DNA of 53,645 nt from an uncultured Bacilli bacterium. Lineage in GTDB: Bacteria; Bacillota_I; Bacilli_A; RF39; UBA660. The stretch covers positions 1 through 53,645 of the forward strand of contig CALVVS010000003.1 in the NCBI GenBank assembly GCA_944363925.1. The letters are read 5' to 3'. Both the position numbers and the translations under genes were made by a program. Under the pieces are notes generated by a model. The model did not search any database, was not told where the DNA came from, and saw only the letters and a program-made list of their open reading frames with translations. Shown in pieces: positions 1 through 53,645 of this stretch. The number at the start of each line of letters is the position of its first letter. Position 1 is the stretch's first letter.

Positions 1-69
1 TGGATTTCTCCTATTCAAAAAAGAGATATTTTAAAAGAAGCTTGTGCTAACGCACTGCTTCCTAATTAA
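1..69 (+). CDS. 3' end of an upstream gene (partial; ...WISPIQKRDILKEACANALLPN*)
   Basis: Frame 1 is open from base 1 to TAA at 67-69 and is followed by an AT-rich intergenic region. Too short to identify. Confidence 0.4.
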   Translation, partial: WISPIQKRDILKEACANALLPN

Positions 70-176
70 TATTTTTTACGACTTTTTGGTCTCACATCAT
101 TGACAACTACACATTTTTTTTGTGTCAATTTTTGTCTAATTAGGTAAGGGTTATCATGTACTTTGAAAGGTTTATT

Positions 177-206
177 TGATATAATTATATTAAGATAAAT
201 AGGAGG
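177..206 (+). promoter_or_regulatory. Extended -10 promoter element (TGaTATAAT, 177-185) and RBS AGGAGG (201-206) for the autolysin gene
   Basis: Direct match to the sigma-A extended -10 and Shine-Dalgarno consensus upstream of ATG 216. Confidence 0.6.
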
Positions 207-215
207 GCATAAAAT

Positions 216-3200
216 ATGAAAAAAGGGTTTAAAATATTTATCATTATTTTATTTTTGATGTTTAATTTTATGCCTTTTTATAAGGTTTCAGCGGCATCTA
301 CGTATACAGTTGAGATGGTGGCAAATCAGACTGGTAATAAAGTTATTGGGCGCTATAGCAGTTATAGTGCGGCTTTGAGTGCGATGAACAGTCAAAGTTC
401 AAATGCGAATAGTGTGGCGACTATTTATCGTGATGGTGTGCCAGTGGATAGTAAGTATGCTATTTTTAAGTTTAAACCAGGTAGTACTTATAATTTATAT
501 ACTTCTAGTACGACTAATTCGGCTTATACGTCAGTACATGGTTCTTATGGAACAGATGCGGCGGTACTTGGATATAGTGATAATGGCCGCGTTAAGATTA
601 TGATTAGTGGTTTTGTAGGTTGGACTAGTATTAACAATGGTGTGGTGACGCCTATTTCTTTACTTGGGGTAAATGGCAATGTGATTAATGTACCTGGTGG
701 TTTAGGAATTAGAATTAGAAAATCACCTTCACTTTCTGGCTCGGTAATTACACAGGTTGGTACATCGACTAATTTTAATTATACAGAGACTAGGCAAGCT
801 GATGGTTATACTTGGTATAAGATTAATTATAATGGTTCTGAGGCTTGGATTGCAAAGACAGATAGTGTGACAGTACTTACTGGGATGAACGGACTTGGTA
901 CTTATTATGAAAGAAATACTAGTACTAATAATTTAATTCACCATTTTGCTTATTATAATGGTAGTGGTTATGGTGATACGTTTGCTAATTTGGGAACGGC
1001 GCCAACTTATTTGACACCTGGCGTTAGATATTACAGTTTTGATGGTAATTATTTTTATTCTTCTATTACTAGTATGCTTGATGATTATAGAAATGGTAAA
1101 TATACAAGCAGTGTGAATGCGAATAGTCCACATTATGCTTATTATTTATATTTATCTAGTCACTCTGTGACTGGTTATACAGCTAGTGATTTTGACAATA
1201 TTATTGCTAGTAAAGGTTATACAGCAGCAAATTCTAAGATGTATGGAACAGGAAAGTATTTTAAAGAGGCGGAAGCTACTTATGGACAAAATGCTTTAAT
1301 GATGTTTGGTACGGCTTCAAATGAAAGTGCTTATGGTACTAGTAGGATAGCGATGGATAAGAATAATTTATTTGGTTATGGAGCGGCTGATAGTTGTGCT
1401 TATGAGTGTGCTTATTCTTATAATAGTCCACGTGATTCAATTATGGATTATGCGCAGAAGACAGGTGGTAGCTATTCACTTGCAACTGGCAAATATTATT
1501 ATGGTAGTCACTATGGAAATAAGGCTAGTGGACGAAATGTGAAGTATGCGACAGATCCATATTGGGGTGAAAAACAGGCTAGTAATTCATTTAATAATGA
1601 TAAAGATTATGGTGGCAAGGATTTTAATTCAAGTACGATAGGGGCTGTCAAAAAAAATATTCCTAGTCCTTGGGTATTTGATAAACCTGAGAGAACTAAT
1701 GAAGCACACATTTATACTTTGAAAAACCCTAATAGTAATGATATCGTTAATGATTTGGCGGTTAATGTTGTCGATAAGGTTGTTGGACTAAATGGTGTTC
1801 AATTTTATAAGATTTATACTGATTTACCAGCTAGTGATGGAATACTTTATGGATATATTCCTACCGAAGAGGTTAATGTTACAAATAATCAACCAGTTAT
1901 TAATGCAACTGACAGAACGATTAAAGAAGGAGATGATTTTAATCCGTTAGATGGTGTTAGTGCATCTGATGTAGAAAATGGTAATATTACTAATAAAATT
2001 ACGTATGAGAGCGATGTTAATCCTAATGAAGAAGGTACTTATCATGTGATTTATACGGTTTCGGATAATAGTAATTTTCATGCGAGTAAAAAAATTACGG
2101 TTAAAGTTATTTCGGCTGAGCTTCCAATTATTACAGCAGCTGATAGAGAGGTTAAACAATTTGAAGAATTTGATTATATGGAAGGGGTTAGTGCACGAGC
2201 TTATGATGGCACTGATTTAACTGATGATATTACTTATGAAGAAACTGTAGACACGGATGTCGCTGGTGATTATTACGTTACTTATAAGGTTAAGGATGCT
2301 AAAGGTAAAGAAGTTAGTTTGAAGGTTAAGGTTACTGTTTTACCTAATGAGAAACCAGTTATTGAAGCTTCTGATAAGGAAATTTATTTGAATAGTGAAT
2401 TTGATTATTTAGAAGGTGTTACAGCTCATGATGCGGAAGACGGTGAAATTAAGGATATTGAGTATATTGGAGAGGTTAAGACCGATGAGGTTGGCGATTA
2501 TCAAATTACCTATATAGTTACTGATAAAAATGGTCAAGAGACTAGAAAAACTATTACAGTTAAGGTGATTGTCAATCAGCTTCCGGTGATTAATGTTTCT
2601 GATAAGACAATTACAATAAATAGTGATTTTGATCCGTTAGAAGGTGTTACAGCTTATGATACTGAAGATGGAACTATTACAGATATAGTGGTTGAAAAAA
2701 ATGATGTTAAGACTGATACTTTAGGTAAGTATGAAGTTACTTATTCGGTTACGGATACTTACGGACAAAAAGTTACAAAGACGATTACGGTTACTGTTAG
2801 TGAGAAAGTATTAATAGAAAAAGAAGGCGAGTTTTATTTAGATGGAATAAAATGGAATAATGCATCTAAAAAATATGAAATAAGTGGATATTTGATACAA
2901 TTAGGTGCAAATAATGGAATTGATGATAATTTAAAGTTTCAATTAGTGTTAAAAAATAAAAATACTAATGAAAAATATAATGTTAATGTAGATAGATGGA
3001 AAGATAATTTACCATATGATTTAGGCGAAGAAAACGGATATGACTATCGTGGAGCTTGGTTTAAGGGAGAGCTTGATTTATCTGGTATTCCTCAAGGTGA
3101 TTATGATTTATATATGAGAAGCGAAAGCGATGATTATTATACGGAGACTTTATTTTCTAATATTTTAAATAGTTCTATTGATAAAAGAAATGAAGATGAT

Positions 3201-3743
3201 AATAAAGGTTATAGTTTTTATGTTAATTTAAATAAAAAGAATAAAGCTGTTGAACTTAGTGTTAGAAATGGTGGGCTTATTACAACTAGTGCATCACCAA
3301 CTTATAGGAATATGATTAATGATTATGATAATATGAGTTTTGATGGTAATTATCTTAAAGTTTTTGGTACTTCATATAATTATGGTGTTGATTATAGTAA
3401 TTTGTCTAATATTAGTAGAAAAGTATATTTGGAAAATGTAGAGAATTTTGATCTTATTTCTGCAGATATTGATAGTACTAATAAAGGTAGTTATACTGTT
3501 ACTTCTTTAGATGGTTTATCAAAAGAATATGTATGGTATAATGGGCAAATAGATGTGTCAGGGTTAGACAAAGGTACTTATGCAATCATTATTGATACCA
3601 AAGAGGGAAACAACGAAGATTATGGTTATGTTAATGATAAGTTTAATGCAATTAATGAAGCTAAGGCAACTATTGATGGTAAAAATTATAAATTAATTGT
3701 TAATACAGAAAAAAACAATCGTATTGAACTAGTAATTAGTTAA
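216..3743 (+). CDS. Secreted GH73 (glucosaminidase) cell-wall hydrolase with an SH3b domain, four Ig-like (DUF5011-type) repeats and two C-terminal beta-rich repeats
   Basis: Signal peptide (..VSA/AS); SH3b-like IRIRKSPS..GYTWYKI..AWI; GH73 motifs ASNESAYG, NNLFGYGA and YATDPYW; four repeats of P-x-I-x-A-x-D..F-x-x-L/M-x-GV-x-A-x-D..G-x-Y-x-V-x-Y-x-V-x-D. Confidence 0.85.
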   Translation: MKKGFKIFIIILFLMFNFMPFYKVSAASTYTVEMVANQTGNKVIGRYSSYSAALSAMNSQSSNANSVATIYRDGVPVDSKYAIFKFKPGSTYNLYTSSTTNSAYTSVHGSYGTDAAVLGYSDNGRVKIMISGFVGWTSINNGVVTPISLLGVNGNVINVPGGLGIRIRKSPSLSGSVITQVGTSTNFNYTETRQADGYTWYKINYNGSEAWIAKTDSVTVLTGMNGLGTYYERNTSTNNLIHHFAYYNGSGYGDTFANLGTAPTYLTPGVRYYSFDGNYFYSSITSMLDDYRNGKYTSSVNANSPHYAYYLYLSSHSVTGYTASDFDNIIASKGYTAANSKMYGTGKYFKEAEATYGQNALMMFGTASNESAYGTSRIAMDKNNLFGYGAADSCAYECAYSYNSPRDSIMDYAQKTGGSYSLATGKYYYGSHYGNKASGRNVKYATDPYWGEKQASNSFNNDKDYGGKDFNSSTIGAVKKNIPSPWVFDKPERTNEAHIYTLKNPNSNDIVNDLAVNVVDKVVGLNGVQFYKIYTDLPASDGILYGYIPTEEVNVTNNQPVINATDRTIKEGDDFNPLDGVSASDVENGNITNKITYESDVNPNEEGTYHVIYTVSDNSNFHASKKITVKVISAELPIITAADREVKQFEEFDYMEGVSARAYDGTDLTDDITYEETVDTDVAGDYYVTYKVKDAKGKEVSLKVKVTVLPNEKPVIEASDKEIYLNSEFDYLEGVTAHDAEDGEIKDIEYIGEVKTDEVGDYQITYIVTDKNGQETRKTITVKVIVNQLPVINVSDKTITINSDFDPLEGVTAYDTEDGTITDIVVEKNDVKTDTLGKYEVTYSVTDTYGQKVTKTITVTVSEKVLIEKEGEFYLDGIKWNNASKKYEISGYLIQLGANNGIDDNLKFQLVLKNKNTNEKYNVNVDRWKDNLPYDLGEENGYDYRGAWFKGELDLSGIPQGDYDLYMRSESDDYYTETLFSNILNSSIDKRNEDDNKGYSFYVNLNKKNKAVELSVRNGGLITTSASPTYRNMINDYDNMSFDGNYLKVFGTSYNYGVDYSNLSNISRKVYLENVENFDLISADIDSTNKGSYTVTSLDGLSKEYVWYNGQIDVSGLDKGTYAIIIDTKEGNNEDYGYVNDKFNAINEAKATIDGKNYKLIVNTEKNNRIELVIS

Positions 3744-3800
3744 TATGATTGTTTTTTTTATTGCTAAGAATTTGCTTTACGAAGGTTTAGAAACAAGTTA

Positions 3801-3829
3801 TTTACAAATGTAACTGTTCGTGATATATT
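3801..3829 (+). promoter_or_regulatory. Sigma-A promoter TTTACA-N17-TATATT with extended TG
   Basis: TTTACA at 3801-3806, TG at 3821-3822, TATATT at 3824-3829. It overlaps the TTG start given in the ORF track, which favours ATG 3861 as the true start. Confidence 0.6.
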
Positions 3830-3860
3830 GATTGTATCAACGTTGGAAAGTGATGGTGTA

Positions 3861-4487
3861 ATGAAATATTTAAGAAATAAATTTATTGATTTGAATACAA
3901 AAATTAATTTTGTTAAAAATAATAATTATCTAAATGTTAATACATATAATGATGTAAAAATTTTAAGAGATGTAGTTAAAAATGATTTAGATTTAAATAG
4001 AGGAATTATAGTTAATATGGCTACTGGAATATGCGCTAAAATAACTAAAGAAACAGTAAATAAAATTATTTTTCCTAAGTATAAGTTTAATTATTTTAAT
4101 AAAAGATATGTTGATAATTTAAATGCTGCACGTTTATTAAAGGAGTTATTTTGTACAGCTATTTATATTGATACATTAAAACCAATGAAGAATAAAAGCA
4201 ATAGTATTAATGAAAAAGGTTATCATCATTTTGTGGCTCCATTAAAAATGAATAGTAATTGTTATAAAGCATATATTACTGTAAAACAGAAGCGAAATTC
4301 TAATATTTTATATGTAGTTTCAGTTGTATTGTTCAAATTTGATTATTCGTTAGATTTTATTACTGCAAAGGATTTAATTGATAATACAAGTATTTGGAAT
4401 TATGAATTAAATGATTATAACTATTATAGTTATGCTGATTTTATTGCTGAAAATTTTAAATATAATTATGTTTGGTTAATAAGTTAA
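3861..4487 (+). CDS. Stand-alone LPD3-like (predicted BECR-fold RNase-like) domain protein
   Basis: The pattern IVNxxTG..KI.....LxELFxxAxY....K.....YHHFVAPL.....YxAxITVK......LY resembles the large-polyvalent-protein-associated domain 3 family. Recognised by eye. Confidence 0.55.
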   Translation: MKYLRNKFIDLNTKINFVKNNNYLNVNTYNDVKILRDVVKNDLDLNRGIIVNMATGICAKITKETVNKIIFPKYKFNYFNKRYVDNLNAARLLKELFCTAIYIDTLKPMKNKSNSINEKGYHHFVAPLKMNSNCYKAYITVKQKRNSNILYVVSVVLFKFDYSLDFITAKDLIDNTSIWNYELNDYNYYSYADFIAENFKYNYVWLIS

Positions 4488-4493
4488 TTGTAT

Positions 4494-4557
4494 GAAAAAA
4501 GAGAGCCCATACGCAAGCGTGCAGCTTCCATATTTTGTGGAATCTCTCTTTTTCTGT
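4494..4557 (-). ncRNA. Candidate ~65-nt structured small RNA (three-way junction ending in a U-tract), convergent with the LPD3-like gene
   Basis: Outer stem AAAAAGAGAG/CUCUCUUUUU encloses two hairpins (UUCCA-7nt-UGGAA and ACG-CUUG-CGU). It is a GC-rich island directly downstream of a consensus minus-strand promoter. Confidence 0.5.
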
Positions 4558-4561
4558 AGTA

Positions 4562-4590
4562 ATTTTATCACATAGTGTTATGTCTGTCAA
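4562..4590 (-). promoter_or_regulatory. Strong sigma-A promoter TTGACA-N17-TAAAAT with TGTG extended -10 and no downstream ORF
   Basis: Plus-strand tgtcaa at 4585-4590 and atttta at 4562-4567, with a 17-nt spacer. Confidence 0.7.
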
Positions 4591-4600
4591 TGGTTATAAT

Positions 4601-6655
4601 TTATTTTGCGATTATAATTTCAACTGTACTTGGGCAAGAGACAGTTCCGCCTTTAAATCCTCCTACATATGAGCCAGAGGTTAATTCTGCACTAGGATCA
4701 CCAGTAACGACTATATTTATGCCCGGAAAATTGGAATGAAAATAATTTTCAATTAAACTTTTGGTGGTAGTGTAATTTTCACCTCGATTAAAGATTTCAT
4801 TTAAAGGTCTAATGCTTATATTGTAAGATGAACTTTTGCATTGATTTGTGTTAGTTGTTCCACTACTAGAGTTACCACCTGATGAGTTAGAATTATTTCC
4901 TCCAGAAGGTTTTGAAGAAGTTGAAGATGAACTTGAAGAGTTATTTTTATTAGATGATGTTTTATTATTAGTTTTTTTATTTGTAGCGATTGTTATAACT
5001 ATATTATCACCTTTAGAAATTTGAGTTCCAGCAGCAATGTTTTGACTTATTACTTTGCCGGAGGTTATTTTTGTATTATATTCTTCGTTAAATGTACATG
5101 TTATTCCTAAATTATTACACTCGCTTTGGACGGCTGATTTTGTTTTATTTTTAAAATCTGGGACGGTTACAGCAGTACCTTTAGAGACGTATACTATAAT
5201 AGTATCATTTAAGTTTATATTTGTACCTTCTTCTATAGATGTTTTAATTATTTGATCTTTTTCTATATCATTATTAAATTCTTCTTTGATTTCATATTTA
5301 ATACCATTAGTGTCGGCCCAACTTTTGAAATCATTTATATTATTAAATTTTTTCATGGTAAGTGGTCCTTTTGAGAAGACAACATCGACGGTTGTTCCTT
5401 CTTCGATGATATCGCCTTCTTTATAATTGCTTTCAATAACTCTACCTGATTTTATATTATTATCATATCTATCTGAATAATTAATTTGAAGGTTATTTTC
5501 AACCATCCATTTGGTAATTTCAGACATGGTTTTATTTTTTAAATTAGGTACTTTAATTTCTTTACCTTTAGAGATAGTTAGAGTTATTAATTCGTCTGGT
5601 TTAACGGTAGTGCCGGCTTTAGGACTACTACTTATGACGTGTCCTTTTTCTATTTGATTTGAAAATTCGTATTTTAACTGATATAAGATGCCATTTCTTC
5701 CTAGATAAACTGAAGCATTTAAAAGGCTTTCATTTTTTAAATCTTTAAGTTTAATAGGGGATAGAGCTGCTTTATCACCTAAGGAAACTGTAAAGATTAT
5801 TGGCTCATTTCTTTTTATTTGGCCAGTTTTACTTTGACTTATGACGGTATCTTTTTTGATGTTTAGATTTTCCTCAAAGTTTATAGATACATTATTTAGG
5901 AAATTTTCATTTATAAATTTTAAAACGTCATCGATATTCCAACCGGTCATATCGGCTAGGATAATTTCTTTATTATAGTCCGGGCCATTTGAAACGACAA
6001 AATCAATATTGTCGATGTTTTTGGTTAAGGTTTCAGCTTTCTCGCTTTGACTGATAACATTATATTTTTTAGTAGTGTCACTATATTCAAAATCTTGATT
6101 TGTTTTAATATCATTTTTTTCAGTCCAGTTGATAGCTTTGGTTAAATTTTTACTTTCAAAGTTTGGCAAATAATTTTGTTTTGGAAGATTTATTATGTTT
6201 GAGATATATAAGCCATTGAAAGTTAGGGTAAGCATAACAACAAGAGCTGTTATAATGGTTGGAGCAGTTTTATTTTTAAAGAAAGATTTTTTGAAGCTGA
6301 CAAGAAAACATGTCATTAGAATTAATAGCAAAAAGGCATTGATTATTTGATATACTTGATCGATTTGATTTGAAGAATCAATGATTAAATAAAAGAAAAC
6401 AGCAACAGTAATTACATATGTGATTGATAGAATTATATTAGTGCCTTTAGGTTTTGATATTTCGCTTTTATTTTCTTTTGGTTCTTTTTTTCTTGGATTT
6501 TTATAGATGTTTTTTTTATCATCAAAGATGATATTTTTAAGTTCTTTTCTTTTTTCTTCTAATTCTTTTTCTTTTTCTATTTGTTTGTTTTTTAGGTCTT
6601 CTTCAAATTGTTTTCTTTCTGTTCTTGTTTTATATTGTTCATTTTTATTTTCCAT
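4601..6655 (-). CDS. Membrane protein with multiple PASTA repeats (about 6), three N-terminal TM helices and a Ser/Asn-rich linker; no kinase or PBP domain
   Basis: Repeated VPxFxxK....YSxxIxxGxVISQS.....V.....I...VSxG motifs; charged N-terminal coiled coil; hydrophobic segments at about aa 73-150. Confidence 0.85.
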   Translation of the reverse strand: MENKNEQYKTRTERKQFEEDLKNKQIEKEKELEEKRKELKNIIFDDKKNIYKNPRKKEPKENKSEISKPKGTNIILSITYVITVAVFFYLIIDSSNQIDQVYQIINAFLLLILMTCFLVSFKKSFFKNKTAPTIITALVVMLTLTFNGLYISNIINLPKQNYLPNFESKNLTKAINWTEKNDIKTNQDFEYSDTTKKYNVISQSEKAETLTKNIDNIDFVVSNGPDYNKEIILADMTGWNIDDVLKFINENFLNNVSINFEENLNIKKDTVISQSKTGQIKRNEPIIFTVSLGDKAALSPIKLKDLKNESLLNASVYLGRNGILYQLKYEFSNQIEKGHVISSSPKAGTTVKPDELITLTISKGKEIKVPNLKNKTMSEITKWMVENNLQINYSDRYDNNIKSGRVIESNYKEGDIIEEGTTVDVVFSKGPLTMKKFNNINDFKSWADTNGIKYEIKEEFNNDIEKDQIIKTSIEEGTNINLNDTIIVYVSKGTAVTVPDFKNKTKSAVQSECNNLGITCTFNEEYNTKITSGKVISQNIAAGTQISKGDNIVITIATNKKTNNKTSSNKNNSSSSSSTSSKPSGGNNSNSSGGNSSSGTTNTNQCKSSSYNISIRPLNEIFNRGENYTTTKSLIENYFHSNFPGINIVVTGDPSAELTSGSYVGGFKGGTVSCPSTVEIIIAK

Positions 6656-6837
6656 AATATCACCTATAATAATTATACATGAAATACTTATTTATTGGTA
6701 TATTTTAGGGGTTATTTATCTTTTATTTGACATACTCGTTTACAAAGAGAGAAATGTAATTTAATGTTGATTAAAAATAAGATTAATGATAATATAAAAT
6801 AGAATTGTTTGTTAAAATTGGAAGGTTTGGTTAAATT

Positions 6838-7830
6838 ATGAAAAAAGGATTAGTAAGTATTATCGTACCTGTATATAATGCTCAAAAATATTTAGAAAGA
6901 TGTTTAAATAGTCTTTTTAATCAAACATATAAAAATATTGAAATTGTTGCTGTTAATGATGGTTCTACTGATGATAGTAAGAAAATTTTAAATATTTTAG
7001 CAGAAAAAGATAAAAGACTTAAAGTTATTAATCAAAAAAATGCGGGCGTTTCTAGTGCGAGAAATAAAGGCATAAGTGAGGCAAACGGCGAGTTTTTGAT
7101 GTTTGTTGATGCTGATGATTGGATTAGTTTGGAAACAGTCCAGGTTTGTATTAATAATATTGGAAAACATAGTATGGTTAGATTTATGATGCAATATGCG
7201 AACGATGAGGCTTTACTAGATATATATCCGTGTTTTTATAATGACAAAAATATGACTATAAGTGCGAAAAGATTATTTGAAGATATTATTTCTTATAAAG
7301 TTGGCGGACATTGTGTTTATTATTTGTATAGAACTAATATTATTAAGGATAATAAAATTAAATTTTTAATTGATATTAAATATTGTGAAGATCTTTGCTT
7401 TGTTTTAGAGGTTTTGAAAAAGGCAGTTACCATAAAGATTATCCCAAATGTTTTTTACAAGTATTATACTAATTTTCAAAGTGCTACTCAAAATTTTGAA
7501 TCAAAAATACGCAATTTACAATCTTTGCCTAAGCTTAGAGAAAAAGTGTTTGATATTTTTCCTACTAAGTATAGGGATGAATATAAAAAATTATATAATC
7601 AAACATTACTTTCATTACTTTTAGATTATTATTCAAGTTTTTCTACTTTGTCTTATAAGAATTTTAAAGAAAATGTCAAAAAAATTAATAAAGTAATAAA
7701 GCCTATGATAAATGAAATAGGAAAGGATAATTTTAATATTAAATGGCGAATTTTTATTAAGTTGAATTTACTTAATTATATATATTTATTATATTTGTAT
7801 ATGAAAATTTATCAGAAGAAATTTAAATAG
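6838..7830 (+). CDS. GT2 family glycosyltransferase
   Basis: [25 protein letters not shown] and FVDADD motifs. Confidence 0.9.
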   Translation: MKKGLVSIIVPVYNAQKYLERCLNSLFNQTYKNIEIVAVNDGSTDDSKKILNILAEKDKRLKVINQKNAGVSSARNKGISEANGEFLMFVDADDWISLETVQVCINNIGKHSMVRFMMQYANDEALLDIYPCFYNDKNMTISAKRLFEDIISYKVGGHCVYYLYRTNIIKDNKIKFLIDIKYCEDLCFVLEVLKKAVTIKIIPNVFYKYYTNFQSATQNFESKIRNLQSLPKLREKVFDIFPTKYRDEYKKLYNQTLLSLLLDYYSSFSTLSYKNFKENVKKINKVIKPMINEIGKDNFNIKWRIFIKLNLLNYIYLLYLYMKIYQKKFK

Positions 7831-7855
7831 TAATTTTTTTTAAAGGGTGTGAATT

Positions 7856-8821
7856 ATGATGAAGAAGATTTCTTTAGTTGTTCCTTGTTATAACGAGGAA
7901 GCTGTTATTAAATTGTTTTATGCAGAAATTCAAAAAATTGAGAAAAATTTTACTGATGTAGAATTTGAAATAATTTTTATAAACGATGGTTCTAGGGATA
8001 AAACATTGGAGCTTATGCGAGAATTATCTAAAAACGATGATGTTAGGTATGTTTCATTTTCACGCAATTTTGGTAAGGAAGCGGCTATGTATGCAGGTCT
8101 TGAAGCTTCTTCAGGTGATTATGTAGCTATTATGGATGCGGATTTACAAGATCCGCCAGCTTTACTTAAAGAGATGTATGAAATTTTAGAATCTGGTGAA
8201 TATGATAGTGTGGCTACGAGAAGAGTAACTCGCAAAGGCGAACCGGTAATTAGAAGCTTTTTTGCAAGACTTTATTATAAAATTATTAATAAAATTTCTA
8301 AAACAGAGATTGTCGATGGTGCTAGAGATTTTAGGCTAATGACAAGACAAATGGTTAATGCAGTTTTAGAAGTTAAGGAATATAACAGATTTTCTAAGGG
8401 AATTTTTTCTTGGGTTGGCTTTCGCACTAAATGGCTTGAATATGAGAATATAGAAAGAGCAGCAGGGGAGACTAAGTGGTCTTTTTGGAAGTTATTTTTA
8501 TATTCTTTAGATAGTATTGTGGCTTTTTCGACTGTTCCACTTTCAATTGCATCGGTTATGGGAATACTTTTTTGCTTTGTGGCCTTTTTGATGATTATTT
8601 TTGTAATTGTAAGAACACTTATATATGGTGATCCAACAAGTGGATGGCCGAGTATGGTATGTATTATGTTTTTTATAGGTGGAGTGCAGCTTCTTTGTAT
8701 TGGAATTATTGGTCAATATTTATCTAAGGCTTATTTGGAGGTTAAAAGAAGACCTATTTATATTGTAGCTGAGACAGAAGAAAGTAAAATAAGAGCTAAA
8801 AACGATGATGAAGTTATATAA
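7856..8821 (+). CDS. Undecaprenyl-phosphate glycosyltransferase (GtrB/CsbB/YkoT-like GT2 with two C-terminal TM helices)
   Basis: VVPCYNEE, SFSRNFGKEAA, MDADLQDPP, DFRLM, two TM helices, and EVKRRPIYIV. Confidence 0.9.
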   Translation: MMKKISLVVPCYNEEAVIKLFYAEIQKIEKNFTDVEFEIIFINDGSRDKTLELMRELSKNDDVRYVSFSRNFGKEAAMYAGLEASSGDYVAIMDADLQDPPALLKEMYEILESGEYDSVATRRVTRKGEPVIRSFFARLYYKIINKISKTEIVDGARDFRLMTRQMVNAVLEVKEYNRFSKGIFSWVGFRTKWLEYENIERAAGETKWSFWKLFLYSLDSIVAFSTVPLSIASVMGILFCFVAFLMIIFVIVRTLIYGDPTSGWPSMVCIMFFIGGVQLLCIGIIGQYLSKAYLEVKRRPIYIVAETEESKIRAKNDDEVI

Positions 8822-8948
8822 CTCTTTTTTTATCAAGAAAATTAATTTTCTTGTTGTTATTAAGTATTAAAAATTTGATTTTATTTGGTGATTTTATAAA
8901 TTTTTGTTATACTAATATAAGATATGATTATGAATGGTTGGTGATTTT

Positions 8949-10493
8949 TTGCGCACACTAAATTCTTTAAAAAATGTTATAGGAAATTTTGCAAATAATA
9001 TACTTTTGAATTTGCTTAGATTTGTATCACGAATTATTTTTATTAGAGTTTTATCTGATGTTTATTTGGGTGTTAATGGGCTTCTTTCTAATGTTTTAGG
9101 CTTACTTGCTTTAAGTGAACTTGGTATTTCAACAGCGATTAGTTACAGTTTATATCGTCCACTTTCAGATAATAACGTTAATAAAATAAAAGCTTTAATG
9201 AATTTTTATCAAAAGGCTTATAGAGTAATTGCAATAGTTATTTTATTGCTTGGACTTATTTTATTACCTTTTTTACCTTGGTTTATTAAAGATACTAATG
9301 GTATTGAAAATTTAAATATTATTTATTTGATTTTTTTAGCTAACATGGTTATTGGTTATTTATTTTCTTATAAAAGAACACTTATTACAGCTGATCAACA
9401 AAATTATAAAATTATGCCAATTGTAATGTTTTATAGTTTTTTAACAACAGTACTTCAAATATCAGTTTTATTGATTTTTAAAAATTATATTATTTATTTA
9501 TTAATGCAATCGCTTTGCACGGTGCTTGAAAATTTAACGGTTAATCATTATATTAATAAACAATATCCTTATTTAAAGGATAACCTTAAGAATAATAAAC
9601 TAGATAAGAGTGAGTTTAAAGAAATTTCGACTAATGTTAAAGCTTTGATGTTCCATAAAGCTGGTAGTTATGTACTTTCGGCTTCTGATAATATTGTTAT
9701 TTCAAAGTTTATAGGTATTGTTATGGTTGGTGTTTATTCAAATTATGTTTTAATTGTTAATATGATTAATTCATTTATAACAGTTCTTATTAATAATGTG
9801 ACAGCTTCTTTTGGAAATTTAATTGCGAAAGATGACGCTAAGAAAAGTATGAGTGTTTTTGATGAAATGAATTTAATTTGTTTTATTTTATATGGTGGGG
9901 CTACTGTTTGTTTTATAAATTTATTTAATCCGTTTATTGATTTAGTATTTGGCGAGAAGTTTGTACTTCCAATGGTTGTTGTTTTTTTAATTTCTTTTAA
10001 TAACTTTTTAGTTGGTATGAATTTAGCGCCTATAACGATTCAAAGTGCGGCTGGTCTTTATAATAATGATAGGTTTGTACCACTTATTCAATCGTTTGTA
10101 AATATAGTTATTAGTGTTGTTCTAGCTTTAAAGATTGGCATTGCAGGAGTTCTTTTAGGTACACTTATAAGCCAATTTATTCCATTTATTGTTAAACCAA
10201 TAATAGCTTATAAGTATGTCTTTAAAGAAAAAGTTAGTGTTTATTTTAAAGAAGAGATGAAACAGTTTGTGTTATTATTTTTAGCTGTTAGTATTAGTTA
10301 TGGTTTGGTTTTATTAATAGGTGATCATCAGATTATTTTAGATTTAGCTATTAGACTTATTTTGAGCTTTTTGATTTCTTTTGTCGTTTTTTATTTAGGA
10401 TATAGAAAATCATTAGCTTTTGTAAATATTAAGAATCGTATTATGTTTATTATAGATAGAATTAGAAATAGAAAGGCTATAAATAATGGGTAA
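8949..10493 (+). CDS. Wzx-type polysaccharide flippase (TTG start inferred after a GGTGA RBS; the ORF track starts at 8934)
   Basis: About 12-14 TM helices; LSELGI..AI.YSLYRP and DNIVISKFIG....G.YSNY are typical of the MOP/Wzx family; located in a polysaccharide locus. Confidence 0.85.
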   Translation: MRTLNSLKNVIGNFANNILLNLLRFVSRIIFIRVLSDVYLGVNGLLSNVLGLLALSELGISTAISYSLYRPLSDNNVNKIKALMNFYQKAYRVIAIVILLLGLILLPFLPWFIKDTNGIENLNIIYLIFLANMVIGYLFSYKRTLITADQQNYKIMPIVMFYSFLTTVLQISVLLIFKNYIIYLLMQSLCTVLENLTVNHYINKQYPYLKDNLKNNKLDKSEFKEISTNVKALMFHKAGSYVLSASDNIVISKFIGIVMVGVYSNYVLIVNMINSFITVLINNVTASFGNLIAKDDAKKSMSVFDEMNLICFILYGGATVCFINLFNPFIDLVFGEKFVLPMVVVFLISFNNFLVGMNLAPITIQSAAGLYNNDRFVPLIQSFVNIVISVVLALKIGIAGVLLGTLISQFIPFIVKPIIAYKYVFKEKVSVYFKEEMKQFVLLFLAVSISYGLVLLIGDHQIILDLAIRLILSFLISFVVFYLGYRKSLAFVNIKNRIMFIIDRIRNRKAINNG

Positions 10494-11388
10494 ACATGCA
10501 ATTTTGATAATAGCTCACAATGAGTTTGATATATTAGAAAAAACGATTAGATTGCTTGATGATAAAGATAATGACATATATTTACATATAGATAAAAAAG
10601 TTAAATTTGATTTTAATTATTTTAAAAGTGTTCCAAGAAAAAGTAATTTGTTTTTTACTAAAAGAATTAAGGTAAAATGGGGAAGTATATCGCAAATTAA
10701 ATGTGAATATTTACTTTTTAAAGCAGCATATAATAAACATTACGATTATTATCATTTAATATCTGGTGTGGATATGCCACTTGTGGCTCCTCAAAAAATG
10801 CATGATTTTTTTGAGATTAATAAAGGTAAAGAGTTTGTAAATATTGATAATCATAATGAAATTAGTAGAGTTTCTTTAGAAAGAGTTAGTCTATATCATT
10901 TTTTGGTTTCGTGGGCTAGGTCTACTAATAAATTTAAGAGGAATTTTTTCGAAAAGTTTCATTTTAGAAGTTTAAGATTACAACGAAAATTAAATATTAA
11001 CAGATTGAAAAAAGAAAAAGTAATTTTTAGAAAAGGTGCGAATTGGGTTAGTATTACTGATGATTTTTTAAAATATGTTCTTAGTAAGGAAAAGTGGGTT
11101 TTAAAAGTTTTTAGATATAGCTTTTGTGCGGATGAACTTTTTATTCAAACCATTTTATATAATAGTGATTTTTACAAAAATATTTGTAGTTTAAAAAATG
11201 ATGATTATTTTTCTTTAAAAAGATATATTGATTGGAAAAGAGGAGCACCTTATACTTTTAGACTTAGAGATTATGATGATATAGTTAATAGTAAGTGTTT
11301 TTTTGCTAGAAAATTTTCTACTAAGGTTGATGATAAAATTGTTCAAAAGATATATGAAAAAGGGATGAGTGAACGTGGTGAAAGTTAG
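10486..11388 (+). CDS. GT14 / Core-2 I-branching-type beta-1,6 glycosyltransferase
   Basis: HAILIIAH, IYLHIDKK, VKWG, YYHLISGVDMP, GANW, DELFIQT, RYIDW and FARKF motifs. Confidence 0.85.
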   Translation: MGKHAILIIAHNEFDILEKTIRLLDDKDNDIYLHIDKKVKFDFNYFKSVPRKSNLFFTKRIKVKWGSISQIKCEYLLFKAAYNKHYDYYHLISGVDMPLVAPQKMHDFFEINKGKEFVNIDNHNEISRVSLERVSLYHFLVSWARSTNKFKRNFFEKFHFRSLRLQRKLNINRLKKEKVIFRKGANWVSITDDFLKYVLSKEKWVLKVFRYSFCADELFIQTILYNSDFYKNICSLKNDDYFSLKRYIDWKRGAPYTFRLRDYDDIVNSKCFFARKFSTKVDDKIVQKIYEKGMSERGES

Positions 11389-12331
11389 TATTATTGTACC
11401 AGTTTATAATTCAGAGAAGTATTTGGATAAGTGTTTGGATAGTTTGATTAATCAAACACTTAGTGATATTGAATTTATTATAGTAAATGATGGTTCTTTA
11501 GATAAAAGTGAAAATATAATTAAAGAATATAGAAAAAAAGATAAACGTATTAAACTTATTAATAAAGAAAATGGGGGACAAGCTTCTGCACGTAATTTAG
11601 GTCTTAAAGAAGCAAGTGGAGAATTTATTATGTTTATTGATAGCGATGATTATGTATCACTTGATATGTGTGAGGTTGCTTATAATGTTGCTAAAAAAGG
11701 TTATGATATAGTATGTATGGATTATTATATAGTTAAAGATGGTGTTATTAGTTATGCTAATGCTTTTAAAGATAAAGAGTCTGGCAAAATTAGTCCTAAA
11801 GAATATTTATTTTCTGGAGCCGGTCCATGTAATAAGATATATAATCGTCTATTTTTGATTAATAATAAGTTTGCATTTCCTTTAGGAATTACATATGAAG
11901 ATTATGCAGCTATTCCAGCTTTAGCTAAGTTTAATCCAAAGGTTTATTATTTGAAGTATGCTAATTTTTATTATGTTCAGCACGATGGTTCTACGATGAG
12001 AAGTAAGGAGTATAAAAAGTCTTATGAAGATATTTTTCCGGCAACGGACTTTCTATATAGTAATTTAAGTAATAGTGATTTGAAAGAGGAGTTAGAAGGT
12101 TTAATTACATATCATTTGTTATATTTAGGGTCTTTAAATTTTTATAAATTTGGAAGATTTGAACAAATAAATAAAATAGCTGACTATATGCGTAAACATT
12201 TTCCAAAATGGAAAAATAATAAGTATATTAAGAGTTTTAAGTTAAAAGATAAAATTTTATTGAAACTTTTTTATCGTAAAAGATATGGTTTAATTAAGTT
12301 TATTCAGAAAATCAAGAGGTGCATTAGATGA
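11378..12331 (+). CDS. GT2 family glycosyltransferase (alternative GTG starts at 11369/11375)
   Basis: [29 protein letters not shown] and YED motifs. Confidence 0.9.
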   Translation: MKVSIIVPVYNSEKYLDKCLDSLINQTLSDIEFIIVNDGSLDKSENIIKEYRKKDKRIKLINKENGGQASARNLGLKEASGEFIMFIDSDDYVSLDMCEVAYNVAKKGYDIVCMDYYIVKDGVISYANAFKDKESGKISPKEYLFSGAGPCNKIYNRLFLINNKFAFPLGITYEDYAAIPALAKFNPKVYYLKYANFYYVQHDGSTMRSKEYKKSYEDIFPATDFLYSNLSNSDLKEELEGLITYHLLYLGSLNFYKFGRFEQINKIADYMRKHFPKWKNNKYIKSFKLKDKILLKLFYRKRYGLIKFIQKIKRCIR

Positions 12332-13827
12332 GAAAATTGGATAAGAATAAAATTATTAAGATATTAATTACTGTATTATTAATGTGGCTTCCTTTTTTAG
12401 ATATGCTTAGGACAACTGCTTTTAAGGATATTGAATTGTTCGGAATTGCCCTTATAGAATTAGGTAATATATTAATTATTGGTGTTTCTTTAATATTAAC
12501 TTTTACTAAGTTAAAATTAAAGAATATAATGAAGTATGTTTTATTTTTAGTAATTGTATTTGTTTATATTGGATTACATTATTTTAATATCATTAAATTT
12601 GATACAAATATTTTTCCAAGAGCTAATTTTAATTTTATAACAGAAACATTTTATATTTTAAGAGTGTATATTTTACCACTTACACTTTTATATATTTTAT
12701 TTTATAACCGTGATATTTTTAATAAAGCATTTTATTTTAATATTATAAAATGGGTTATTGCAGTTATTTCCTTTAGTATTATTGTACTTAATATTTTGAA
12801 ACTATCTTATATTTCATATAGTCCAGAAAAGGGTCATGTTCTTTATAATATTTTTGATTATTTTTTATTTCAGGGAGATTATAAGCAATTGTCTTCAAGA
12901 GGATTTTTTGATTCGGCCAATGAACTTTCGGCAATCCTTTTTATGCTTATGCCTATGAATATTTATTTACTTTATAAAGAAGGTAAGAAATTTAATGTTA
13001 TTTTATATGTATCTCAATTTATAGCGATGGTTTTACTTGGAACTAGAACATCAGCATATGGAGCTCTTTTGATTAGTATTGTTTCTTTAATTGCTTATAT
13101 ATTACTAGTAATTTTGAAAGAAGAAAACCGTAAAGAATTTTTTGAGATTTCTTTTACTGTTTCTAGTTTAGCTTGTATAGCGTTTTTATGTATTTCTCCT
13201 TTTATGCTTGGCAGAATGAATACTAATAGTCCGGATTTTTCAATTAAAGATCAAGCGGCTTATACAGATTTAGAGAATATAGATATTAAGAAGCTAGATG
13301 AATTAATGGAAAAATACAAAAGTGAGTATATGATTGATGATTTGTTTTTAAGAACTTATCCTTTAAAAGGAGATCCTGAATTTTGGTTAATGATTGCTAA
13401 AAGGGATAAGTCTTTAAATAATAACAGTAGAATTATTAAAACAGATATTTTAAATAGAATTCAAGAACGAAATAATAATCCGATGGATAAGTGGTTTGGA
13501 ATGGGATATACTTTAAATTTTTTGGATTTAGAACGTGATTATTTTTATCAATATTATATTTTTGGTATTTTGGGATTACTTGTTTTAATTGCCCCATATT
13601 TTATTGTTTTAATTTATTTAGCTATTAAGGGGTTTAGAAACTTCAATAAGAATTTTAGATTTATTACAATTTTAGGCTGTATGAGCGTTTTACTTGGACT
13701 TGTTATTGCTTATTATTCTGGTCATGTTTTTGGCTGGGTTAGTCCAATGATGTATTTAACAATGTTTTTGGGTTTACTTATATGTATTATTTATGATAAC
13801 TGTGATAGTAAAGAGGTGAGAGTGTGA
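12328..13827 (+). CDS. O-antigen ligase / Wzy polymerase-like membrane protein
   Basis: Multi-TM; GFFxSANELS, LLGTRT, a large extracellular loop, FGMGY, ERD....FGILG and GHV motifs. Confidence 0.75.
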   Translation: MRKLDKNKIIKILITVLLMWLPFLDMLRTTAFKDIELFGIALIELGNILIIGVSLILTFTKLKLKNIMKYVLFLVIVFVYIGLHYFNIIKFDTNIFPRANFNFITETFYILRVYILPLTLLYILFYNRDIFNKAFYFNIIKWVIAVISFSIIVLNILKLSYISYSPEKGHVLYNIFDYFLFQGDYKQLSSRGFFDSANELSAILFMLMPMNIYLLYKEGKKFNVILYVSQFIAMVLLGTRTSAYGALLISIVSLIAYILLVILKEENRKEFFEISFTVSSLACIAFLCISPFMLGRMNTNSPDFSIKDQAAYTDLENIDIKKLDELMEKYKSEYMIDDLFLRTYPLKGDPEFWLMIAKRDKSLNNNSRIIKTDILNRIQERNNNPMDKWFGMGYTLNFLDLERDYFYQYYIFGILGLLVLIAPYFIVLIYLAIKGFRNFNKNFRFITILGCMSVLLGLVIAYYSGHVFGWVSPMMYLTMFLGLLICIIYDNCDSKEVRV

Positions 13828-15227
13828 AGAAAAAGATTTTACTTTTTATAATAATTTTTAGTATTGGTATAATTGTAACTTATCCGGCTTTTGCTTCTTC
13901 TCATGCATTGGACAGTTATTTAACTATTTATAATGGTTTTAAAGAAACTGGTGATTTATTTTTACAAGATGGTAGATTGTTTAGTGCAATTTTAATGTAT
14001 TTTTATGATTTAATTAATTTACCTTTTGATTCGATGAATTTTGTAACTTTATTTTTCTTAAATATATTTTTAGCTTTGGCTATTTTGAAGTTGTATTTAT
14101 TTTTTAGTAAATACAAAGCTGGTAAAGTGATGCAAATTATTTTATTTATTAGTACATTTTTGTTATTTTATACCCCTTTGATTTCTGATATACTTATTTT
14201 AGATGATGCAATGATTTATGCTTTAGGCATTTTGTTTGCTGTGCTAGCGGCTTTATTTGTTCAAAAAAATAGTTTTATTAATTACTTATTTTCTTTCATT
14301 TTACTTTTTTTAAGTGTTTTGTGTCATCCAATGATTTTAAGTTATTTCTTTATTATTTTACTTTTATTATTAATGAGTGATGAATGTGGTTTTAAGTACT
14401 TATTGAAGAAAATCGGAATTGGATTTTTAATATATATATTTGTTTTAATTTTTCATAAAATTATTTTTTCTTATAATTTGATATATGCGGTGAATGTTGA
14501 TAAAATATTTGTAGACATTTTACCTAATATTTTAAATGGATTATGGGGATTTATAGATTTTAAATATTATTTAATTTCTATAATTTTGCTTGTTTGTTTT
14601 ATTTATCTGTTTATCAAAAATGACAATAAAGGAAAAATTTTTGGATTATTTTGCTTTATGCTTATTTTCTTATTATTGATGCCATTTTTACTAAGTTTAT
14701 TTATTGATACTGATATAGAAGCAAGGATGTTTTTAACTTTTAGTTTGTTTCCTAGTTTCTTAGTGTTTTTGATTTTATTTAATTATAAAATTGATATTAA
14801 ATTTCAGTATGTAATTTTCTTCATTATGGGAATTTGGTTATTTTTATCTTTTTATTCTATTCATCAAAATATGATGATTAATTTTAAAAGATTTAAAGAA
14901 GATGTTAGTTATATAAATAATGTTAATCAGAGAATTGGATGGTATGAGGCTGAAGAAGAGATAGAAGTTAAGACGGTTTATTATGCTAAAGATGAGAAAG
15001 TTGATGATTATTATGATTTTGGAAACTATAATAGTACTAGTGTGAGACTGCTTGCAGTGGATAAAGTATTTGAACGGGCTTTTGATGTTTATACTAATAA
15101 TGAATATAAGATTAAAGCTATGAGTAAAGAAGATTATGATAAATATTTTAAGGGAAAGAATTACAATAAGTTTAATAAAAAACAATTAGTGTTTGATGAT
15201 GATGTATTATATTTGCTTTTGTATTAA
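13824..15227 (+). CDS. GtrII-like GT-C glycosyltransferase (multi-TM with extracellular C-terminal domain)
   Basis: N-terminal TM followed by an acidic loop (ALDSY..LQDGR); about 11 TM helices; ARM motif. Confidence 0.6.
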   Translation: MKKKILLFIIIFSIGIIVTYPAFASSHALDSYLTIYNGFKETGDLFLQDGRLFSAILMYFYDLINLPFDSMNFVTLFFLNIFLALAILKLYLFFSKYKAGKVMQIILFISTFLLFYTPLISDILILDDAMIYALGILFAVLAALFVQKNSFINYLFSFILLFLSVLCHPMILSYFFIILLLLLMSDECGFKYLLKKIGIGFLIYIFVLIFHKIIFSYNLIYAVNVDKIFVDILPNILNGLWGFIDFKYYLISIILLVCFIYLFIKNDNKGKIFGLFCFMLIFLLLMPFLLSLFIDTDIEARMFLTFSLFPSFLVFLILFNYKIDIKFQYVIFFIMGIWLFLSFYSIHQNMMINFKRFKEDVSYINNVNQRIGWYEAEEEIEVKTVYYAKDEKVDDYYDFGNYNSTSVRLLAVDKVFERAFDVYTNNEYKIKAMSKEDYDKYFKGKNYNKFNKKQLVFDDDVLYLLLY

Positions 15228-15255
15228 AAATAATTAAAATTTGTAGGGGATTTAT

Positions 15256-16778
15256 ATGATAAAGAAAAGACAAAATAGAGTTTACATATATATATTACTT
15301 ATATTTGTGTTTACTTTAAGTTTTAGTTTATTAATTCCAATTGGCGGTGATGATTGGGGTAACTTTTTACAAAAAGGTAAATCTTTGTTAGAAATCTTTG
15401 AAGGGGCTAAAAATTTTTATTTTACGTGGGAAGGCCGATTTTTTAGTAGAATTTTACTATTTTTACTTATTCCTAATGAAATTGTCTGGGCATTTTTAAA
15501 TGCTTCTTTGATGTCAATATTGTTTTATTTTATGTATAAAATATTGAATATTGATGATAAGTATTTACCATTATTATTAATGTGTTTGCTGTTTGTTGAT
15601 TTTGAAACTTATTCACAAGTTTATGTTTGGAGAACTGGTAATATTACTTATTTTATTCCTATGGTTTATGCATTTTTACTTATCTTTATTAGAAGAAAAG
15701 TTATTTTTAGCGGTGATGATAGGATTCATAAATTAGATTATTTATTAATTCCATTTTCTTTGATTTTTTGTATGTTTACTGAAAATGTGGCCGTTGGGAT
15801 ATATTTATTTGTCTGCTTAACAGTATATTTTATTATTTAAAATATAAAAAAATCGATTTACCAATACTGTTATGTTTGATAACATCTGTTGTTGGTTTTT
15901 GCTTAATGTATTTTAGTCCTGGAACTCAAATTAGAGTAAATGTAGAAAGCGAATTTACATCTTTATCATTATTTGAAAAATTATTATATAATATTCCTAA
16001 TTTGCTTAATTTTACTTTTATTAGAAATTCTTTTTTAACTTTGTTTTTTATAATATTAATGAGCATTATAACTAAAAGAAATGTAAAAAATAGATTTTTA
16101 AAATGGTTACTTTTATTTTTTATAATCATTCCTGCTGGAATTACTTTAATTGTTAATTTTTTATCACCTTTTATAACTTTACCAAATATAATGCTTAAAG
16201 TTATAAATCCGAAAATAATTTTTATTGATATTTATTGGATATTGTTTATTATTTTATTTATGTTTTTAATTATTTATTATTTAAAAATTGATAAAGCGAT
16301 CTGGTATTTTATTGTTTTAGCTATTATAAGTAATGGTGCAATGATGTTTTCGCCGGTATGGGGTGGTAGGACGGCTTGCTTTACAACCTTTATGCTTTAT
16401 ATGGTGTTATTTCTAATTACTAAAAAATTAAATTTAAAAATATTTGATAACAGTATATTTATTAAGTTTATGAATTTGATTTGCATTGTATTTATTGTTT
16501 TATTTACGGTTTATAGTATATGGATATATATGTTAAATATTGATAGAAATAAGTATATTAATTATCAATTGGATAATAATGCGAAAGAGTATGAAATTAT
16601 TATTTTACCAGTATATTACACATGGAATTTAAATACGTGGGGTTCTGACGGTGATTTTGCTTATAATTTTAAAAAAGCATATGGTATTGATAGAGACGCA
16701 CAACTTGTGTATGTTTCAAAAAAAGATGTTGACATTAATTTGGATGATTTGAATGTATCAAGTAAGTTAAGAGGTTAA
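15256..16778 (+). pseudogene. DUF6056-like GT-C membrane protein split by a frameshift near 15801 (ORFs 15256-15840 and 15876-16778)
   Basis: The N-half has GDDW..WEGRF..Y.W..G..TY..EN. The second frame is open from about 15800 (IFICLLNSIFYYLKYKKID..MYFSPG..R), so a single indel in gggatatattt joins the two halves. Confidence 0.7.
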
Positions 16779-16799
16779 AGTCTTTTTAATCTCTTTTTT
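16769..16799 (+). terminator. Intrinsic terminator
   Basis: AAGAGGTTAAA/TTTAATCTCTT stem followed by a T-run. Confidence 0.55.
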
Positions 16800-16836
16800 A
16801 TATGATATAATTAATATAGATAGTGGAGGATTAGTT

Positions 16837-17310
16837 ATGTCCAAAAAAAGAGTTATGTTTATATCTAGTACTGGTGGTCATTTAGAAGAACTTTTAAGAT
16901 TAAAGCCATTATTTGATAATTATGATTATTCTTTGGTTACGGAGAAAACAAAGAATAATTTAAATTTAAAAAATAAGTATAAAAAGGTGTCGTTTTTAGT
17001 TTATGGAACTAAAGATCATTTATTTTCATATTTGTTTAAATTTATATTTAATTGTTTTAAGAGTATTGGAATTTATTTTAAATATCGTCCAAAATATATT
17101 GTAACCACAGGAACACATACTGCTGTTCCTATGTGTTATATTGGTAAATTGCTTAGAAGTAAAATAATTTTTATTGAAACTTTTGCAAATATGGAAACTC
17201 GTACTTTGGCTGGTAGGTTAGTGTATCCAATTGCTGATAAGTTTATTGTACAATGGGAAGAAATGCTTAAACTTTATCCAAATGCAGAATACTGGGGGTG
17301 GATTTTTTGA
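16837..17310 (+). CDS. PssD/Cps14F (Alg14-like) glycosyltransferase subunit
   Basis: SSTGGHLEEL, VTTG, FIETFA and FIVQW motifs; overlaps the Alg13-like partner gene. Confidence 0.9.
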   Translation: MSKKRVMFISSTGGHLEELLRLKPLFDNYDYSLVTEKTKNNLNLKNKYKKVSFLVYGTKDHLFSYLFKFIFNCFKSIGIYFKYRPKYIVTTGTHTAVPMCYIGKLLRSKIIFIETFANMETRTLAGRLVYPIADKFIVQWEEMLKLYPNAEYWGWIF

Positions 17311-17780
17311 TATTTGTAACTTTAGGTACACAAGATAAAAATTTTAAAAGATTATTGGAGGCTATTCAGAAACAAATTGATTTAGGAAATATAAAAGAAA
17401 AGGTAATTGTACAAGCAGGATGTACAAAATTTAAAAGTAATGATATGAGAATTTTTGATTTGGTTAATCGCGATGAATTTGATAAATATATGGCTGATTG
17501 TAATTTACTTATTACTCATGGTGGGGTAGGATCTATTATTGGTGGCCTTACACATGATAAAAAAGTTATTGCAGCGGCTAGATTGAAAGAATATAAAGAA
17601 CATACAAATAATCATCAAGTTCAAATTATTGATATTTTTTCAAAAGAAGGATATATTTTAGCTTTAGAAGACTTTGATAAATTAGATGAAGTTTTAAAAA
17701 AAGTCGACAAGTTTAAACCAAAGAAGTTTGTTAGTAATACTTCTAATTTTATTAAAAAATTAAAAAATTATATTGATTAG
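17307..17780 (+). CDS. PssE/Cps14G (Alg13-like, GT28 C-terminal) glycosyltransferase subunit
   Basis: MIFVTLGTQ..F.RL, ITHGGVGSI, R....EH.NNHQ motifs. Confidence 0.9.
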   Translation: MIFVTLGTQDKNFKRLLEAIQKQIDLGNIKEKVIVQAGCTKFKSNDMRIFDLVNRDEFDKYMADCNLLITHGGVGSIIGGLTHDKKVIAAARLKEYKEHTNNHQVQIIDIFSKEGYILALEDFDKLDEVLKKVDKFKPKKFVSNTSNFIKKLKNYID

Positions 17781-17861
17781 ATTTGTTTTATTTGGTTTTC
17801 TTGTAAAAAAATATATTTTTTTATTCAATATATGATAGAATATTACATGTGGTGATTTTAT

Positions 17862-18686
17862 ATGATATATACTTATATTTTTTGCTTTATTTTATTGATA
17901 TGTATTTTATATTTAGTATCTGATGTTTTTGAACTTGATTTATTTAAAAATATGAAGAATATTTTTTACAATCATAAGTTTTTAATAAGCGTTATTATTT
18001 TTCTTCCATTATTTTCTTTTTTTACAGTTATTGCTAAATCAGAAAGTGATGATGTAGATAATAATTTTAATGTTCCTCTTTTGAGTTTAAGTAATAATTA
18101 TACTAATATTAATGATATTTCTTTTAATAAAGTAGTTATTGTTGGTGATTCTAGAATGGAATTTATTTATGATAAAAAAGATGAACTTGATATACCTAAA
18201 AATTTTATATTTGATGCGAAAAGCGGAGCAACAATTGATTGGCTTATTGATGTAGGCGAACCTAGATTAAGAGATATTTTAAATAATAGAGATACTAATT
18301 ATAAATATCATGTGGTATTTAATTTGGGAGTAAATGATCTAAATGACGATATTTTACCTAAGATGATTGCAGATGATTATTTAGAAATTTATAAAGAAGT
18401 AATTGAAGATTATCCTGATGTTAATTTTTATTTTCTTTCAGTAAATCCAATTGACGAAGATGTCATTTTTGATTATTTTCCTGGTAAAAGGAGTGATGAG
18501 AAGATAGAGTCTTTTAATGCTTACTTTGGAAAATATGTTAATGAAAAAGATGATAATCGTGTTCAATATTGTGATGCTTATAATCATATAGATTTTGGAA
18601 TGCCAGATGGTTTGCATTATGATGATGAAACTGATCAGAAAATTTTAAATTTTATTGCTAGAGATTGTATCAATTATGAGGGGTGA
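17862..18686 (+). CDS. Membrane-anchored SGNH/GDSL hydrolase (possible polysaccharide O-acetyltransferase/esterase)
   Basis: Two N-terminal hydrophobic segments; blocks VGDSR, SGA, LGVND and DGLHY. Confidence 0.8.
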
Positions 18687-18691
18687 TTTAT

Positions 18692-19636
18692 TTGAAAAAG
18701 GTTAGTATAATTGTTCCGGTATATAATGTTAAAGAATATTTGAGAACTTGTTTAGATAGTTTGGTGGGCCAGAGTTTAAAAGATATTGAAATTATTGTGG
18801 TTGATGATGGTTCTACTGATGGTAGTTCAGATATTGTAAGAGAATATGAAAAAAAATATCCTAATATTATTAGGGCTTTTTATAATGAAAATAGTGGTTT
18901 AAGCGGTGCACGTAATTTTGGACTTACAAAAGCAAGTGGAAAATATATTGGATTTGTTGATAGTGATGATTATGTTAAAAGAGATTTATTTTTAAAAGCT
19001 TATAACTATGCGGTAAAAGGTGACTATGATATTGTTGTTTTTGATTGGATTGTAAAAAGTGATAAAAATGAATTTATTTCTAAAGCCAATCTAAATTATT
19101 CGAATGATCCAGTTAAAAACTATATTATTGCAGCTCCGATGGCTTGGCTTAGATTAATAAAAAAGGATATTTTAGATAATTTTTCTTATAAAAAAGGGAT
19201 GATTTATGAAGATTTGGAAGTTGTTCCTTCATATGTTTTAAAAACAAAAAAGATTGGTTTTTTAGATTATGCTGGTTATTATTATATTACACGTACTACA
19301 AGCATTATGAATCAAAAGAAATTTAATAAAAAGTTTTTGGATATTTTTGTGGCATTGGAAAGTAATAAAAAAAGGCTTTTAGAATATTATCCAGATGAGG
19401 TCGAATATTTATATATAACACATTTACTTAGAAGTACTTCACTTAGATTGGTAACTTCTTCTGAAGGAATTGTTTATTTGGATAAAATTATTGGTATTAT
19501 GAAAAATGATTTTCCTAATTGGAGACAAAATGTTTATTTGAAAAAGTCTAGTTTTAAGTTACGGATGGTTTGTTTTTTGGCATACCATAGGCAAATATTC
19601 TTTTTAAAAATACTAAAAAAATTATTTAGAAAATAG
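18692..19636 (+). CDS. GT2 family glycosyltransferase (TTG start; the ORF track starts at 18683)
   Basis: [29 protein letters not shown] and YED motifs. Confidence 0.9.
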
Positions 19637-19643
19637 GTGGAAT

Positions 19644-20642
19644 ATGGAAAAAATAGATTTTGTTGTTTTATGGGTCGATGGTAGTGATAAGAAATGGTTG
19701 CTTGATAAAAATAAGTATTCTGATGAAAAAATTGATATTGTTAATGGGGCTAAAAGATACCGCGATTATGATATTTTAAAGTATTGGTTTCGTGGGGTAG
19801 AAAAATATGCTTCTTGGGTTAATAAAATTCATTTTGTTACTTATGGACATTTACCAAAGTGGCTTAATACTTCTAATCCAAAGTTAAATGTTGTAAAGCA
19901 TTCTGATTTTATTCCTCAGAAATATTTACCGACTTTTAATGCTAATACAATTGAACTTAATTTACACAGAATTAAAGATTTGAGTGAAAGGTTTGTTTAT
20001 TTTAATGATGATATGTTACTTTTAAATAAAGTTGATAGTGATTATTTTTTTAAAAATGGATTTCCTTGTGATAGCTGGCAAGAAGATATTTTAGTTTTAG
20101 ATAAGACTTCCGACCTTAATTTTTATCATATGATTGTTAATGATTTAAAAGTAATTAATTCACATTTTGATAAGCATAAAGCTATTAAGAAAAATTTCTT
20201 TAAATGGTTTAATTTTAAATATGGTAAGGGATTAATAAAAAATTTACTTTTGTTTAATTGGAAAAATATTGCGGGTTTTCATAATTATCATATGCCCAGT
20301 CCTTTTTTGAAATCTACTTTTAACGAGGTATGGTCAAAAGAGCCTGATGTTTTAGATGAAGCCTGCATTACTAAGTTTCGTTCTGAAAATGATGTTAATC
20401 AATATGTAATGAGTTTATGGCAAATATATTCTGGTAACTTTAGTGTAAAAGGGCATAAAGAATTTGGTAAAATATTTACTTTGAGTGATAGTAATGATGA
20501 ACTTTATAATTTTATTGAAAATAGGGGTTCTGAGATTGTTTGCATAAACGATGGTGATGTTTTTGATTTTGAAAAGGTCAAAAAGGAGTTAAAGCGGTCA
20601 TTGGATAAAATATTGCCTAATAAAAGTAGTTTTGAAAAGTAG
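19644..20642 (+). CDS. Stealth-family sugar-1-phosphate transferase (capsular polysaccharide phosphotransferase)
   Basis: CR1 IDFVVLWVDGSD; CR2 LPTFN..IE..LH.I..LSERFVYFNDD; CR3 H.P..F.K; CR4 CIND...KSSFE. Confidence 0.9.
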   Translation: MEKIDFVVLWVDGSDKKWLLDKNKYSDEKIDIVNGAKRYRDYDILKYWFRGVEKYASWVNKIHFVTYGHLPKWLNTSNPKLNVVKHSDFIPQKYLPTFNANTIELNLHRIKDLSERFVYFNDDMLLLNKVDSDYFFKNGFPCDSWQEDILVLDKTSDLNFYHMIVNDLKVINSHFDKHKAIKKNFFKWFNFKYGKGLIKNLLLFNWKNIAGFHNYHMPSPFLKSTFNEVWSKEPDVLDEACITKFRSENDVNQYVMSLWQIYSGNFSVKGHKEFGKIFTLSDSNDELYNFIENRGSEIVCINDGDVFDFEKVKKELKRSLDKILPNKSSFEK

Positions 20643-20651
20643 GTGATTTAT

Positions 20652-21806
20652 TTGAAAAAAGTTTTATTTTTACAACTTAAAGGTAATTCTATTGGTGGTG
20701 TTTGGTTTGTAAATAAGGCTTTAGGTGAAGAATTTTTAAAAAGAGGATATGAAGTACAAGTTTTAGGTATTAGGAATAATCATCCTGGCACAGAAATAAA
20801 AGATACTAAAATTCCTATATCTGTTATTAATTCTAATGATTTATGGGAGATTATTCATAGAAGAGATGTTTTAAATTCTATTGGTCGTGGTTTTTTTAAG
20901 ACGTTTAAACAATATTTTATTGATAAAAAAGGTCTTGAAAGTGATTTATCTAAAACTAAAGAATTTATTTTGAATTATGACCCTGATTTTATAATTTCTT
21001 CACATTATCATTTACTTTTAGGAATTCCTAATGAGTATTTAAAGAAAACGATATTTGTTCAGCACACTAGTTTTGATTATTTACTTGAGGATAAATTTGG
21101 TATTAAGGTTTTAAAAAAATATAAAAATAAGATATATAAGATGTGCTGGCTATGCGAGTCGACAATGAAACAAGCTATTAAGTATGGATTTACAAATAGT
21201 ACATTTATTTATAATCCTAATAGGTTTGAAACAAATAAAATTGCGAATGTTGTTAATAATAAGAAAATAATTGCAATTACACGTATACATCCTCAAAAAA
21301 GAGTTGATTTAATGGTTTCTATTGTAAATGATGTTTTTAAAAACGGAAAATTTCATGATTGGGTTTTTGAAATATGGGGATTTGGTGAATTTAATAAGCA
21401 ATCACTTAAAATTTTGAAAGAAAGTAGTCAAATTAAGTTTAAGGGGTCTACTGATAATCCAATGAAAAAATTGTTAGAGGCTTCTTTAACTCTTAATACA
21501 TCTAGTTATGAAGGTTTTCCTTTGAGTGTTATTGAAGGGTTTACTTGTGGACTTCCAGTAGTTTCTTTTGATTATGGTGAATCAGCTAAGGAGCAGATAA
21601 CTGATGGATATAATGGCTTTGTTGTTAAACAGAATGATATAGAAGAATTCAAACTTAAGCTTATAAAATTACTTAGTGATAAAGGCATGCTTCTTAGGAT
21701 GTCTAAAAATGCAAAAGAATGCTCTAAACAATATGAAATTTCTAAAGTGGTAGATAAATGGGAAGAATTATTTGAAAGATTGGAGAATGACAATGCCGAA
21801 AGTTAG
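20652..21806 (+). CDS. GT4 family glycosyltransferase (TTG start; the ORF track starts at 20643)
   Basis: N-terminal GG, R..PQK and S.YEGFPLSVIEG...G.PVVS motifs. Confidence 0.9.
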   Translation: MKKVLFLQLKGNSIGGVWFVNKALGEEFLKRGYEVQVLGIRNNHPGTEIKDTKIPISVINSNDLWEIIHRRDVLNSIGRGFFKTFKQYFIDKKGLESDLSKTKEFILNYDPDFIISSHYHLLLGIPNEYLKKTIFVQHTSFDYLLEDKFGIKVLKKYKNKIYKMCWLCESTMKQAIKYGFTNSTFIYNPNRFETNKIANVVNNKKIIAITRIHPQKRVDLMVSIVNDVFKNGKFHDWVFEIWGFGEFNKQSLKILKESSQIKFKGSTDNPMKKLLEASLTLNTSSYEGFPLSVIEGFTCGLPVVSFDYGESAKEQITDGYNGFVVKQNDIEEFKLKLIKLLSDKGMLLRMSKNAKECSKQYEISKVVDKWEELFERLENDNAES

Positions 21807-22767
21807 TGTGGTAGTTCCAGTTTATAATGTAGAAAAGTATTTAGACAAATGTTTAAATAGTTTGGTTTATCAAACATTAGATGATATTGAAATTATTGTT
21901 GTTAATGATAGTTCACCTGATAATAGTCAAGAGATTATTGACAAGTATGTTAAGGCTTATCCTAGTAAAGTAAAGGCTTATATTAAGAAAAATGGTGGAG
22001 TAGGGGACGCGAGAAATTTTGGTATAAAAAAAGCAACTGGAGATTATATTGGATTTGTCGATGGTGATGATTATGTTTCTTTAGATATGTATAAAGAAAT
22101 GTATAGTAAGGCTGTTAAAGATGATTTTGATATAGTTGTATGTGATATTAGATATGTTTTTAATGATGGTAAAAGCAATATTGTTTCTTCTTTATTTGAA
22201 CATGATTTAATAACAAAAGAAGAAATTAAAATGTCAATGGTTAATATGTATCCAGTCGTTTGGAATAAAATCTATAAAAGAAATATTTTAAATGATATTT
22301 GTTTTAAAAAAGGTGTTTGGTATGAGGATGTTGATTTTTTATATAAATTATTTCCTTTTATTAGCAATATAGGGGTAATAAAAAAGCCATTTGTAAATTA
22401 TGTTCAGCACTCTATAAGCATTACACATACGTTTGATGAGAGAGTTTACGATTATGTAAAAAACTTTAACGAACTTATAGATTTTTATAAAGAAAGAGGA
22501 TTATATAATGATTATTATTTCGAATTAGAGTTTGTTTATGTAAGATATTTATATATGACTTTTATTAGAACATGCTGTAATTTTGATAAGGAAGAGTTTA
22601 GGAAAGCTTGCTTATTAGCTAAAGAAAATGTTTTAAAGAATTTTCCTAATTATAAGAAAAACAAGTATATTAAAGGGTTGTCAGGTTTTTATTTAAAACA
22701 TTTTAATTTTTTCACACAAAAGTTAGTTTATTTATTTTATCATTATAAAGCTTTAAAAGGTAAATGA
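21793..22767 (+). CDS. GT2 family glycosyltransferase
   Basis: VSVVVPVYN, VNDSSPD, NGGVGDARN, FVDGDD and WYED motifs. Confidence 0.9.
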   Translation: MPKVSVVVPVYNVEKYLDKCLNSLVYQTLDDIEIIVVNDSSPDNSQEIIDKYVKAYPSKVKAYIKKNGGVGDARNFGIKKATGDYIGFVDGDDYVSLDMYKEMYSKAVKDDFDIVVCDIRYVFNDGKSNIVSSLFEHDLITKEEIKMSMVNMYPVVWNKIYKRNILNDICFKKGVWYEDVDFLYKLFPFISNIGVIKKPFVNYVQHSISITHTFDERVYDYVKNFNELIDFYKERGLYNDYYFELEFVYVRYLYMTFIRTCCNFDKEEFRKACLLAKENVLKNFPNYKKNKYIKGLSGFYLKHFNFFTQKLVYLFYHYKALKGK

Positions 22768-22838
22768 GAAATTTACTTTTTCTTTACTAAATGTTTGTAT
22801 TAGGTTATAATTGTTAAAGAGTGGGAATAGGTGAGAAA

Positions 22839-23954
22839 ATGGGTAAAAAAAGAATTTTAAGTCTTGATATTATTAGATGTGCTGCAATATTTTTTGTGAT
22901 TTCTGTCCATTTTTTTCTAAATAGTGATTTTTATCAGACTAATTTGTCTACTGGTGGAATGTTTGTATTAAGCTGTTTTAGATGGTTATTCTTTACTTGT
23001 ATTGCGATATTTTTGTTATTAACTGGTTATTTAAATAATGCAACAAAATTTGATAAAGATTATTTTTATAAAATTTTTAGAGTTCTTATACCTTATATAA
23101 TTATTGGAATTATTAGTTTAATGTTTAAAAAGTTTTATTTTGGACAAGATATTACTGTTGTTAGGGGAATTATATATTTATTTAATTTTTCGGCAAATGA
23201 TTATGCTTGGTATGTTGAGATGTATATTGGTTTGTTTTTGCTAATTCCATTTTTGAATGTTTTATATAATAATTTAAAGTCTAAGAAAAGTAAAACGAAA
23301 TTAATAGTTGTACTTTCTATTATATTTTCTTTGACTGTAACTACTAGGTTTTTTTATCCAACTAATTATGTTATTAATGCTTTTTCTGATTATTGGATTA
23401 CAGGATACCCTTTACTTTATTTTTTCTTCGGGAAATATTTAAAAGAATATCCTTTGAAAATCAAAAATATTAAACTTATTTTAATATTAATAATTTTATT
23501 TTTGATACAAAGTGGTTTGATTTTTGTTTTTAATTATAATAAAACTTATCCAATGGAGTTATTTAGTGGATATGCTGGCGGATATTATAATTTGTTTACT
23601 GTTTTTGAAGCAATTATTATTTTTAGCTTATTATTTAGAATTAATTTAAATGGTAAAATAAAAACAAAATTTATTACTACTATTTCCTTAGTTTCTTTTG
23701 AAATGTATTTAGTTTCAGCTATAATAGATGGTATTTTCTATAACGAAATGAATTTACAATTTGGTAATGCTTTTAATTATTTGGTTAGCTATTTATTTTC
23801 AGTTCCTATTATATTTTTGTTATCTTTTGTCTTCGGTTTTATTATTCATAAAGTTTCTAATTTTATTTATATGAAATTTAAAACGATTTATGATAAAATA
23901 TATAAAAAGATTAGTAAATTTATTAAAGGAGTATGTTTATGTTTTCAAAATTAA
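22839..23954 (+). CDS. Acyltransferase-3 family membrane O-acyltransferase
   Basis: R...LDIIR..A...VI..H, F..LTGY, WYV.MY and SF.MYL motifs; about 10 TM helices. Confidence 0.85.
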   Translation: MGKKRILSLDIIRCAAIFFVISVHFFLNSDFYQTNLSTGGMFVLSCFRWLFFTCIAIFLLLTGYLNNATKFDKDYFYKIFRVLIPYIIIGIISLMFKKFYFGQDITVVRGIIYLFNFSANDYAWYVEMYIGLFLLIPFLNVLYNNLKSKKSKTKLIVVLSIIFSLTVTTRFFYPTNYVINAFSDYWITGYPLLYFFFGKYLKEYPLKIKNIKLILILIILFLIQSGLIFVFNYNKTYPMELFSGYAGGYYNLFTVFEAIIIFSLLFRINLNGKIKTKFITTISLVSFEMYLVSAIIDGIFYNEMNLQFGNAFNYLVSYLFSVPIIFLLSFVFGFIIHKVSNFIYMKFKTIYDKIYKKISKFIKGVCLCFQN

Positions 23955-24817
23955 ATGATTATTTGAAATTAATTAGGGTTAAACATTATATTAAAAATAT
24001 ATTAATTTTTGTCCCTTTATTTTTCAGTGGATTATATAAAGATTTTAATAATATTGTTGTTGCAATATGTGGTTTTTTCCTTTTTTCAATTGTTGCTTCT
24101 ATTATTTATGTATTTAACGATATTTGTGATGCTCCAAAGGATAGAATGCATGAGGTTAAAAAAAACAGGCCGATTGCTTCTGGAAGGGTAGGAGTTAAAG
24201 AAGCGTATTTTTTGATTATATTTTTAGGTATTATATCATTTTTATTGGTTTATTGTTTGTATTTATTCAAAGCTAATTTATATTCTTTAATTTTACCAAT
24301 TATATATGTTGGAATAAATATTTTATATTCAAAGTGGTTAAAACATGTGGTTTTGGTCGATGTTATTATTTTAGTTTCAGGTTTCTTAATTAGATTATTT
24401 TTTGGTGCTTTACTTATAGATTGTGTTGTTTCTAATTATTTATATTTAACTGTTATGTCTTTAGCTTTTTATATGGGATTTGGTAAGAGGCGTAATGAAA
24501 TTATGAAAAGCGATAAAAATACACGTGATGTTTTAAAATATTATAATAAAGAGTTTTTAGATAAAATGATGTATGTATGTTTAACTTTAACGGTGGTATT
24601 TTATTCTATGTGGACAGTTGATCCGAATGTGATTTCTAATGTTCATCATAATTTGCTAATTTGGACAGTGCCTATTATTATGATTATTTTATTTCAATAT
24701 AGTTTGATTGTTGAAAAAGATAGTTTTGGCGATCCAGTAGATGTACTTGTTAGCAATAAACCATTGCTTTTATCTTGTTTGTTTTATGCGTTATTTATAA
24801 TTGTGATTTTTGTGTGA
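23939..24817 (+). CDS. UbiA-family polyprenyl-phosphate 5-phosphoribosyltransferase (DPPR-synthase-like)
   Basis: LIR.KHYIKN, YVFNDICD...DRMH..K.NRPIASG, YS..LKH..L.DV, GKRR.E, L..Y and DP.D motifs, matching the decaprenyl-phosphate phosphoribosyltransferase subfamily. Confidence 0.85.
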   Translation: MFSKLNDYLKLIRVKHYIKNILIFVPLFFSGLYKDFNNIVVAICGFFLFSIVASIIYVFNDICDAPKDRMHEVKKNRPIASGRVGVKEAYFLIIFLGIISFLLVYCLYLFKANLYSLILPIIYVGINILYSKWLKHVVLVDVIILVSGFLIRLFFGALLIDCVVSNYLYLTVMSLAFYMGFGKRRNEIMKSDKNTRDVLKYYNKEFLDKMMYVCLTLTVVFYSMWTVDPNVISNVHHNLLIWTVPIIMIILFQYSLIVEKDSFGDPVDVLVSNKPLLLSCLFYALFIIVIFV

Positions 24818-24824
24818 GGTGTGT

Positions 24825-26435
24825 ATGAAAAAAGTTATTAATATTAATGATAAATGGCAGATATTTTTAAAAGTTTTATTGTTTATTTCTTTGCCAGCTT
24901 TAAGTTTATTTTTGTGCCGAAATACTGAAAAATGGATTATGATTATTTCTTTAGTGGCATCTATTATTTGTTCCTTTGTTTTAGTTAAATTTATATTTAA
25001 GGATATTTTTAAAAAGATTGATTTGTTTTACGCTGTAATATCTTTTTTACTTAGTGATTATATCATAAATGTATATTATATGTATCATCATAGTTTTACA
25101 TTTAAAGGTAATTTTTATGTTTTTTCTGAATGGAAAATATTTACTTTAAGTATTTTATCTATTTTTGCTTTGGGAATCATTATTTATTATTTATTAAAAA
25201 AATTAATACCTGTTTTGAAGAATTTTTATAAATCGTTAACTAAATTTGAAAAAATATTTTTGGTTGTAATTTTTTTTGCTTCGTTATTTGTTACAACAAT
25301 TATTTTTAATAAAACTTCTGTGTTTTATTATGGTAAAGATGTTTATTGGGATATTCTTTATACTTCTGATAGTTCAGCCACTTACATTAACGATGCGCTT
25401 TTTAATATTAATTCTATAATGAATGATTTTGCTAAACAGCCACTTTTTGGAATTTTTTCATTACCATTTGCTGTAATTGCTAGATTACTTAGTGAAGTAT
25501 TTTTTATGCTTCCAAATGGTTATGTAATTTTTTTAACAGTTGTTCAAATTACTGCAATGGCTGTTGCTTGGATTATGCTTGCGCGTTTATTAAAAATTAA
25601 AGAAAATAGTAAGTGGGAGTTATGTTTATTATTTTTGTGTTCATTTACTACAATATCCTTTGCTTTAATTTTAGAACAGTATATTTTGTCTTTTTTCTAT
25701 GTTGTTTTGATAATATATAGCTATTATAATATGAAACATAGTGTTAATTATTCTTTTATTGCTGGAGTAGGGTCGTTGGTTACTACTGGTATTTTAGTAC
25801 CGTTTGTTTCTAAGCCGTGCAAGATTAAAAGATGGTTATTAAATTTATTAAAATGTTTCATTGCTGGAGTATTTATTACTGTTATTTTTGGCCAGTTACC
25901 ATTTATTTTTGGATTTATTGAGGAATTAATGCGTAATCTTGACTCTTATACGGGTGTAGGATTATCTTTTAACAATAAGTTGATGCAATTTTTAAATTTT
26001 GTTAAAGGTATTTTTATAGCTATTCCGGGTTCTGCTATGCCAACGATTGCTGTTGGACCAGTACATTTATCATATTATTTAACTGAAGTTAGTGAATATA
26101 GTATTTTAGGAATTGTTATGTTAATTTTTTGTTTTATTAGCTTCTTTATTAATAGGAAAAATAAGCTTTGTATTATTTCTATGTTTTGGATTTTATTTTC
26201 TTTTGTTATATTATGTTTGGTAGGCTTTGGTACTAGCGAAAATGGTTTGAACTTATATTCTTTATATTTTTCTTGGGCTTATATAGTATTAATTTATATG
26301 TTGTTATATAAATTAATAAGAAATGACTTAGTTAGACGAGTTATTATAATTATACTAATTATAGTTTTGCTTATATTTAATATTCCGGAATTTATAAATA
26401 TTATTAAATTTGGACTTACATATTATCCTATTTGA
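24825..26435 (+). CDS. Multi-pass membrane protein, putative GT-C glycosyltransferase
   Basis: About 13 TM helices; extracellular loop D.LYTSDS...KQPLF; EQY motif; immediately follows the phosphoribosyltransferase gene. Confidence 0.55.
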   Translation: MKKVININDKWQIFLKVLLFISLPALSLFLCRNTEKWIMIISLVASIICSFVLVKFIFKDIFKKIDLFYAVISFLLSDYIINVYYMYHHSFTFKGNFYVFSEWKIFTLSILSIFALGIIIYYLLKKLIPVLKNFYKSLTKFEKIFLVVIFFASLFVTTIIFNKTSVFYYGKDVYWDILYTSDSSATYINDALFNINSIMNDFAKQPLFGIFSLPFAVIARLLSEVFFMLPNGYVIFLTVVQITAMAVAWIMLARLLKIKENSKWELCLLFLCSFTTISFALILEQYILSFFYVVLIIYSYYNMKHSVNYSFIAGVGSLVTTGILVPFVSKPCKIKRWLLNLLKCFIAGVFITVIFGQLPFIFGFIEELMRNLDSYTGVGLSFNNKLMQFLNFVKGIFIAIPGSAMPTIAVGPVHLSYYLTEVSEYSILGIVMLIFCFISFFINRKNKLCIISMFWILFSFVILCLVGFGTSENGLNLYSLYFSWAYIVLIYMLLYKLIRNDLVRRVIIIILIIVLLIFNIPEFINIIKFGLTYYPI

Positions 26436-26450
26436 TTGTTGAAATTGTTG

Positions 26451-26508
26451 ATGGCATTTATTGCCATTTTTTATATTAAAAGAGTAAATTCATTTTAAAA
26501 TTTACTCT
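26451..26508. terminator. Two hairpins between convergent genes (ATGGCA/TGCCAT plus T-run at 26451-26472; AGAGTAAATT/AATTTACTCT at 26481-26508)
   Basis: Inverted repeats read directly; one is suited to each strand. Confidence 0.6.
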
Positions 26509-26514
26509 AATGAT

Positions 26515-27627
26515 TTAATAATTATTTATAAAATTATTGAATTTATTTGATATTTTTTGATAAATTTTAGTATGTTTAGTAATGTTAAATATCAATTGTC
26601 TTAATGCTTCTATTATACCACATATCATAAATATAATAATAGATGCAATCAATACTTTAATGAGTATACTATTTGAAGTAATTGGTTCTACATCTGAAAA
26701 TCTAAGCCAGTGGTATAAGTATTGACGATTACATTGATGTTCATGAATTATATAGATTCCAAAAGTTAAAGAGCCAATATAGTTTATAACTTTACTTTTT
26801 ATATTTAATGTACTAAACCATAAGAAATAGAAGATAGATTGTAATATTACTAATATAAAATTATATTTTTCAAAATTGGCAGTAATTAAATGTCCTATAT
26901 ATTGAAAAAGACTATTTTCCATATTTGATAATGTTATTCCAAAATTATATGTCATAAAATTTAAAACCATAAATATAATAGTACTAATTAAAAATATTGT
27001 TTGAATTTTATTTTTTGAATAATTTTTAAAATGGATATTATTTGTTATTGGGTATTTTGAGAGGTAAGCACCTACGATATACATCATTATAAATTGTATT
27101 ACTGTTAATCCATCATTTGTTCCAACTATTTGATTACTTAGAAGTGGAGCTATGGAAAAACATATCAATAATGTTATTATTAATTTACGATGTATAGTTT
27201 GGCTCATGTTTTGAATTAATATATTTAAAAATGGGCTTAATAAGTATACAATTAAATAGCAAGCAATATACCAATGTGTGTGTATATAAAATGGATTTAT
27301 TAAATTAAAATAATCTACAATTGTAAAATTTTCCTTGTTTAGTATTATAAAAATAAGATGTATAATTATTTTATAAAAATAAAATATACTAAATGTTTGC
27401 AGAAACTTTTTAAGCTTAAATTTTTTGTTGTGCTGAAAATACCCTGTTAATAACATAAAGGAATTTACGTGAACTATGGTAATACATATTAGTAGTTGTA
27501 ATAAAAAATGAATGGTACCAGTGCTATTTTGCAAGGTATGTCCTTTGTATATGACATGGTATAAAATAATGAATAGCATTGAAACAATTCTCATAAGCTC
27601 AAAGTTTGATTGTTTGATTTTATGCAT
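26515..27627 (-). CDS. Acyltransferase-3 family membrane O-acyltransferase
   Basis: SNFELMRIVSM..I..YH, VN.F.L.TGY, WYI..Y, TFGIYIIH motifs; about 10 TM helices. Confidence 0.85.
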   Translation of the reverse strand: MHKIKQSNFELMRIVSMLFIILYHVIYKGHTLQNSTGTIHFLLQLLICITIVHVNSFMLLTGYFQHNKKFKLKKFLQTFSIFYFYKIIIHLIFIILNKENFTIVDYFNLINPFYIHTHWYIACYLIVYLLSPFLNILIQNMSQTIHRKLIITLLICFSIAPLLSNQIVGTNDGLTVIQFIMMYIVGAYLSKYPITNNIHFKNYSKNKIQTIFLISTIIFMVLNFMTYNFGITLSNMENSLFQYIGHLITANFEKYNFILVILQSIFYFLWFSTLNIKSKVINYIGSLTFGIYIIHEHQCNRQYLYHWLRFSDVEPITSNSILIKVLIASIIIFMICGIIEALRQLIFNITKHTKIYQKISNKFNNFINNY

Positions 27628-27820
27628 GTTTATTCCTCCGGTCTGTTTTATTTTGCTTTTCTATTACGATTATAATATAAAATTCTGCGTTTTGAAAGAG
27701 AAAATATAGATATTTTATAATATTGAGTAAATTCTATATTGATTTGTTTTAAAATTATGAATATTGTAGAAATTATTTTGAAAAAATGTTATTATTGTTA
27801 TATAGTAGGGTGTGAGAGTT

Positions 27821-29512
27821 ATGAGTAATAGAATATCTATTTTTTCTAGTATTTTAAAAAATATGGCTTTTTTAATTATATCTATTATTGCTATAGATAT
27901 TTTACTATCTTCGGTATTATTTTTATTTGGAATTTCTATAACAGTTTTTAATTTTTGGATAAGTTTTATTTTAGCATTTATTTTATTTGTTTGTGTTATG
28001 CCTGATAGTATAAAAATTAAGCTATTTTCATTTGTTATTGTTATTGGATTATTTATGATTAGTATTTTTGTTTCTAGTAAGGTATATGACTTTTCTTATG
28101 ATGGTAATGCATATCATAAAAATGCTGTTGTAGTTTTAGCAAATGATTGGAATCCTATTTATCAAGATTCTAGTGAAATTAGGCAACAATTATTTCCAGA
28201 AGAGTATAAAGATGTTTCTTCAATTTGGATTGATCATTATGCCAAAGGCAATTGGATATTTGGGGCTTCTATTTATAAGGTGACTGGCAATATAGAAACA
28301 GCTAAATCAATTAATCTTTTATTGATTTTTGCATTATTTGGTTTTTCATTTTATTATATTTATACTAAGAGTGGAAAAATTATATTTAGTATTATGTTAT
28401 CATTAATGATTGCCATTATGCCAATAAATTTTATTCAAATGTTTAGTTTATATAATGATGGAACTGTTTATTCAACTTTAAGTTTATTTGTTTTATCTTT
28501 AATGCTTTTTTCTGATGAAAAAGAAAAACATAAATTAAGTACATGGTGTTGGCTTTTTGCTACTTCATTAATTTTACTTAATATTAAGTTTACTGGTTTG
28601 GCATATGCTGGTATATATTCTTTAGCTTTTGCTATATATTATATTCACTTACATAAAGATAATATTCGTAGAATTATTCGTTCTGCATCTATTTTTGTAG
28701 GGATGGTTTTTGCTATTTTGGTATTATGTGGATCCAATTCGTATTTAAAAAATATTATAGATCATCATCATCCATTTTATCCTTTGTATGGTGATGATCC
28801 AGTAGATATTATTACAAATTTACAACCTAGAAATTTTAATGATAATAATTCTTTGGAAAAGTTATTTTTATCTTTATTTTCTGAAACTGATAATATTTGG
28901 GCTGGAGTAGATAAAGATACACGTTTAAAGATACCATTTTCTGTTTCTGAAAATGAAATAAGAGCAATTGGCATAGATACTAGAGTTGCTGGTTTTGGCC
29001 CATTATTTAGTGGTATGTTACTTGTTTCTATAGTTATAATAATGATTAGTTTAATTATTCTTTTTAAGAAACATTATGGAAAGCTTTTTAAATATACTTC
29101 TTTGTTATTAGCAACTATATTTTCAATTATTTTAATGCCCGATAGTTGGTGGGCTAGGTATGCGCCTCAAACATATTATATTGTTATTATTGCAGCTGCG
29201 TGTTTAATGTTTATTGGTTTTAAAAAGAAAATATTTAATTATTTATTTTCTATTATGTTTTTTGCTTTAATTTTTGTAAATTTGAGTTATAGTTTTGATT
29301 TTATTAATACAAATATTTCAGAATCTATTTTATTGAAAGATAAGTTGCTTTCTTTTAAAAATAAAGAGGTAGATACAGCTCTTAGTGGTGATAATTTTAT
29401 TCCACAATTGATTAATTTGAAAGAATATAATATTGATTATAAGTTAGTTAAATATAATAAAAAATGTGATTCATTATATTATCCTGGCATATATTCTTGT
29501 TTAAAAAAATAA
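27821..29512 (+). CDS. Multi-pass membrane protein, putative GT-C glycosyltransferase
   Basis: YDFSYDGNAYH acidic loop, HYAKG, YNDG, KFTG, HPFYP and WWARY motifs; about 13 TM helices. Confidence 0.6.
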   Translation: MSNRISIFSSILKNMAFLIISIIAIDILLSSVLFLFGISITVFNFWISFILAFILFVCVMPDSIKIKLFSFVIVIGLFMISIFVSSKVYDFSYDGNAYHKNAVVVLANDWNPIYQDSSEIRQQLFPEEYKDVSSIWIDHYAKGNWIFGASIYKVTGNIETAKSINLLLIFALFGFSFYYIYTKSGKIIFSIMLSLMIAIMPINFIQMFSLYNDGTVYSTLSLFVLSLMLFSDEKEKHKLSTWCWLFATSLILLNIKFTGLAYAGIYSLAFAIYYIHLHKDNIRRIIRSASIFVGMVFAILVLCGSNSYLKNIIDHHHPFYPLYGDDPVDIITNLQPRNFNDNNSLEKLFLSLFSETDNIWAGVDKDTRLKIPFSVSENEIRAIGIDTRVAGFGPLFSGMLLVSIVIIMISLIILFKKHYGKLFKYTSLLLATIFSIILMPDSWWARYAPQTYYIVIIAAACLMFIGFKKKIFNYLFSIMFFALIFVNLSYSFDFINTNISESILLKDKLLSFKNKEVDTALSGDNFIPQLINLKEYNIDYKLVKYNKKCDSLYYPGIYSCLKK

Positions 29513-29517
29513 ATACG

Positions 29518-29539
29518 AAAAAAGGGAGCCTTTCCCTTT
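29518..29539. terminator. Bidirectional intrinsic terminator
   Basis: AAAGGGA/TCCCTTT stem with flanking A/T runs between convergent genes. Confidence 0.6.
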
Positions 29540-30530
29540 AATTTTCTGCTTCTTCTAACATGTTTGTTATAAAAATACCATATCCTTTATGAGGGTCATT
29601 AACAACAACATGAGTTACGGCACCGATGATATTGTCTCCTTGAATAATAGGGGAGCCACTCATTCCTTGAATAATACCATTTGTTTTATTTAATAGTTCT
29701 TTATCGGTTATTTCAAAGACAAAGTTTTTTGTTTTTTGATTTTTGTCATTGATTTGGGTGATATTGATATTGTATTCTTGGACTTTGGTATCATTTAAAA
29801 CGGTTAGTATTTTAGCTTTTCCTTTTTTTATTTCTTCTGGTTTGGCAACTTTATAAGTTTTATTTTGATTAAATTCTGCTTTATAATTTCCAAATATTCC
29901 ACTGATAGTATTTTCCTTTACTTCACCGGTAGTGTTTGTTTTATCATATTCAGCTTTTTTTTCACCGGGTGATCCATCAGTGCTTGGAAGAATACCTGTG
30001 ACTTTAGATGAAAATATGGTACCATCGTTTATTTCAAAAATTTCACCAGTTGTCTGCTCTTGAATTTCATGACCTAAAGCTCCAAATTTTTTGGTATTTG
30101 GGTCGATAAATGTTAAGGTTCCTATACCAGTTACGCTATCTTTTACATAAAGACCTGTTTTATAAATGTTATTTTCATCTTTATATAATTTTAAATTTGT
30201 TTCTTTGGATTTATCATTTCTGATATAGGTTACATTAATATTTTCATCTTTAACTTTGTTTATCTCATTAGCCATGTCTTCAATTGAGGAAATTTGATTA
30301 CCATTTATTTTTTCAATAATGTCTCCTTTATTTAAGCCGGCTTCTTTGGCTGGAGATGTATTATTTACTTCATAGGTTCCAACAATTAAAACACCTTTTG
30401 AATTTAAAGATATACCGATATTTTGTCCACCAGCTATTATTCTATCTGAATAGGCTAGGGCATTTATGGGTATAATAGTAAGGAAAAGTAGAAGCAGGAA
30501 GATAGATTTTTTAAATTTTTTTAAAAACAA
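29538..30530 (-). CDS. spoIVB: SpoIVB peptidase (PDZ domain plus S55 serine peptidase)
   Basis: GG..IG, SPA.EAGL.KGDII (PDZ), GIGTLTF.DP....FGALGH, GIIQGMSGSPIIQ and GAVTHV..NDP.KGYG motifs. Confidence 0.92.
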   Translation of the reverse strand: MFLKKFKKSIFLLLLFLTIIPINALAYSDRIIAGGQNIGISLNSKGVLIVGTYEVNNTSPAKEAGLNKGDIIEKINGNQISSIEDMANEINKVKDENINVTYIRNDKSKETNLKLYKDENNIYKTGLYVKDSVTGIGTLTFIDPNTKKFGALGHEIQEQTTGEIFEINDGTIFSSKVTGILPSTDGSPGEKKAEYDKTNTTGEVKENTISGIFGNYKAEFNQNKTYKVAKPEEIKKGKAKILTVLNDTKVQEYNINITQINDKNQKTKNFVFEITDKELLNKTNGIIQGMSGSPIIQGDNIIGAVTHVVVNDPHKGYGIFITNMLEEAEN

Positions 30531-30640
30531 ATAATCATCTCCTTAAAATCAGACTACATTATTATTATGGTATAAATAGTAAGAAATAGTATTAGAATTT
30601 TATGGAATTTAAAAACGTCCACTTTATTAGTAAACGCTTT

Positions 30641-30730
30641 TTATACATATACGAATAAACCAGCTATAAAAAATGCAATTATACCAATAAGCATAATCCA
30701 TACGGCTATTTTTTGGACTTTAGAATTCAA
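30641..30730 (-). CDS. 29-aa single-TM small protein MNSKVQKIAVWIMLIGIIAFFIAGLFVYV (Prli42/DUF4044-like); not in the ORF track
   Basis: RBS GAGGTGA 4 nt before the TTG at 30730; basic N-terminus followed by one hydrophobic helix; TAA at 30641-30643. Confidence 0.7.
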   Translation of the reverse strand: MNSKVQKIAVWIMLIGIIAFFIAGLFVYV

Positions 30731-30818
30731 TGTTATCACCTCTTATTCATTATATAATATTTTTTTTATTTTTGGAATATTTTTTCTTTAAATGAGTATA
30801 ATTTGGTGAGGGATAAAT

Positions 30819-31448
30819 ATGAAAAAATATATGGACAAGTTAAAGAGTAATATTCGCATTAATAAAAATTTATTTGTTTTTTTAGTTGTTATAGTAGCGG
30901 TTGGAATAGCTTCTGGAAGTATATTTGTAACGATTTTGGATACGAGTGATAAGACAATGATTAGTGATTATTTAAACAGTTTTTTGAATAGTTTGAATAC
31001 TAATAGTTTAAATTATAATAGTACTTTACTAAATACTTTAATTTTTACGATAGGAGCGACTTTACTTATTTGGCTTTTAGGCATTTCTGTTATTGGTTTT
31101 GCGCTTATATTATTATTTTTATTTATAAAGTCTTTTTCTTTAGGTTTTTCGGTTGCTAGTATTATTATTAATTATAATTTTAAAGGTGTCTTAATGGCCT
31201 TTGCTTATACTATTCCACATCACGTTATAAATATGATGATTTATTTGTTAATATCTTCTTATGCACTTGTGCTTTCTTATAGGTTAATTAGCAGTTTTAC
31301 GAAAAAGAAAAATTTTGATTTTAAGGTGATTTTTAATAGATATTCATTTATTCTTTTGTTTTCTATAATTATTTTGTTTATAAGTAGTTTATATGAGGTT
31401 TATTTGGCTCCTAAGGTTATAAGTCTTGTTGTTTCTATTTTAAATTAG
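30819..31448 (+). CDS. spoIIM: Stage II sporulation protein M
   Basis: About 5 TM helices; IWLLG.S.IG....L...F.K.F..GF, .PH and SL.E.Y..P motifs. Confidence 0.8.
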   Translation: MKKYMDKLKSNIRINKNLFVFLVVIVAVGIASGSIFVTILDTSDKTMISDYLNSFLNSLNTNSLNYNSTLLNTLIFTIGATLLIWLLGISVIGFALILLFLFIKSFSLGFSVASIIINYNFKGVLMAFAYTIPHHVINMMIYLLISSYALVLSYRLISSFTKKKNFDFKVIFNRYSFILLFSIIILFISSLYEVYLAPKVISLVVSILN

Positions 31449-31473
31449 ATATAGCTTTTTAGCTATATTTTTT
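31449..31473 (+). terminator. Intrinsic terminator after spoIIM
   Basis: ATATAGCT-tttt-AGCTATAT followed by a T-run. Confidence 0.55.
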
Positions 31474-31499
31474 GTATAATTATTAGTGGAAGTGATGAT

Positions 31500-32600
31500 A
31501 TGCCAAAAGTTGTGGTTGGAATGAGTGGGGGAGTAGATAGCAGTGTGGCTGCTATATTGCTTCAAAAACAAGGTTATGAGGTAGTAGGTTTATTTATGCG
31601 TAATTGGGACAGTACTATTAACAATGATTTTTTAGGAAATCCTAATGATTTAAGTGATATTTGTCCGCAGGAGAAAGATTATAACGATGCTTTAAAAGTG
31701 TGTGAAAAATTAGGTATTCCTTTAAAAAGGGTTGATTTTGTTAAAGAATACTGGGATTATGTATTTACTTATTTTTTAGATGAACTTAAGAAGGGAAGAA
31801 CGCCTAACCCCGATATAATGTGCAATAAGTATATTAAGTTTGATATGTTTGCGAAAGAGGCTTTCAAGTTGGGAGCCGACTTTATTGCGACAGGTCATTA
31901 TGCGAGATTGATTGATGGTAAACTTTATAAGGGTTTGGATAAAAATAAGGATCAGAGTTATTTTTTATCACAGGTTTCTAAGAAGCAATTAGAGAAAGTT
32001 TTATTTCCAGTAGGGGAGCTTCAAAAGAACGAAGTTAGAAAAATAGCTCATGAATATAGATTAATTACAGCTGATAAAAAGGATTCGACAGGTATTTGTT
32101 TTATTGGCGAACGTAATTTTAAACAATTTTTAGAAAATTATTTACCTAATAATCCTGGTGATATTGTAAATATTGATACTGGTGAGGTAATAGGCAAACA
32201 TAGCGGTCTAATGTATTATACAATTGGTCAAAGGCGTGGTCTTAATATTGGCGGTACGAAAGAAAGGATGTTTGTTTGTAAGAAAGATTTGGATAAAAAT
32301 ATTTTATATGTGGCAATAGGGGATGAAAACAAATATTTAATGAGTTATGCGTGCGAGATTGAAGATGTAAATTTGCTAGACAATTTGCAATGCAAATGTA
32401 GTGCAAAATTCAGGTACAGGCAAGCTGATAATGAGGTTTATACAGAAAAATTAGAAAATGGAAATATTTTGATTAAATATCCACAAGGTGTTAAAGCAGT
32501 TACTGAAGGTCAAGCGTGTGTTTTATATAATGGTGATGAGTGCTTAGGTGGCGGAATTATTAAAAAGGTTTATAAGGAGAAGAATATTAATTATGATTAA
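31500..32600 (+). CDS. mnmA: tRNA 2-thiouridine(34) synthase MnmA
   Basis: [44 protein letters not shown] and YTIGQRRG motifs. Confidence 0.97.
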
Positions 32601-33003
32601 AGAATTACTTAAAAAATATAAATTTATTATTTTATATGGAATTTTTGGTGTTTTGACAACGATTATTAATATTGCTACTTACGGGGTTTTTTATAGTGTT
32701 TTAGGCGTTTCTAATGTTATTAGTAATATTATAGCTTGGGTACTTTCTGTTTTGTTTGCTTTTATTACAAATAAACTTTGGGTGTTTGAAAGTAAGAGTT
32801 TTGACTTTAAATTATTTATGAAGGAACTTGGCAGTTTTACTGTATGCAGATTAGCAACTGGCGCTTTAGATTTAGGAATTATGTTTGTCGGAGTTGATCT
32901 ATTAAAAGGTCCAGCTATGATTTTAAAAGTTATATCTAATATTATAGTGATAATTTTAAATTATGTGATGAGTAAGGTTTTTGTATTTAAGAAAGGAAAA
33001 TAA
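32593..33003 (+). CDS. GtrA/GtcA-family lipid-linked sugar flippase
   Basis: Four TM helices; [24 protein letters not shown] and LNY..SK.FVF motifs; RBS AAGGAG before ATG 32593. Confidence 0.9.
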
Positions 33004-33032
33004 AAGGTATTGCTATTTTAACAATACCTTTT
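33002..33032 (+). terminator. Intrinsic terminator
   Basis: AAAAGGTATTG/CAATACCTTTT perfect 11-bp stem. Confidence 0.7.
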
Positions 33033-33152
33033 CTATTACGAATTTTTTGGGAGTTCCAAATTTTTTCGTAATATATGTATAAAGCTAGAGAGTTATGATA
33101 AAGGATATTTAAAATAAACATATATTCTTGTTGACAAAATTTTACATTTTGC

Positions 33153-33181
33153 TTGACTTTGGTAGGGGAGACTGATAAAAT
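33153..33181 (+). promoter_or_regulatory. Sigma-A promoter TTGACT-N17-TAAAAT with extended TG
   Basis: Read directly; AGGAGG RBS lies downstream before ATG 33208. Confidence 0.65.
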
Positions 33182-33207
33182 GTAATAGTAGGAGGGTTAC
33201 AATACTT

Positions 33208-33993
33208 ATGGAAAGATTAAATGACATTTTGAGAGAACTTGGTATTTCTAAAGTGAAGTTAGCTAAGTGTTTAGGAGTTTCTAGGCAGATGATTTATAAT
33301 TATTTGGAACTTGATGATATTAATAAGTGGCCAAAGGATAAAAAAGTTATTTTGCTTAATATTTTAGGTATTAAGTCAGCTGATGAACTTGATAATATTA
33401 AAGTTGATACTGATTATATTATGGATGTTGAAACTAGAATTAACAGTTTGTTTGAAAATTCTAATAAAAGTGAGCTTGGCGATAGTAATGTTATTTTCTC
33501 TGGCTTAGATGATAAAAGAAAAGAACTTTTACATAATATTGTCGATGAAATTAAAGAACGCTTGGAAGATGAAAAAGATGAGGAAGGCTTTAATTCTATT
33601 TTATATTTATATCATTATTTACAGTCAATGGAAAGTATGCGAGAGCTTAAATACATTTTAGCATATGTATCTAAGGTTGGTGGTTATACTAAACCATATG
33701 AATTTGTATATGATGAAAATGAGCAATTTGTGTTTGAAAGTATATTATTTTCAGCGTTTAATTTATATCATGCAGGAACTTCTAGTAAAACTAGAATTGC
33801 TGAGACGCATAAGAGGTTTGTCTCTCAAATAGAACATAAATTAGAGGATAAGATGAGTAGGACTTTAGAGATGAATACGCTTAAAATACAAGCAATGAAG
33901 GAATTAGGGTTAACAGAAGTTAATGATGAAAATGTGGCCGAATTAATGTATAAAATAGATGAAATTCAAGCTCGTAAAGCTAGAAATAATTAG
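33208..33993 (+). CDS. XRE/Cro-type helix-turn-helix protein with an uncharacterised acidic helical C-terminal domain
   Basis: LGISKVKLAKCLGVSRQMIYNY HTH signature. Confidence 0.75.
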   Translation: MERLNDILRELGISKVKLAKCLGVSRQMIYNYLELDDINKWPKDKKVILLNILGIKSADELDNIKVDTDYIMDVETRINSLFENSNKSELGDSNVIFSGLDDKRKELLHNIVDEIKERLEDEKDEEGFNSILYLYHYLQSMESMRELKYILAYVSKVGGYTKPYEFVYDENEQFVFESILFSAFNLYHAGTSSKTRIAETHKRFVSQIEHKLEDKMSRTLEMNTLKIQAMKELGLTEVNDENVAELMYKIDEIQARKARNN

Positions 33994-34018
33994 TCCGATA
34001 ATATATCTTATGTTAACT
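33991..34018 (+). other. dif-like XerC/D recombination site TAGTCCGATAA-TATATC-TTATGTTAACT
   Basis: 11-6-11 architecture. The right arm is one mismatch from both the E. coli (TTATGTTAAAT) and B. subtilis (TTATGTAAACT) XerD arms. It is intergenic apart from overlapping the stop codon of the HTH gene. Confidence 0.75.
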
Positions 34019-34036
34019 TGTATATATTGTAAAAAT

Positions 34037-34072
34037 GAGTAGTGTTTGATTTTATTATAATACTACTCTTTT
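34037..34072 (+). terminator. Intrinsic terminator
   Basis: GAGTAGTGTT/AATACTACTC stem followed by TTTT. Confidence 0.55.
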
Positions 34073-34099
34073 ATTAAATATTAAGAGGTGTTTTATATT

Positions 34100-34608
34100 A
34101 TGATTTATGTTTTACTATTTATTATATTGATGGTTATTATATTTTGGTTTATTATTTCTCGTTTTGGCAGTTCTTCACTTATTAAAGATATTAATGAAGA
34201 TGTTTCGGCGGTTAATTATATTCCAAAGCAATTTTTAACTAACAATGAATATGATTTTTTAACAAAGTTTATAGATTTAGAAGATGAATTACATATAAAT
34301 ATAGTTCCTCAAGTTAACTTAGCTTCTATTATTCAAAAAGTCTCAAATAGCCGGTTTAATACAGAATTATTTAGGAATATTGATTTTGGGATTTTTAGTG
34401 CAGATTATAGTAAGGTTTTGTTATTAATCGAATTAAATGATGAATCACATAATAATTTTCATAGAAAAAAACGGGATATAAAGTTCATGAAATATGCAAT
34501 AAAGCGGGAATTAAATTGATAACATTTTATACGAGGTATTCTAATGAAAAAGAATATGTAAAGAGGCGAATATTAAAGGAATTAAATATGCCTAATAAAG
34601 CTGATTAA
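34100..34608 (+). pseudogene. DUF2726-domain membrane-anchored protein with an apparent 1-nt frameshift at about 34481
   Basis: LT.NE..F, PQV.L..I, IDF.I, LIELND.SH..RD motifs. The canonical tail (KVHEICNKAGIKLITF..) continues in the shifted frame to TAA at 34606-34608. Confidence 0.75.
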
Positions 34609-34639
34609 CCACTCCCCTACCCTTATTTTATAAGGTTTT

Positions 34640-35374
34640 TTAGCTTAACAGATGATTTACGTACATAAATAATATACCAATTAGAAAACTAATGATGGTT
34701 TTCTTTTTTTCATCATATTTTAAGGCGTTTGGAAGTAGTTCTACTGTAGATATATAAGTCATTATGCCGGCTATTATAGCAAATAAAGCTCCCATGATTG
34801 TATCATTTATAATAGGTTTTAAAAAAAGAAATGCTAAAATGGCACCTAATGGTTCAGACATACCTGATATAAGAGTCATACCAAGTGCTTTTTTCTTGTT
34901 TTTAGTTCCATAATATATTGGTATAGCGATGCTTATGCCTTCCGGAATATTGTGCATGGCTATAGCTATAGTAATAGATATACCTAATTTTAAATTTGTT
35001 TCGGAAGATAAATAGGTTGCAATACCTTCTGGTATATTATGGATTATAATGGCTATCATGGTGAAAATGCCTAATTTATATAGTTTGTTATTTTGAGCTT
35101 TGTTTGGTATTATTTTATCTATAAATAATGGTATAGTTAAACCAATTATGATAAATACTGTTATATTTAAAAATATTTGATTTTTAGTATTTGATTGAAA
35201 CATGGTTAGACTTTCAGGAATTAAATCGAAAATTGATACACTAAGCATTACACCGGCCGCAAAGGCTAAAGAAAGTTTAATTATATTATTGCCTTTATAA
35301 TATATGAATAGTCCACCTATTAGAGTTGACAGGCCGGCAATAAAACACAATAGAAATGGTAGTATTTCTGTCAT
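34640..35374 (-). CDS. ZIP-family (ZupT-like) metal transporter
   Basis: LAFAAGVM, HNIPEG (twice), SGMSEPLGA, AGIM..IS..EL.P motifs. Confidence 0.9.
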   Translation of the reverse strand: MTEILPFLLCFIAGLSTLIGGLFIYYKGNNIIKLSLAFAAGVMLSVSIFDLIPESLTMFQSNTKNQIFLNITVFIIIGLTIPLFIDKIIPNKAQNNKLYKLGIFTMIAIIIHNIPEGIATYLSSETNLKLGISITIAIAMHNIPEGISIAIPIYYGTKNKKKALGMTLISGMSEPLGAILAFLFLKPIINDTIMGALFAIIAGIMTYISTVELLPNALKYDEKKKTIISFLIGILFMYVNHLLS

Positions 35375-35423
35375 AGCTTTCACCTATTTCAATATATGAA
35401 AAAAAGTATGTGGTTATCATACT

Positions 35424-36257
35424 TTAAATACCAAAAAATTCTAAAATTAAACCTGTAACAATACTGATTAAATATAAAATAGTGATGATTTTAATGTTTT
35501 CTTTGATGTTTTTATTGGATTTGAATAAAACTAGTAGTGCTACCCCACTATTTGCTAAAAGTCCGGCTAAAGCGGCCGAAAGTGGCAAAATATTAGCAAT
35601 ATATAATTCGGTTAATATTATACTTGAGCCACAGTTTGGAATTAAGCCTATTAGGCCAGCGATAAATGGGGTGAAAAAGGTTGTTTTATCAAATATGTGT
35701 TTAATGTTTTCTTCACCAATATAATGAAAAGCCGTATTTAGTATAAAGGTGATGATGAATATGAATATCAATGTTTTAATAGTATGTTTTAAGGCCGGTT
35801 TTATGATACCATGACTACAATCACAGTGTTCGTCTTCACATATATCAAAGTGTTTTTTAGGCTTTTCTTTTTTGATTAGTAAATCAATTATAAAACCACT
35901 GATAAAGCCAATTACAATTTTAATACTTATTAATAGTAGGATGTCTTTGATAGGAGCATTTTGGGCAATAAGGATTGGAAGCATTTCATCACTGGTCGAT
36001 AAATAGATAGAAATTAATGTTCCTAAACTGATTATTCTAGTTATATAAAGGTTGGTTGCTAATACGGAAAAGCCACATTGTGGGATGGCTCCTAAAATAC
36101 CACCAACTAAGGGGCCTAATTTACCGGCTTTTTTTATTGTATTTTCCGTTTTTTTGGAAAGCTTATGTTCAAAAAGTTCGATGATTAAAAAAGCAATAAA
36201 TAAAAATGGTAATATTTTAACGCTATCTAAAATGGTGTCTAATATTATTTCGGGCAT
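35424..36257 (-). CDS. Putative metal permease (DUF2899 / ArsP-like 'putative manganese transporter')
   Basis: Duplicated G.IP.CG motifs, STSDEM, and a His/Cys loop HFDICEDEHCDCSH. Confidence 0.75.
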   Translation of the reverse strand: MPEIILDTILDSVKILPFLFIAFLIIELFEHKLSKKTENTIKKAGKLGPLVGGILGAIPQCGFSVLATNLYITRIISLGTLISIYLSTSDEMLPILIAQNAPIKDILLLISIKIVIGFISGFIIDLLIKKEKPKKHFDICEDEHCDCSHGIIKPALKHTIKTLIFIFIITFILNTAFHYIGEENIKHIFDKTTFFTPFIAGLIGLIPNCGSSIILTELYIANILPLSAALAGLLANSGVALLVLFKSNKNIKENIKIITILYLISIVTGLILEFFGI

Positions 36258-36299
36258 GATAATCGTCCTTTCTTCTTACTATTATAACATTTTTAATGG

Positions 36300-37175
36300 C
36301 TATTTTCCATGTGGGTGAAACTCTCTATAATTTTCTTTTAGTTTTTCATTAGTGATATGTGTATAGATTTGGGTTGTCGAAATATCACTATGACCTAATA
36401 GTTCTTGGATACTTCTTAAATCAGCGCCATGTTTTAAAAGATGGGTAGCAAAGGAGTGCCTTAAGGTGTGTGGTGAAAGTTCTGTTTTTATTCCTTTTTC
36501 TTTAGCTATGTTTTTAATTATTTTAAAGAACCCTTGTCTAGTCATTTTATTTCCATGATTATTTAAAAATAGGATGTTATTTTCACCATGTTTAAATAAT
36601 ATCGTTCTGTGATATAAAATATATTTTTTTAAAGCTTCAGCGGCATAGTCATTTAATGGGATAATTCTTTCTTTGGAACCTTTACCAAATATTCTAACTA
36701 CATAGTTTTTTAAATCTATATCATTGACGGTTAGATTTATAAGTTCACTTACTCTAAGTCCACTACTATACATGAGTTCAAGCATGGCTTTATTACGGTA
36801 GTCAAAATCAGTTTTTAAGTTAATATCTAGTAATTTATTTACTTCTTCTTCGGATAAAACTTTGGGAAGACTTTTAGCTGTTTTAGGGCTGGTAATGGTT
36901 GTTAGAGGATTATGATTTGTATATTTATATAGTTCTAAAAATTTATAAAAGCTTTTTAAAGTACTGATACATCTAGATACAGAGTTTGGGCTTTCTTCTT
37001 TAGAAAGGCTTTGGATAATTGTTTGAATATCTTTTTTATCTAGTTTAGTGAAGTCTTTTTTAATAATAGTTTTACTTTTGATTAAATCTCTTTTATATGA
37101 ATTTATGGTATTTTCACTATATTTTTTTTCATATCTTAAATAATCGATAAATTCATTTATATATTTTTCGTTCAT
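36300..37175 (-). CDS. xerD: Tyrosine recombinase XerD
   Basis: S.NTI.SY.RD, LP..L, ELMYSSGLRVSEL, GKG.KER, MTRQGF, SPHTLRHSFATHLL and LLGH.DISTTQIYTH motifs. Confidence 0.88.
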   Translation of the reverse strand: MNEKYINEFIDYLRYEKKYSENTINSYKRDLIKSKTIIKKDFTKLDKKDIQTIIQSLSKEESPNSVSRCISTLKSFYKFLELYKYTNHNPLTTITSPKTAKSLPKVLSEEEVNKLLDINLKTDFDYRNKAMLELMYSSGLRVSELINLTVNDIDLKNYVVRIFGKGSKERIIPLNDYAAEALKKYILYHRTILFKHGENNILFLNNHGNKMTRQGFFKIIKNIAKEKGIKTELSPHTLRHSFATHLLKHGADLRSIQELLGHSDISTTQIYTHITNEKLKENYREFHPHGK

Positions 37176-37277
37176 GTTGGTCACCAGTTTAATTTTATCA
37201 AAAAATGTTTAAAAAGGAAATATACGTGTTATAATGTATTTAATTCTTATTTTATTACTAGAAAGATGGTGAGGCAG

Positions 37278-37607
37278 ATGTTTGATATAATTATGTGTTT
37301 AGGCGAAGTTTTAGAAGGGGTAGATTTTTTAAACAATTTAACTCCTAATTCGAGAAATGAAGGTAAGAAAAATAAGCAACCAGTAATACCGTACTGGGGA
37401 ATATTTTGCGCTTTATCATTTGCTTTAACGACGCTATTTTTGGTATGGCTTAGGAGTTATTTTAAGATAGAACTTATGTTATATATAGTGTTTGCTATTA
37501 TAGTATGTCTTTTTGTATGGGGTATTTTATATGTTATTATTATTAATTTAGCTAATTTTATTTATGTGAAAATTATAAGGAGGCAAAAGAATGAGACCAC
37601 TAGCTGA
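37278..37607 (+). CDS. Hypothetical two-TM membrane protein
   Basis: ORF with two hydrophobic helices; overlaps the rarA start. Confidence 0.5.
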   Translation: MFDIIMCLGEVLEGVDFLNNLTPNSRNEGKKNKQPVIPYWGIFCALSFALTTLFLVWLRSYFKIELMLYIVFAIIVCLFVWGILYVIIINLANFIYVKIIRRQKNETTS

Positions 37608-38790
37608 TACTTTAAGGCCTAAAAAAATAGAGGATGTTTTTGGGCAAAAGCATTTAATTGGTGAAGGTAAGGTTTTATATAATTTAATTAAGCATAACAA
37701 AATTTTTTCAATGATTTTATATGGCCCGTGTGGGACTGGTAAAACAACTTTAGCTTATACAATTATTGGTGAGCTTGATTTAAAGTATGAGTTTTTAAAT
37801 GCGGTTATTAATAGTAAAAAGGATTTAGATGAGGTTATTAGTAAAGCTAAGGATAATGATGGCATCGTTTTGATAATGGATGAAATACACCGCTTAAATA
37901 AGGATAAACAAGATTTACTACTCCCCTATTTAGAAAACGGTTTAATTACTTTGATTGGTCTTACAACGGCTAATCCTTATCACTCAATTAATCCAGCTAT
38001 TAGAAGTAGGTGTCAATTATTTGAGGTTAAAACATTAAGCGATAGTGATGTTGAAGAGGCTTTATACAAGGCTTGTAAGTATTTAGAGAATATAGATATT
38101 TCTGATGCGGCAATTAGATATATTGCTAAGCTTTCTAATGGCGATTTGAGATATGCTTATAATTTATTAGAGGTTGTTTACTATGCTTCAGATGATTTTA
38201 AGATTGAATTAGACGATGTTAAAAAGATAAATAACAAACCTAGTTTATATATAGATAAAAATGATGAGGGATATTATGATGTAATTAGTGCTTTGCAAAA
38301 GTCAATAAGAGGTAGTGATGTCAATGCGGCTTTACACTATTTAGCTAGATTAATCGTGGCTGAAGATTTAGATATAATTTTTAGAAGATTATCGGTTATT
38401 GCCTATGAAGATATTGGTCTTGCTAATCCGGCGATTGGACCTAGATTGGAAGCGGCTATTAAGGCGGCTGAGAGAGTTGGATTACCTGAGGCTAGGATAC
38501 CACTTGGGGAGATTGTAATTGATATGGCTTTATCGCCTAAATCAAACAGTGCGCATGTGGCTTTGGATATGGCGATTAATGATGTGCGGATGGGACATGT
38601 CGGTAAGGTGCCTGAGCATATTAAAACTAATTCTAAAGATTATAAGTATCCTCATAATTATAAGGGTGGCTTTGTTAGGCAGCAATATTTACCTGATGAG
38701 TTAGTCGGAAGAAAATATTATAGTCCTAAGGAAACTAGTAAATATGAGATTAATTTAAAAAACATTTACGATAGAATAAATAAGGCGTAA
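37591..38790 (+). CDS. rarA: Replication-associated recombination protein A (RarA/MgsA AAA+ ATPase)
   Basis: PLA..LRP, GPCGTGKTT, DEIHR.NK..QD, SALQKSIRGSD, AYEDIGLA, PKSNS and YKYPH motifs. Confidence 0.95.
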   Translation: MRPLADTLRPKKIEDVFGQKHLIGEGKVLYNLIKHNKIFSMILYGPCGTGKTTLAYTIIGELDLKYEFLNAVINSKKDLDEVISKAKDNDGIVLIMDEIHRLNKDKQDLLLPYLENGLITLIGLTTANPYHSINPAIRSRCQLFEVKTLSDSDVEEALYKACKYLENIDISDAAIRYIAKLSNGDLRYAYNLLEVVYYASDDFKIELDDVKKINNKPSLYIDKNDEGYYDVISALQKSIRGSDVNAALHYLARLIVAEDLDIIFRRLSVIAYEDIGLANPAIGPRLEAAIKAAERVGLPEARIPLGEIVIDMALSPKSNSAHVALDMAINDVRMGHVGKVPEHIKTNSKDYKYPHNYKGGFVRQQYLPDELVGRKYYSPKETSKYEINLKNIYDRINKA

Positions 38791-38795
38791 ATGTT

Positions 38796-39716
38796 TTATT
38801 TTAAAATAAATAGTTCTAGGGCGAGGTCTTTATTTAGTTTACCGGTTTTAATGCCAATATCTATATCGGCTAGATTATTTAGATATTCTAGTAGAGTTTT
38901 AGATGAATAATTTCGGCTATTTTGAATAGCTAATTTTACGCGGTAAGGATGAATTTTTAAAATAGAGGCAATATCTTTTTCACTATAACCTTTTTTGAGT
39001 AATTCTTTTGATTGATACATAATTCTAAATTGATTGGCTAAAATAACGATAATTTTAATGGGTTCTTCGTTTATTTTAAGCATTTCATAATAAAGTTCTA
39101 TGGCTTTTTCTTTGTTTTTTTGAACGATATAATCGATTAATTTGAAGATATCAATATCGATATTTTTATTGGTTAAGTTTATAATATCTTCAGCAGTGAT
39201 ATTTTTATCTTTGTTTTTATATATTTTTATTTTATTTATTTCATTTTGAATTATTAACGGGTTATTTCCTACTCTATCTAAAAATAAATTGATGGTTTTT
39301 TCGTTGATGTCATAGTCTTTTAATAAATTTTTAGTTAGATTTAAAGGGCTTATTTCTTCATTAAATTCTTTAACAATTCCGACTTTTTTGATTAGTTTAG
39401 TTATTTTTTTTCGGGTATCTATTTTTTCGGTGTGCGCGGTGAAGATTAAATTAGTGCTTTTGTTTATGTTGTTTAAGTAATTTTCAACAATATCGCTATC
39501 TTTGGATGTGAGAGTTGTAAACATACTAGCATTTTCAACGATGACAGTTTTGGTTTCGGCAAACATGGAATAGGTTTCGGCATCGTCAATAGCGTCTTTT
39601 AAAGGGGTATTATTAAGATCGTATCTACTAATATTCATGTCGTTTTGATTTTTAGTTAAGTTTTTTATCTCTTCATTTATTTGAAAGTCTTTTAGACCAT
39701 ATAAAAGATATACCAT
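38796..39716 (-). CDS. holA: DNA polymerase III subunit delta
   Basis: YLLYG, SMF, D.RKK, EI.K, IF.L, L..QFR, IHPYRVK and D..IKTG motifs. Confidence 0.88.
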   Translation of the reverse strand: MVYLLYGLKDFQINEEIKNLTKNQNDMNISRYDLNNTPLKDAIDDAETYSMFAETKTVIVENASMFTTLTSKDSDIVENYLNNINKSTNLIFTAHTEKIDTRKKITKLIKKVGIVKEFNEEISPLNLTKNLLKDYDINEKTINLFLDRVGNNPLIIQNEINKIKIYKNKDKNITAEDIINLTNKNIDIDIFKLIDYIVQKNKEKAIELYYEMLKINEEPIKIIVILANQFRIMYQSKELLKKGYSEKDIASILKIHPYRVKLAIQNSRNYSSKTLLEYLNNLADIDIGIKTGKLNKDLALELFILK

Positions 39717-39761
39717 AGATATCACCTACAATTTATTATAACATATTTTTTTAAGAAAATT

Positions 39762-39780
39762 AAAACACCTTGCGGTGTTT
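39762..39780 (-). terminator. Intrinsic terminator with GCAA tetraloop
   Basis: AAACACC-GCAA-GGTGTTT on the minus strand, just after the stop at 39779. Confidence 0.6.
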
Positions 39781-40225
39781 AATTTTCGAAAGTTTCATCA
39801 TTTGTTTTTGATTCGCTGTGTTTTTCTGTTTTCTTTTTCTTATTATTTTGATGATTTGTGCTTATTTTATCGTATTTGTTTAGACCAAATATCAATGTAG
39901 CAATAAATGTTCCGGCAAATACAGCGCCTAATATTACTTGTAAGACATTTGGGAGCGATAAAACAATGGTTGTTCGGTCAAAGGTTAGTCTCAAAGTTCC
40001 GGATAAAATAAATAAGGCAATTAGTCCGTAACCAGCATCTTTATTAAAGGTAAGTTTACCTAATAAGTAGACGTTGGCAAATGGGATCCAAGACATGACA
40101 GTTGATGTGCCAGTAACTTTTTTATTAAAGTTATTTAAAAAAACAGCAAATGCGATATATAAAGCAATAAGCATTACAATTACGACAGCGATACAAAAAT
40201 ACAAAAATGTTGATGTTTCGTCCAT
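39779..40225 (-). CDS. Hypothetical membrane protein (SWIPFAN.Y motif)
   Basis: Three to four hydrophobic segments; GGAGG RBS. Confidence 0.65.
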   Translation of the reverse strand: MDETSTFLYFCIAVVIVMLIALYIAFAVFLNNFNKKVTGTSTVMSWIPFANVYLLGKLTFNKDAGYGLIALFILSGTLRLTFDRTTIVLSLPNVLQVILGAVFAGTFIATLIFGLNKYDKISTNHQNNKKKKTEKHSESKTNDETFEN

Positions 40226-40308
40226 TTTTAATCCTCCCCTTTTATTCTTGGTTACGCTAACCTATTTTTATTTTATCATAAATTTGAAATAATTAATATA
40301 TAATTTGA

Positions 40309-41727
40309 TTATTTTTTAGGAATTTCGAAATAGAAGGTTGAGCCTTTATCTGATGATATAACTCCATATTTATAATTATGCATTTGTAAGATGTTTTTGA
40401 CAATAGATAATCCTAGTCCAGTTCCATAGCTATTTCTTTTATGTTTTTTATCACTATGATAGTATTTATCCCAAATGTGTTTTAATTCTTCTTTTTTAAT
40501 ACCTTTACCGGTGTCTTTTATTTGAACGATATATTTATATTTATTTTCTTCAATGTTAATATATATTTTTTTATCTTCGCCAGTATAATTGATGGCGTTA
40601 TTGATTAGATTATAAACTACTTGATAAATTCTTTTATAATCGGCTTTAATAATGGTTGAATTAGGATGGGTGAAGATAAATTGATATTTTTCTTTTTCGG
40701 ATAATATTTTAAATCTTTGAATTACTTGATTGATTAGCTTAATTAAGTCTACCTCTTCTAATTTTAAAGTGGTGTTTCCAGATTCGGTGGCAGATAGGTC
40801 TAAGATGTCGTTGACTAAAAGGGTTAATCTATCAGTTTCGTCAATAATGGTGTTTAGGTTTTCTTCGCGTTTTTCTTTATTATTATAGGTAATATCCCGC
40901 ACCATTTCAGCGTAGGCTTTAATCATCGTTAGAGGTGTTTTTAAGTCATGACTGACGTTGGCCATAAGGTCTCTTTTTAATGTTTCGGTTTTGGATAATT
41001 CATCTTTGGCATAGTTTAGGGAATCGGCAAGTTCATTTATTTCGTAAATATTTATATCGGTTTTGAAGTTAGCGTTAAAATTACCATCAGCTAGTTTTCT
41101 TGCTTCATTGCTTATTTGGGTAATTGGCTTTGATAATTTTTTAGAGATTAAGTAACCGATGATTAGGGATAAAATAAGGACTACAATGGTGGTTATGATA
41201 AACTGGTTACTTAGTATGGTTATAGTGGAGTCTAGGGGCTCTAGGGAGGCATTTATAAAGGCGTAGAGGTCAGTATCTAGTTTTAGGGCATAGATTAGGG
41301 TTTCGTTTTGATAACGTTCATTTATGAGGTTATAGTGCTGCTCTAAAAGACCACTATTTATGAAATCGCGTTTTACTTTGAAGTTTTTATTTCCAAATTC
41401 CATACAACCTTTATTAGAGACGGTGGCCGCATAGATATTATCACCATATATTTCAATACAGATGTCACGTTTTTGGGCGATGTTTTCAATTTTTTGCTGA
41501 TTTAGATTGATACTTTTACGAAGTTCACTAGCGGCTTTATCTAATTCTCCTGTTTTATATGATTTATAATAGCTATCTAGGAAAATAATTTGAAAGAACC
41601 AAAGAAAACATAGGATGAAAATAGAAAAGGCAATTAAAAAAAGCCATATATTTATTTTCAAACTATTTTTTTTAATGTTTTTGAGTTTATTAAATATTTG
41701 GGTTAGATTATTCATTTTCTTTGACAC
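40309..41727 (-). CDS. HAMP-domain sensor histidine kinase
   Basis: Two TM helices, HAMP domain, H-box ANVSHDLKTPLT, N-box NLINNAINY, DTGKGI and GTGLGLSI. Confidence 0.95.
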   Translation of the reverse strand: MSKKMNNLTQIFNKLKNIKKNSLKINIWLFLIAFSIFILCFLWFFQIIFLDSYYKSYKTGELDKAASELRKSINLNQQKIENIAQKRDICIEIYGDNIYAATVSNKGCMEFGNKNFKVKRDFINSGLLEQHYNLINERYQNETLIYALKLDTDLYAFINASLEPLDSTITILSNQFIITTIVVLILSLIIGYLISKKLSKPITQISNEARKLADGNFNANFKTDINIYEINELADSLNYAKDELSKTETLKRDLMANVSHDLKTPLTMIKAYAEMVRDITYNNKEKREENLNTIIDETDRLTLLVNDILDLSATESGNTTLKLEEVDLIKLINQVIQRFKILSEKEKYQFIFTHPNSTIIKADYKRIYQVVYNLINNAINYTGEDKKIYINIEENKYKYIVQIKDTGKGIKKEELKHIWDKYYHSDKKHKRNSYGTGLGLSIVKNILQMHNYKYGVISSDKGSTFYFEIPKK

Positions 41728-42379
41728 TGAACTTATAACCTACTCCTCTAACGGTTGTTATAAGATTTCTATAAGGTCCTAGATTATTTCGAAGCATTTT
41801 GACATGAGTGTCTATGGTTCTATCGTCACCAAAAAAGTCATAGCCCCAAATTTTATTTAATAGTTGATTTCTAGAAAGAGCGATATTTTCATTGGTGACA
41901 AAGTAACATAATAGTTCATATTCTTTTAAGGTTAGTTTAATTTCTTTGCCATCGATATAAACGGCATGACCTGGATAGTCAATTTTTAAGCCTTTATATT
42001 CATAGTTATCTGGGGTCATTTTGCCACTTCTTTTTAATATGGCTTTTATTCTAGCAAGCAGTTCTTTAGGACTAAAGGGTTTGGTCAAATAGTCATCAGT
42101 TCCTAAATCAAAACCTTTTAGTTTATCGTACTCTTCGTTTCTAGCCGACAAGATGATGACGGGTATATTTTGGGTTTTTTTGATTTCTTCTAGAAAAGTC
42201 ATACCATCCATTTTAGGCATCATAATATCTAAGACTATAAGGTCTATTTTTTGATTTTTGATTATTTCTAAGGCTTCAAGACCGTTTTCGGCTTCGACGG
42301 TTTCATAATTTTCGGTTTCAGCATAAGTTTTAATGACATCTCTGATTAGTTTTTCATCATCGACAATTAATAGGCGCAT
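41708..42379 (-). CDS. OmpR/PhoB-family response regulator
   Basis: IVDDE, LDIMMP, KPFSPKEL, winged helix DRTIDTHVK.LR and TVRGVGY. Confidence 0.95.
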   Translation of the reverse strand: MRLLIVDDEKLIRDVIKTYAETENYETVEAENGLEALEIIKNQKIDLIVLDIMMPKMDGMTFLEEIKKTQNIPVIILSARNEEYDKLKGFDLGTDDYLTKPFSPKELLARIKAILKRSGKMTPDNYEYKGLKIDYPGHAVYIDGKEIKLTLKEYELLCYFVTNENIALSRNQLLNKIWGYDFFGDDRTIDTHVKMLRNNLGPYRNLITTVRGVGYKFSVKENE

Positions 42380-42412
42380 AAAATCATCTCCATTAATAAT
42401 ATATATCTTTTA

Positions 42413-42429
42413 TGTGAAGTATTTGTGAA
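42413..42429 (-). promoter_or_regulatory. TTCACA-N5-TTCACA direct repeat upstream of the response regulator (candidate autoregulatory OmpR-type box)
   Basis: tgtgaa at 42413-42418 and 42424-42429, giving an 11-bp period. Confidence 0.5.
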
Positions 42430-42441
42430 AGAAAAAAAGTT

Positions 42442-42831
42442 TTATGCAGCTTTTGGTCCTTTTTTGACTTTACATAAAACTTTTACTCTAGTTACTGGAT
42501 TTATTGCATCGTATAATTCGGTGATATCACCTTTGATAAAACGAACGTTACACTGTGGTTTAGTTATTTGAATTGGTTTGATTCGTTTTAGCTGTTTGTT
42601 TAAGTTAGAAATACCGTTTTGATCTAAGTAAATATTAGCAAGATGAGTAAAGCTAACGGTGTTTTCTTCGATAAAATTGTCAAGAGTTTGCTTTTGTTTA
42701 GCAGTTAAATCATCTAAATTAGTTGCATATTCATATATTTGTCTAATTTTTGGTAAATCTATTATTTCATTTTCTTCTCTATAAGTTTCGAGTGCATTTT
42801 TAAAATTTTTCATATATTTTAATTTTTCCAT
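42442..42831 (-). CDS. Hypothetical protein (129 aa)
   Basis: ORF with RBS GGGAGTGA and its own consensus promoter; no motif recognised. Confidence 0.7.
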   Translation of the reverse strand: MEKLKYMKNFKNALETYREENEIIDLPKIRQIYEYATNLDDLTAKQKQTLDNFIEENTVSFTHLANIYLDQNGISNLNKQLKRIKPIQITKPQCNVRFIKGDITELYDAINPVTRVKVLCKVKKGPKAA

Positions 42832-42861
42832 TTTATCACTCCCTTTTAATAGACGTATTTG

Positions 42862-42890
42862 ATTATAACTCTATTTAAAGAATTTGTCAA
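42862..42890 (-). promoter_or_regulatory. Perfect sigma-A promoter TTGACA-N17-TATAAT
   Basis: Plus-strand tgtcaa at 42885-42890 and attata at 42862-42867. Confidence 0.8.
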
Positions 42891-42910
42891 ATTTTGTAAA
42901 ACTTGTTAAT

Positions 42911-43789
42911 TTATGGTTTTTTGCTCTTGACTAATAGTTTTTTGACTTTGTTTTTGTTTTGTATAAACCGAATTTTTTCTTTGATTTTGAGGTATTCTAG
43001 GTATGATTTATTTTCATTATATAATAACATGTCCATATCGACTAAGATATCGATAATTTCTTTTAAGGATATTTTTGGCATTAGTTCACTAATTAGGCTA
43101 AAGATGTCGGCGTTAAAATAGTATTCAATCATATTTTCTTTATCTGTACAAAGGTTTTCGATTTGTTTAGCTAGTTTTTGAAGATAATTATAGGAAGTAC
43201 TTGTATAATTAAAGAAACGATTATTTAATAGTTCGGTGTAGCCTTCATTTAGACCTTTGCCAAAGATTAGGCCATTTTTTAAAACGATTTTGAAGCCTAT
43301 ATTCATGAAACGAATATCAGCTGATGAGGCATGTAATAGTTCATGGTGTAAGGACACTTTATTGTCCCTGTTATAGATATGTATTTCTTTTGTTTTTCCA
43401 TTATAGGTGCCGCTAATACTTGGATCATAGCTTGCACTATGATATTTAATGGTTATATATGGAAAATTTAATATAAGATTTTTAAGGTTATCTATTTTAG
43501 TGTTTTGAAGTAGTTTATTTATAAAATTATAAATTTCGATATTTTCTTTTTTTATTAGAGGGATGAGTGTTTTAATTTTTTCTTTATCTTTTTCAGAGAA
43601 TTTGAAATGATTGGTTTGATAGTTTATTAAATCGAGGCTTTCAAATTCTTCTAAGAGGGCTAATTTTATTTTTTGGGCTTTTTCTTTTTGAAGTTTAATA
43701 TTTTGTATTTTGATATAGATACTTTCTTTTGGTACGGAAATATTTAAAAGAGCAATAATGCTTAAAATATTATTTAGGTCATTATTCAT
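42911..43789 (-). CDS. Cytoplasmic zincin (gluzincin-type) metallopeptidase-like protein
   Basis: G.Y.....I, HELLH (HExxH) and downstream GLNEGYTE; no signal peptide. ATG 43789 preferred over the ORF-track start at 43813. Confidence 0.7.
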   Translation of the reverse strand: MNNDLNNILSIIALLNISVPKESIYIKIQNIKLQKEKAQKIKLALLEEFESLDLINYQTNHFKFSEKDKEKIKTLIPLIKKENIEIYNFINKLLQNTKIDNLKNLILNFPYITIKYHSASYDPSISGTYNGKTKEIHIYNRDNKVSLHHELLHASSADIRFMNIGFKIVLKNGLIFGKGLNEGYTELLNNRFFNYTSTSYNYLQKLAKQIENLCTDKENMIEYYFNADIFSLISELMPKISLKEIIDILVDMDMLLYNENKSYLEYLKIKEKIRFIQNKNKVKKLLVKSKKP

Positions 43790-43830
43790 GTTTACCCTCT
43801 TTTCTTTGTGCAAAAAGCAGTAGATTAGCT

Positions 43831-46155
43831 CTACTGTTCAAATTGCGAATTATATAGGCTAGCATAGAAGCCATTTTGTTTCATTAATTCATTGTGACTA
43901 CCTTGCTCGATTATGTTACCTTCTTTCATGACTAAGATTAAATCGGCATTTTTAATGGTTGAAAGTCTATGAGCAATAATAAATGAGGTTTTACCTTCGG
44001 TTAGTTTATCCATAGCGCTTTGGACTAATTCTTCGGTTCTGGTATCGACGTTTGAAGTTGCTTCGTCGAGTATTAGAAATGGTGTTTCTTGAATCATACC
44101 TCTAGCAATTGTTAGTAATTGTCTTTGGCCGGCTGAGACGCTTTCGTTATCTGAAAGGATGGTATCATAGCCTTTAGAGAGGGTTCTAATGAAGTGGTCT
44201 AAGCCTACTTCTTTACAGACTTCTCTTACTTTGTCATCGGAAATATTTTTTTGATTATAGATGATGTTTTCTTTAATACTTCCTTCAAATAGCCAAGTAT
44301 CTTGCAGAACCATTGTAAATAGTTCGTGGATGTTTTCTCTAGTTAATTCTTTAGTAGATACGCCATCTATTTTGATATCACCCGAGTTTATGTCATAAAA
44401 TTTCATAAGAAGGTTGACCATTGTTGTTTTTCCAGCACCGGTTGGACCGACAATGGCAATTTTTTGACCGGGTTTAGCATGAGCGGTAAAGTCTTTGATG
44501 GTTGGATTTTCATTGCCGTCATATTTAAAGACAACGTTTTCGAAATCGATATATCCTTTAACGTTTTCACGGTCTAGATGTTTTGTTATATCTTTTTGAC
44601 TACTCATTTCTGGCTCGTCGATGAAATCGAACACTCTTTCACTAGCAGCAGCGGTTGACTGTAATGAGGTCATGGCTTGGGCTATTTGTGATAGAGGGTT
44701 TGTGAATAGTCTAACATATGTCATAAAGGCGACGATGACACCAAAGGAAATTTGCCCGTTCATGGTTAGCATGGCTCCAACAATGCAGACAGCGACATAA
44801 CCAAAGTTTCCAATGAAGGCCATTATTGGTTGCATTAAACCTGATAAGAATTGGCTCTTTTTATTACTTTGACAAACTTTTTCGTTATATTCATCGAATT
44901 TTTGACTAGCTTCGGTTTTGCCATTATAGGTTTTCACGACGTTTAGTCCAGAGTAAATTTCTTCGATATGACCGTTTAAGTTACCTAATTCGGTTTGTCT
45001 TTGGATAAAATATTTTTGAGATTTTCTTAGGATAGCAGCCATACCGATAAAGCCAATTAAACTTGATACAATGGCGGTGATAGCTAAAATCCAGTTGGTT
45101 ACGAACATCATGATAATACTACCTAAGAACAAGGTAATACTACTAACTAATGAGGCTAGTGATTGGTTCATTGACTGAGCAATCATATCGACATCGTTAG
45201 TAATTCTAGATAAGATGTCCCCTACTTGATGTTTATCAAAATATTTAAGGGGTAATTTATTTATTTTGATAGATATACGGCTACGCAAGTTATTGGCAAA
45301 TTTATTAGCCACGTCAGTCATACAAATTGATTGGATGTAGGTGAATAAGGCGCTTGCTAAATACATGCAGACAAGAAGTAAGGTTATGCTTTTTATTTTG
45401 CTTATGTTCATGACTGGTTCAATTACTTCTCTGACAGATTTTGGTAAAGTATCTAAAGTTTTGTAGATATTTTCTTCGCCTTCGTTTTTATCTAAGGTAC
45501 TTAATGTTTTGACAAATTTATATTGGTCAGATGATGACACTTTAATTTTATCAATGGTTACTTCCTTAAAAAGAATTTCCTGAAGGGTTTGAGATAGATT
45601 TAAGTTTTTATTTTCTTTATCCATTTTTAATAATGTGATTTTATCTTTTGAGGTAACGGTTTTGCCTTCATAGGTTGTTTCTGTAAATATTTTTTCTAAA
45701 ATACTATCTGGAAGCTCGGCTAGAGTTTTAAAACTTTCTTCGCTGTTTTTTTCAATATTGCTTAAAATTTCTCCAAGTTTTTGTTTATCTTGATTAGAGA
45801 TATTTTTATCTTGCATGATGTTTTGGATATTTTCTTCAGAAAAGTTAGGTTTTAGTATTTCCGGAAGTAATTCTTTTAATTTATCTTCACTTAAGTTTTC
45901 AGTGGCTTTTTTAGTTAATATTTCCATATTATTTTGGTTTATAACAAGGCCAGCTGATATTTCGTCGGTTAGGTCTGATAGTCTATTAGGAGCTAAAATG
46001 GAAAGAACTGAGCCTAATATAGCTAAGGTGAAAGCTATAACGATTAAGGTTTTATAGGTGTTTAATTCACTGAATAGTCTTTTGATAGCGCCTTTAAAGT
46101 CTTTAGCTTTTTCGTAGTTTTGACCACCGGCTGGTCCATGATTTGGTCTAGGCAT
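43831..46155 (-). CDS. Heterodimeric ABC exporter subunit (consensus-site half) with a large insertion in the first extracellular loop
   Basis: GPTGAGKTT, SAGQRQ, LILDEATS and IAHRLSTI motifs; about 190 extra residues between TM1 and TM2. Confidence 0.92.
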   Translation of the reverse strand: MPRPNHGPAGGQNYEKAKDFKGAIKRLFSELNTYKTLIVIAFTLAILGSVLSILAPNRLSDLTDEISAGLVINQNNMEILTKKATENLSEDKLKELLPEILKPNFSEENIQNIMQDKNISNQDKQKLGEILSNIEKNSEESFKTLAELPDSILEKIFTETTYEGKTVTSKDKITLLKMDKENKNLNLSQTLQEILFKEVTIDKIKVSSSDQYKFVKTLSTLDKNEGEENIYKTLDTLPKSVREVIEPVMNISKIKSITLLLVCMYLASALFTYIQSICMTDVANKFANNLRSRISIKINKLPLKYFDKHQVGDILSRITNDVDMIAQSMNQSLASLVSSITLFLGSIIMMFVTNWILAITAIVSSLIGFIGMAAILRKSQKYFIQRQTELGNLNGHIEEIYSGLNVVKTYNGKTEASQKFDEYNEKVCQSNKKSQFLSGLMQPIMAFIGNFGYVAVCIVGAMLTMNGQISFGVIVAFMTYVRLFTNPLSQIAQAMTSLQSTAAASERVFDFIDEPEMSSQKDITKHLDRENVKGYIDFENVVFKYDGNENPTIKDFTAHAKPGQKIAIVGPTGAGKTTMVNLLMKFYDINSGDIKIDGVSTKELTRENIHELFTMVLQDTWLFEGSIKENIIYNQKNISDDKVREVCKEVGLDHFIRTLSKGYDTILSDNESVSAGQRQLLTIARGMIQETPFLILDEATSNVDTRTEELVQSAMDKLTEGKTSFIIAHRLSTIKNADLILVMKEGNIIEQGSHNELMKQNGFYASLYNSQFEQ

Positions 46156-47908
46156 TTTCTAATTCCTCCTTTGATAGCTGTGATAAAGCGATTTGTTTAT
46201 AGACATCACAGGTTTTAAGTAGTTCTTTATGGGTTCCCATACCGACGCATTTACCACTATCTAGGACAACGATTTTATCGGCGTTCATGATGGTACCGAT
46301 ACGCTGAGCGACGATTAGACTAGTGGCATTTTTAGTGTAGTTTTTTAATTCTTTTCTAAGAACAGCGTCTGTTTTATAATCTAAAGCTGAAAATGAGTCG
46401 TCAAAAATATAGATTTCAGGGTCTCTAGCGATGGCTCTAGCGATAGCTAGTCTTTGTTTTTGACCACCTGAGACATTGGTACCACCATGCGCAATATGAG
46501 TTTCATATTTATCGTCCATTTTTTCAATGAATTCGCTAGCTTGAGCGACTTTAGCTGCTTCTTCTATTTTTGTTTGGCTCTTTTCACCTTTACCATTATC
46601 ACCGTAGCTAATATTATAGTTAACTGTGCCGGCGAACATGACGGCTTTTTGTGGTACATAACCTAATTTGTTGTTTAAAGCTTCAAATTTATAGTCTTTG
46701 ACATTGACACCATCAATTAAGACTTCGCCTTCAGTGGCATCATAAAATCTTGGAACTAAGTTTATAAGGGTTGATTTACCACTACCAGTTGAACCGATAA
46801 AGGCAATGGTTTCACCTTGATTTACTTTAAAGGAAATGTTTTCTAAAACATATTCATCAGCGTCTGGATACTTAAATGAGACGTTTTTGAATTCGACGGT
46901 TCCTTTTTCTTCGGTTTTGCCATCGAAAGTGCCTGGTATGATTTTTTGTTTGGTATCTAATACCTCATTAATTCTCTTGGCTGAAACATCGGCTCTTGGA
47001 ACTATCATGAAAATCATAGCAAGCATTAAAAAGGACATTATTACTTGCATGGCGTAAGAACTGAAGACAATCATATTACCAAATAAAGTTATTTTATCAG
47101 CTAGGAGAGAGTTTTGAATTAAGCCAGCACCGATAAAATAGATAGATAAGGTTAGACCATACATGATTAAGTACATTACAGGCATCATGATAGCAAACTT
47201 TTTTTGGTTGAATAATTGCAGGTTGGTTAAGTCATTATTGGTTTTATCGAATTTATCCTCTTGGTATTTTTCGGCATTGAAGGCTCTAACAACTCTAATA
47301 CCAGTTAAGTTTTCTCTAGCAAGTCCGTTTATTTTATCGATTAGTTTTTGAACGAGTTTAAATCTTGGGATGACGATTATCATTAAAGTAGTGATAACGC
47401 CTAGAAGGATTAGGACAGCGACGCCGGTAACGGCACTCCACTGCCAACCTTTATTTAATATTTTAGTAATGGCCCATACAGCGGTGATTGGGGCTTTGAC
47501 TAGTAGTTGCAAGCCCATAGCGATTAACATTTCTATTTGAGTAACGTCGTTGGTGGTTCTGGTGATGAGGCTACTAGTTTGAAATTCTTTGATTTCTTCG
47601 GTATCGAGATTTTGCACTTTATCGAAGATTTTTTTTCTGGTATTTTTAGAAAATTCAGAAGCGATGTAAGCGGCAAAGTATCCCGCACCGGCAGCAAATA
47701 TTAAACTACCTAAGGCACATAATATCATATAGCCACCGTTTAATATGATATCGGACATTTTACTGCCTTCTGTTTGGACAAGGACGGTTATTTCTGACAT
47801 ATAATCAGGAATTTTTAATTCTAGCCATACTTGACCAACGATTAAAATTACACAAAATAAGGCATATAATAATTCTCTTTTAGTAAGGTTTTTTATTAAT
47901 TTTAACAT
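46148..47908 (-). CDS. Heterodimeric ABC exporter subunit (degenerate Walker B / switch half)
   Basis: GSTGSGKST, SGGQKQR, FDDSFSALD (D replacing the catalytic E) and VAQR (Q replacing H), as in TM287-type subunits. Confidence 0.93.
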   Translation of the reverse strand: MLKLIKNLTKRELLYALFCVILIVGQVWLELKIPDYMSEITVLVQTEGSKMSDIILNGGYMILCALGSLIFAAGAGYFAAYIASEFSKNTRKKIFDKVQNLDTEEIKEFQTSSLITRTTNDVTQIEMLIAMGLQLLVKAPITAVWAITKILNKGWQWSAVTGVAVLILLGVITTLMIIVIPRFKLVQKLIDKINGLARENLTGIRVVRAFNAEKYQEDKFDKTNNDLTNLQLFNQKKFAIMMPVMYLIMYGLTLSIYFIGAGLIQNSLLADKITLFGNMIVFSSYAMQVIMSFLMLAMIFMIVPRADVSAKRINEVLDTKQKIIPGTFDGKTEEKGTVEFKNVSFKYPDADEYVLENISFKVNQGETIAFIGSTGSGKSTLINLVPRFYDATEGEVLIDGVNVKDYKFEALNNKLGYVPQKAVMFAGTVNYNISYGDNGKGEKSQTKIEEAAKVAQASEFIEKMDDKYETHIAHGGTNVSGGQKQRLAIARAIARDPEIYIFDDSFSALDYKTDAVLRKELKNYTKNATSLIVAQRIGTIMNADKIVVLDSGKCVGMGTHKELLKTCDVYKQIALSQLSKEELENA

Positions 47909-47912
47909 ATGT

Positions 47913-48350
47913 TCATCCTTTCATTTTTAGATTTTCTTTCATTTTACTGATAGTTTTGAAAAAAAGTTCTAGTTCTTCTTTTTTGATGCCATTTGTGATA
48001 ACTTTTTCGGCTTCATTTAATTTGTCTTTGACAATTTGAAAGTTATTTTTAGCATCTTCACTGATGATTATTTCTTTTTTTCTGGTATCAGTTTGGTCTT
48101 TAATTCTAAAAATTAGGTTATTTTTTTCCATTGTTTTTAGAATTTCGGAGAGGGTTGCGCGTCTTAGATTTAAAGCGTTTCCTATATCTTTTTGATATAT
48201 TGGTTTTTTATTATTGGAAATTATAAAGTGCAGGATTTGCATTTGCGCTGGTGTTGGCATTTTTAGTTTGCTCTCATCAGCTATACAAATATATCTTATA
48301 ATTTCGTGGTTTAAATCTTTTATTAGATAGGTTACTCTTTTATTTTCCAT
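47913..48350 (-). CDS. MarR-family transcriptional regulator
   Basis: T..Q..IL, QKDI...L.L.RAT.S..L..ME...LI.R....D.R motif; first gene of the ABC operon. Confidence 0.9.
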   Translation of the reverse strand: MENKRVTYLIKDLNHEIIRYICIADESKLKMPTPAQMQILHFIISNNKKPIYQKDIGNALNLRRATLSEILKTMEKNNLIFRIKDQTDTRKKEIIISEDAKNNFQIVKDKLNEAEKVITNGIKKEELELFFKTISKMKENLKMKG

Positions 48351-48372
48351 TATTCACCTTCTTTATAACCTG

Positions 48373-48408
48373 CTAAAACATTTTAGTATAATTTTAAAAT
48401 ATTGTCAA
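48373..48408 (-). promoter_or_regulatory. marR-ABC promoter TTGACA-N17-TAAAAT with the palindrome CTAAAA-N2-TTTTAG over the -10 element (candidate MarR operator)
   Basis: tgtcaa at 48403-48408, atttta at 48380-48385, inverted repeat at 48373-48386. Confidence 0.65.
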
Positions 48409-48452
48409 TACCCTAACAAAAATATTTTGAAATCACATAATTTCCCATAATT

Positions 48453-48475
48453 AAAAGATAAGGGGAACTTATCTT
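48453..48475 (-). terminator. Intrinsic terminator after the deacetylase gene
   Basis: AAGATAAG/CTTATCTT stem with a minus-strand T-run. Confidence 0.6.
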
Positions 48476-49331
48476 AATTATTTATATGATGATGTATTTG
48501 AGGGGTGTTTTTGGTTATTTTGGCAAAGGTATAACCATTTTCTTTAGCAAATTTTATGATATCTGGCAAGGCTTCGACGGTCGTCTTTTTGTCTATTAAA
48601 TCATGCATTAAAACGATATTTGTTCCATTATGTATTTTATGCACGACATTATTATATATGCTTTCTTTTGTCTGATGGCCGCTAGCATCATTACTATCGA
48701 TATTCCAGTCGAAATAATAGTAATCATTTTCGGTTAATTTATTTGTTATTCTAGTTACAATGCCTGAGTTATATTTTTTGGATATGGTGTTTGATGAACC
48801 ACCGGGCAATCTTACAATACGTGATTTATGACCGGTGATGTTATAAACTTGATTTCTTATTTGATTTAGGTCGTTAAAGTAGTTTTCATCTTGAGAATAG
48901 ATATAACTATAATTATGAGTTGAGGTGTGAAGGGCTACGGTATGGTTTTCTTCTTGCATCCTTTTAACTAGATTTGAATATTTATCTATTTGTCTTGAGG
49001 TTAGGAAAAAGGTGGCGGGGATATTTTCTTTTTTTAAAATATCTAATATACTTTCAGTTAAAGCACTTGGACCATCGTCGAAGGTTAGATAAATGGTTTT
49101 AGCTGAGACGACTGATGGGTTTATGTCTTTTACTTTTATTTTAGCTGGTTTATAGTAGTTTATTTTTTGATTAAAGGTTACTTTTGGTTTTATTTGTTTA
49201 AATGTTTGCTTTGGGGTATTTATTTTAATTATATAGTTTAAAATTATTAAAATATTTAAAGTAATACATATGATGATTATTATAGGAATTTTATATTTTA
49301 AAATAATTTGTTTAATGTTTTCACGTGACAT
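48474..49331 (-). CDS. Membrane-anchored CE4 polysaccharide (peptidoglycan) deacetylase
   Basis: N-terminal TM; LTFDDGP, HTSTH, RLPGG, DWN.DS.D and LMHD motifs. Confidence 0.92.
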   Translation of the reverse strand: MSRENIKQIILKYKIPIIIIICITLNILIILNYIIKINTPKQTFKQIKPKVTFNQKINYYKPAKIKVKDINPSVVSAKTIYLTFDDGPSALTESILDILKKENIPATFFLTSRQIDKYSNLVKRMQEENHTVALHTSTHNYSYIYSQDENYFNDLNQIRNQVYNITGHKSRIVRLPGGSSNTISKKYNSGIVTRITNKLTENDYYYFDWNIDSNDASGHQTKESIYNNVVHKIHNGTNIVLMHDLIDKKTTVEALPDIIKFAKENGYTFAKITKNTPQIHHHINN

Positions 49332-49349
49332 ACTACCTCACCTATTTAC

Positions 49350-49378
49350 ATTATACCTTAAAAAATAAAGAAAAACAA
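49350..49378 (-). promoter_or_regulatory. Possible promoter TTGTTT-N17-TATAAT for the deacetylase gene
   Basis: attata at 49350-49355 and aaacaa at 49373-49378. Confidence 0.45.
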
Positions 49379-49383
49379 AGGAA

Positions 49384-50634
49384 TTAGTATTTTCCTTTTG
49401 TTTTTTTGCATATATTATTTCTTTCTATTATTAAATTTATTATTTCATTGATGCTTTCATCATCTTTGGTTTTGACTGTTTTATTTAATTTTTCTAATAT
49501 TGTTTTTTCACTTTCTTTTGTAAATTCAGATGATACGGGATCTGAAAATTTAAGGGCTTCAATTAAGTCTTGATTATTTATCTTTTTAGCTATGTTTAAT
49601 GCTTCTTCAATAAAGTTTTGAATATTATTTACTTTTTTATCGTATTCTTTTAGTCTATTTTTGACGAAATATAAAGGTAAGAATAAGATAAAATATATGA
49701 TAGTTGTAACGATAGTTATGGTTAAAAGATTATTTATATTTAAGTAAGCATACATGTTTATAGCAAATAGATAAATAATGGATAAGATATATAAGAAAGT
49801 TATATATACTGTTTTATCTTGATTTTTCTTTTTGTTTAGAATTAATATAATCAGCAAGGTTATAATTAGGGCCACTAATTCTATTATGATGGCAAGATAA
49901 AAATTATTATTGATATTTTCATCTATTATTTGATTTATGGTTATAACAGATGAAGGAATATATATTTCACTTGGCATTTTATCTAAATTCATAGAAATAG
50001 TGGTTACAGGAAGATTTTCAATGGTTTCTGGTATTATAATTTGTTTTTCACTACCTTTATAACCAGTTACTTCTATTTGATTATTTTTGATATTATAAGT
50101 GAAGTTATCGTTACTTTTAAGTTCGTTTAGTTCACTATCTGATATGTTTTGATAATTAAAATTGTTTTTTTCAGCATAGTTTTGAACATTTTGATTATTA
50201 TGTGAAGTTAGTTTGATAGAGCTATTATTGATTGATTTTATATTTTCATCTATTATTTGATTTATGGTTATAACAGATGAAGGAATATATATTTCGCTTG
50301 GCGCTTTATCTAAACTCATAGAAATAGTGGTTACAGGAAGATTTTCAATAGTTTCTGGTATTATAATTTGTTTTTCACTACCTTTATAACCAGTTACTTC
50401 TATTTGATTATTTTTGATATTATAAGTGAAGTTATCGTTACTTTTAAGTTCGTTTAGTTCACTATCTGATATGTTTTGATAATTAAAATCATTTTTTTCG
50501 GCATAGTTTTGAGCATTTTGATTATTATGTGAGGTTAGTTTAATGGAATTGTTATTAAACGGTTTATTTAGATATGTTAGAGTTAAGAAAATGGCACTTA
50601 TTAATATTATAATAACTGGAATGATTTTTTTCAT
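49384..50634 (-). CDS. Membrane protein: N-terminal anchor, two tandem BspA/LRR_5-cap-like extracellular units, three TM helices, cytoplasmic tail with FSDPVS and ERN..CK motifs
   Basis: AQNYAEKN.F.Y and FTY......EVTGYKG....IIIP.TI.NLPVT.I resemble the C-cap and N-cap of BspA-type LRR domains; hydrophobicity pattern. Confidence 0.7.
   Translation of the reverse strand: MKKIIPVIIILISAIFLTLTYLNKPFNNNSIKLTSHNNQNAQNYAEKNDFNYQNISDSELNELKSNDNFTYNIKNNQIEVTGYKGSEKQIIIPETIENLPVTTISMSLDKAPSEIYIPSSVITINQIIDENIKSINNSSIKLTSHNNQNVQNYAEKNNFNYQNISDSELNELKSNDNFTYNIKNNQIEVTGYKGSEKQIIIPETIENLPVTTISMNLDKMPSEIYIPSSVITINQIIDENINNNFYLAIIIELVALIITLLIILILNKKKNQDKTVYITFLYILSIIYLFAINMYAYLNINNLLTITIVTTIIYFILFLPLYFVKNRLKEYDKKVNNIQNFIEEALNIAKKINNQDLIEALKFSDPVSSEFTKESEKTILEKLNKTVKTKDDESINEIINLIIERNNICKKTKGKY
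49912..50556 (-). repeat. Intragenic tandem duplication with a 327-bp period (109 aa)
   Basis: Copies at 50556-50230 and 50229-49912; about 15 mismatches in 318 nt by manual comparison, giving 5 amino-acid differences. Confidence 0.95.
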
Positions 50635-50635
50635 A

Positions 50636-51784
50636 TTATTTTATTCTCCTTCCGCATTTAGGACAAAATATGTTATCAGGTTCTAATTTATGATGACAGT
50701 TTGGACAGGTTAAACTATTTTCTAATGAGGTTCCACATTTTTTACAAAAGCTATGATCTTTAGAGTTTGCAGTTCCACATTTTGGACATGTTTTAGTATT
50801 ATTATCAATATTAGCGATAACACCTTGAACATTATTTCCAACTTTATCGCCTAAAGTGGTCCCTATTCCGCTCATGATACCAAGTCCTACTCCAACGTTA
50901 GCAAATTCACCTACTCCTTCGTTAGCGGCCATTTTTTCTAAAGCATTATAAGATCTTTCTTCTTGATATGAGTAACCTTCTTGCGCACGCTTTTTGGCTT
51001 CGGCTTCAGAGGCGATGACTTTTTGTTTAGCTTTGGTTTCTTCATCTATGATATTTACTTTTTGTCTTATTTCAGCTTCAGCTACTGAGACGGTTTGTTT
51101 GAAGAATAGTTCTTTAAATTCTAAGTATTGTTTATCATCTTCTGGTTTTAATATGGTGGTTACAAAGAATTTATTTAGTTTAATACCATAGTCTGCAAAA
51201 TCTTTATTTAAAAGTTTTTGAAGGGTATCACTAAATTCATTTAAGTATTTATCAACTTCAAAGATACATATTTTATTTTCGGTTATGATGTTTGCCATAT
51301 AACTTTTAACTTTTGTTAATATACATGATGTGAAGAAGTTATCAATTGTTTCATTATCGATTGTTTTTTTGATGCCAACTAGTTTTATTAATAATTTTCT
51401 TGCGTCTTCGACAATGAAACGCATTTCACCGCAAGCTCCAATTTGAATTGGGAAATTATATTTAGGGTCTAGAAATTCAATTTTACTACTGGTCCCCCAT
51501 TTACTATTTTTTTCGGTTTTATCGATAAAATATACTTCACACTGAAAGGGACTTCTAAAACCGGTTGGAATATTTAAAAATGTTTTTAGAAGTGGAATAT
51601 TATTGGTGGTTAAGGTATATTTACCCGGTCCAAATAAATCTAAAGCTTTACCATTTGAGAAAAATAATGCTTCTTGTGATTCATGGACTATTAACTGTGA
51701 CATTGTGTTAAAATTTGTTTTAGGATATTTCCATACTAGATTATCATCAGCTTTTACTTTTTTTATTACTTCAAATATTGCCAT
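50636..51784 (-). CDS. SPFH/band-7 domain protein (YdjI / 'virion core protein' type) with a C-terminal double zinc ribbon
   Basis: SQLIVHESQEA.F, FGPG.YTL.T.NIP, SPF.CEVYF, KWGT; Gly-rich GVGLGIM segment; four CxxC pairs. Confidence 0.88.
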   Translation of the reverse strand: MAIFEVIKKVKADDNLVWKYPKTNFNTMSQLIVHESQEALFFSNGKALDLFGPGKYTLTTNNIPLLKTFLNIPTGFRSPFQCEVYFIDKTEKNSKWGTSSKIEFLDPKYNFPIQIGACGEMRFIVEDARKLLIKLVGIKKTIDNETIDNFFTSCILTKVKSYMANIITENKICIFEVDKYLNEFSDTLQKLLNKDFADYGIKLNKFFVTTILKPEDDKQYLEFKELFFKQTVSVAEAEIRQKVNIIDEETKAKQKVIASEAEAKKRAQEGYSYQEERSYNALEKMAANEGVGEFANVGVGLGIMSGIGTTLGDKVGNNVQGVIANIDNNTKTCPKCGTANSKDHSFCKKCGTSLENSLTCPNCHHKLEPDNIFCPKCGRRIK

Positions 51785-51793
51785 AATTTACCT

Positions 51794-53645
51794 CTACTTT
51801 CTTTTTGGAATATATTTTGAATATGTATATTCTCCATTTTGTGATTTATATCCAGAGTATACATAACCTGTTTTGTTTGGTATATATTCTATTTTATACC
51901 AAAGGCCATCTTTATCTGGACAGTTATCTATATTTTTACATGACACTATTTCTAGTACATTATAATAATTTCCTGAAAAGATATAATCTTGTTTTTGGCT
52001 ACTGCTATCTGGATTTCTTCTAACATTTATATAATCGGTTGTTACTAATATTTGATTTTCATTTGTGTTTTGCGCACCTATATTTTTCGGTTTCATGAAT
52101 ACGATGAATATTAAGGTGATTGATATTACTAGGGCAAGTATATAAGCAATTATTGGTGTTTTAGTATGTGGGTTATCTTCAAAATTTTTCTTTGTTTCTT
52201 TTTGTAATTGCTTAATTTCTTCAGCGTACTGTTTTTTGATAAGGGTTGTTTCGGCTTTTAATTGCCATTTAGAGTTCATTAATATTAGTATGATAGTGAA
52301 AATGTAAATACCTAGTATAGATGAGTTAAAAGTTAAGTTATATTCTTTATATATAAAGACTGAAAATAGTAAGAATATAAATAGATTTATAATATATAGA
52401 TATTTAGATATTCTTCGGCTTTTTCGGCTACTAAAACCTAGTATATAAGCTATAAAATATATTATAGATGTCGTGCCAAAGATTATCACGAGCTGGGCGG
52501 ATAATAGTTTTATATATAAAGTTGGATTGTTTGAAACAAAAACAGAATTACTAATTAATATAATATAGAAAGTGGCTACTAAAGCGGAAATTAAAAATGT
52601 GATTATACTATAACTTTTGGGACATTTTTCTTTGTATATTTTAACTTCTACGCCTCTTTCTTCTTCCTCTTGCTTTTTTCTTTTTAACTCTTCTTCTTGC
52701 TTTAACATTTCTTTGAATTTGCTGAATAATTCATCAGATAGTTCTTCATTTTTTGGTGCTTTTTTGATTATTTTAGTGATGCCTCTTATTAAGTCTTGAA
52801 TAGCCCCTATTTTATTTAGATCTTGCCCTTGAAGAAGAATAAATTCATCAGGTAAGTCAGCGGCTGTCATGCCATAAAAACAAGGAATTAAGGTTTTGTT
52901 TCTGTCTTTTTTCATGATGTCTAAGTAACGGCTCCACTCATTTTTAACCCAAACTGAGTTCATGTTTTTTTGAGATGTTCCAATTACCAGCATTACTTTT
53001 GAGGATTTTAGTGCTGAATAGATATATGGTTCATATTCTGAGCCTATTTTATCTTCTAGAGTAATTCTAGAGAAGAATACTTTATAGTTTAATTTAGTTA
53101 ATTCATTATATATTTCTTGGGCTATTACGGAATCTTTGGTTCGCCCACCATTTTTTTCATCGGTTTCTTTATAACAAATGAATATATCGTATGGGCTTTC
53201 TTTTTCGGATATTTCTAATATTTCTTTTTGAATTCTATTAATTTCTTTAGCTTCTTTTTCATAGAGTTCTAATGTTTTGCCATAAGCATTTTTTATGATA
53301 TGTTTATACTCTTGAGTTGTTAAAATTGATTCTTTATTAGCTTTATGACAAGTGGGAATTTTTTTATTTGTTTTAGGGTCATCGACATATTCGACGCCGT
53401 ATTTACAAAGTAAGATACCCCACTGCGCTTCTAACTGGGTGTTATCAAGATTTAGTATAGATTCATATAGGCCCTGCGCTTTATCAAATTCATTGGATTG
53501 TCTTAGTTCATTTGCTCTATTATAAAGATTGATTATTTTTTCATTATCAGAGTTTGGCAAGGTCATAGTACTTTTACAGTATAGACATTTACCGGTATTA
53601 GTGCCTTTAATTGGCTCAATATCGCCGCCACACATTTTACATTTA
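51794..53645 (-). CDS. Zn-ribbon / TPR / TIR / 5-TM / SH3b protein (5'-partial; frame open to the window edge)
   Basis: KCKMCGG..CLYC; TPR-like LYNRANELR..EFDKA..LYE; TIR motifs YDIFICYK, VFFSR, LVIG and WVKNEW; five hydrophobic helices; INVRRNP....WYKI....GYV SH3b-like C-terminus. Confidence 0.85.
   Translation of the reverse strand, partial: KCKMCGGDIEPIKGTNTGKCLYCKSTMTLPNSDNEKIINLYNRANELRQSNEFDKAQGLYESILNLDNTQLEAQWGILLCKYGVEYVDDPKTNKKIPTCHKANKESILTTQEYKHIIKNAYGKTLELYEKEAKEINRIQKEILEISEKESPYDIFICYKETDEKNGGRTKDSVIAQEIYNELTKLNYKVFFSRITLEDKIGSEYEPYIYSALKSSKVMLVIGTSQKNMNSVWVKNEWSRYLDIMKKDRNKTLIPCFYGMTAADLPDEFILLQGQDLNKIGAIQDLIRGITKIIKKAPKNEELSDELFSKFKEMLKQEEELKRKKQEEEERGVEVKIYKEKCPKSYSIITFLISALVATFYIILISNSVFVSNNPTLYIKLLSAQLVIIFGTTSIIYFIAYILGFSSRKSRRISKYLYIINLFIFLLFSVFIYKEYNLTFNSSILGIYIFTIILILMNSKWQLKAETTLIKKQYAEEIKQLQKETKKNFEDNPHTKTPIIAYILALVISITLIFIVFMKPKNIGAQNTNENQILVTTDYINVRRNPDSSSQKQDYIFSGNYYNVLEIVSCKNIDNCPDKDGLWYKIEYIPNKTGYVYSGYKSQNGEYTYSKYIPKRK

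Follow-up and report, generated by a model that had tools for sequence, protein, structure and literature searches.

Three genes at the end of the analysed window, a stretch of 53,645 nucleotides that is an entire contig, stand about an even chance of representing, in this window, a membrane module of three parts that is conserved in Firmicutes and has as yet no name; the mechanism we infer for it is one of defence or envelope surveillance. That the module is a functional unit is highly likely, and a role in conflict or defence falls a little short of even chances. Because the three genes recur in many gut Firmicutes, they probably make up one undescribed membrane signalling or defence module.

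The three genes and their products

The ORF list held three minus-strand ORFs of 616, 382, and 416 aa, separated by 9 nt (51785-51793) and 1 nt (50635), the same genes and spacing as in the original prediction made from this DNA. Gene 1 (51794..53644; product p1) is open at its 5′ end at the window end, and comparison with a paralogue and orthologues suggests that about three N-terminal codons are missing there. A search upstream for further operon members had been proposed, and it revealed a tandem TIR paralogue: contig C5 of the same assembly, whose synteny is that of relatives, starts inside a second TIR gene whose product is 60% identical to p1 over 365 aa, so that the array extends beyond the contig end.

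The head of p1 begins with a CxxC...CxxC zinc ribbon, a TPR-like helical repeat, and a beta-hairpin with a conserved IPTCH motif (aa 1-150; 53195..53644, minus strand), followed by a TIR domain (aa 151-300; 52745..53194, minus strand). Five transmembrane (TM) helices were assigned to aa 346-516 (52097..52609, minus strand) by hydropathy, the positive-inside rule, and the helices of an AF2 model. The protein ends in a bacterial SH3_3 domain (aa 539-599; 51848..52030, minus strand), modelled with a pLDDT above 90 and predicted from the topology to lie outside the membrane. Pfam matched TIR_2 (1.1e-10, aa 154-268) and SH3_3 (1.7e-6, aa 539-599), and TPR_2 weakly (0.036), with TPR-type matches at aa 41-85. 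By the same topology criteria, the N-terminus came out inside and the SH3 domain outside. The AF2 model used was that of P0001, which is 99% identical to p1; its head had a pLDDT above 90, and the secondary structure was read from the same model. The TIR_2 match and the five helices agree with the TIR-domain polytopic membrane protein first proposed. The outward SH3_3 domain is an addition to that description.

Among 48 representatives of the head, C8, C23, and C26 were invariant and C5, C102, and H103 nearly so. The Glu of the WVKNEW motif in the TIR domain was present in all 48; it aligns, at weak E-values of 0.23-0.9, with the WCxxE Glu of the plant TIRs SNC1, L6, and L7. Foldseek searches with the p1 TIR domain returned the TIRs of SARM1, RPS4, AbTir, and L7 as best matches, the NAD+-cleaving fold. 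The TIR domain of p1 is probably catalytic. TIR NADases require oligomerisation.

Gene 2 (50636..51784, minus strand; p2, 382 aa) encodes an SPFH protein in which hydropathy detected no TM helix; its description draws on the ORF list, the Pfam matches, and the family consensus. A Band_7_1 domain (aa 17-221; 51122-51736, minus strand; 4.1e-40) is followed by a Gly-rich hydrophobic stretch and then by a double zinc ribbon (aa 333-378; 50651-50788, minus strand), seen as a DZR match (3.1e-11) and two Zn_Ribbon_1 stretches, as had been foreseen for this gene. In a phylogenetic tree, SPFH proteins partnered with a 4-TM gene split from three generic Band_7_1 proteins (support 92/86), and 27 TIR-linked SPFH proteins formed one clade with two TIR-less ones (98/94). 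The same genome also holds a second, generic Band_7_1 set, followed by zinc-ribbon and membrane proteins.

Gene 3 (49384..50634, minus strand; p3, 416 aa) was characterised from the ORF list, a family HMM, a structural model, and hydropathy. By hydropathy and the positive-inside rule, p3 has four TM helices, a 224-aa outer loop (aa 23-246; 49897-50568, minus strand), and a 95-aa tail inside. Its C-terminal half (aa 237-413; 49396-49926, minus strand), which includes the tail motif SDPVS...RN.ICK..K, is homologous to the products of genes for a family of about 230 aa, and p3 matched an HMM of 30 short members at E 2.8e-13. Gene 3 is a lineage-specific, loop-expanded member of this much wider 4-TM family, a membership that did not figure in the original prediction. 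The predicted cytoplasmic tail FSDPVS...ERN..CK is conserved in relatives, with the family consensus RYSDPxS...RNxxCKxxK, in which S, D, P, R, N, and K are nearly invariant. The loop had been described as BspA/LRR-cap units, and this held in part: Pfam gave no family above cut-off for gene 3 and LRR_5 did not match, but 7 of 77 homologues carry PF13306, and the best fold match of the p3 model was to the BspA-type LRR protein 6mlx (E 5.3e-4), followed by 4gt6 and 4oju. The two loop units result from a 327-bp tandem duplication (49913..50541, minus strand; 1.9 copies, 96% matches) that doubled the LRR-cap-like unit; relatives hold a 307-aa single-unit form of the orthologue.

Linkage, distribution, and tail variation

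The original prediction had pointed to co-occurrence in other genomes as a check, and the linkage proved recurrent. Among 71 head loci, an SPFH gene was found in 50, a gene of the ~230-aa 4-TM family in 46, and both in 45. Where both flanks reached at least 5 kb (24 loci), the counts were 20, 18, and 18, respectively, and at four of these loci the head gene stood without a nearby SPFH or 4-TM gene. Every other neighbour family occurred at 16 loci or fewer, the next most frequent being generic. The 4-TM gene lay within 60 nt of the SPFH gene in 41 of 46 same-strand pairs, with the SPFH gene coming first. Among 61 relatives, seven genomes contained the head; the 4-TM gene and the close SPFH orthologue were present in those seven and in genome G012. 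In 250 Clostridia genomes, the head was present in 20 and the 4-TM gene in 27, with both in 18 versus 2.2 expected; head and 4-TM gene were no more than 6 kb apart in 16 of these 18. A Band_7_1 match lay within 3 kb of 30 of the 32 4-TM matches in the same genomes; Band_7_1 as a whole occurred in 125 of the 250. That the three genes are unrelated and adjacent by chance is hardly credible, since linkage and shared presence or absence are repeated across two classes and the co-occurrence counts contradict it.

In 9 of the 27 Clostridia genomes the SPFH/4-TM pair occurred without the head, so the TIR protein is one optional payload of the platform. Such TIR-less loci, including that of G012, carry tandem small zinc-ribbon proteins in place of the TIR heads; zinc-ribbon clients are general to the SPFH/4-TM platform.

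Within the window's genus, the module was present in 7 of 37 genomes, in one to three copies. The triad forms an island between two conserved polysaccharide-deacetylase genes, which are directly adjacent in G012 and G031, an empty site. Mobile elements hardly ever carry the module: it was found at three loci among 2.9 million viral contigs, and searches of 72,556 plasmid records and 50,697 phage records found none. We sampled 128 of the 465 neighbours within 6 kb and counted about five credible defence genes, a raw count without a baseline: a CBASS cyclase, PDC-S01, a type II restriction enzyme, a PycTM-like gene, and a CapP-like gene. The remaining PADLOC matches in the sample were generic ATPases, kinases, and helicases. 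The conserved cluster neighbours included no conserved receptor or effector dedicated to a TIR-made signal. These neighbourhoods are not obvious defence islands.

The TIR head family comprises 3874 clusters at E<=1e-30. Of the 150 matches listed, all but one began within residues 1-12 of the protein, and protein lengths among the matches listed ranged from 432 to 2363 aa. Head identity across classes was 45-67%, unusually high for a defence gene. The expected swapping of extracellular domains was evident: in 67 within-locus paralogue pairs, the heads had a median identity of 71% and the tails one of 32%, with 66 pairs more alike in the head than in the tail, and the tails carried TPR, SH3_3, DUF6273, LRR_5, MORN, RCC1, and TM2 domains, among others. 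By our own hydropathy threshold, 46 of 110 heads were followed by one TM helix, 22 by four or five, and 39 by none, so an extracellular cue cannot be general.

Fast-diverging tails with surface-protein-type domains would also suit the display or turnover of variable surface proteins. On this view, the tails (LRR, SH3, RCC1, DUF6273, and others) would serve in adhesion or wall binding, their assembly or quality control would take place on an SPFH/4-TM platform, and the TIR would be a non-catalytic interaction domain. In its loop, p3 is similar to LRR surface proteins of the BspA type, and SPFH proteins are linked to chaperone-like and protease-control roles. However, the TIR core and its Glu are invariant in a family of thousands of clusters, more than a third of the members examined have no TM helix, and a large cytoplasmic head would be superfluous for display. 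We regard this explanation as quite improbable.

Proposed mechanism and relation to known systems

SPFH proteins form membrane-attached oligomeric scaffolds. In the mechanism we propose, p2, the Band_7_1 protein without a TM helix and with C-terminal zinc ribbons, would oligomerise under the membrane, anchored there by p3, the dedicated 4-TM partner encoded directly downstream, whose first outer loop is here enlarged by LRR-cap-like units. The third part would be one to five tandem client genes, whose products share the conserved N-terminal head (zinc ribbon, TPR-like helices, and TIR) and differ in their tails: five TM helices and an outward SH3_3 in p1, and in most others one TM helix with about 300 outer residues, or a soluble form. 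These clients may dock onto the SPFH/4-TM platform via their zinc-ribbon heads. An envelope cue at the variable tails, such as phage contact or wall damage, would alter head packing (in p1, the cell wall would be sensed through the SH3 domain), and TIR-TIR assembly would turn on NAD+ cleavage or the production of a nucleotide signal. The attacked cell might then arrest or die, or an envelope-stress response might follow. The sensing complex originally suggested is supported in part, by the domain calls (that of the LRR-cap loop partly), the co-occurrence, and the tail swapping.

As first stated, the three-gene set is not a named system: no system model of PADLOC, NCBIfam, or Pfam matches the three genes, and a literature search found no description of the module. 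The one PADLOC match to the cluster was weak (PDC-S66, 7.2e-7), and NCBIfam ThcB4 scored 20.1 bits against a cut-off of 220.

The parallel drawn earlier, with YdjI-type SPFH genes beside zinc-ribbon proteins, is a fitting one. In the Bacillus subtilis pspA-ydjGHI operon, YdjI is a Band-7 SPFH protein with a zinc ribbon, YdjG has two zinc ribbons and a TM segment, and YdjH has a TPM domain; YdjI has been proposed as an adapter between PspA and membrane-bound YdjG/YdjH. Both systems place a TM-less Band_7_1 SPFH protein with C-terminal zinc ribbon(s) beside membrane and N-terminal zinc-ribbon proteins, and in both the SPFH protein is proposed to link membrane partners to a client in the cytoplasm. 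The TIR-head zinc ribbon also weakly matches the two zinc ribbons of a YdjG-like protein. Unlike pspA-ydjGHI, the module has neither PspA nor a TPM-domain partner; its membrane partner belongs to a 4-TM family that lacks annotation and has a distinct tail motif, its clients carry TIR in tandem tail-variable arrays, and its SPFH protein lies on a branch apart from the three generic ones compared.

Much of this could also be explained without an immune role, by a YdjI-type module for envelope stress or membrane organisation. Its platform would organise zinc-ribbon-tagged clients at the membrane, and in homeostasis of the cell wall or membrane the TIR head would act in metabolism or signalling, or simply mediate oligomerisation. 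The YdjI-like build of p2 fits this reading, as do the generic Band_7_1 set in the same genome, the TIR-less platforms with other zinc-ribbon clients, the wall-binding-type SH3_3 of p1, the flanking polysaccharide-deacetylase genes, the highly conserved head, the chromosomal location, and the few defence genes nearby. However, PspA was found neither in the genome (76% complete) nor among conserved neighbours, and the patchy, island-like presence (7 of 37 in the genus; 18-27 of 250 Clostridia) and the tandem arrays with hypervariable tails fit housekeeping poorly. The heads also keep, without exception among the representatives, the Glu expected of a catalytic TIR. We consider this alternative unlikely, though not negligibly so.

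With Thoeris types I-III and the CBASS, Pycsar, and SPARTA TIR effectors, the module shares the NAD+-cleaving fold and conserved Glu, and like TIR-based immune systems it is patchy and island-like with diversified sensor parts. In contrast to them, its cluster has no ThsA-type effector, cyclase, or Argonaute; the partners are an SPFH scaffold and a 4-TM protein, and the TIR protein itself is membrane-bound with an outward domain. The pairing of a TIR enzyme with a TM effector is familiar from type II Thoeris and from the TM effectors of Pycsar and CBASS, and SPFH proteins regulate membrane proteins. In a Thoeris-like arrangement, a nucleotide signal from the TIR heads would be read by the tail of the 4-TM protein, which would be a membrane-disrupting effector that the SPFH protein restrains. 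The nearly invariant tail motif and a PycTM-like gene directly upstream of the head gene at one locus (L077) speak for it. However, the predicted p3 tail is a helical hairpin of about 90 aa that matched no nucleotide-binding family, PADLOC TM-effector models do not match p3, and the pair also exists without a TIR head in Clostridia and in G012; such an arrangement has little probability.

The proposed module also recalls animal Toll-like/IL-1 receptors, which likewise join a variable outer domain (LRR in some members of the TIR-head family) to a cytoplasmic TIR, form multigene families with conserved TIRs and variable ectodomains, and reside in flotillin/SPFH-rich domains, much as the module is genetically tied to a flotillin-superfamily scaffold. 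Unlike in these receptors, the order is reversed, with TIR N-terminal inside and the ectodomain C-terminal, a zinc-ribbon/TPR-like part is added, and an enzymatic output is likelier than the recruitment of adaptors. The likeness is one of analogy, not family membership, the homology seen being that of the TIR fold. As in the SPFH-NfeD pairs YqiK/YqiJ and YuaG/YuaF, an SPFH gene is coupled in translation to the gene of a small polytopic membrane protein; unlike in those pairs, NfeD is absent from the partner, the SPFH protein itself lacks a TM helix, and there is a third component that bears a TIR domain. RNA-labelled runs of three studies contain short contigs of all three genes, a hint of expression that shows presence only.

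Gene layout and domain architecture

The three genes lie on the minus strand and encode the TIR membrane protein p1 (51794..53644, 616 aa, open at the window end), the SPFH protein p2 (50636..51784, 382 aa) and the 4-TM partner p3 (49384..50634, 416 aa). The gaps are 9 nt between p1 and p2 and 1 nt between p2 and p3. The original prediction had described this arrangement, with a TIR protein, an SPFH protein with a double Zn ribbon and a polytopic p3, and it was confirmed in each respect. A polysaccharide deacetylase gene (48474..49331; Pfam 2e-30) lies 52 nt beyond p3. Downstream of it, positions 43831-48350 hold a putative MarR-type regulator and two ABC-transporter genes, labelled from sequence appearance and from ABC-ATPase-type PADLOC matches in orthologous ORFs; this order was kept in all genus relatives examined, with the TIR module present or absent.

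The window is one entire contig (C3) of an assembly that comprises 1.44 Mb in 111 contigs and is rated 76% complete. About three codons of p1 are missing at the contig end, as judged from a paralogue on contig C5 and orthologues in relatives, which start 3 residues earlier. C5 (G000:C5:1-1120) opens within this second gene for a TIR head, that is, the N-terminal Zn-ribbon/TPR-like/TIR part of p1, and the two products are 60% identical over 365 aa. Further along C5 are genes for a 204-aa protein and a 463-aa deacetylase-domain protein, a QueH-like gene and a phosphoglycerate-mutase-like gene, in the order of the upstream synteny of relatives (G018). Because C5 starts in a head paralogue and shares this synteny, it probably continues the contig of the window, the assembly having probably broken the array at the repeated heads.

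Scanning of 48300-53645 returned 46 promoter-like sites, compared with 34.0 ± 6.4 in shuffles, and 2 terminator-like sites, compared with 1.9; no operon boundary was obtained from this AT-rich DNA. RNA-labelled gut and feces runs from three studies contained short contigs for each of the three genes, which is only a hint of expression. These runs are assembled contigs that carry no transcript ends, strand or co-transcription, and the contigs spanning both gene junctions stem from run X1, which is probably DNA.

In p1, Pfam identified TIR_2 at aa 154-268 (1.1e-10) and SH3_3 at aa 539-599 (1.7e-6), together with a weak TPR match. Hydropathy and the positive-inside rule predict that residues 1-345 are cytoplasmic and are followed by five TM helices (346-516) and an SH3 domain outside. 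An AlphaFold2 model of P0001, a full-length protein 99% identical to p1, was built from a 48-row alignment and reached pLDDT >90 over residues 1-300, which comprise a Zn ribbon of three strands, three helices of TPR-like type, a beta-hairpin and a long helix as well as the TIR domain. When the head model was compared with the PDB by Foldseek, the first matches were the TIRs of SARM1, RPS4, AbTir and L7 (E 2e-4 to 1e-3). Pfam TIR_2, the modelled head and Foldseek agree on a predicted TIR fold in p1; a solved-structure search with the head profile gave TPR proteins and spurious WD40-repeat matches only. The Glu of WVKNEW was invariant in all 48 head representatives, and weak phmmer alignments with plant TIR structures (E 0.23-0.9) placed it opposite the Glu of WCLNEL in SNC1 and WCLMEL in L6/L7. 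In NAD+-cleaving TIRs, the Glu after beta-C (WxxxE motif) is the catalytic one.

The p2 protein belongs to the Band_7_1 SPFH proteins (4.1e-40), lacks TM helices and carries a double Zn ribbon at its C-terminus; a solved-structure search with the SPFH profile returned zinc-finger proteins only. A Gly-rich hydrophobic stretch (aa ~285-320, window ~50825-50930) with the consensus GVGLGxMxGVGG separates the SPFH domain from the Zn ribbons; it was conserved across 28 family members and may be a membrane-dipping element. The same genome has a second, generic Band_7_1 gene (G000:C4:18187-21566; 381 aa with a Zn ribbon), followed by genes for proteins of 177, 285 and 264 aa, each with a Zn-ribbon-like CxxC...CxxC pattern. 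This set is YdjI-like and distinct from the TIR module.

No Pfam, NCBIfam or PADLOC family matched p3, for which hydropathy and the positive-inside rule predict four TM helices, an outer loop of 224 aa and a tail of 95 aa in the cytoplasm. A 327-bp tandem duplication (window 49913-50541, 1.9 copies, 96% matches) doubles the loop unit, and close relatives carry 416-aa and 307-aa forms, the shorter one with a single unit. The loop had been proposed to consist of BspA/LRR-cap units, and this stood in part: PF13306 is present in 7 of 77 p3 homologues, and the folds closest to the p3 model (pLDDT 88.3) are BspA-type LRR proteins (6mlx, E 5.3e-4, low TM-score), but the loop itself has no Pfam LRR_5 match. 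It probably holds cap-plus-first-repeat-like units and not a full LRR solenoid.

The C-terminal half of p3 resembles ~230-aa membrane proteins, here termed the 4-TM family, which end in the tail RYSDPxS...RNxxCKxxK at the extreme C-terminus. An HMM from 30 short members matches p3 at aa 237-413 (E 2.8e-13), which places p3, as judged from sequence, in this family as a member whose first outer loop is enlarged. Neither Pfam nor NCBIfam has a model of the family, and in the ESM Atlas it appears as 'hypothetical protein' clusters only. Some 4-TM matches form part of longer open frames, 432-518 aa in length (G140:C22:30481-31146, G075:C74:8874-9539, G074:C29:2569-3231, G286:C20:42206-42871 and G096:C150:598-1260), so that Clostridia also have extended partner forms, comparable to p3 in Bacilli.

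Linkage of the TIR head with the SPFH and 4-TM genes

Scanning one genome per species revealed at least 671 stretches encoding head relatives, and the best 80 yielded 71 loci from Bacilli, Oscillospiraceae, Lachnospiraceae, Acutalibacteraceae, Erysipelotrichaceae and others. With profile HMMs, a p2-type SPFH gene was detected in 50 of these 71 best-matching loci, a ~230-aa 4-TM gene in 46 and both in 45. For the 24 loci flanked by 5 kb or more on each side, the counts were 20, 18 and 18, respectively. In 41 of 46 cases, no more than 60 nt separated the SPFH gene from the 4-TM gene downstream. Each other neighbour family was found in at most 16 of the 71 loci, and the next-commonest were generic (ABC-type ATPases, XRE regulators and serine recombinases).

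Among 250 scored Clostridia genomes, each at least 90% complete, the 4-TM gene was present in 27 and the TIR head in 20. Both occurred in 18 genomes against 2.2 expected (Fisher p = 7e-19, which is overstated, as related genomes are not independent), and they lay within 6 kb of each other in 16 of the 18. The expectation that the genes would occur together in other genomes was thus borne out, both in the 45 of 71 loci that have all three and in the Clostridia. Band_7_1 proteins overall were found in 125 of the 250 genomes, and a Band_7_1 match lay within 3 kb of 30 of 32 4-TM matches. The distribution is therefore nested, with SPFH/4-TM pairs forming a subset of Band_7_1 genes and pairs with TIR heads a subset of those pairs.

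One to three small Zn-ribbon proteins, or larger ones, come after the pair in six TIR-less SPFH/4-TM loci and in the relative G012; what the accompanying genes have in common is thus an N-terminal Zn ribbon. In a maximum-likelihood tree of 37 SPFH proteins (midpoint root, long outgroup branches), the 34 with a 4-TM partner were separated from 3 generic ones (92/86), and 27 TIR-linked proteins grouped with 2 TIR-less ones (98/94).

Closer to the window, 61 genomes of relatives were analyzed, 37 of them from its genus. Seven carry the TIR head, and the 4-TM gene occurs in these seven and G012; a close SPFH orthologue (E<1e-50) was found in the same eight. In the genus, the module sits between the gene for a 285-aa deacetylase and that for a 463-469-aa deacetylase-domain membrane protein, with three TIR genes in G006, two in G018 and one in G009. 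The two flanking genes are direct neighbours in G012 and G031, so the module behaves as an island. G012 has its TIR-less SPFH/4-TM/Zn-ribbon variant at another site, beside recombinase genes. Such patchy, island-like presence would suit a role of the module in conflict or defence, which we consider as a candidate.

The head family is large. A search with p1 aa 1-330 against 1.84 billion cluster representatives matched 6636 clusters at E<=1e-3 and 3874 at E<=1e-30. Among the best 150, the match starts in the first 12 residues in 149, and the proteins are 432 to 2363 aa long. When 48 representatives were aligned, invariant positions included the cysteines of the Zn ribbon, many residues of the helical module and the TIR core in its entirety. 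The tails of these representatives contained TPR (18), SH3_3 (4), DUF6273 (2), and LRR_5, MORN, RCC1 and TM2 (1 each). By a hydropathy threshold, 46 of 110 complete heads from the fetched loci are followed by one TM helix with ~300 residues beyond it, 22 by 4-5 TM helices as in p1, and 39 by none.

One head copy was found in 45 of the 71 loci, two in 15, three in 7, four in 2 and five in 2. For 67 within-locus paralogue pairs, head identity had a median of 71%, against 32% for the tail, and the head was the more similar part in 66. Tandem arrays with fast-diverging tails favor a conflict role, as does conservation of the Glu typical of catalytic TIRs, whereas the very conserved head speaks against it.

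Comparison with known systems

PADLOC returned for p1 a weak PDC-S66 match only (7.2e-7) and no Ths model, and there was no match for p2 or p3. As for Thoeris, p1 fails the curated ThsB-type model (NCBIfam ThcB4, 20.1 bits against a cut-off of 220), and no ThsA-type effector (SIR2/SLOG or TM-Macro) was found in p2, p3 or the conserved neighbours of the 71 loci. No cyclase as in CBASS or Pycsar is present among the three genes, and a CBASS cyclase was found in one of 128 sampled neighbours (L034).

The likeness to the PspA-YdjGHI operon lies in p2, which is YdjI-type in having Band_7_1, a C-terminal Zn ribbon and no TM helix. However, PF04012 (PspA/IM30) was not found in the 76% complete genome of the window, nor was a PspA family among the conserved neighbours of the 71 loci, and Pfam did not detect the TPM domain of YdjH in p1 or p3. 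YdjG has two Zn ribbons and an NTF2-like domain, whereas p1 has one Zn ribbon, TPR-like helices and TIR. A YdjG-like protein compared with the head gave weak Zn-ribbon similarity only, and the two have no more than the Zn ribbon in common (6 weak Zn-ribbon/first-TPR matches versus 119 proteins with both halves). SPFH-NfeD pairs differ as well, with no NfeD match in p3 or four 4-TM representatives. Unlike Toll-like receptors, which have an N-terminal LRR ectodomain, one TM helix and a C-terminal cytoplasmic TIR, these proteins have the reverse order; single-pass forms account for 46 of 110 members and LRR tails for 1 of 48 representatives.

The accessible text of two PSP papers (10.1101/2021.02.15.431232; PMC11237479) describes the Band-7-plus-Zn-ribbon YdjI with YdjG and YdjH and mentions no TIR domain; 'Tir' there refers to the CesT/Tir chaperone. 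The architecture is likewise absent from the descriptions in the accessible part of a TIR survey (PMC7075850). A full-text literature search found no description of the TIR, SPFH and 4-TM gene set; supplementary tables were outside the search, and those of PMC11237479 could list such neighbourhoods. The module is not Thoeris, CBASS, Pycsar, a PspA-YdjGHI operon or an SPFH-NfeD pair, and the earlier remark that the gene set was not recognised as a named system held against PADLOC, NCBIfam and the literature. It is best filed as a putative TIR system combined with a YdjI-type SPFH platform.

Proposed mechanism and candidate roles

The 4-TM protein would likely be the membrane anchor of the SPFH protein, because the latter has no TM helix and its 4-TM neighbour is obligate, and the Zn-ribbon heads would likely be the docking elements of TIR clients. 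TIR enzymes require self-association. Given such an anchor and docking heads, a platform that concentrates or releases heads would be the simplest way for the three parts to act as a unit. The variable tails would supply the input, which in p1 may come from the cell wall via the SH3_3 domain. A complex prediction, run without folded controls, for the head of P0001 (aa 1-335) together with full-length p2 and the tail of p3 (aa 325-416) scored 0.00 (mark 0.32); it is uninformative on binding either way and was not used as evidence.

We tentatively suggest, as a possibility that is far from assured, that these proteins are raft-organised TIR innate immune receptors, resembling Toll-like receptors in reversed order. 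A near-invariant cytoplasmic Zn-ribbon/TPR/TIR head would be combined with fast-diversifying outer or soluble recognition domains. The Zn ribbon of the head would be an address tag for a dedicated flotillin-like SPFH cage, held at the membrane by the unannotated 4-TM protein, and recognition of phage or wall lesions at the surface would cause TIR clustering and NAD+ cleavage at this platform.

If this receptor reading were true, a widespread module (~7% of the 250 Clostridia genomes, the head in thousands of clusters) would be added to the bacterial TIR systems. It would be the first one tied to an SPFH/flotillin-type scaffold, and the TIR protein itself would be a membrane receptor with a variable outer domain. 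The SPFH/4-TM platform would be a general docking site for Zn-ribbon-tagged clients, from which a testable role would follow for bacterial Band_7_1 SPFH proteins, and the 4-TM family would be assigned a function. In animal cells, TIR receptors work in flotillin-rich membrane domains, and the parallel would bear on the origin of TIR-based immunity. If the module were instead an envelope-stress device, NAD+ metabolism would still be linked to membrane surveillance in gut anaerobes.

Neighbouring genes bear on the conflict role in both directions. Occasional defence genes stand beside the module (L034, L066, L077 and L089), but credible ones make up about 5 of 128 sampled neighbours, a count made without a baseline, from which no enrichment is claimed. 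L066 has a type II restriction enzyme among its neighbours and L089 a CapP-like gene. The other PADLOC matches were mostly generic, namely six mad3 (ABC-type ATPases), a Ser/Thr kinase, a RecD-like helicase, a dGTPase and Tn7-like TniQ/TnsB. In an Erysipelotrichaceae MAG (L034:2-3091), a CBASS-type oligonucleotide cyclase (9e-166) and PDC-S01 (3e-90) adjoin the TIR-head gene. In an Oscillospiraceae MAG, four head genes surround the SPFH/4-TM pair, and a 222-aa protein matching the PADLOC PycTM/2TM effector models (1e-25) is encoded directly upstream of a head gene (L077:1021-1686).

The near absence of the module from mobile elements also weighs against a conflict role. Plasmid and phage records gave no match at 1e-20, and only 3 of 152 pattern matches in 2.9 million viral contigs encode a head relative. 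One of these three putatively viral contigs carries the full set (L092:5412-10457), with the SPFH gene at 5412-6809, the 4-TM gene at 6791-7522 and the TIR head gene at 7992-10457.
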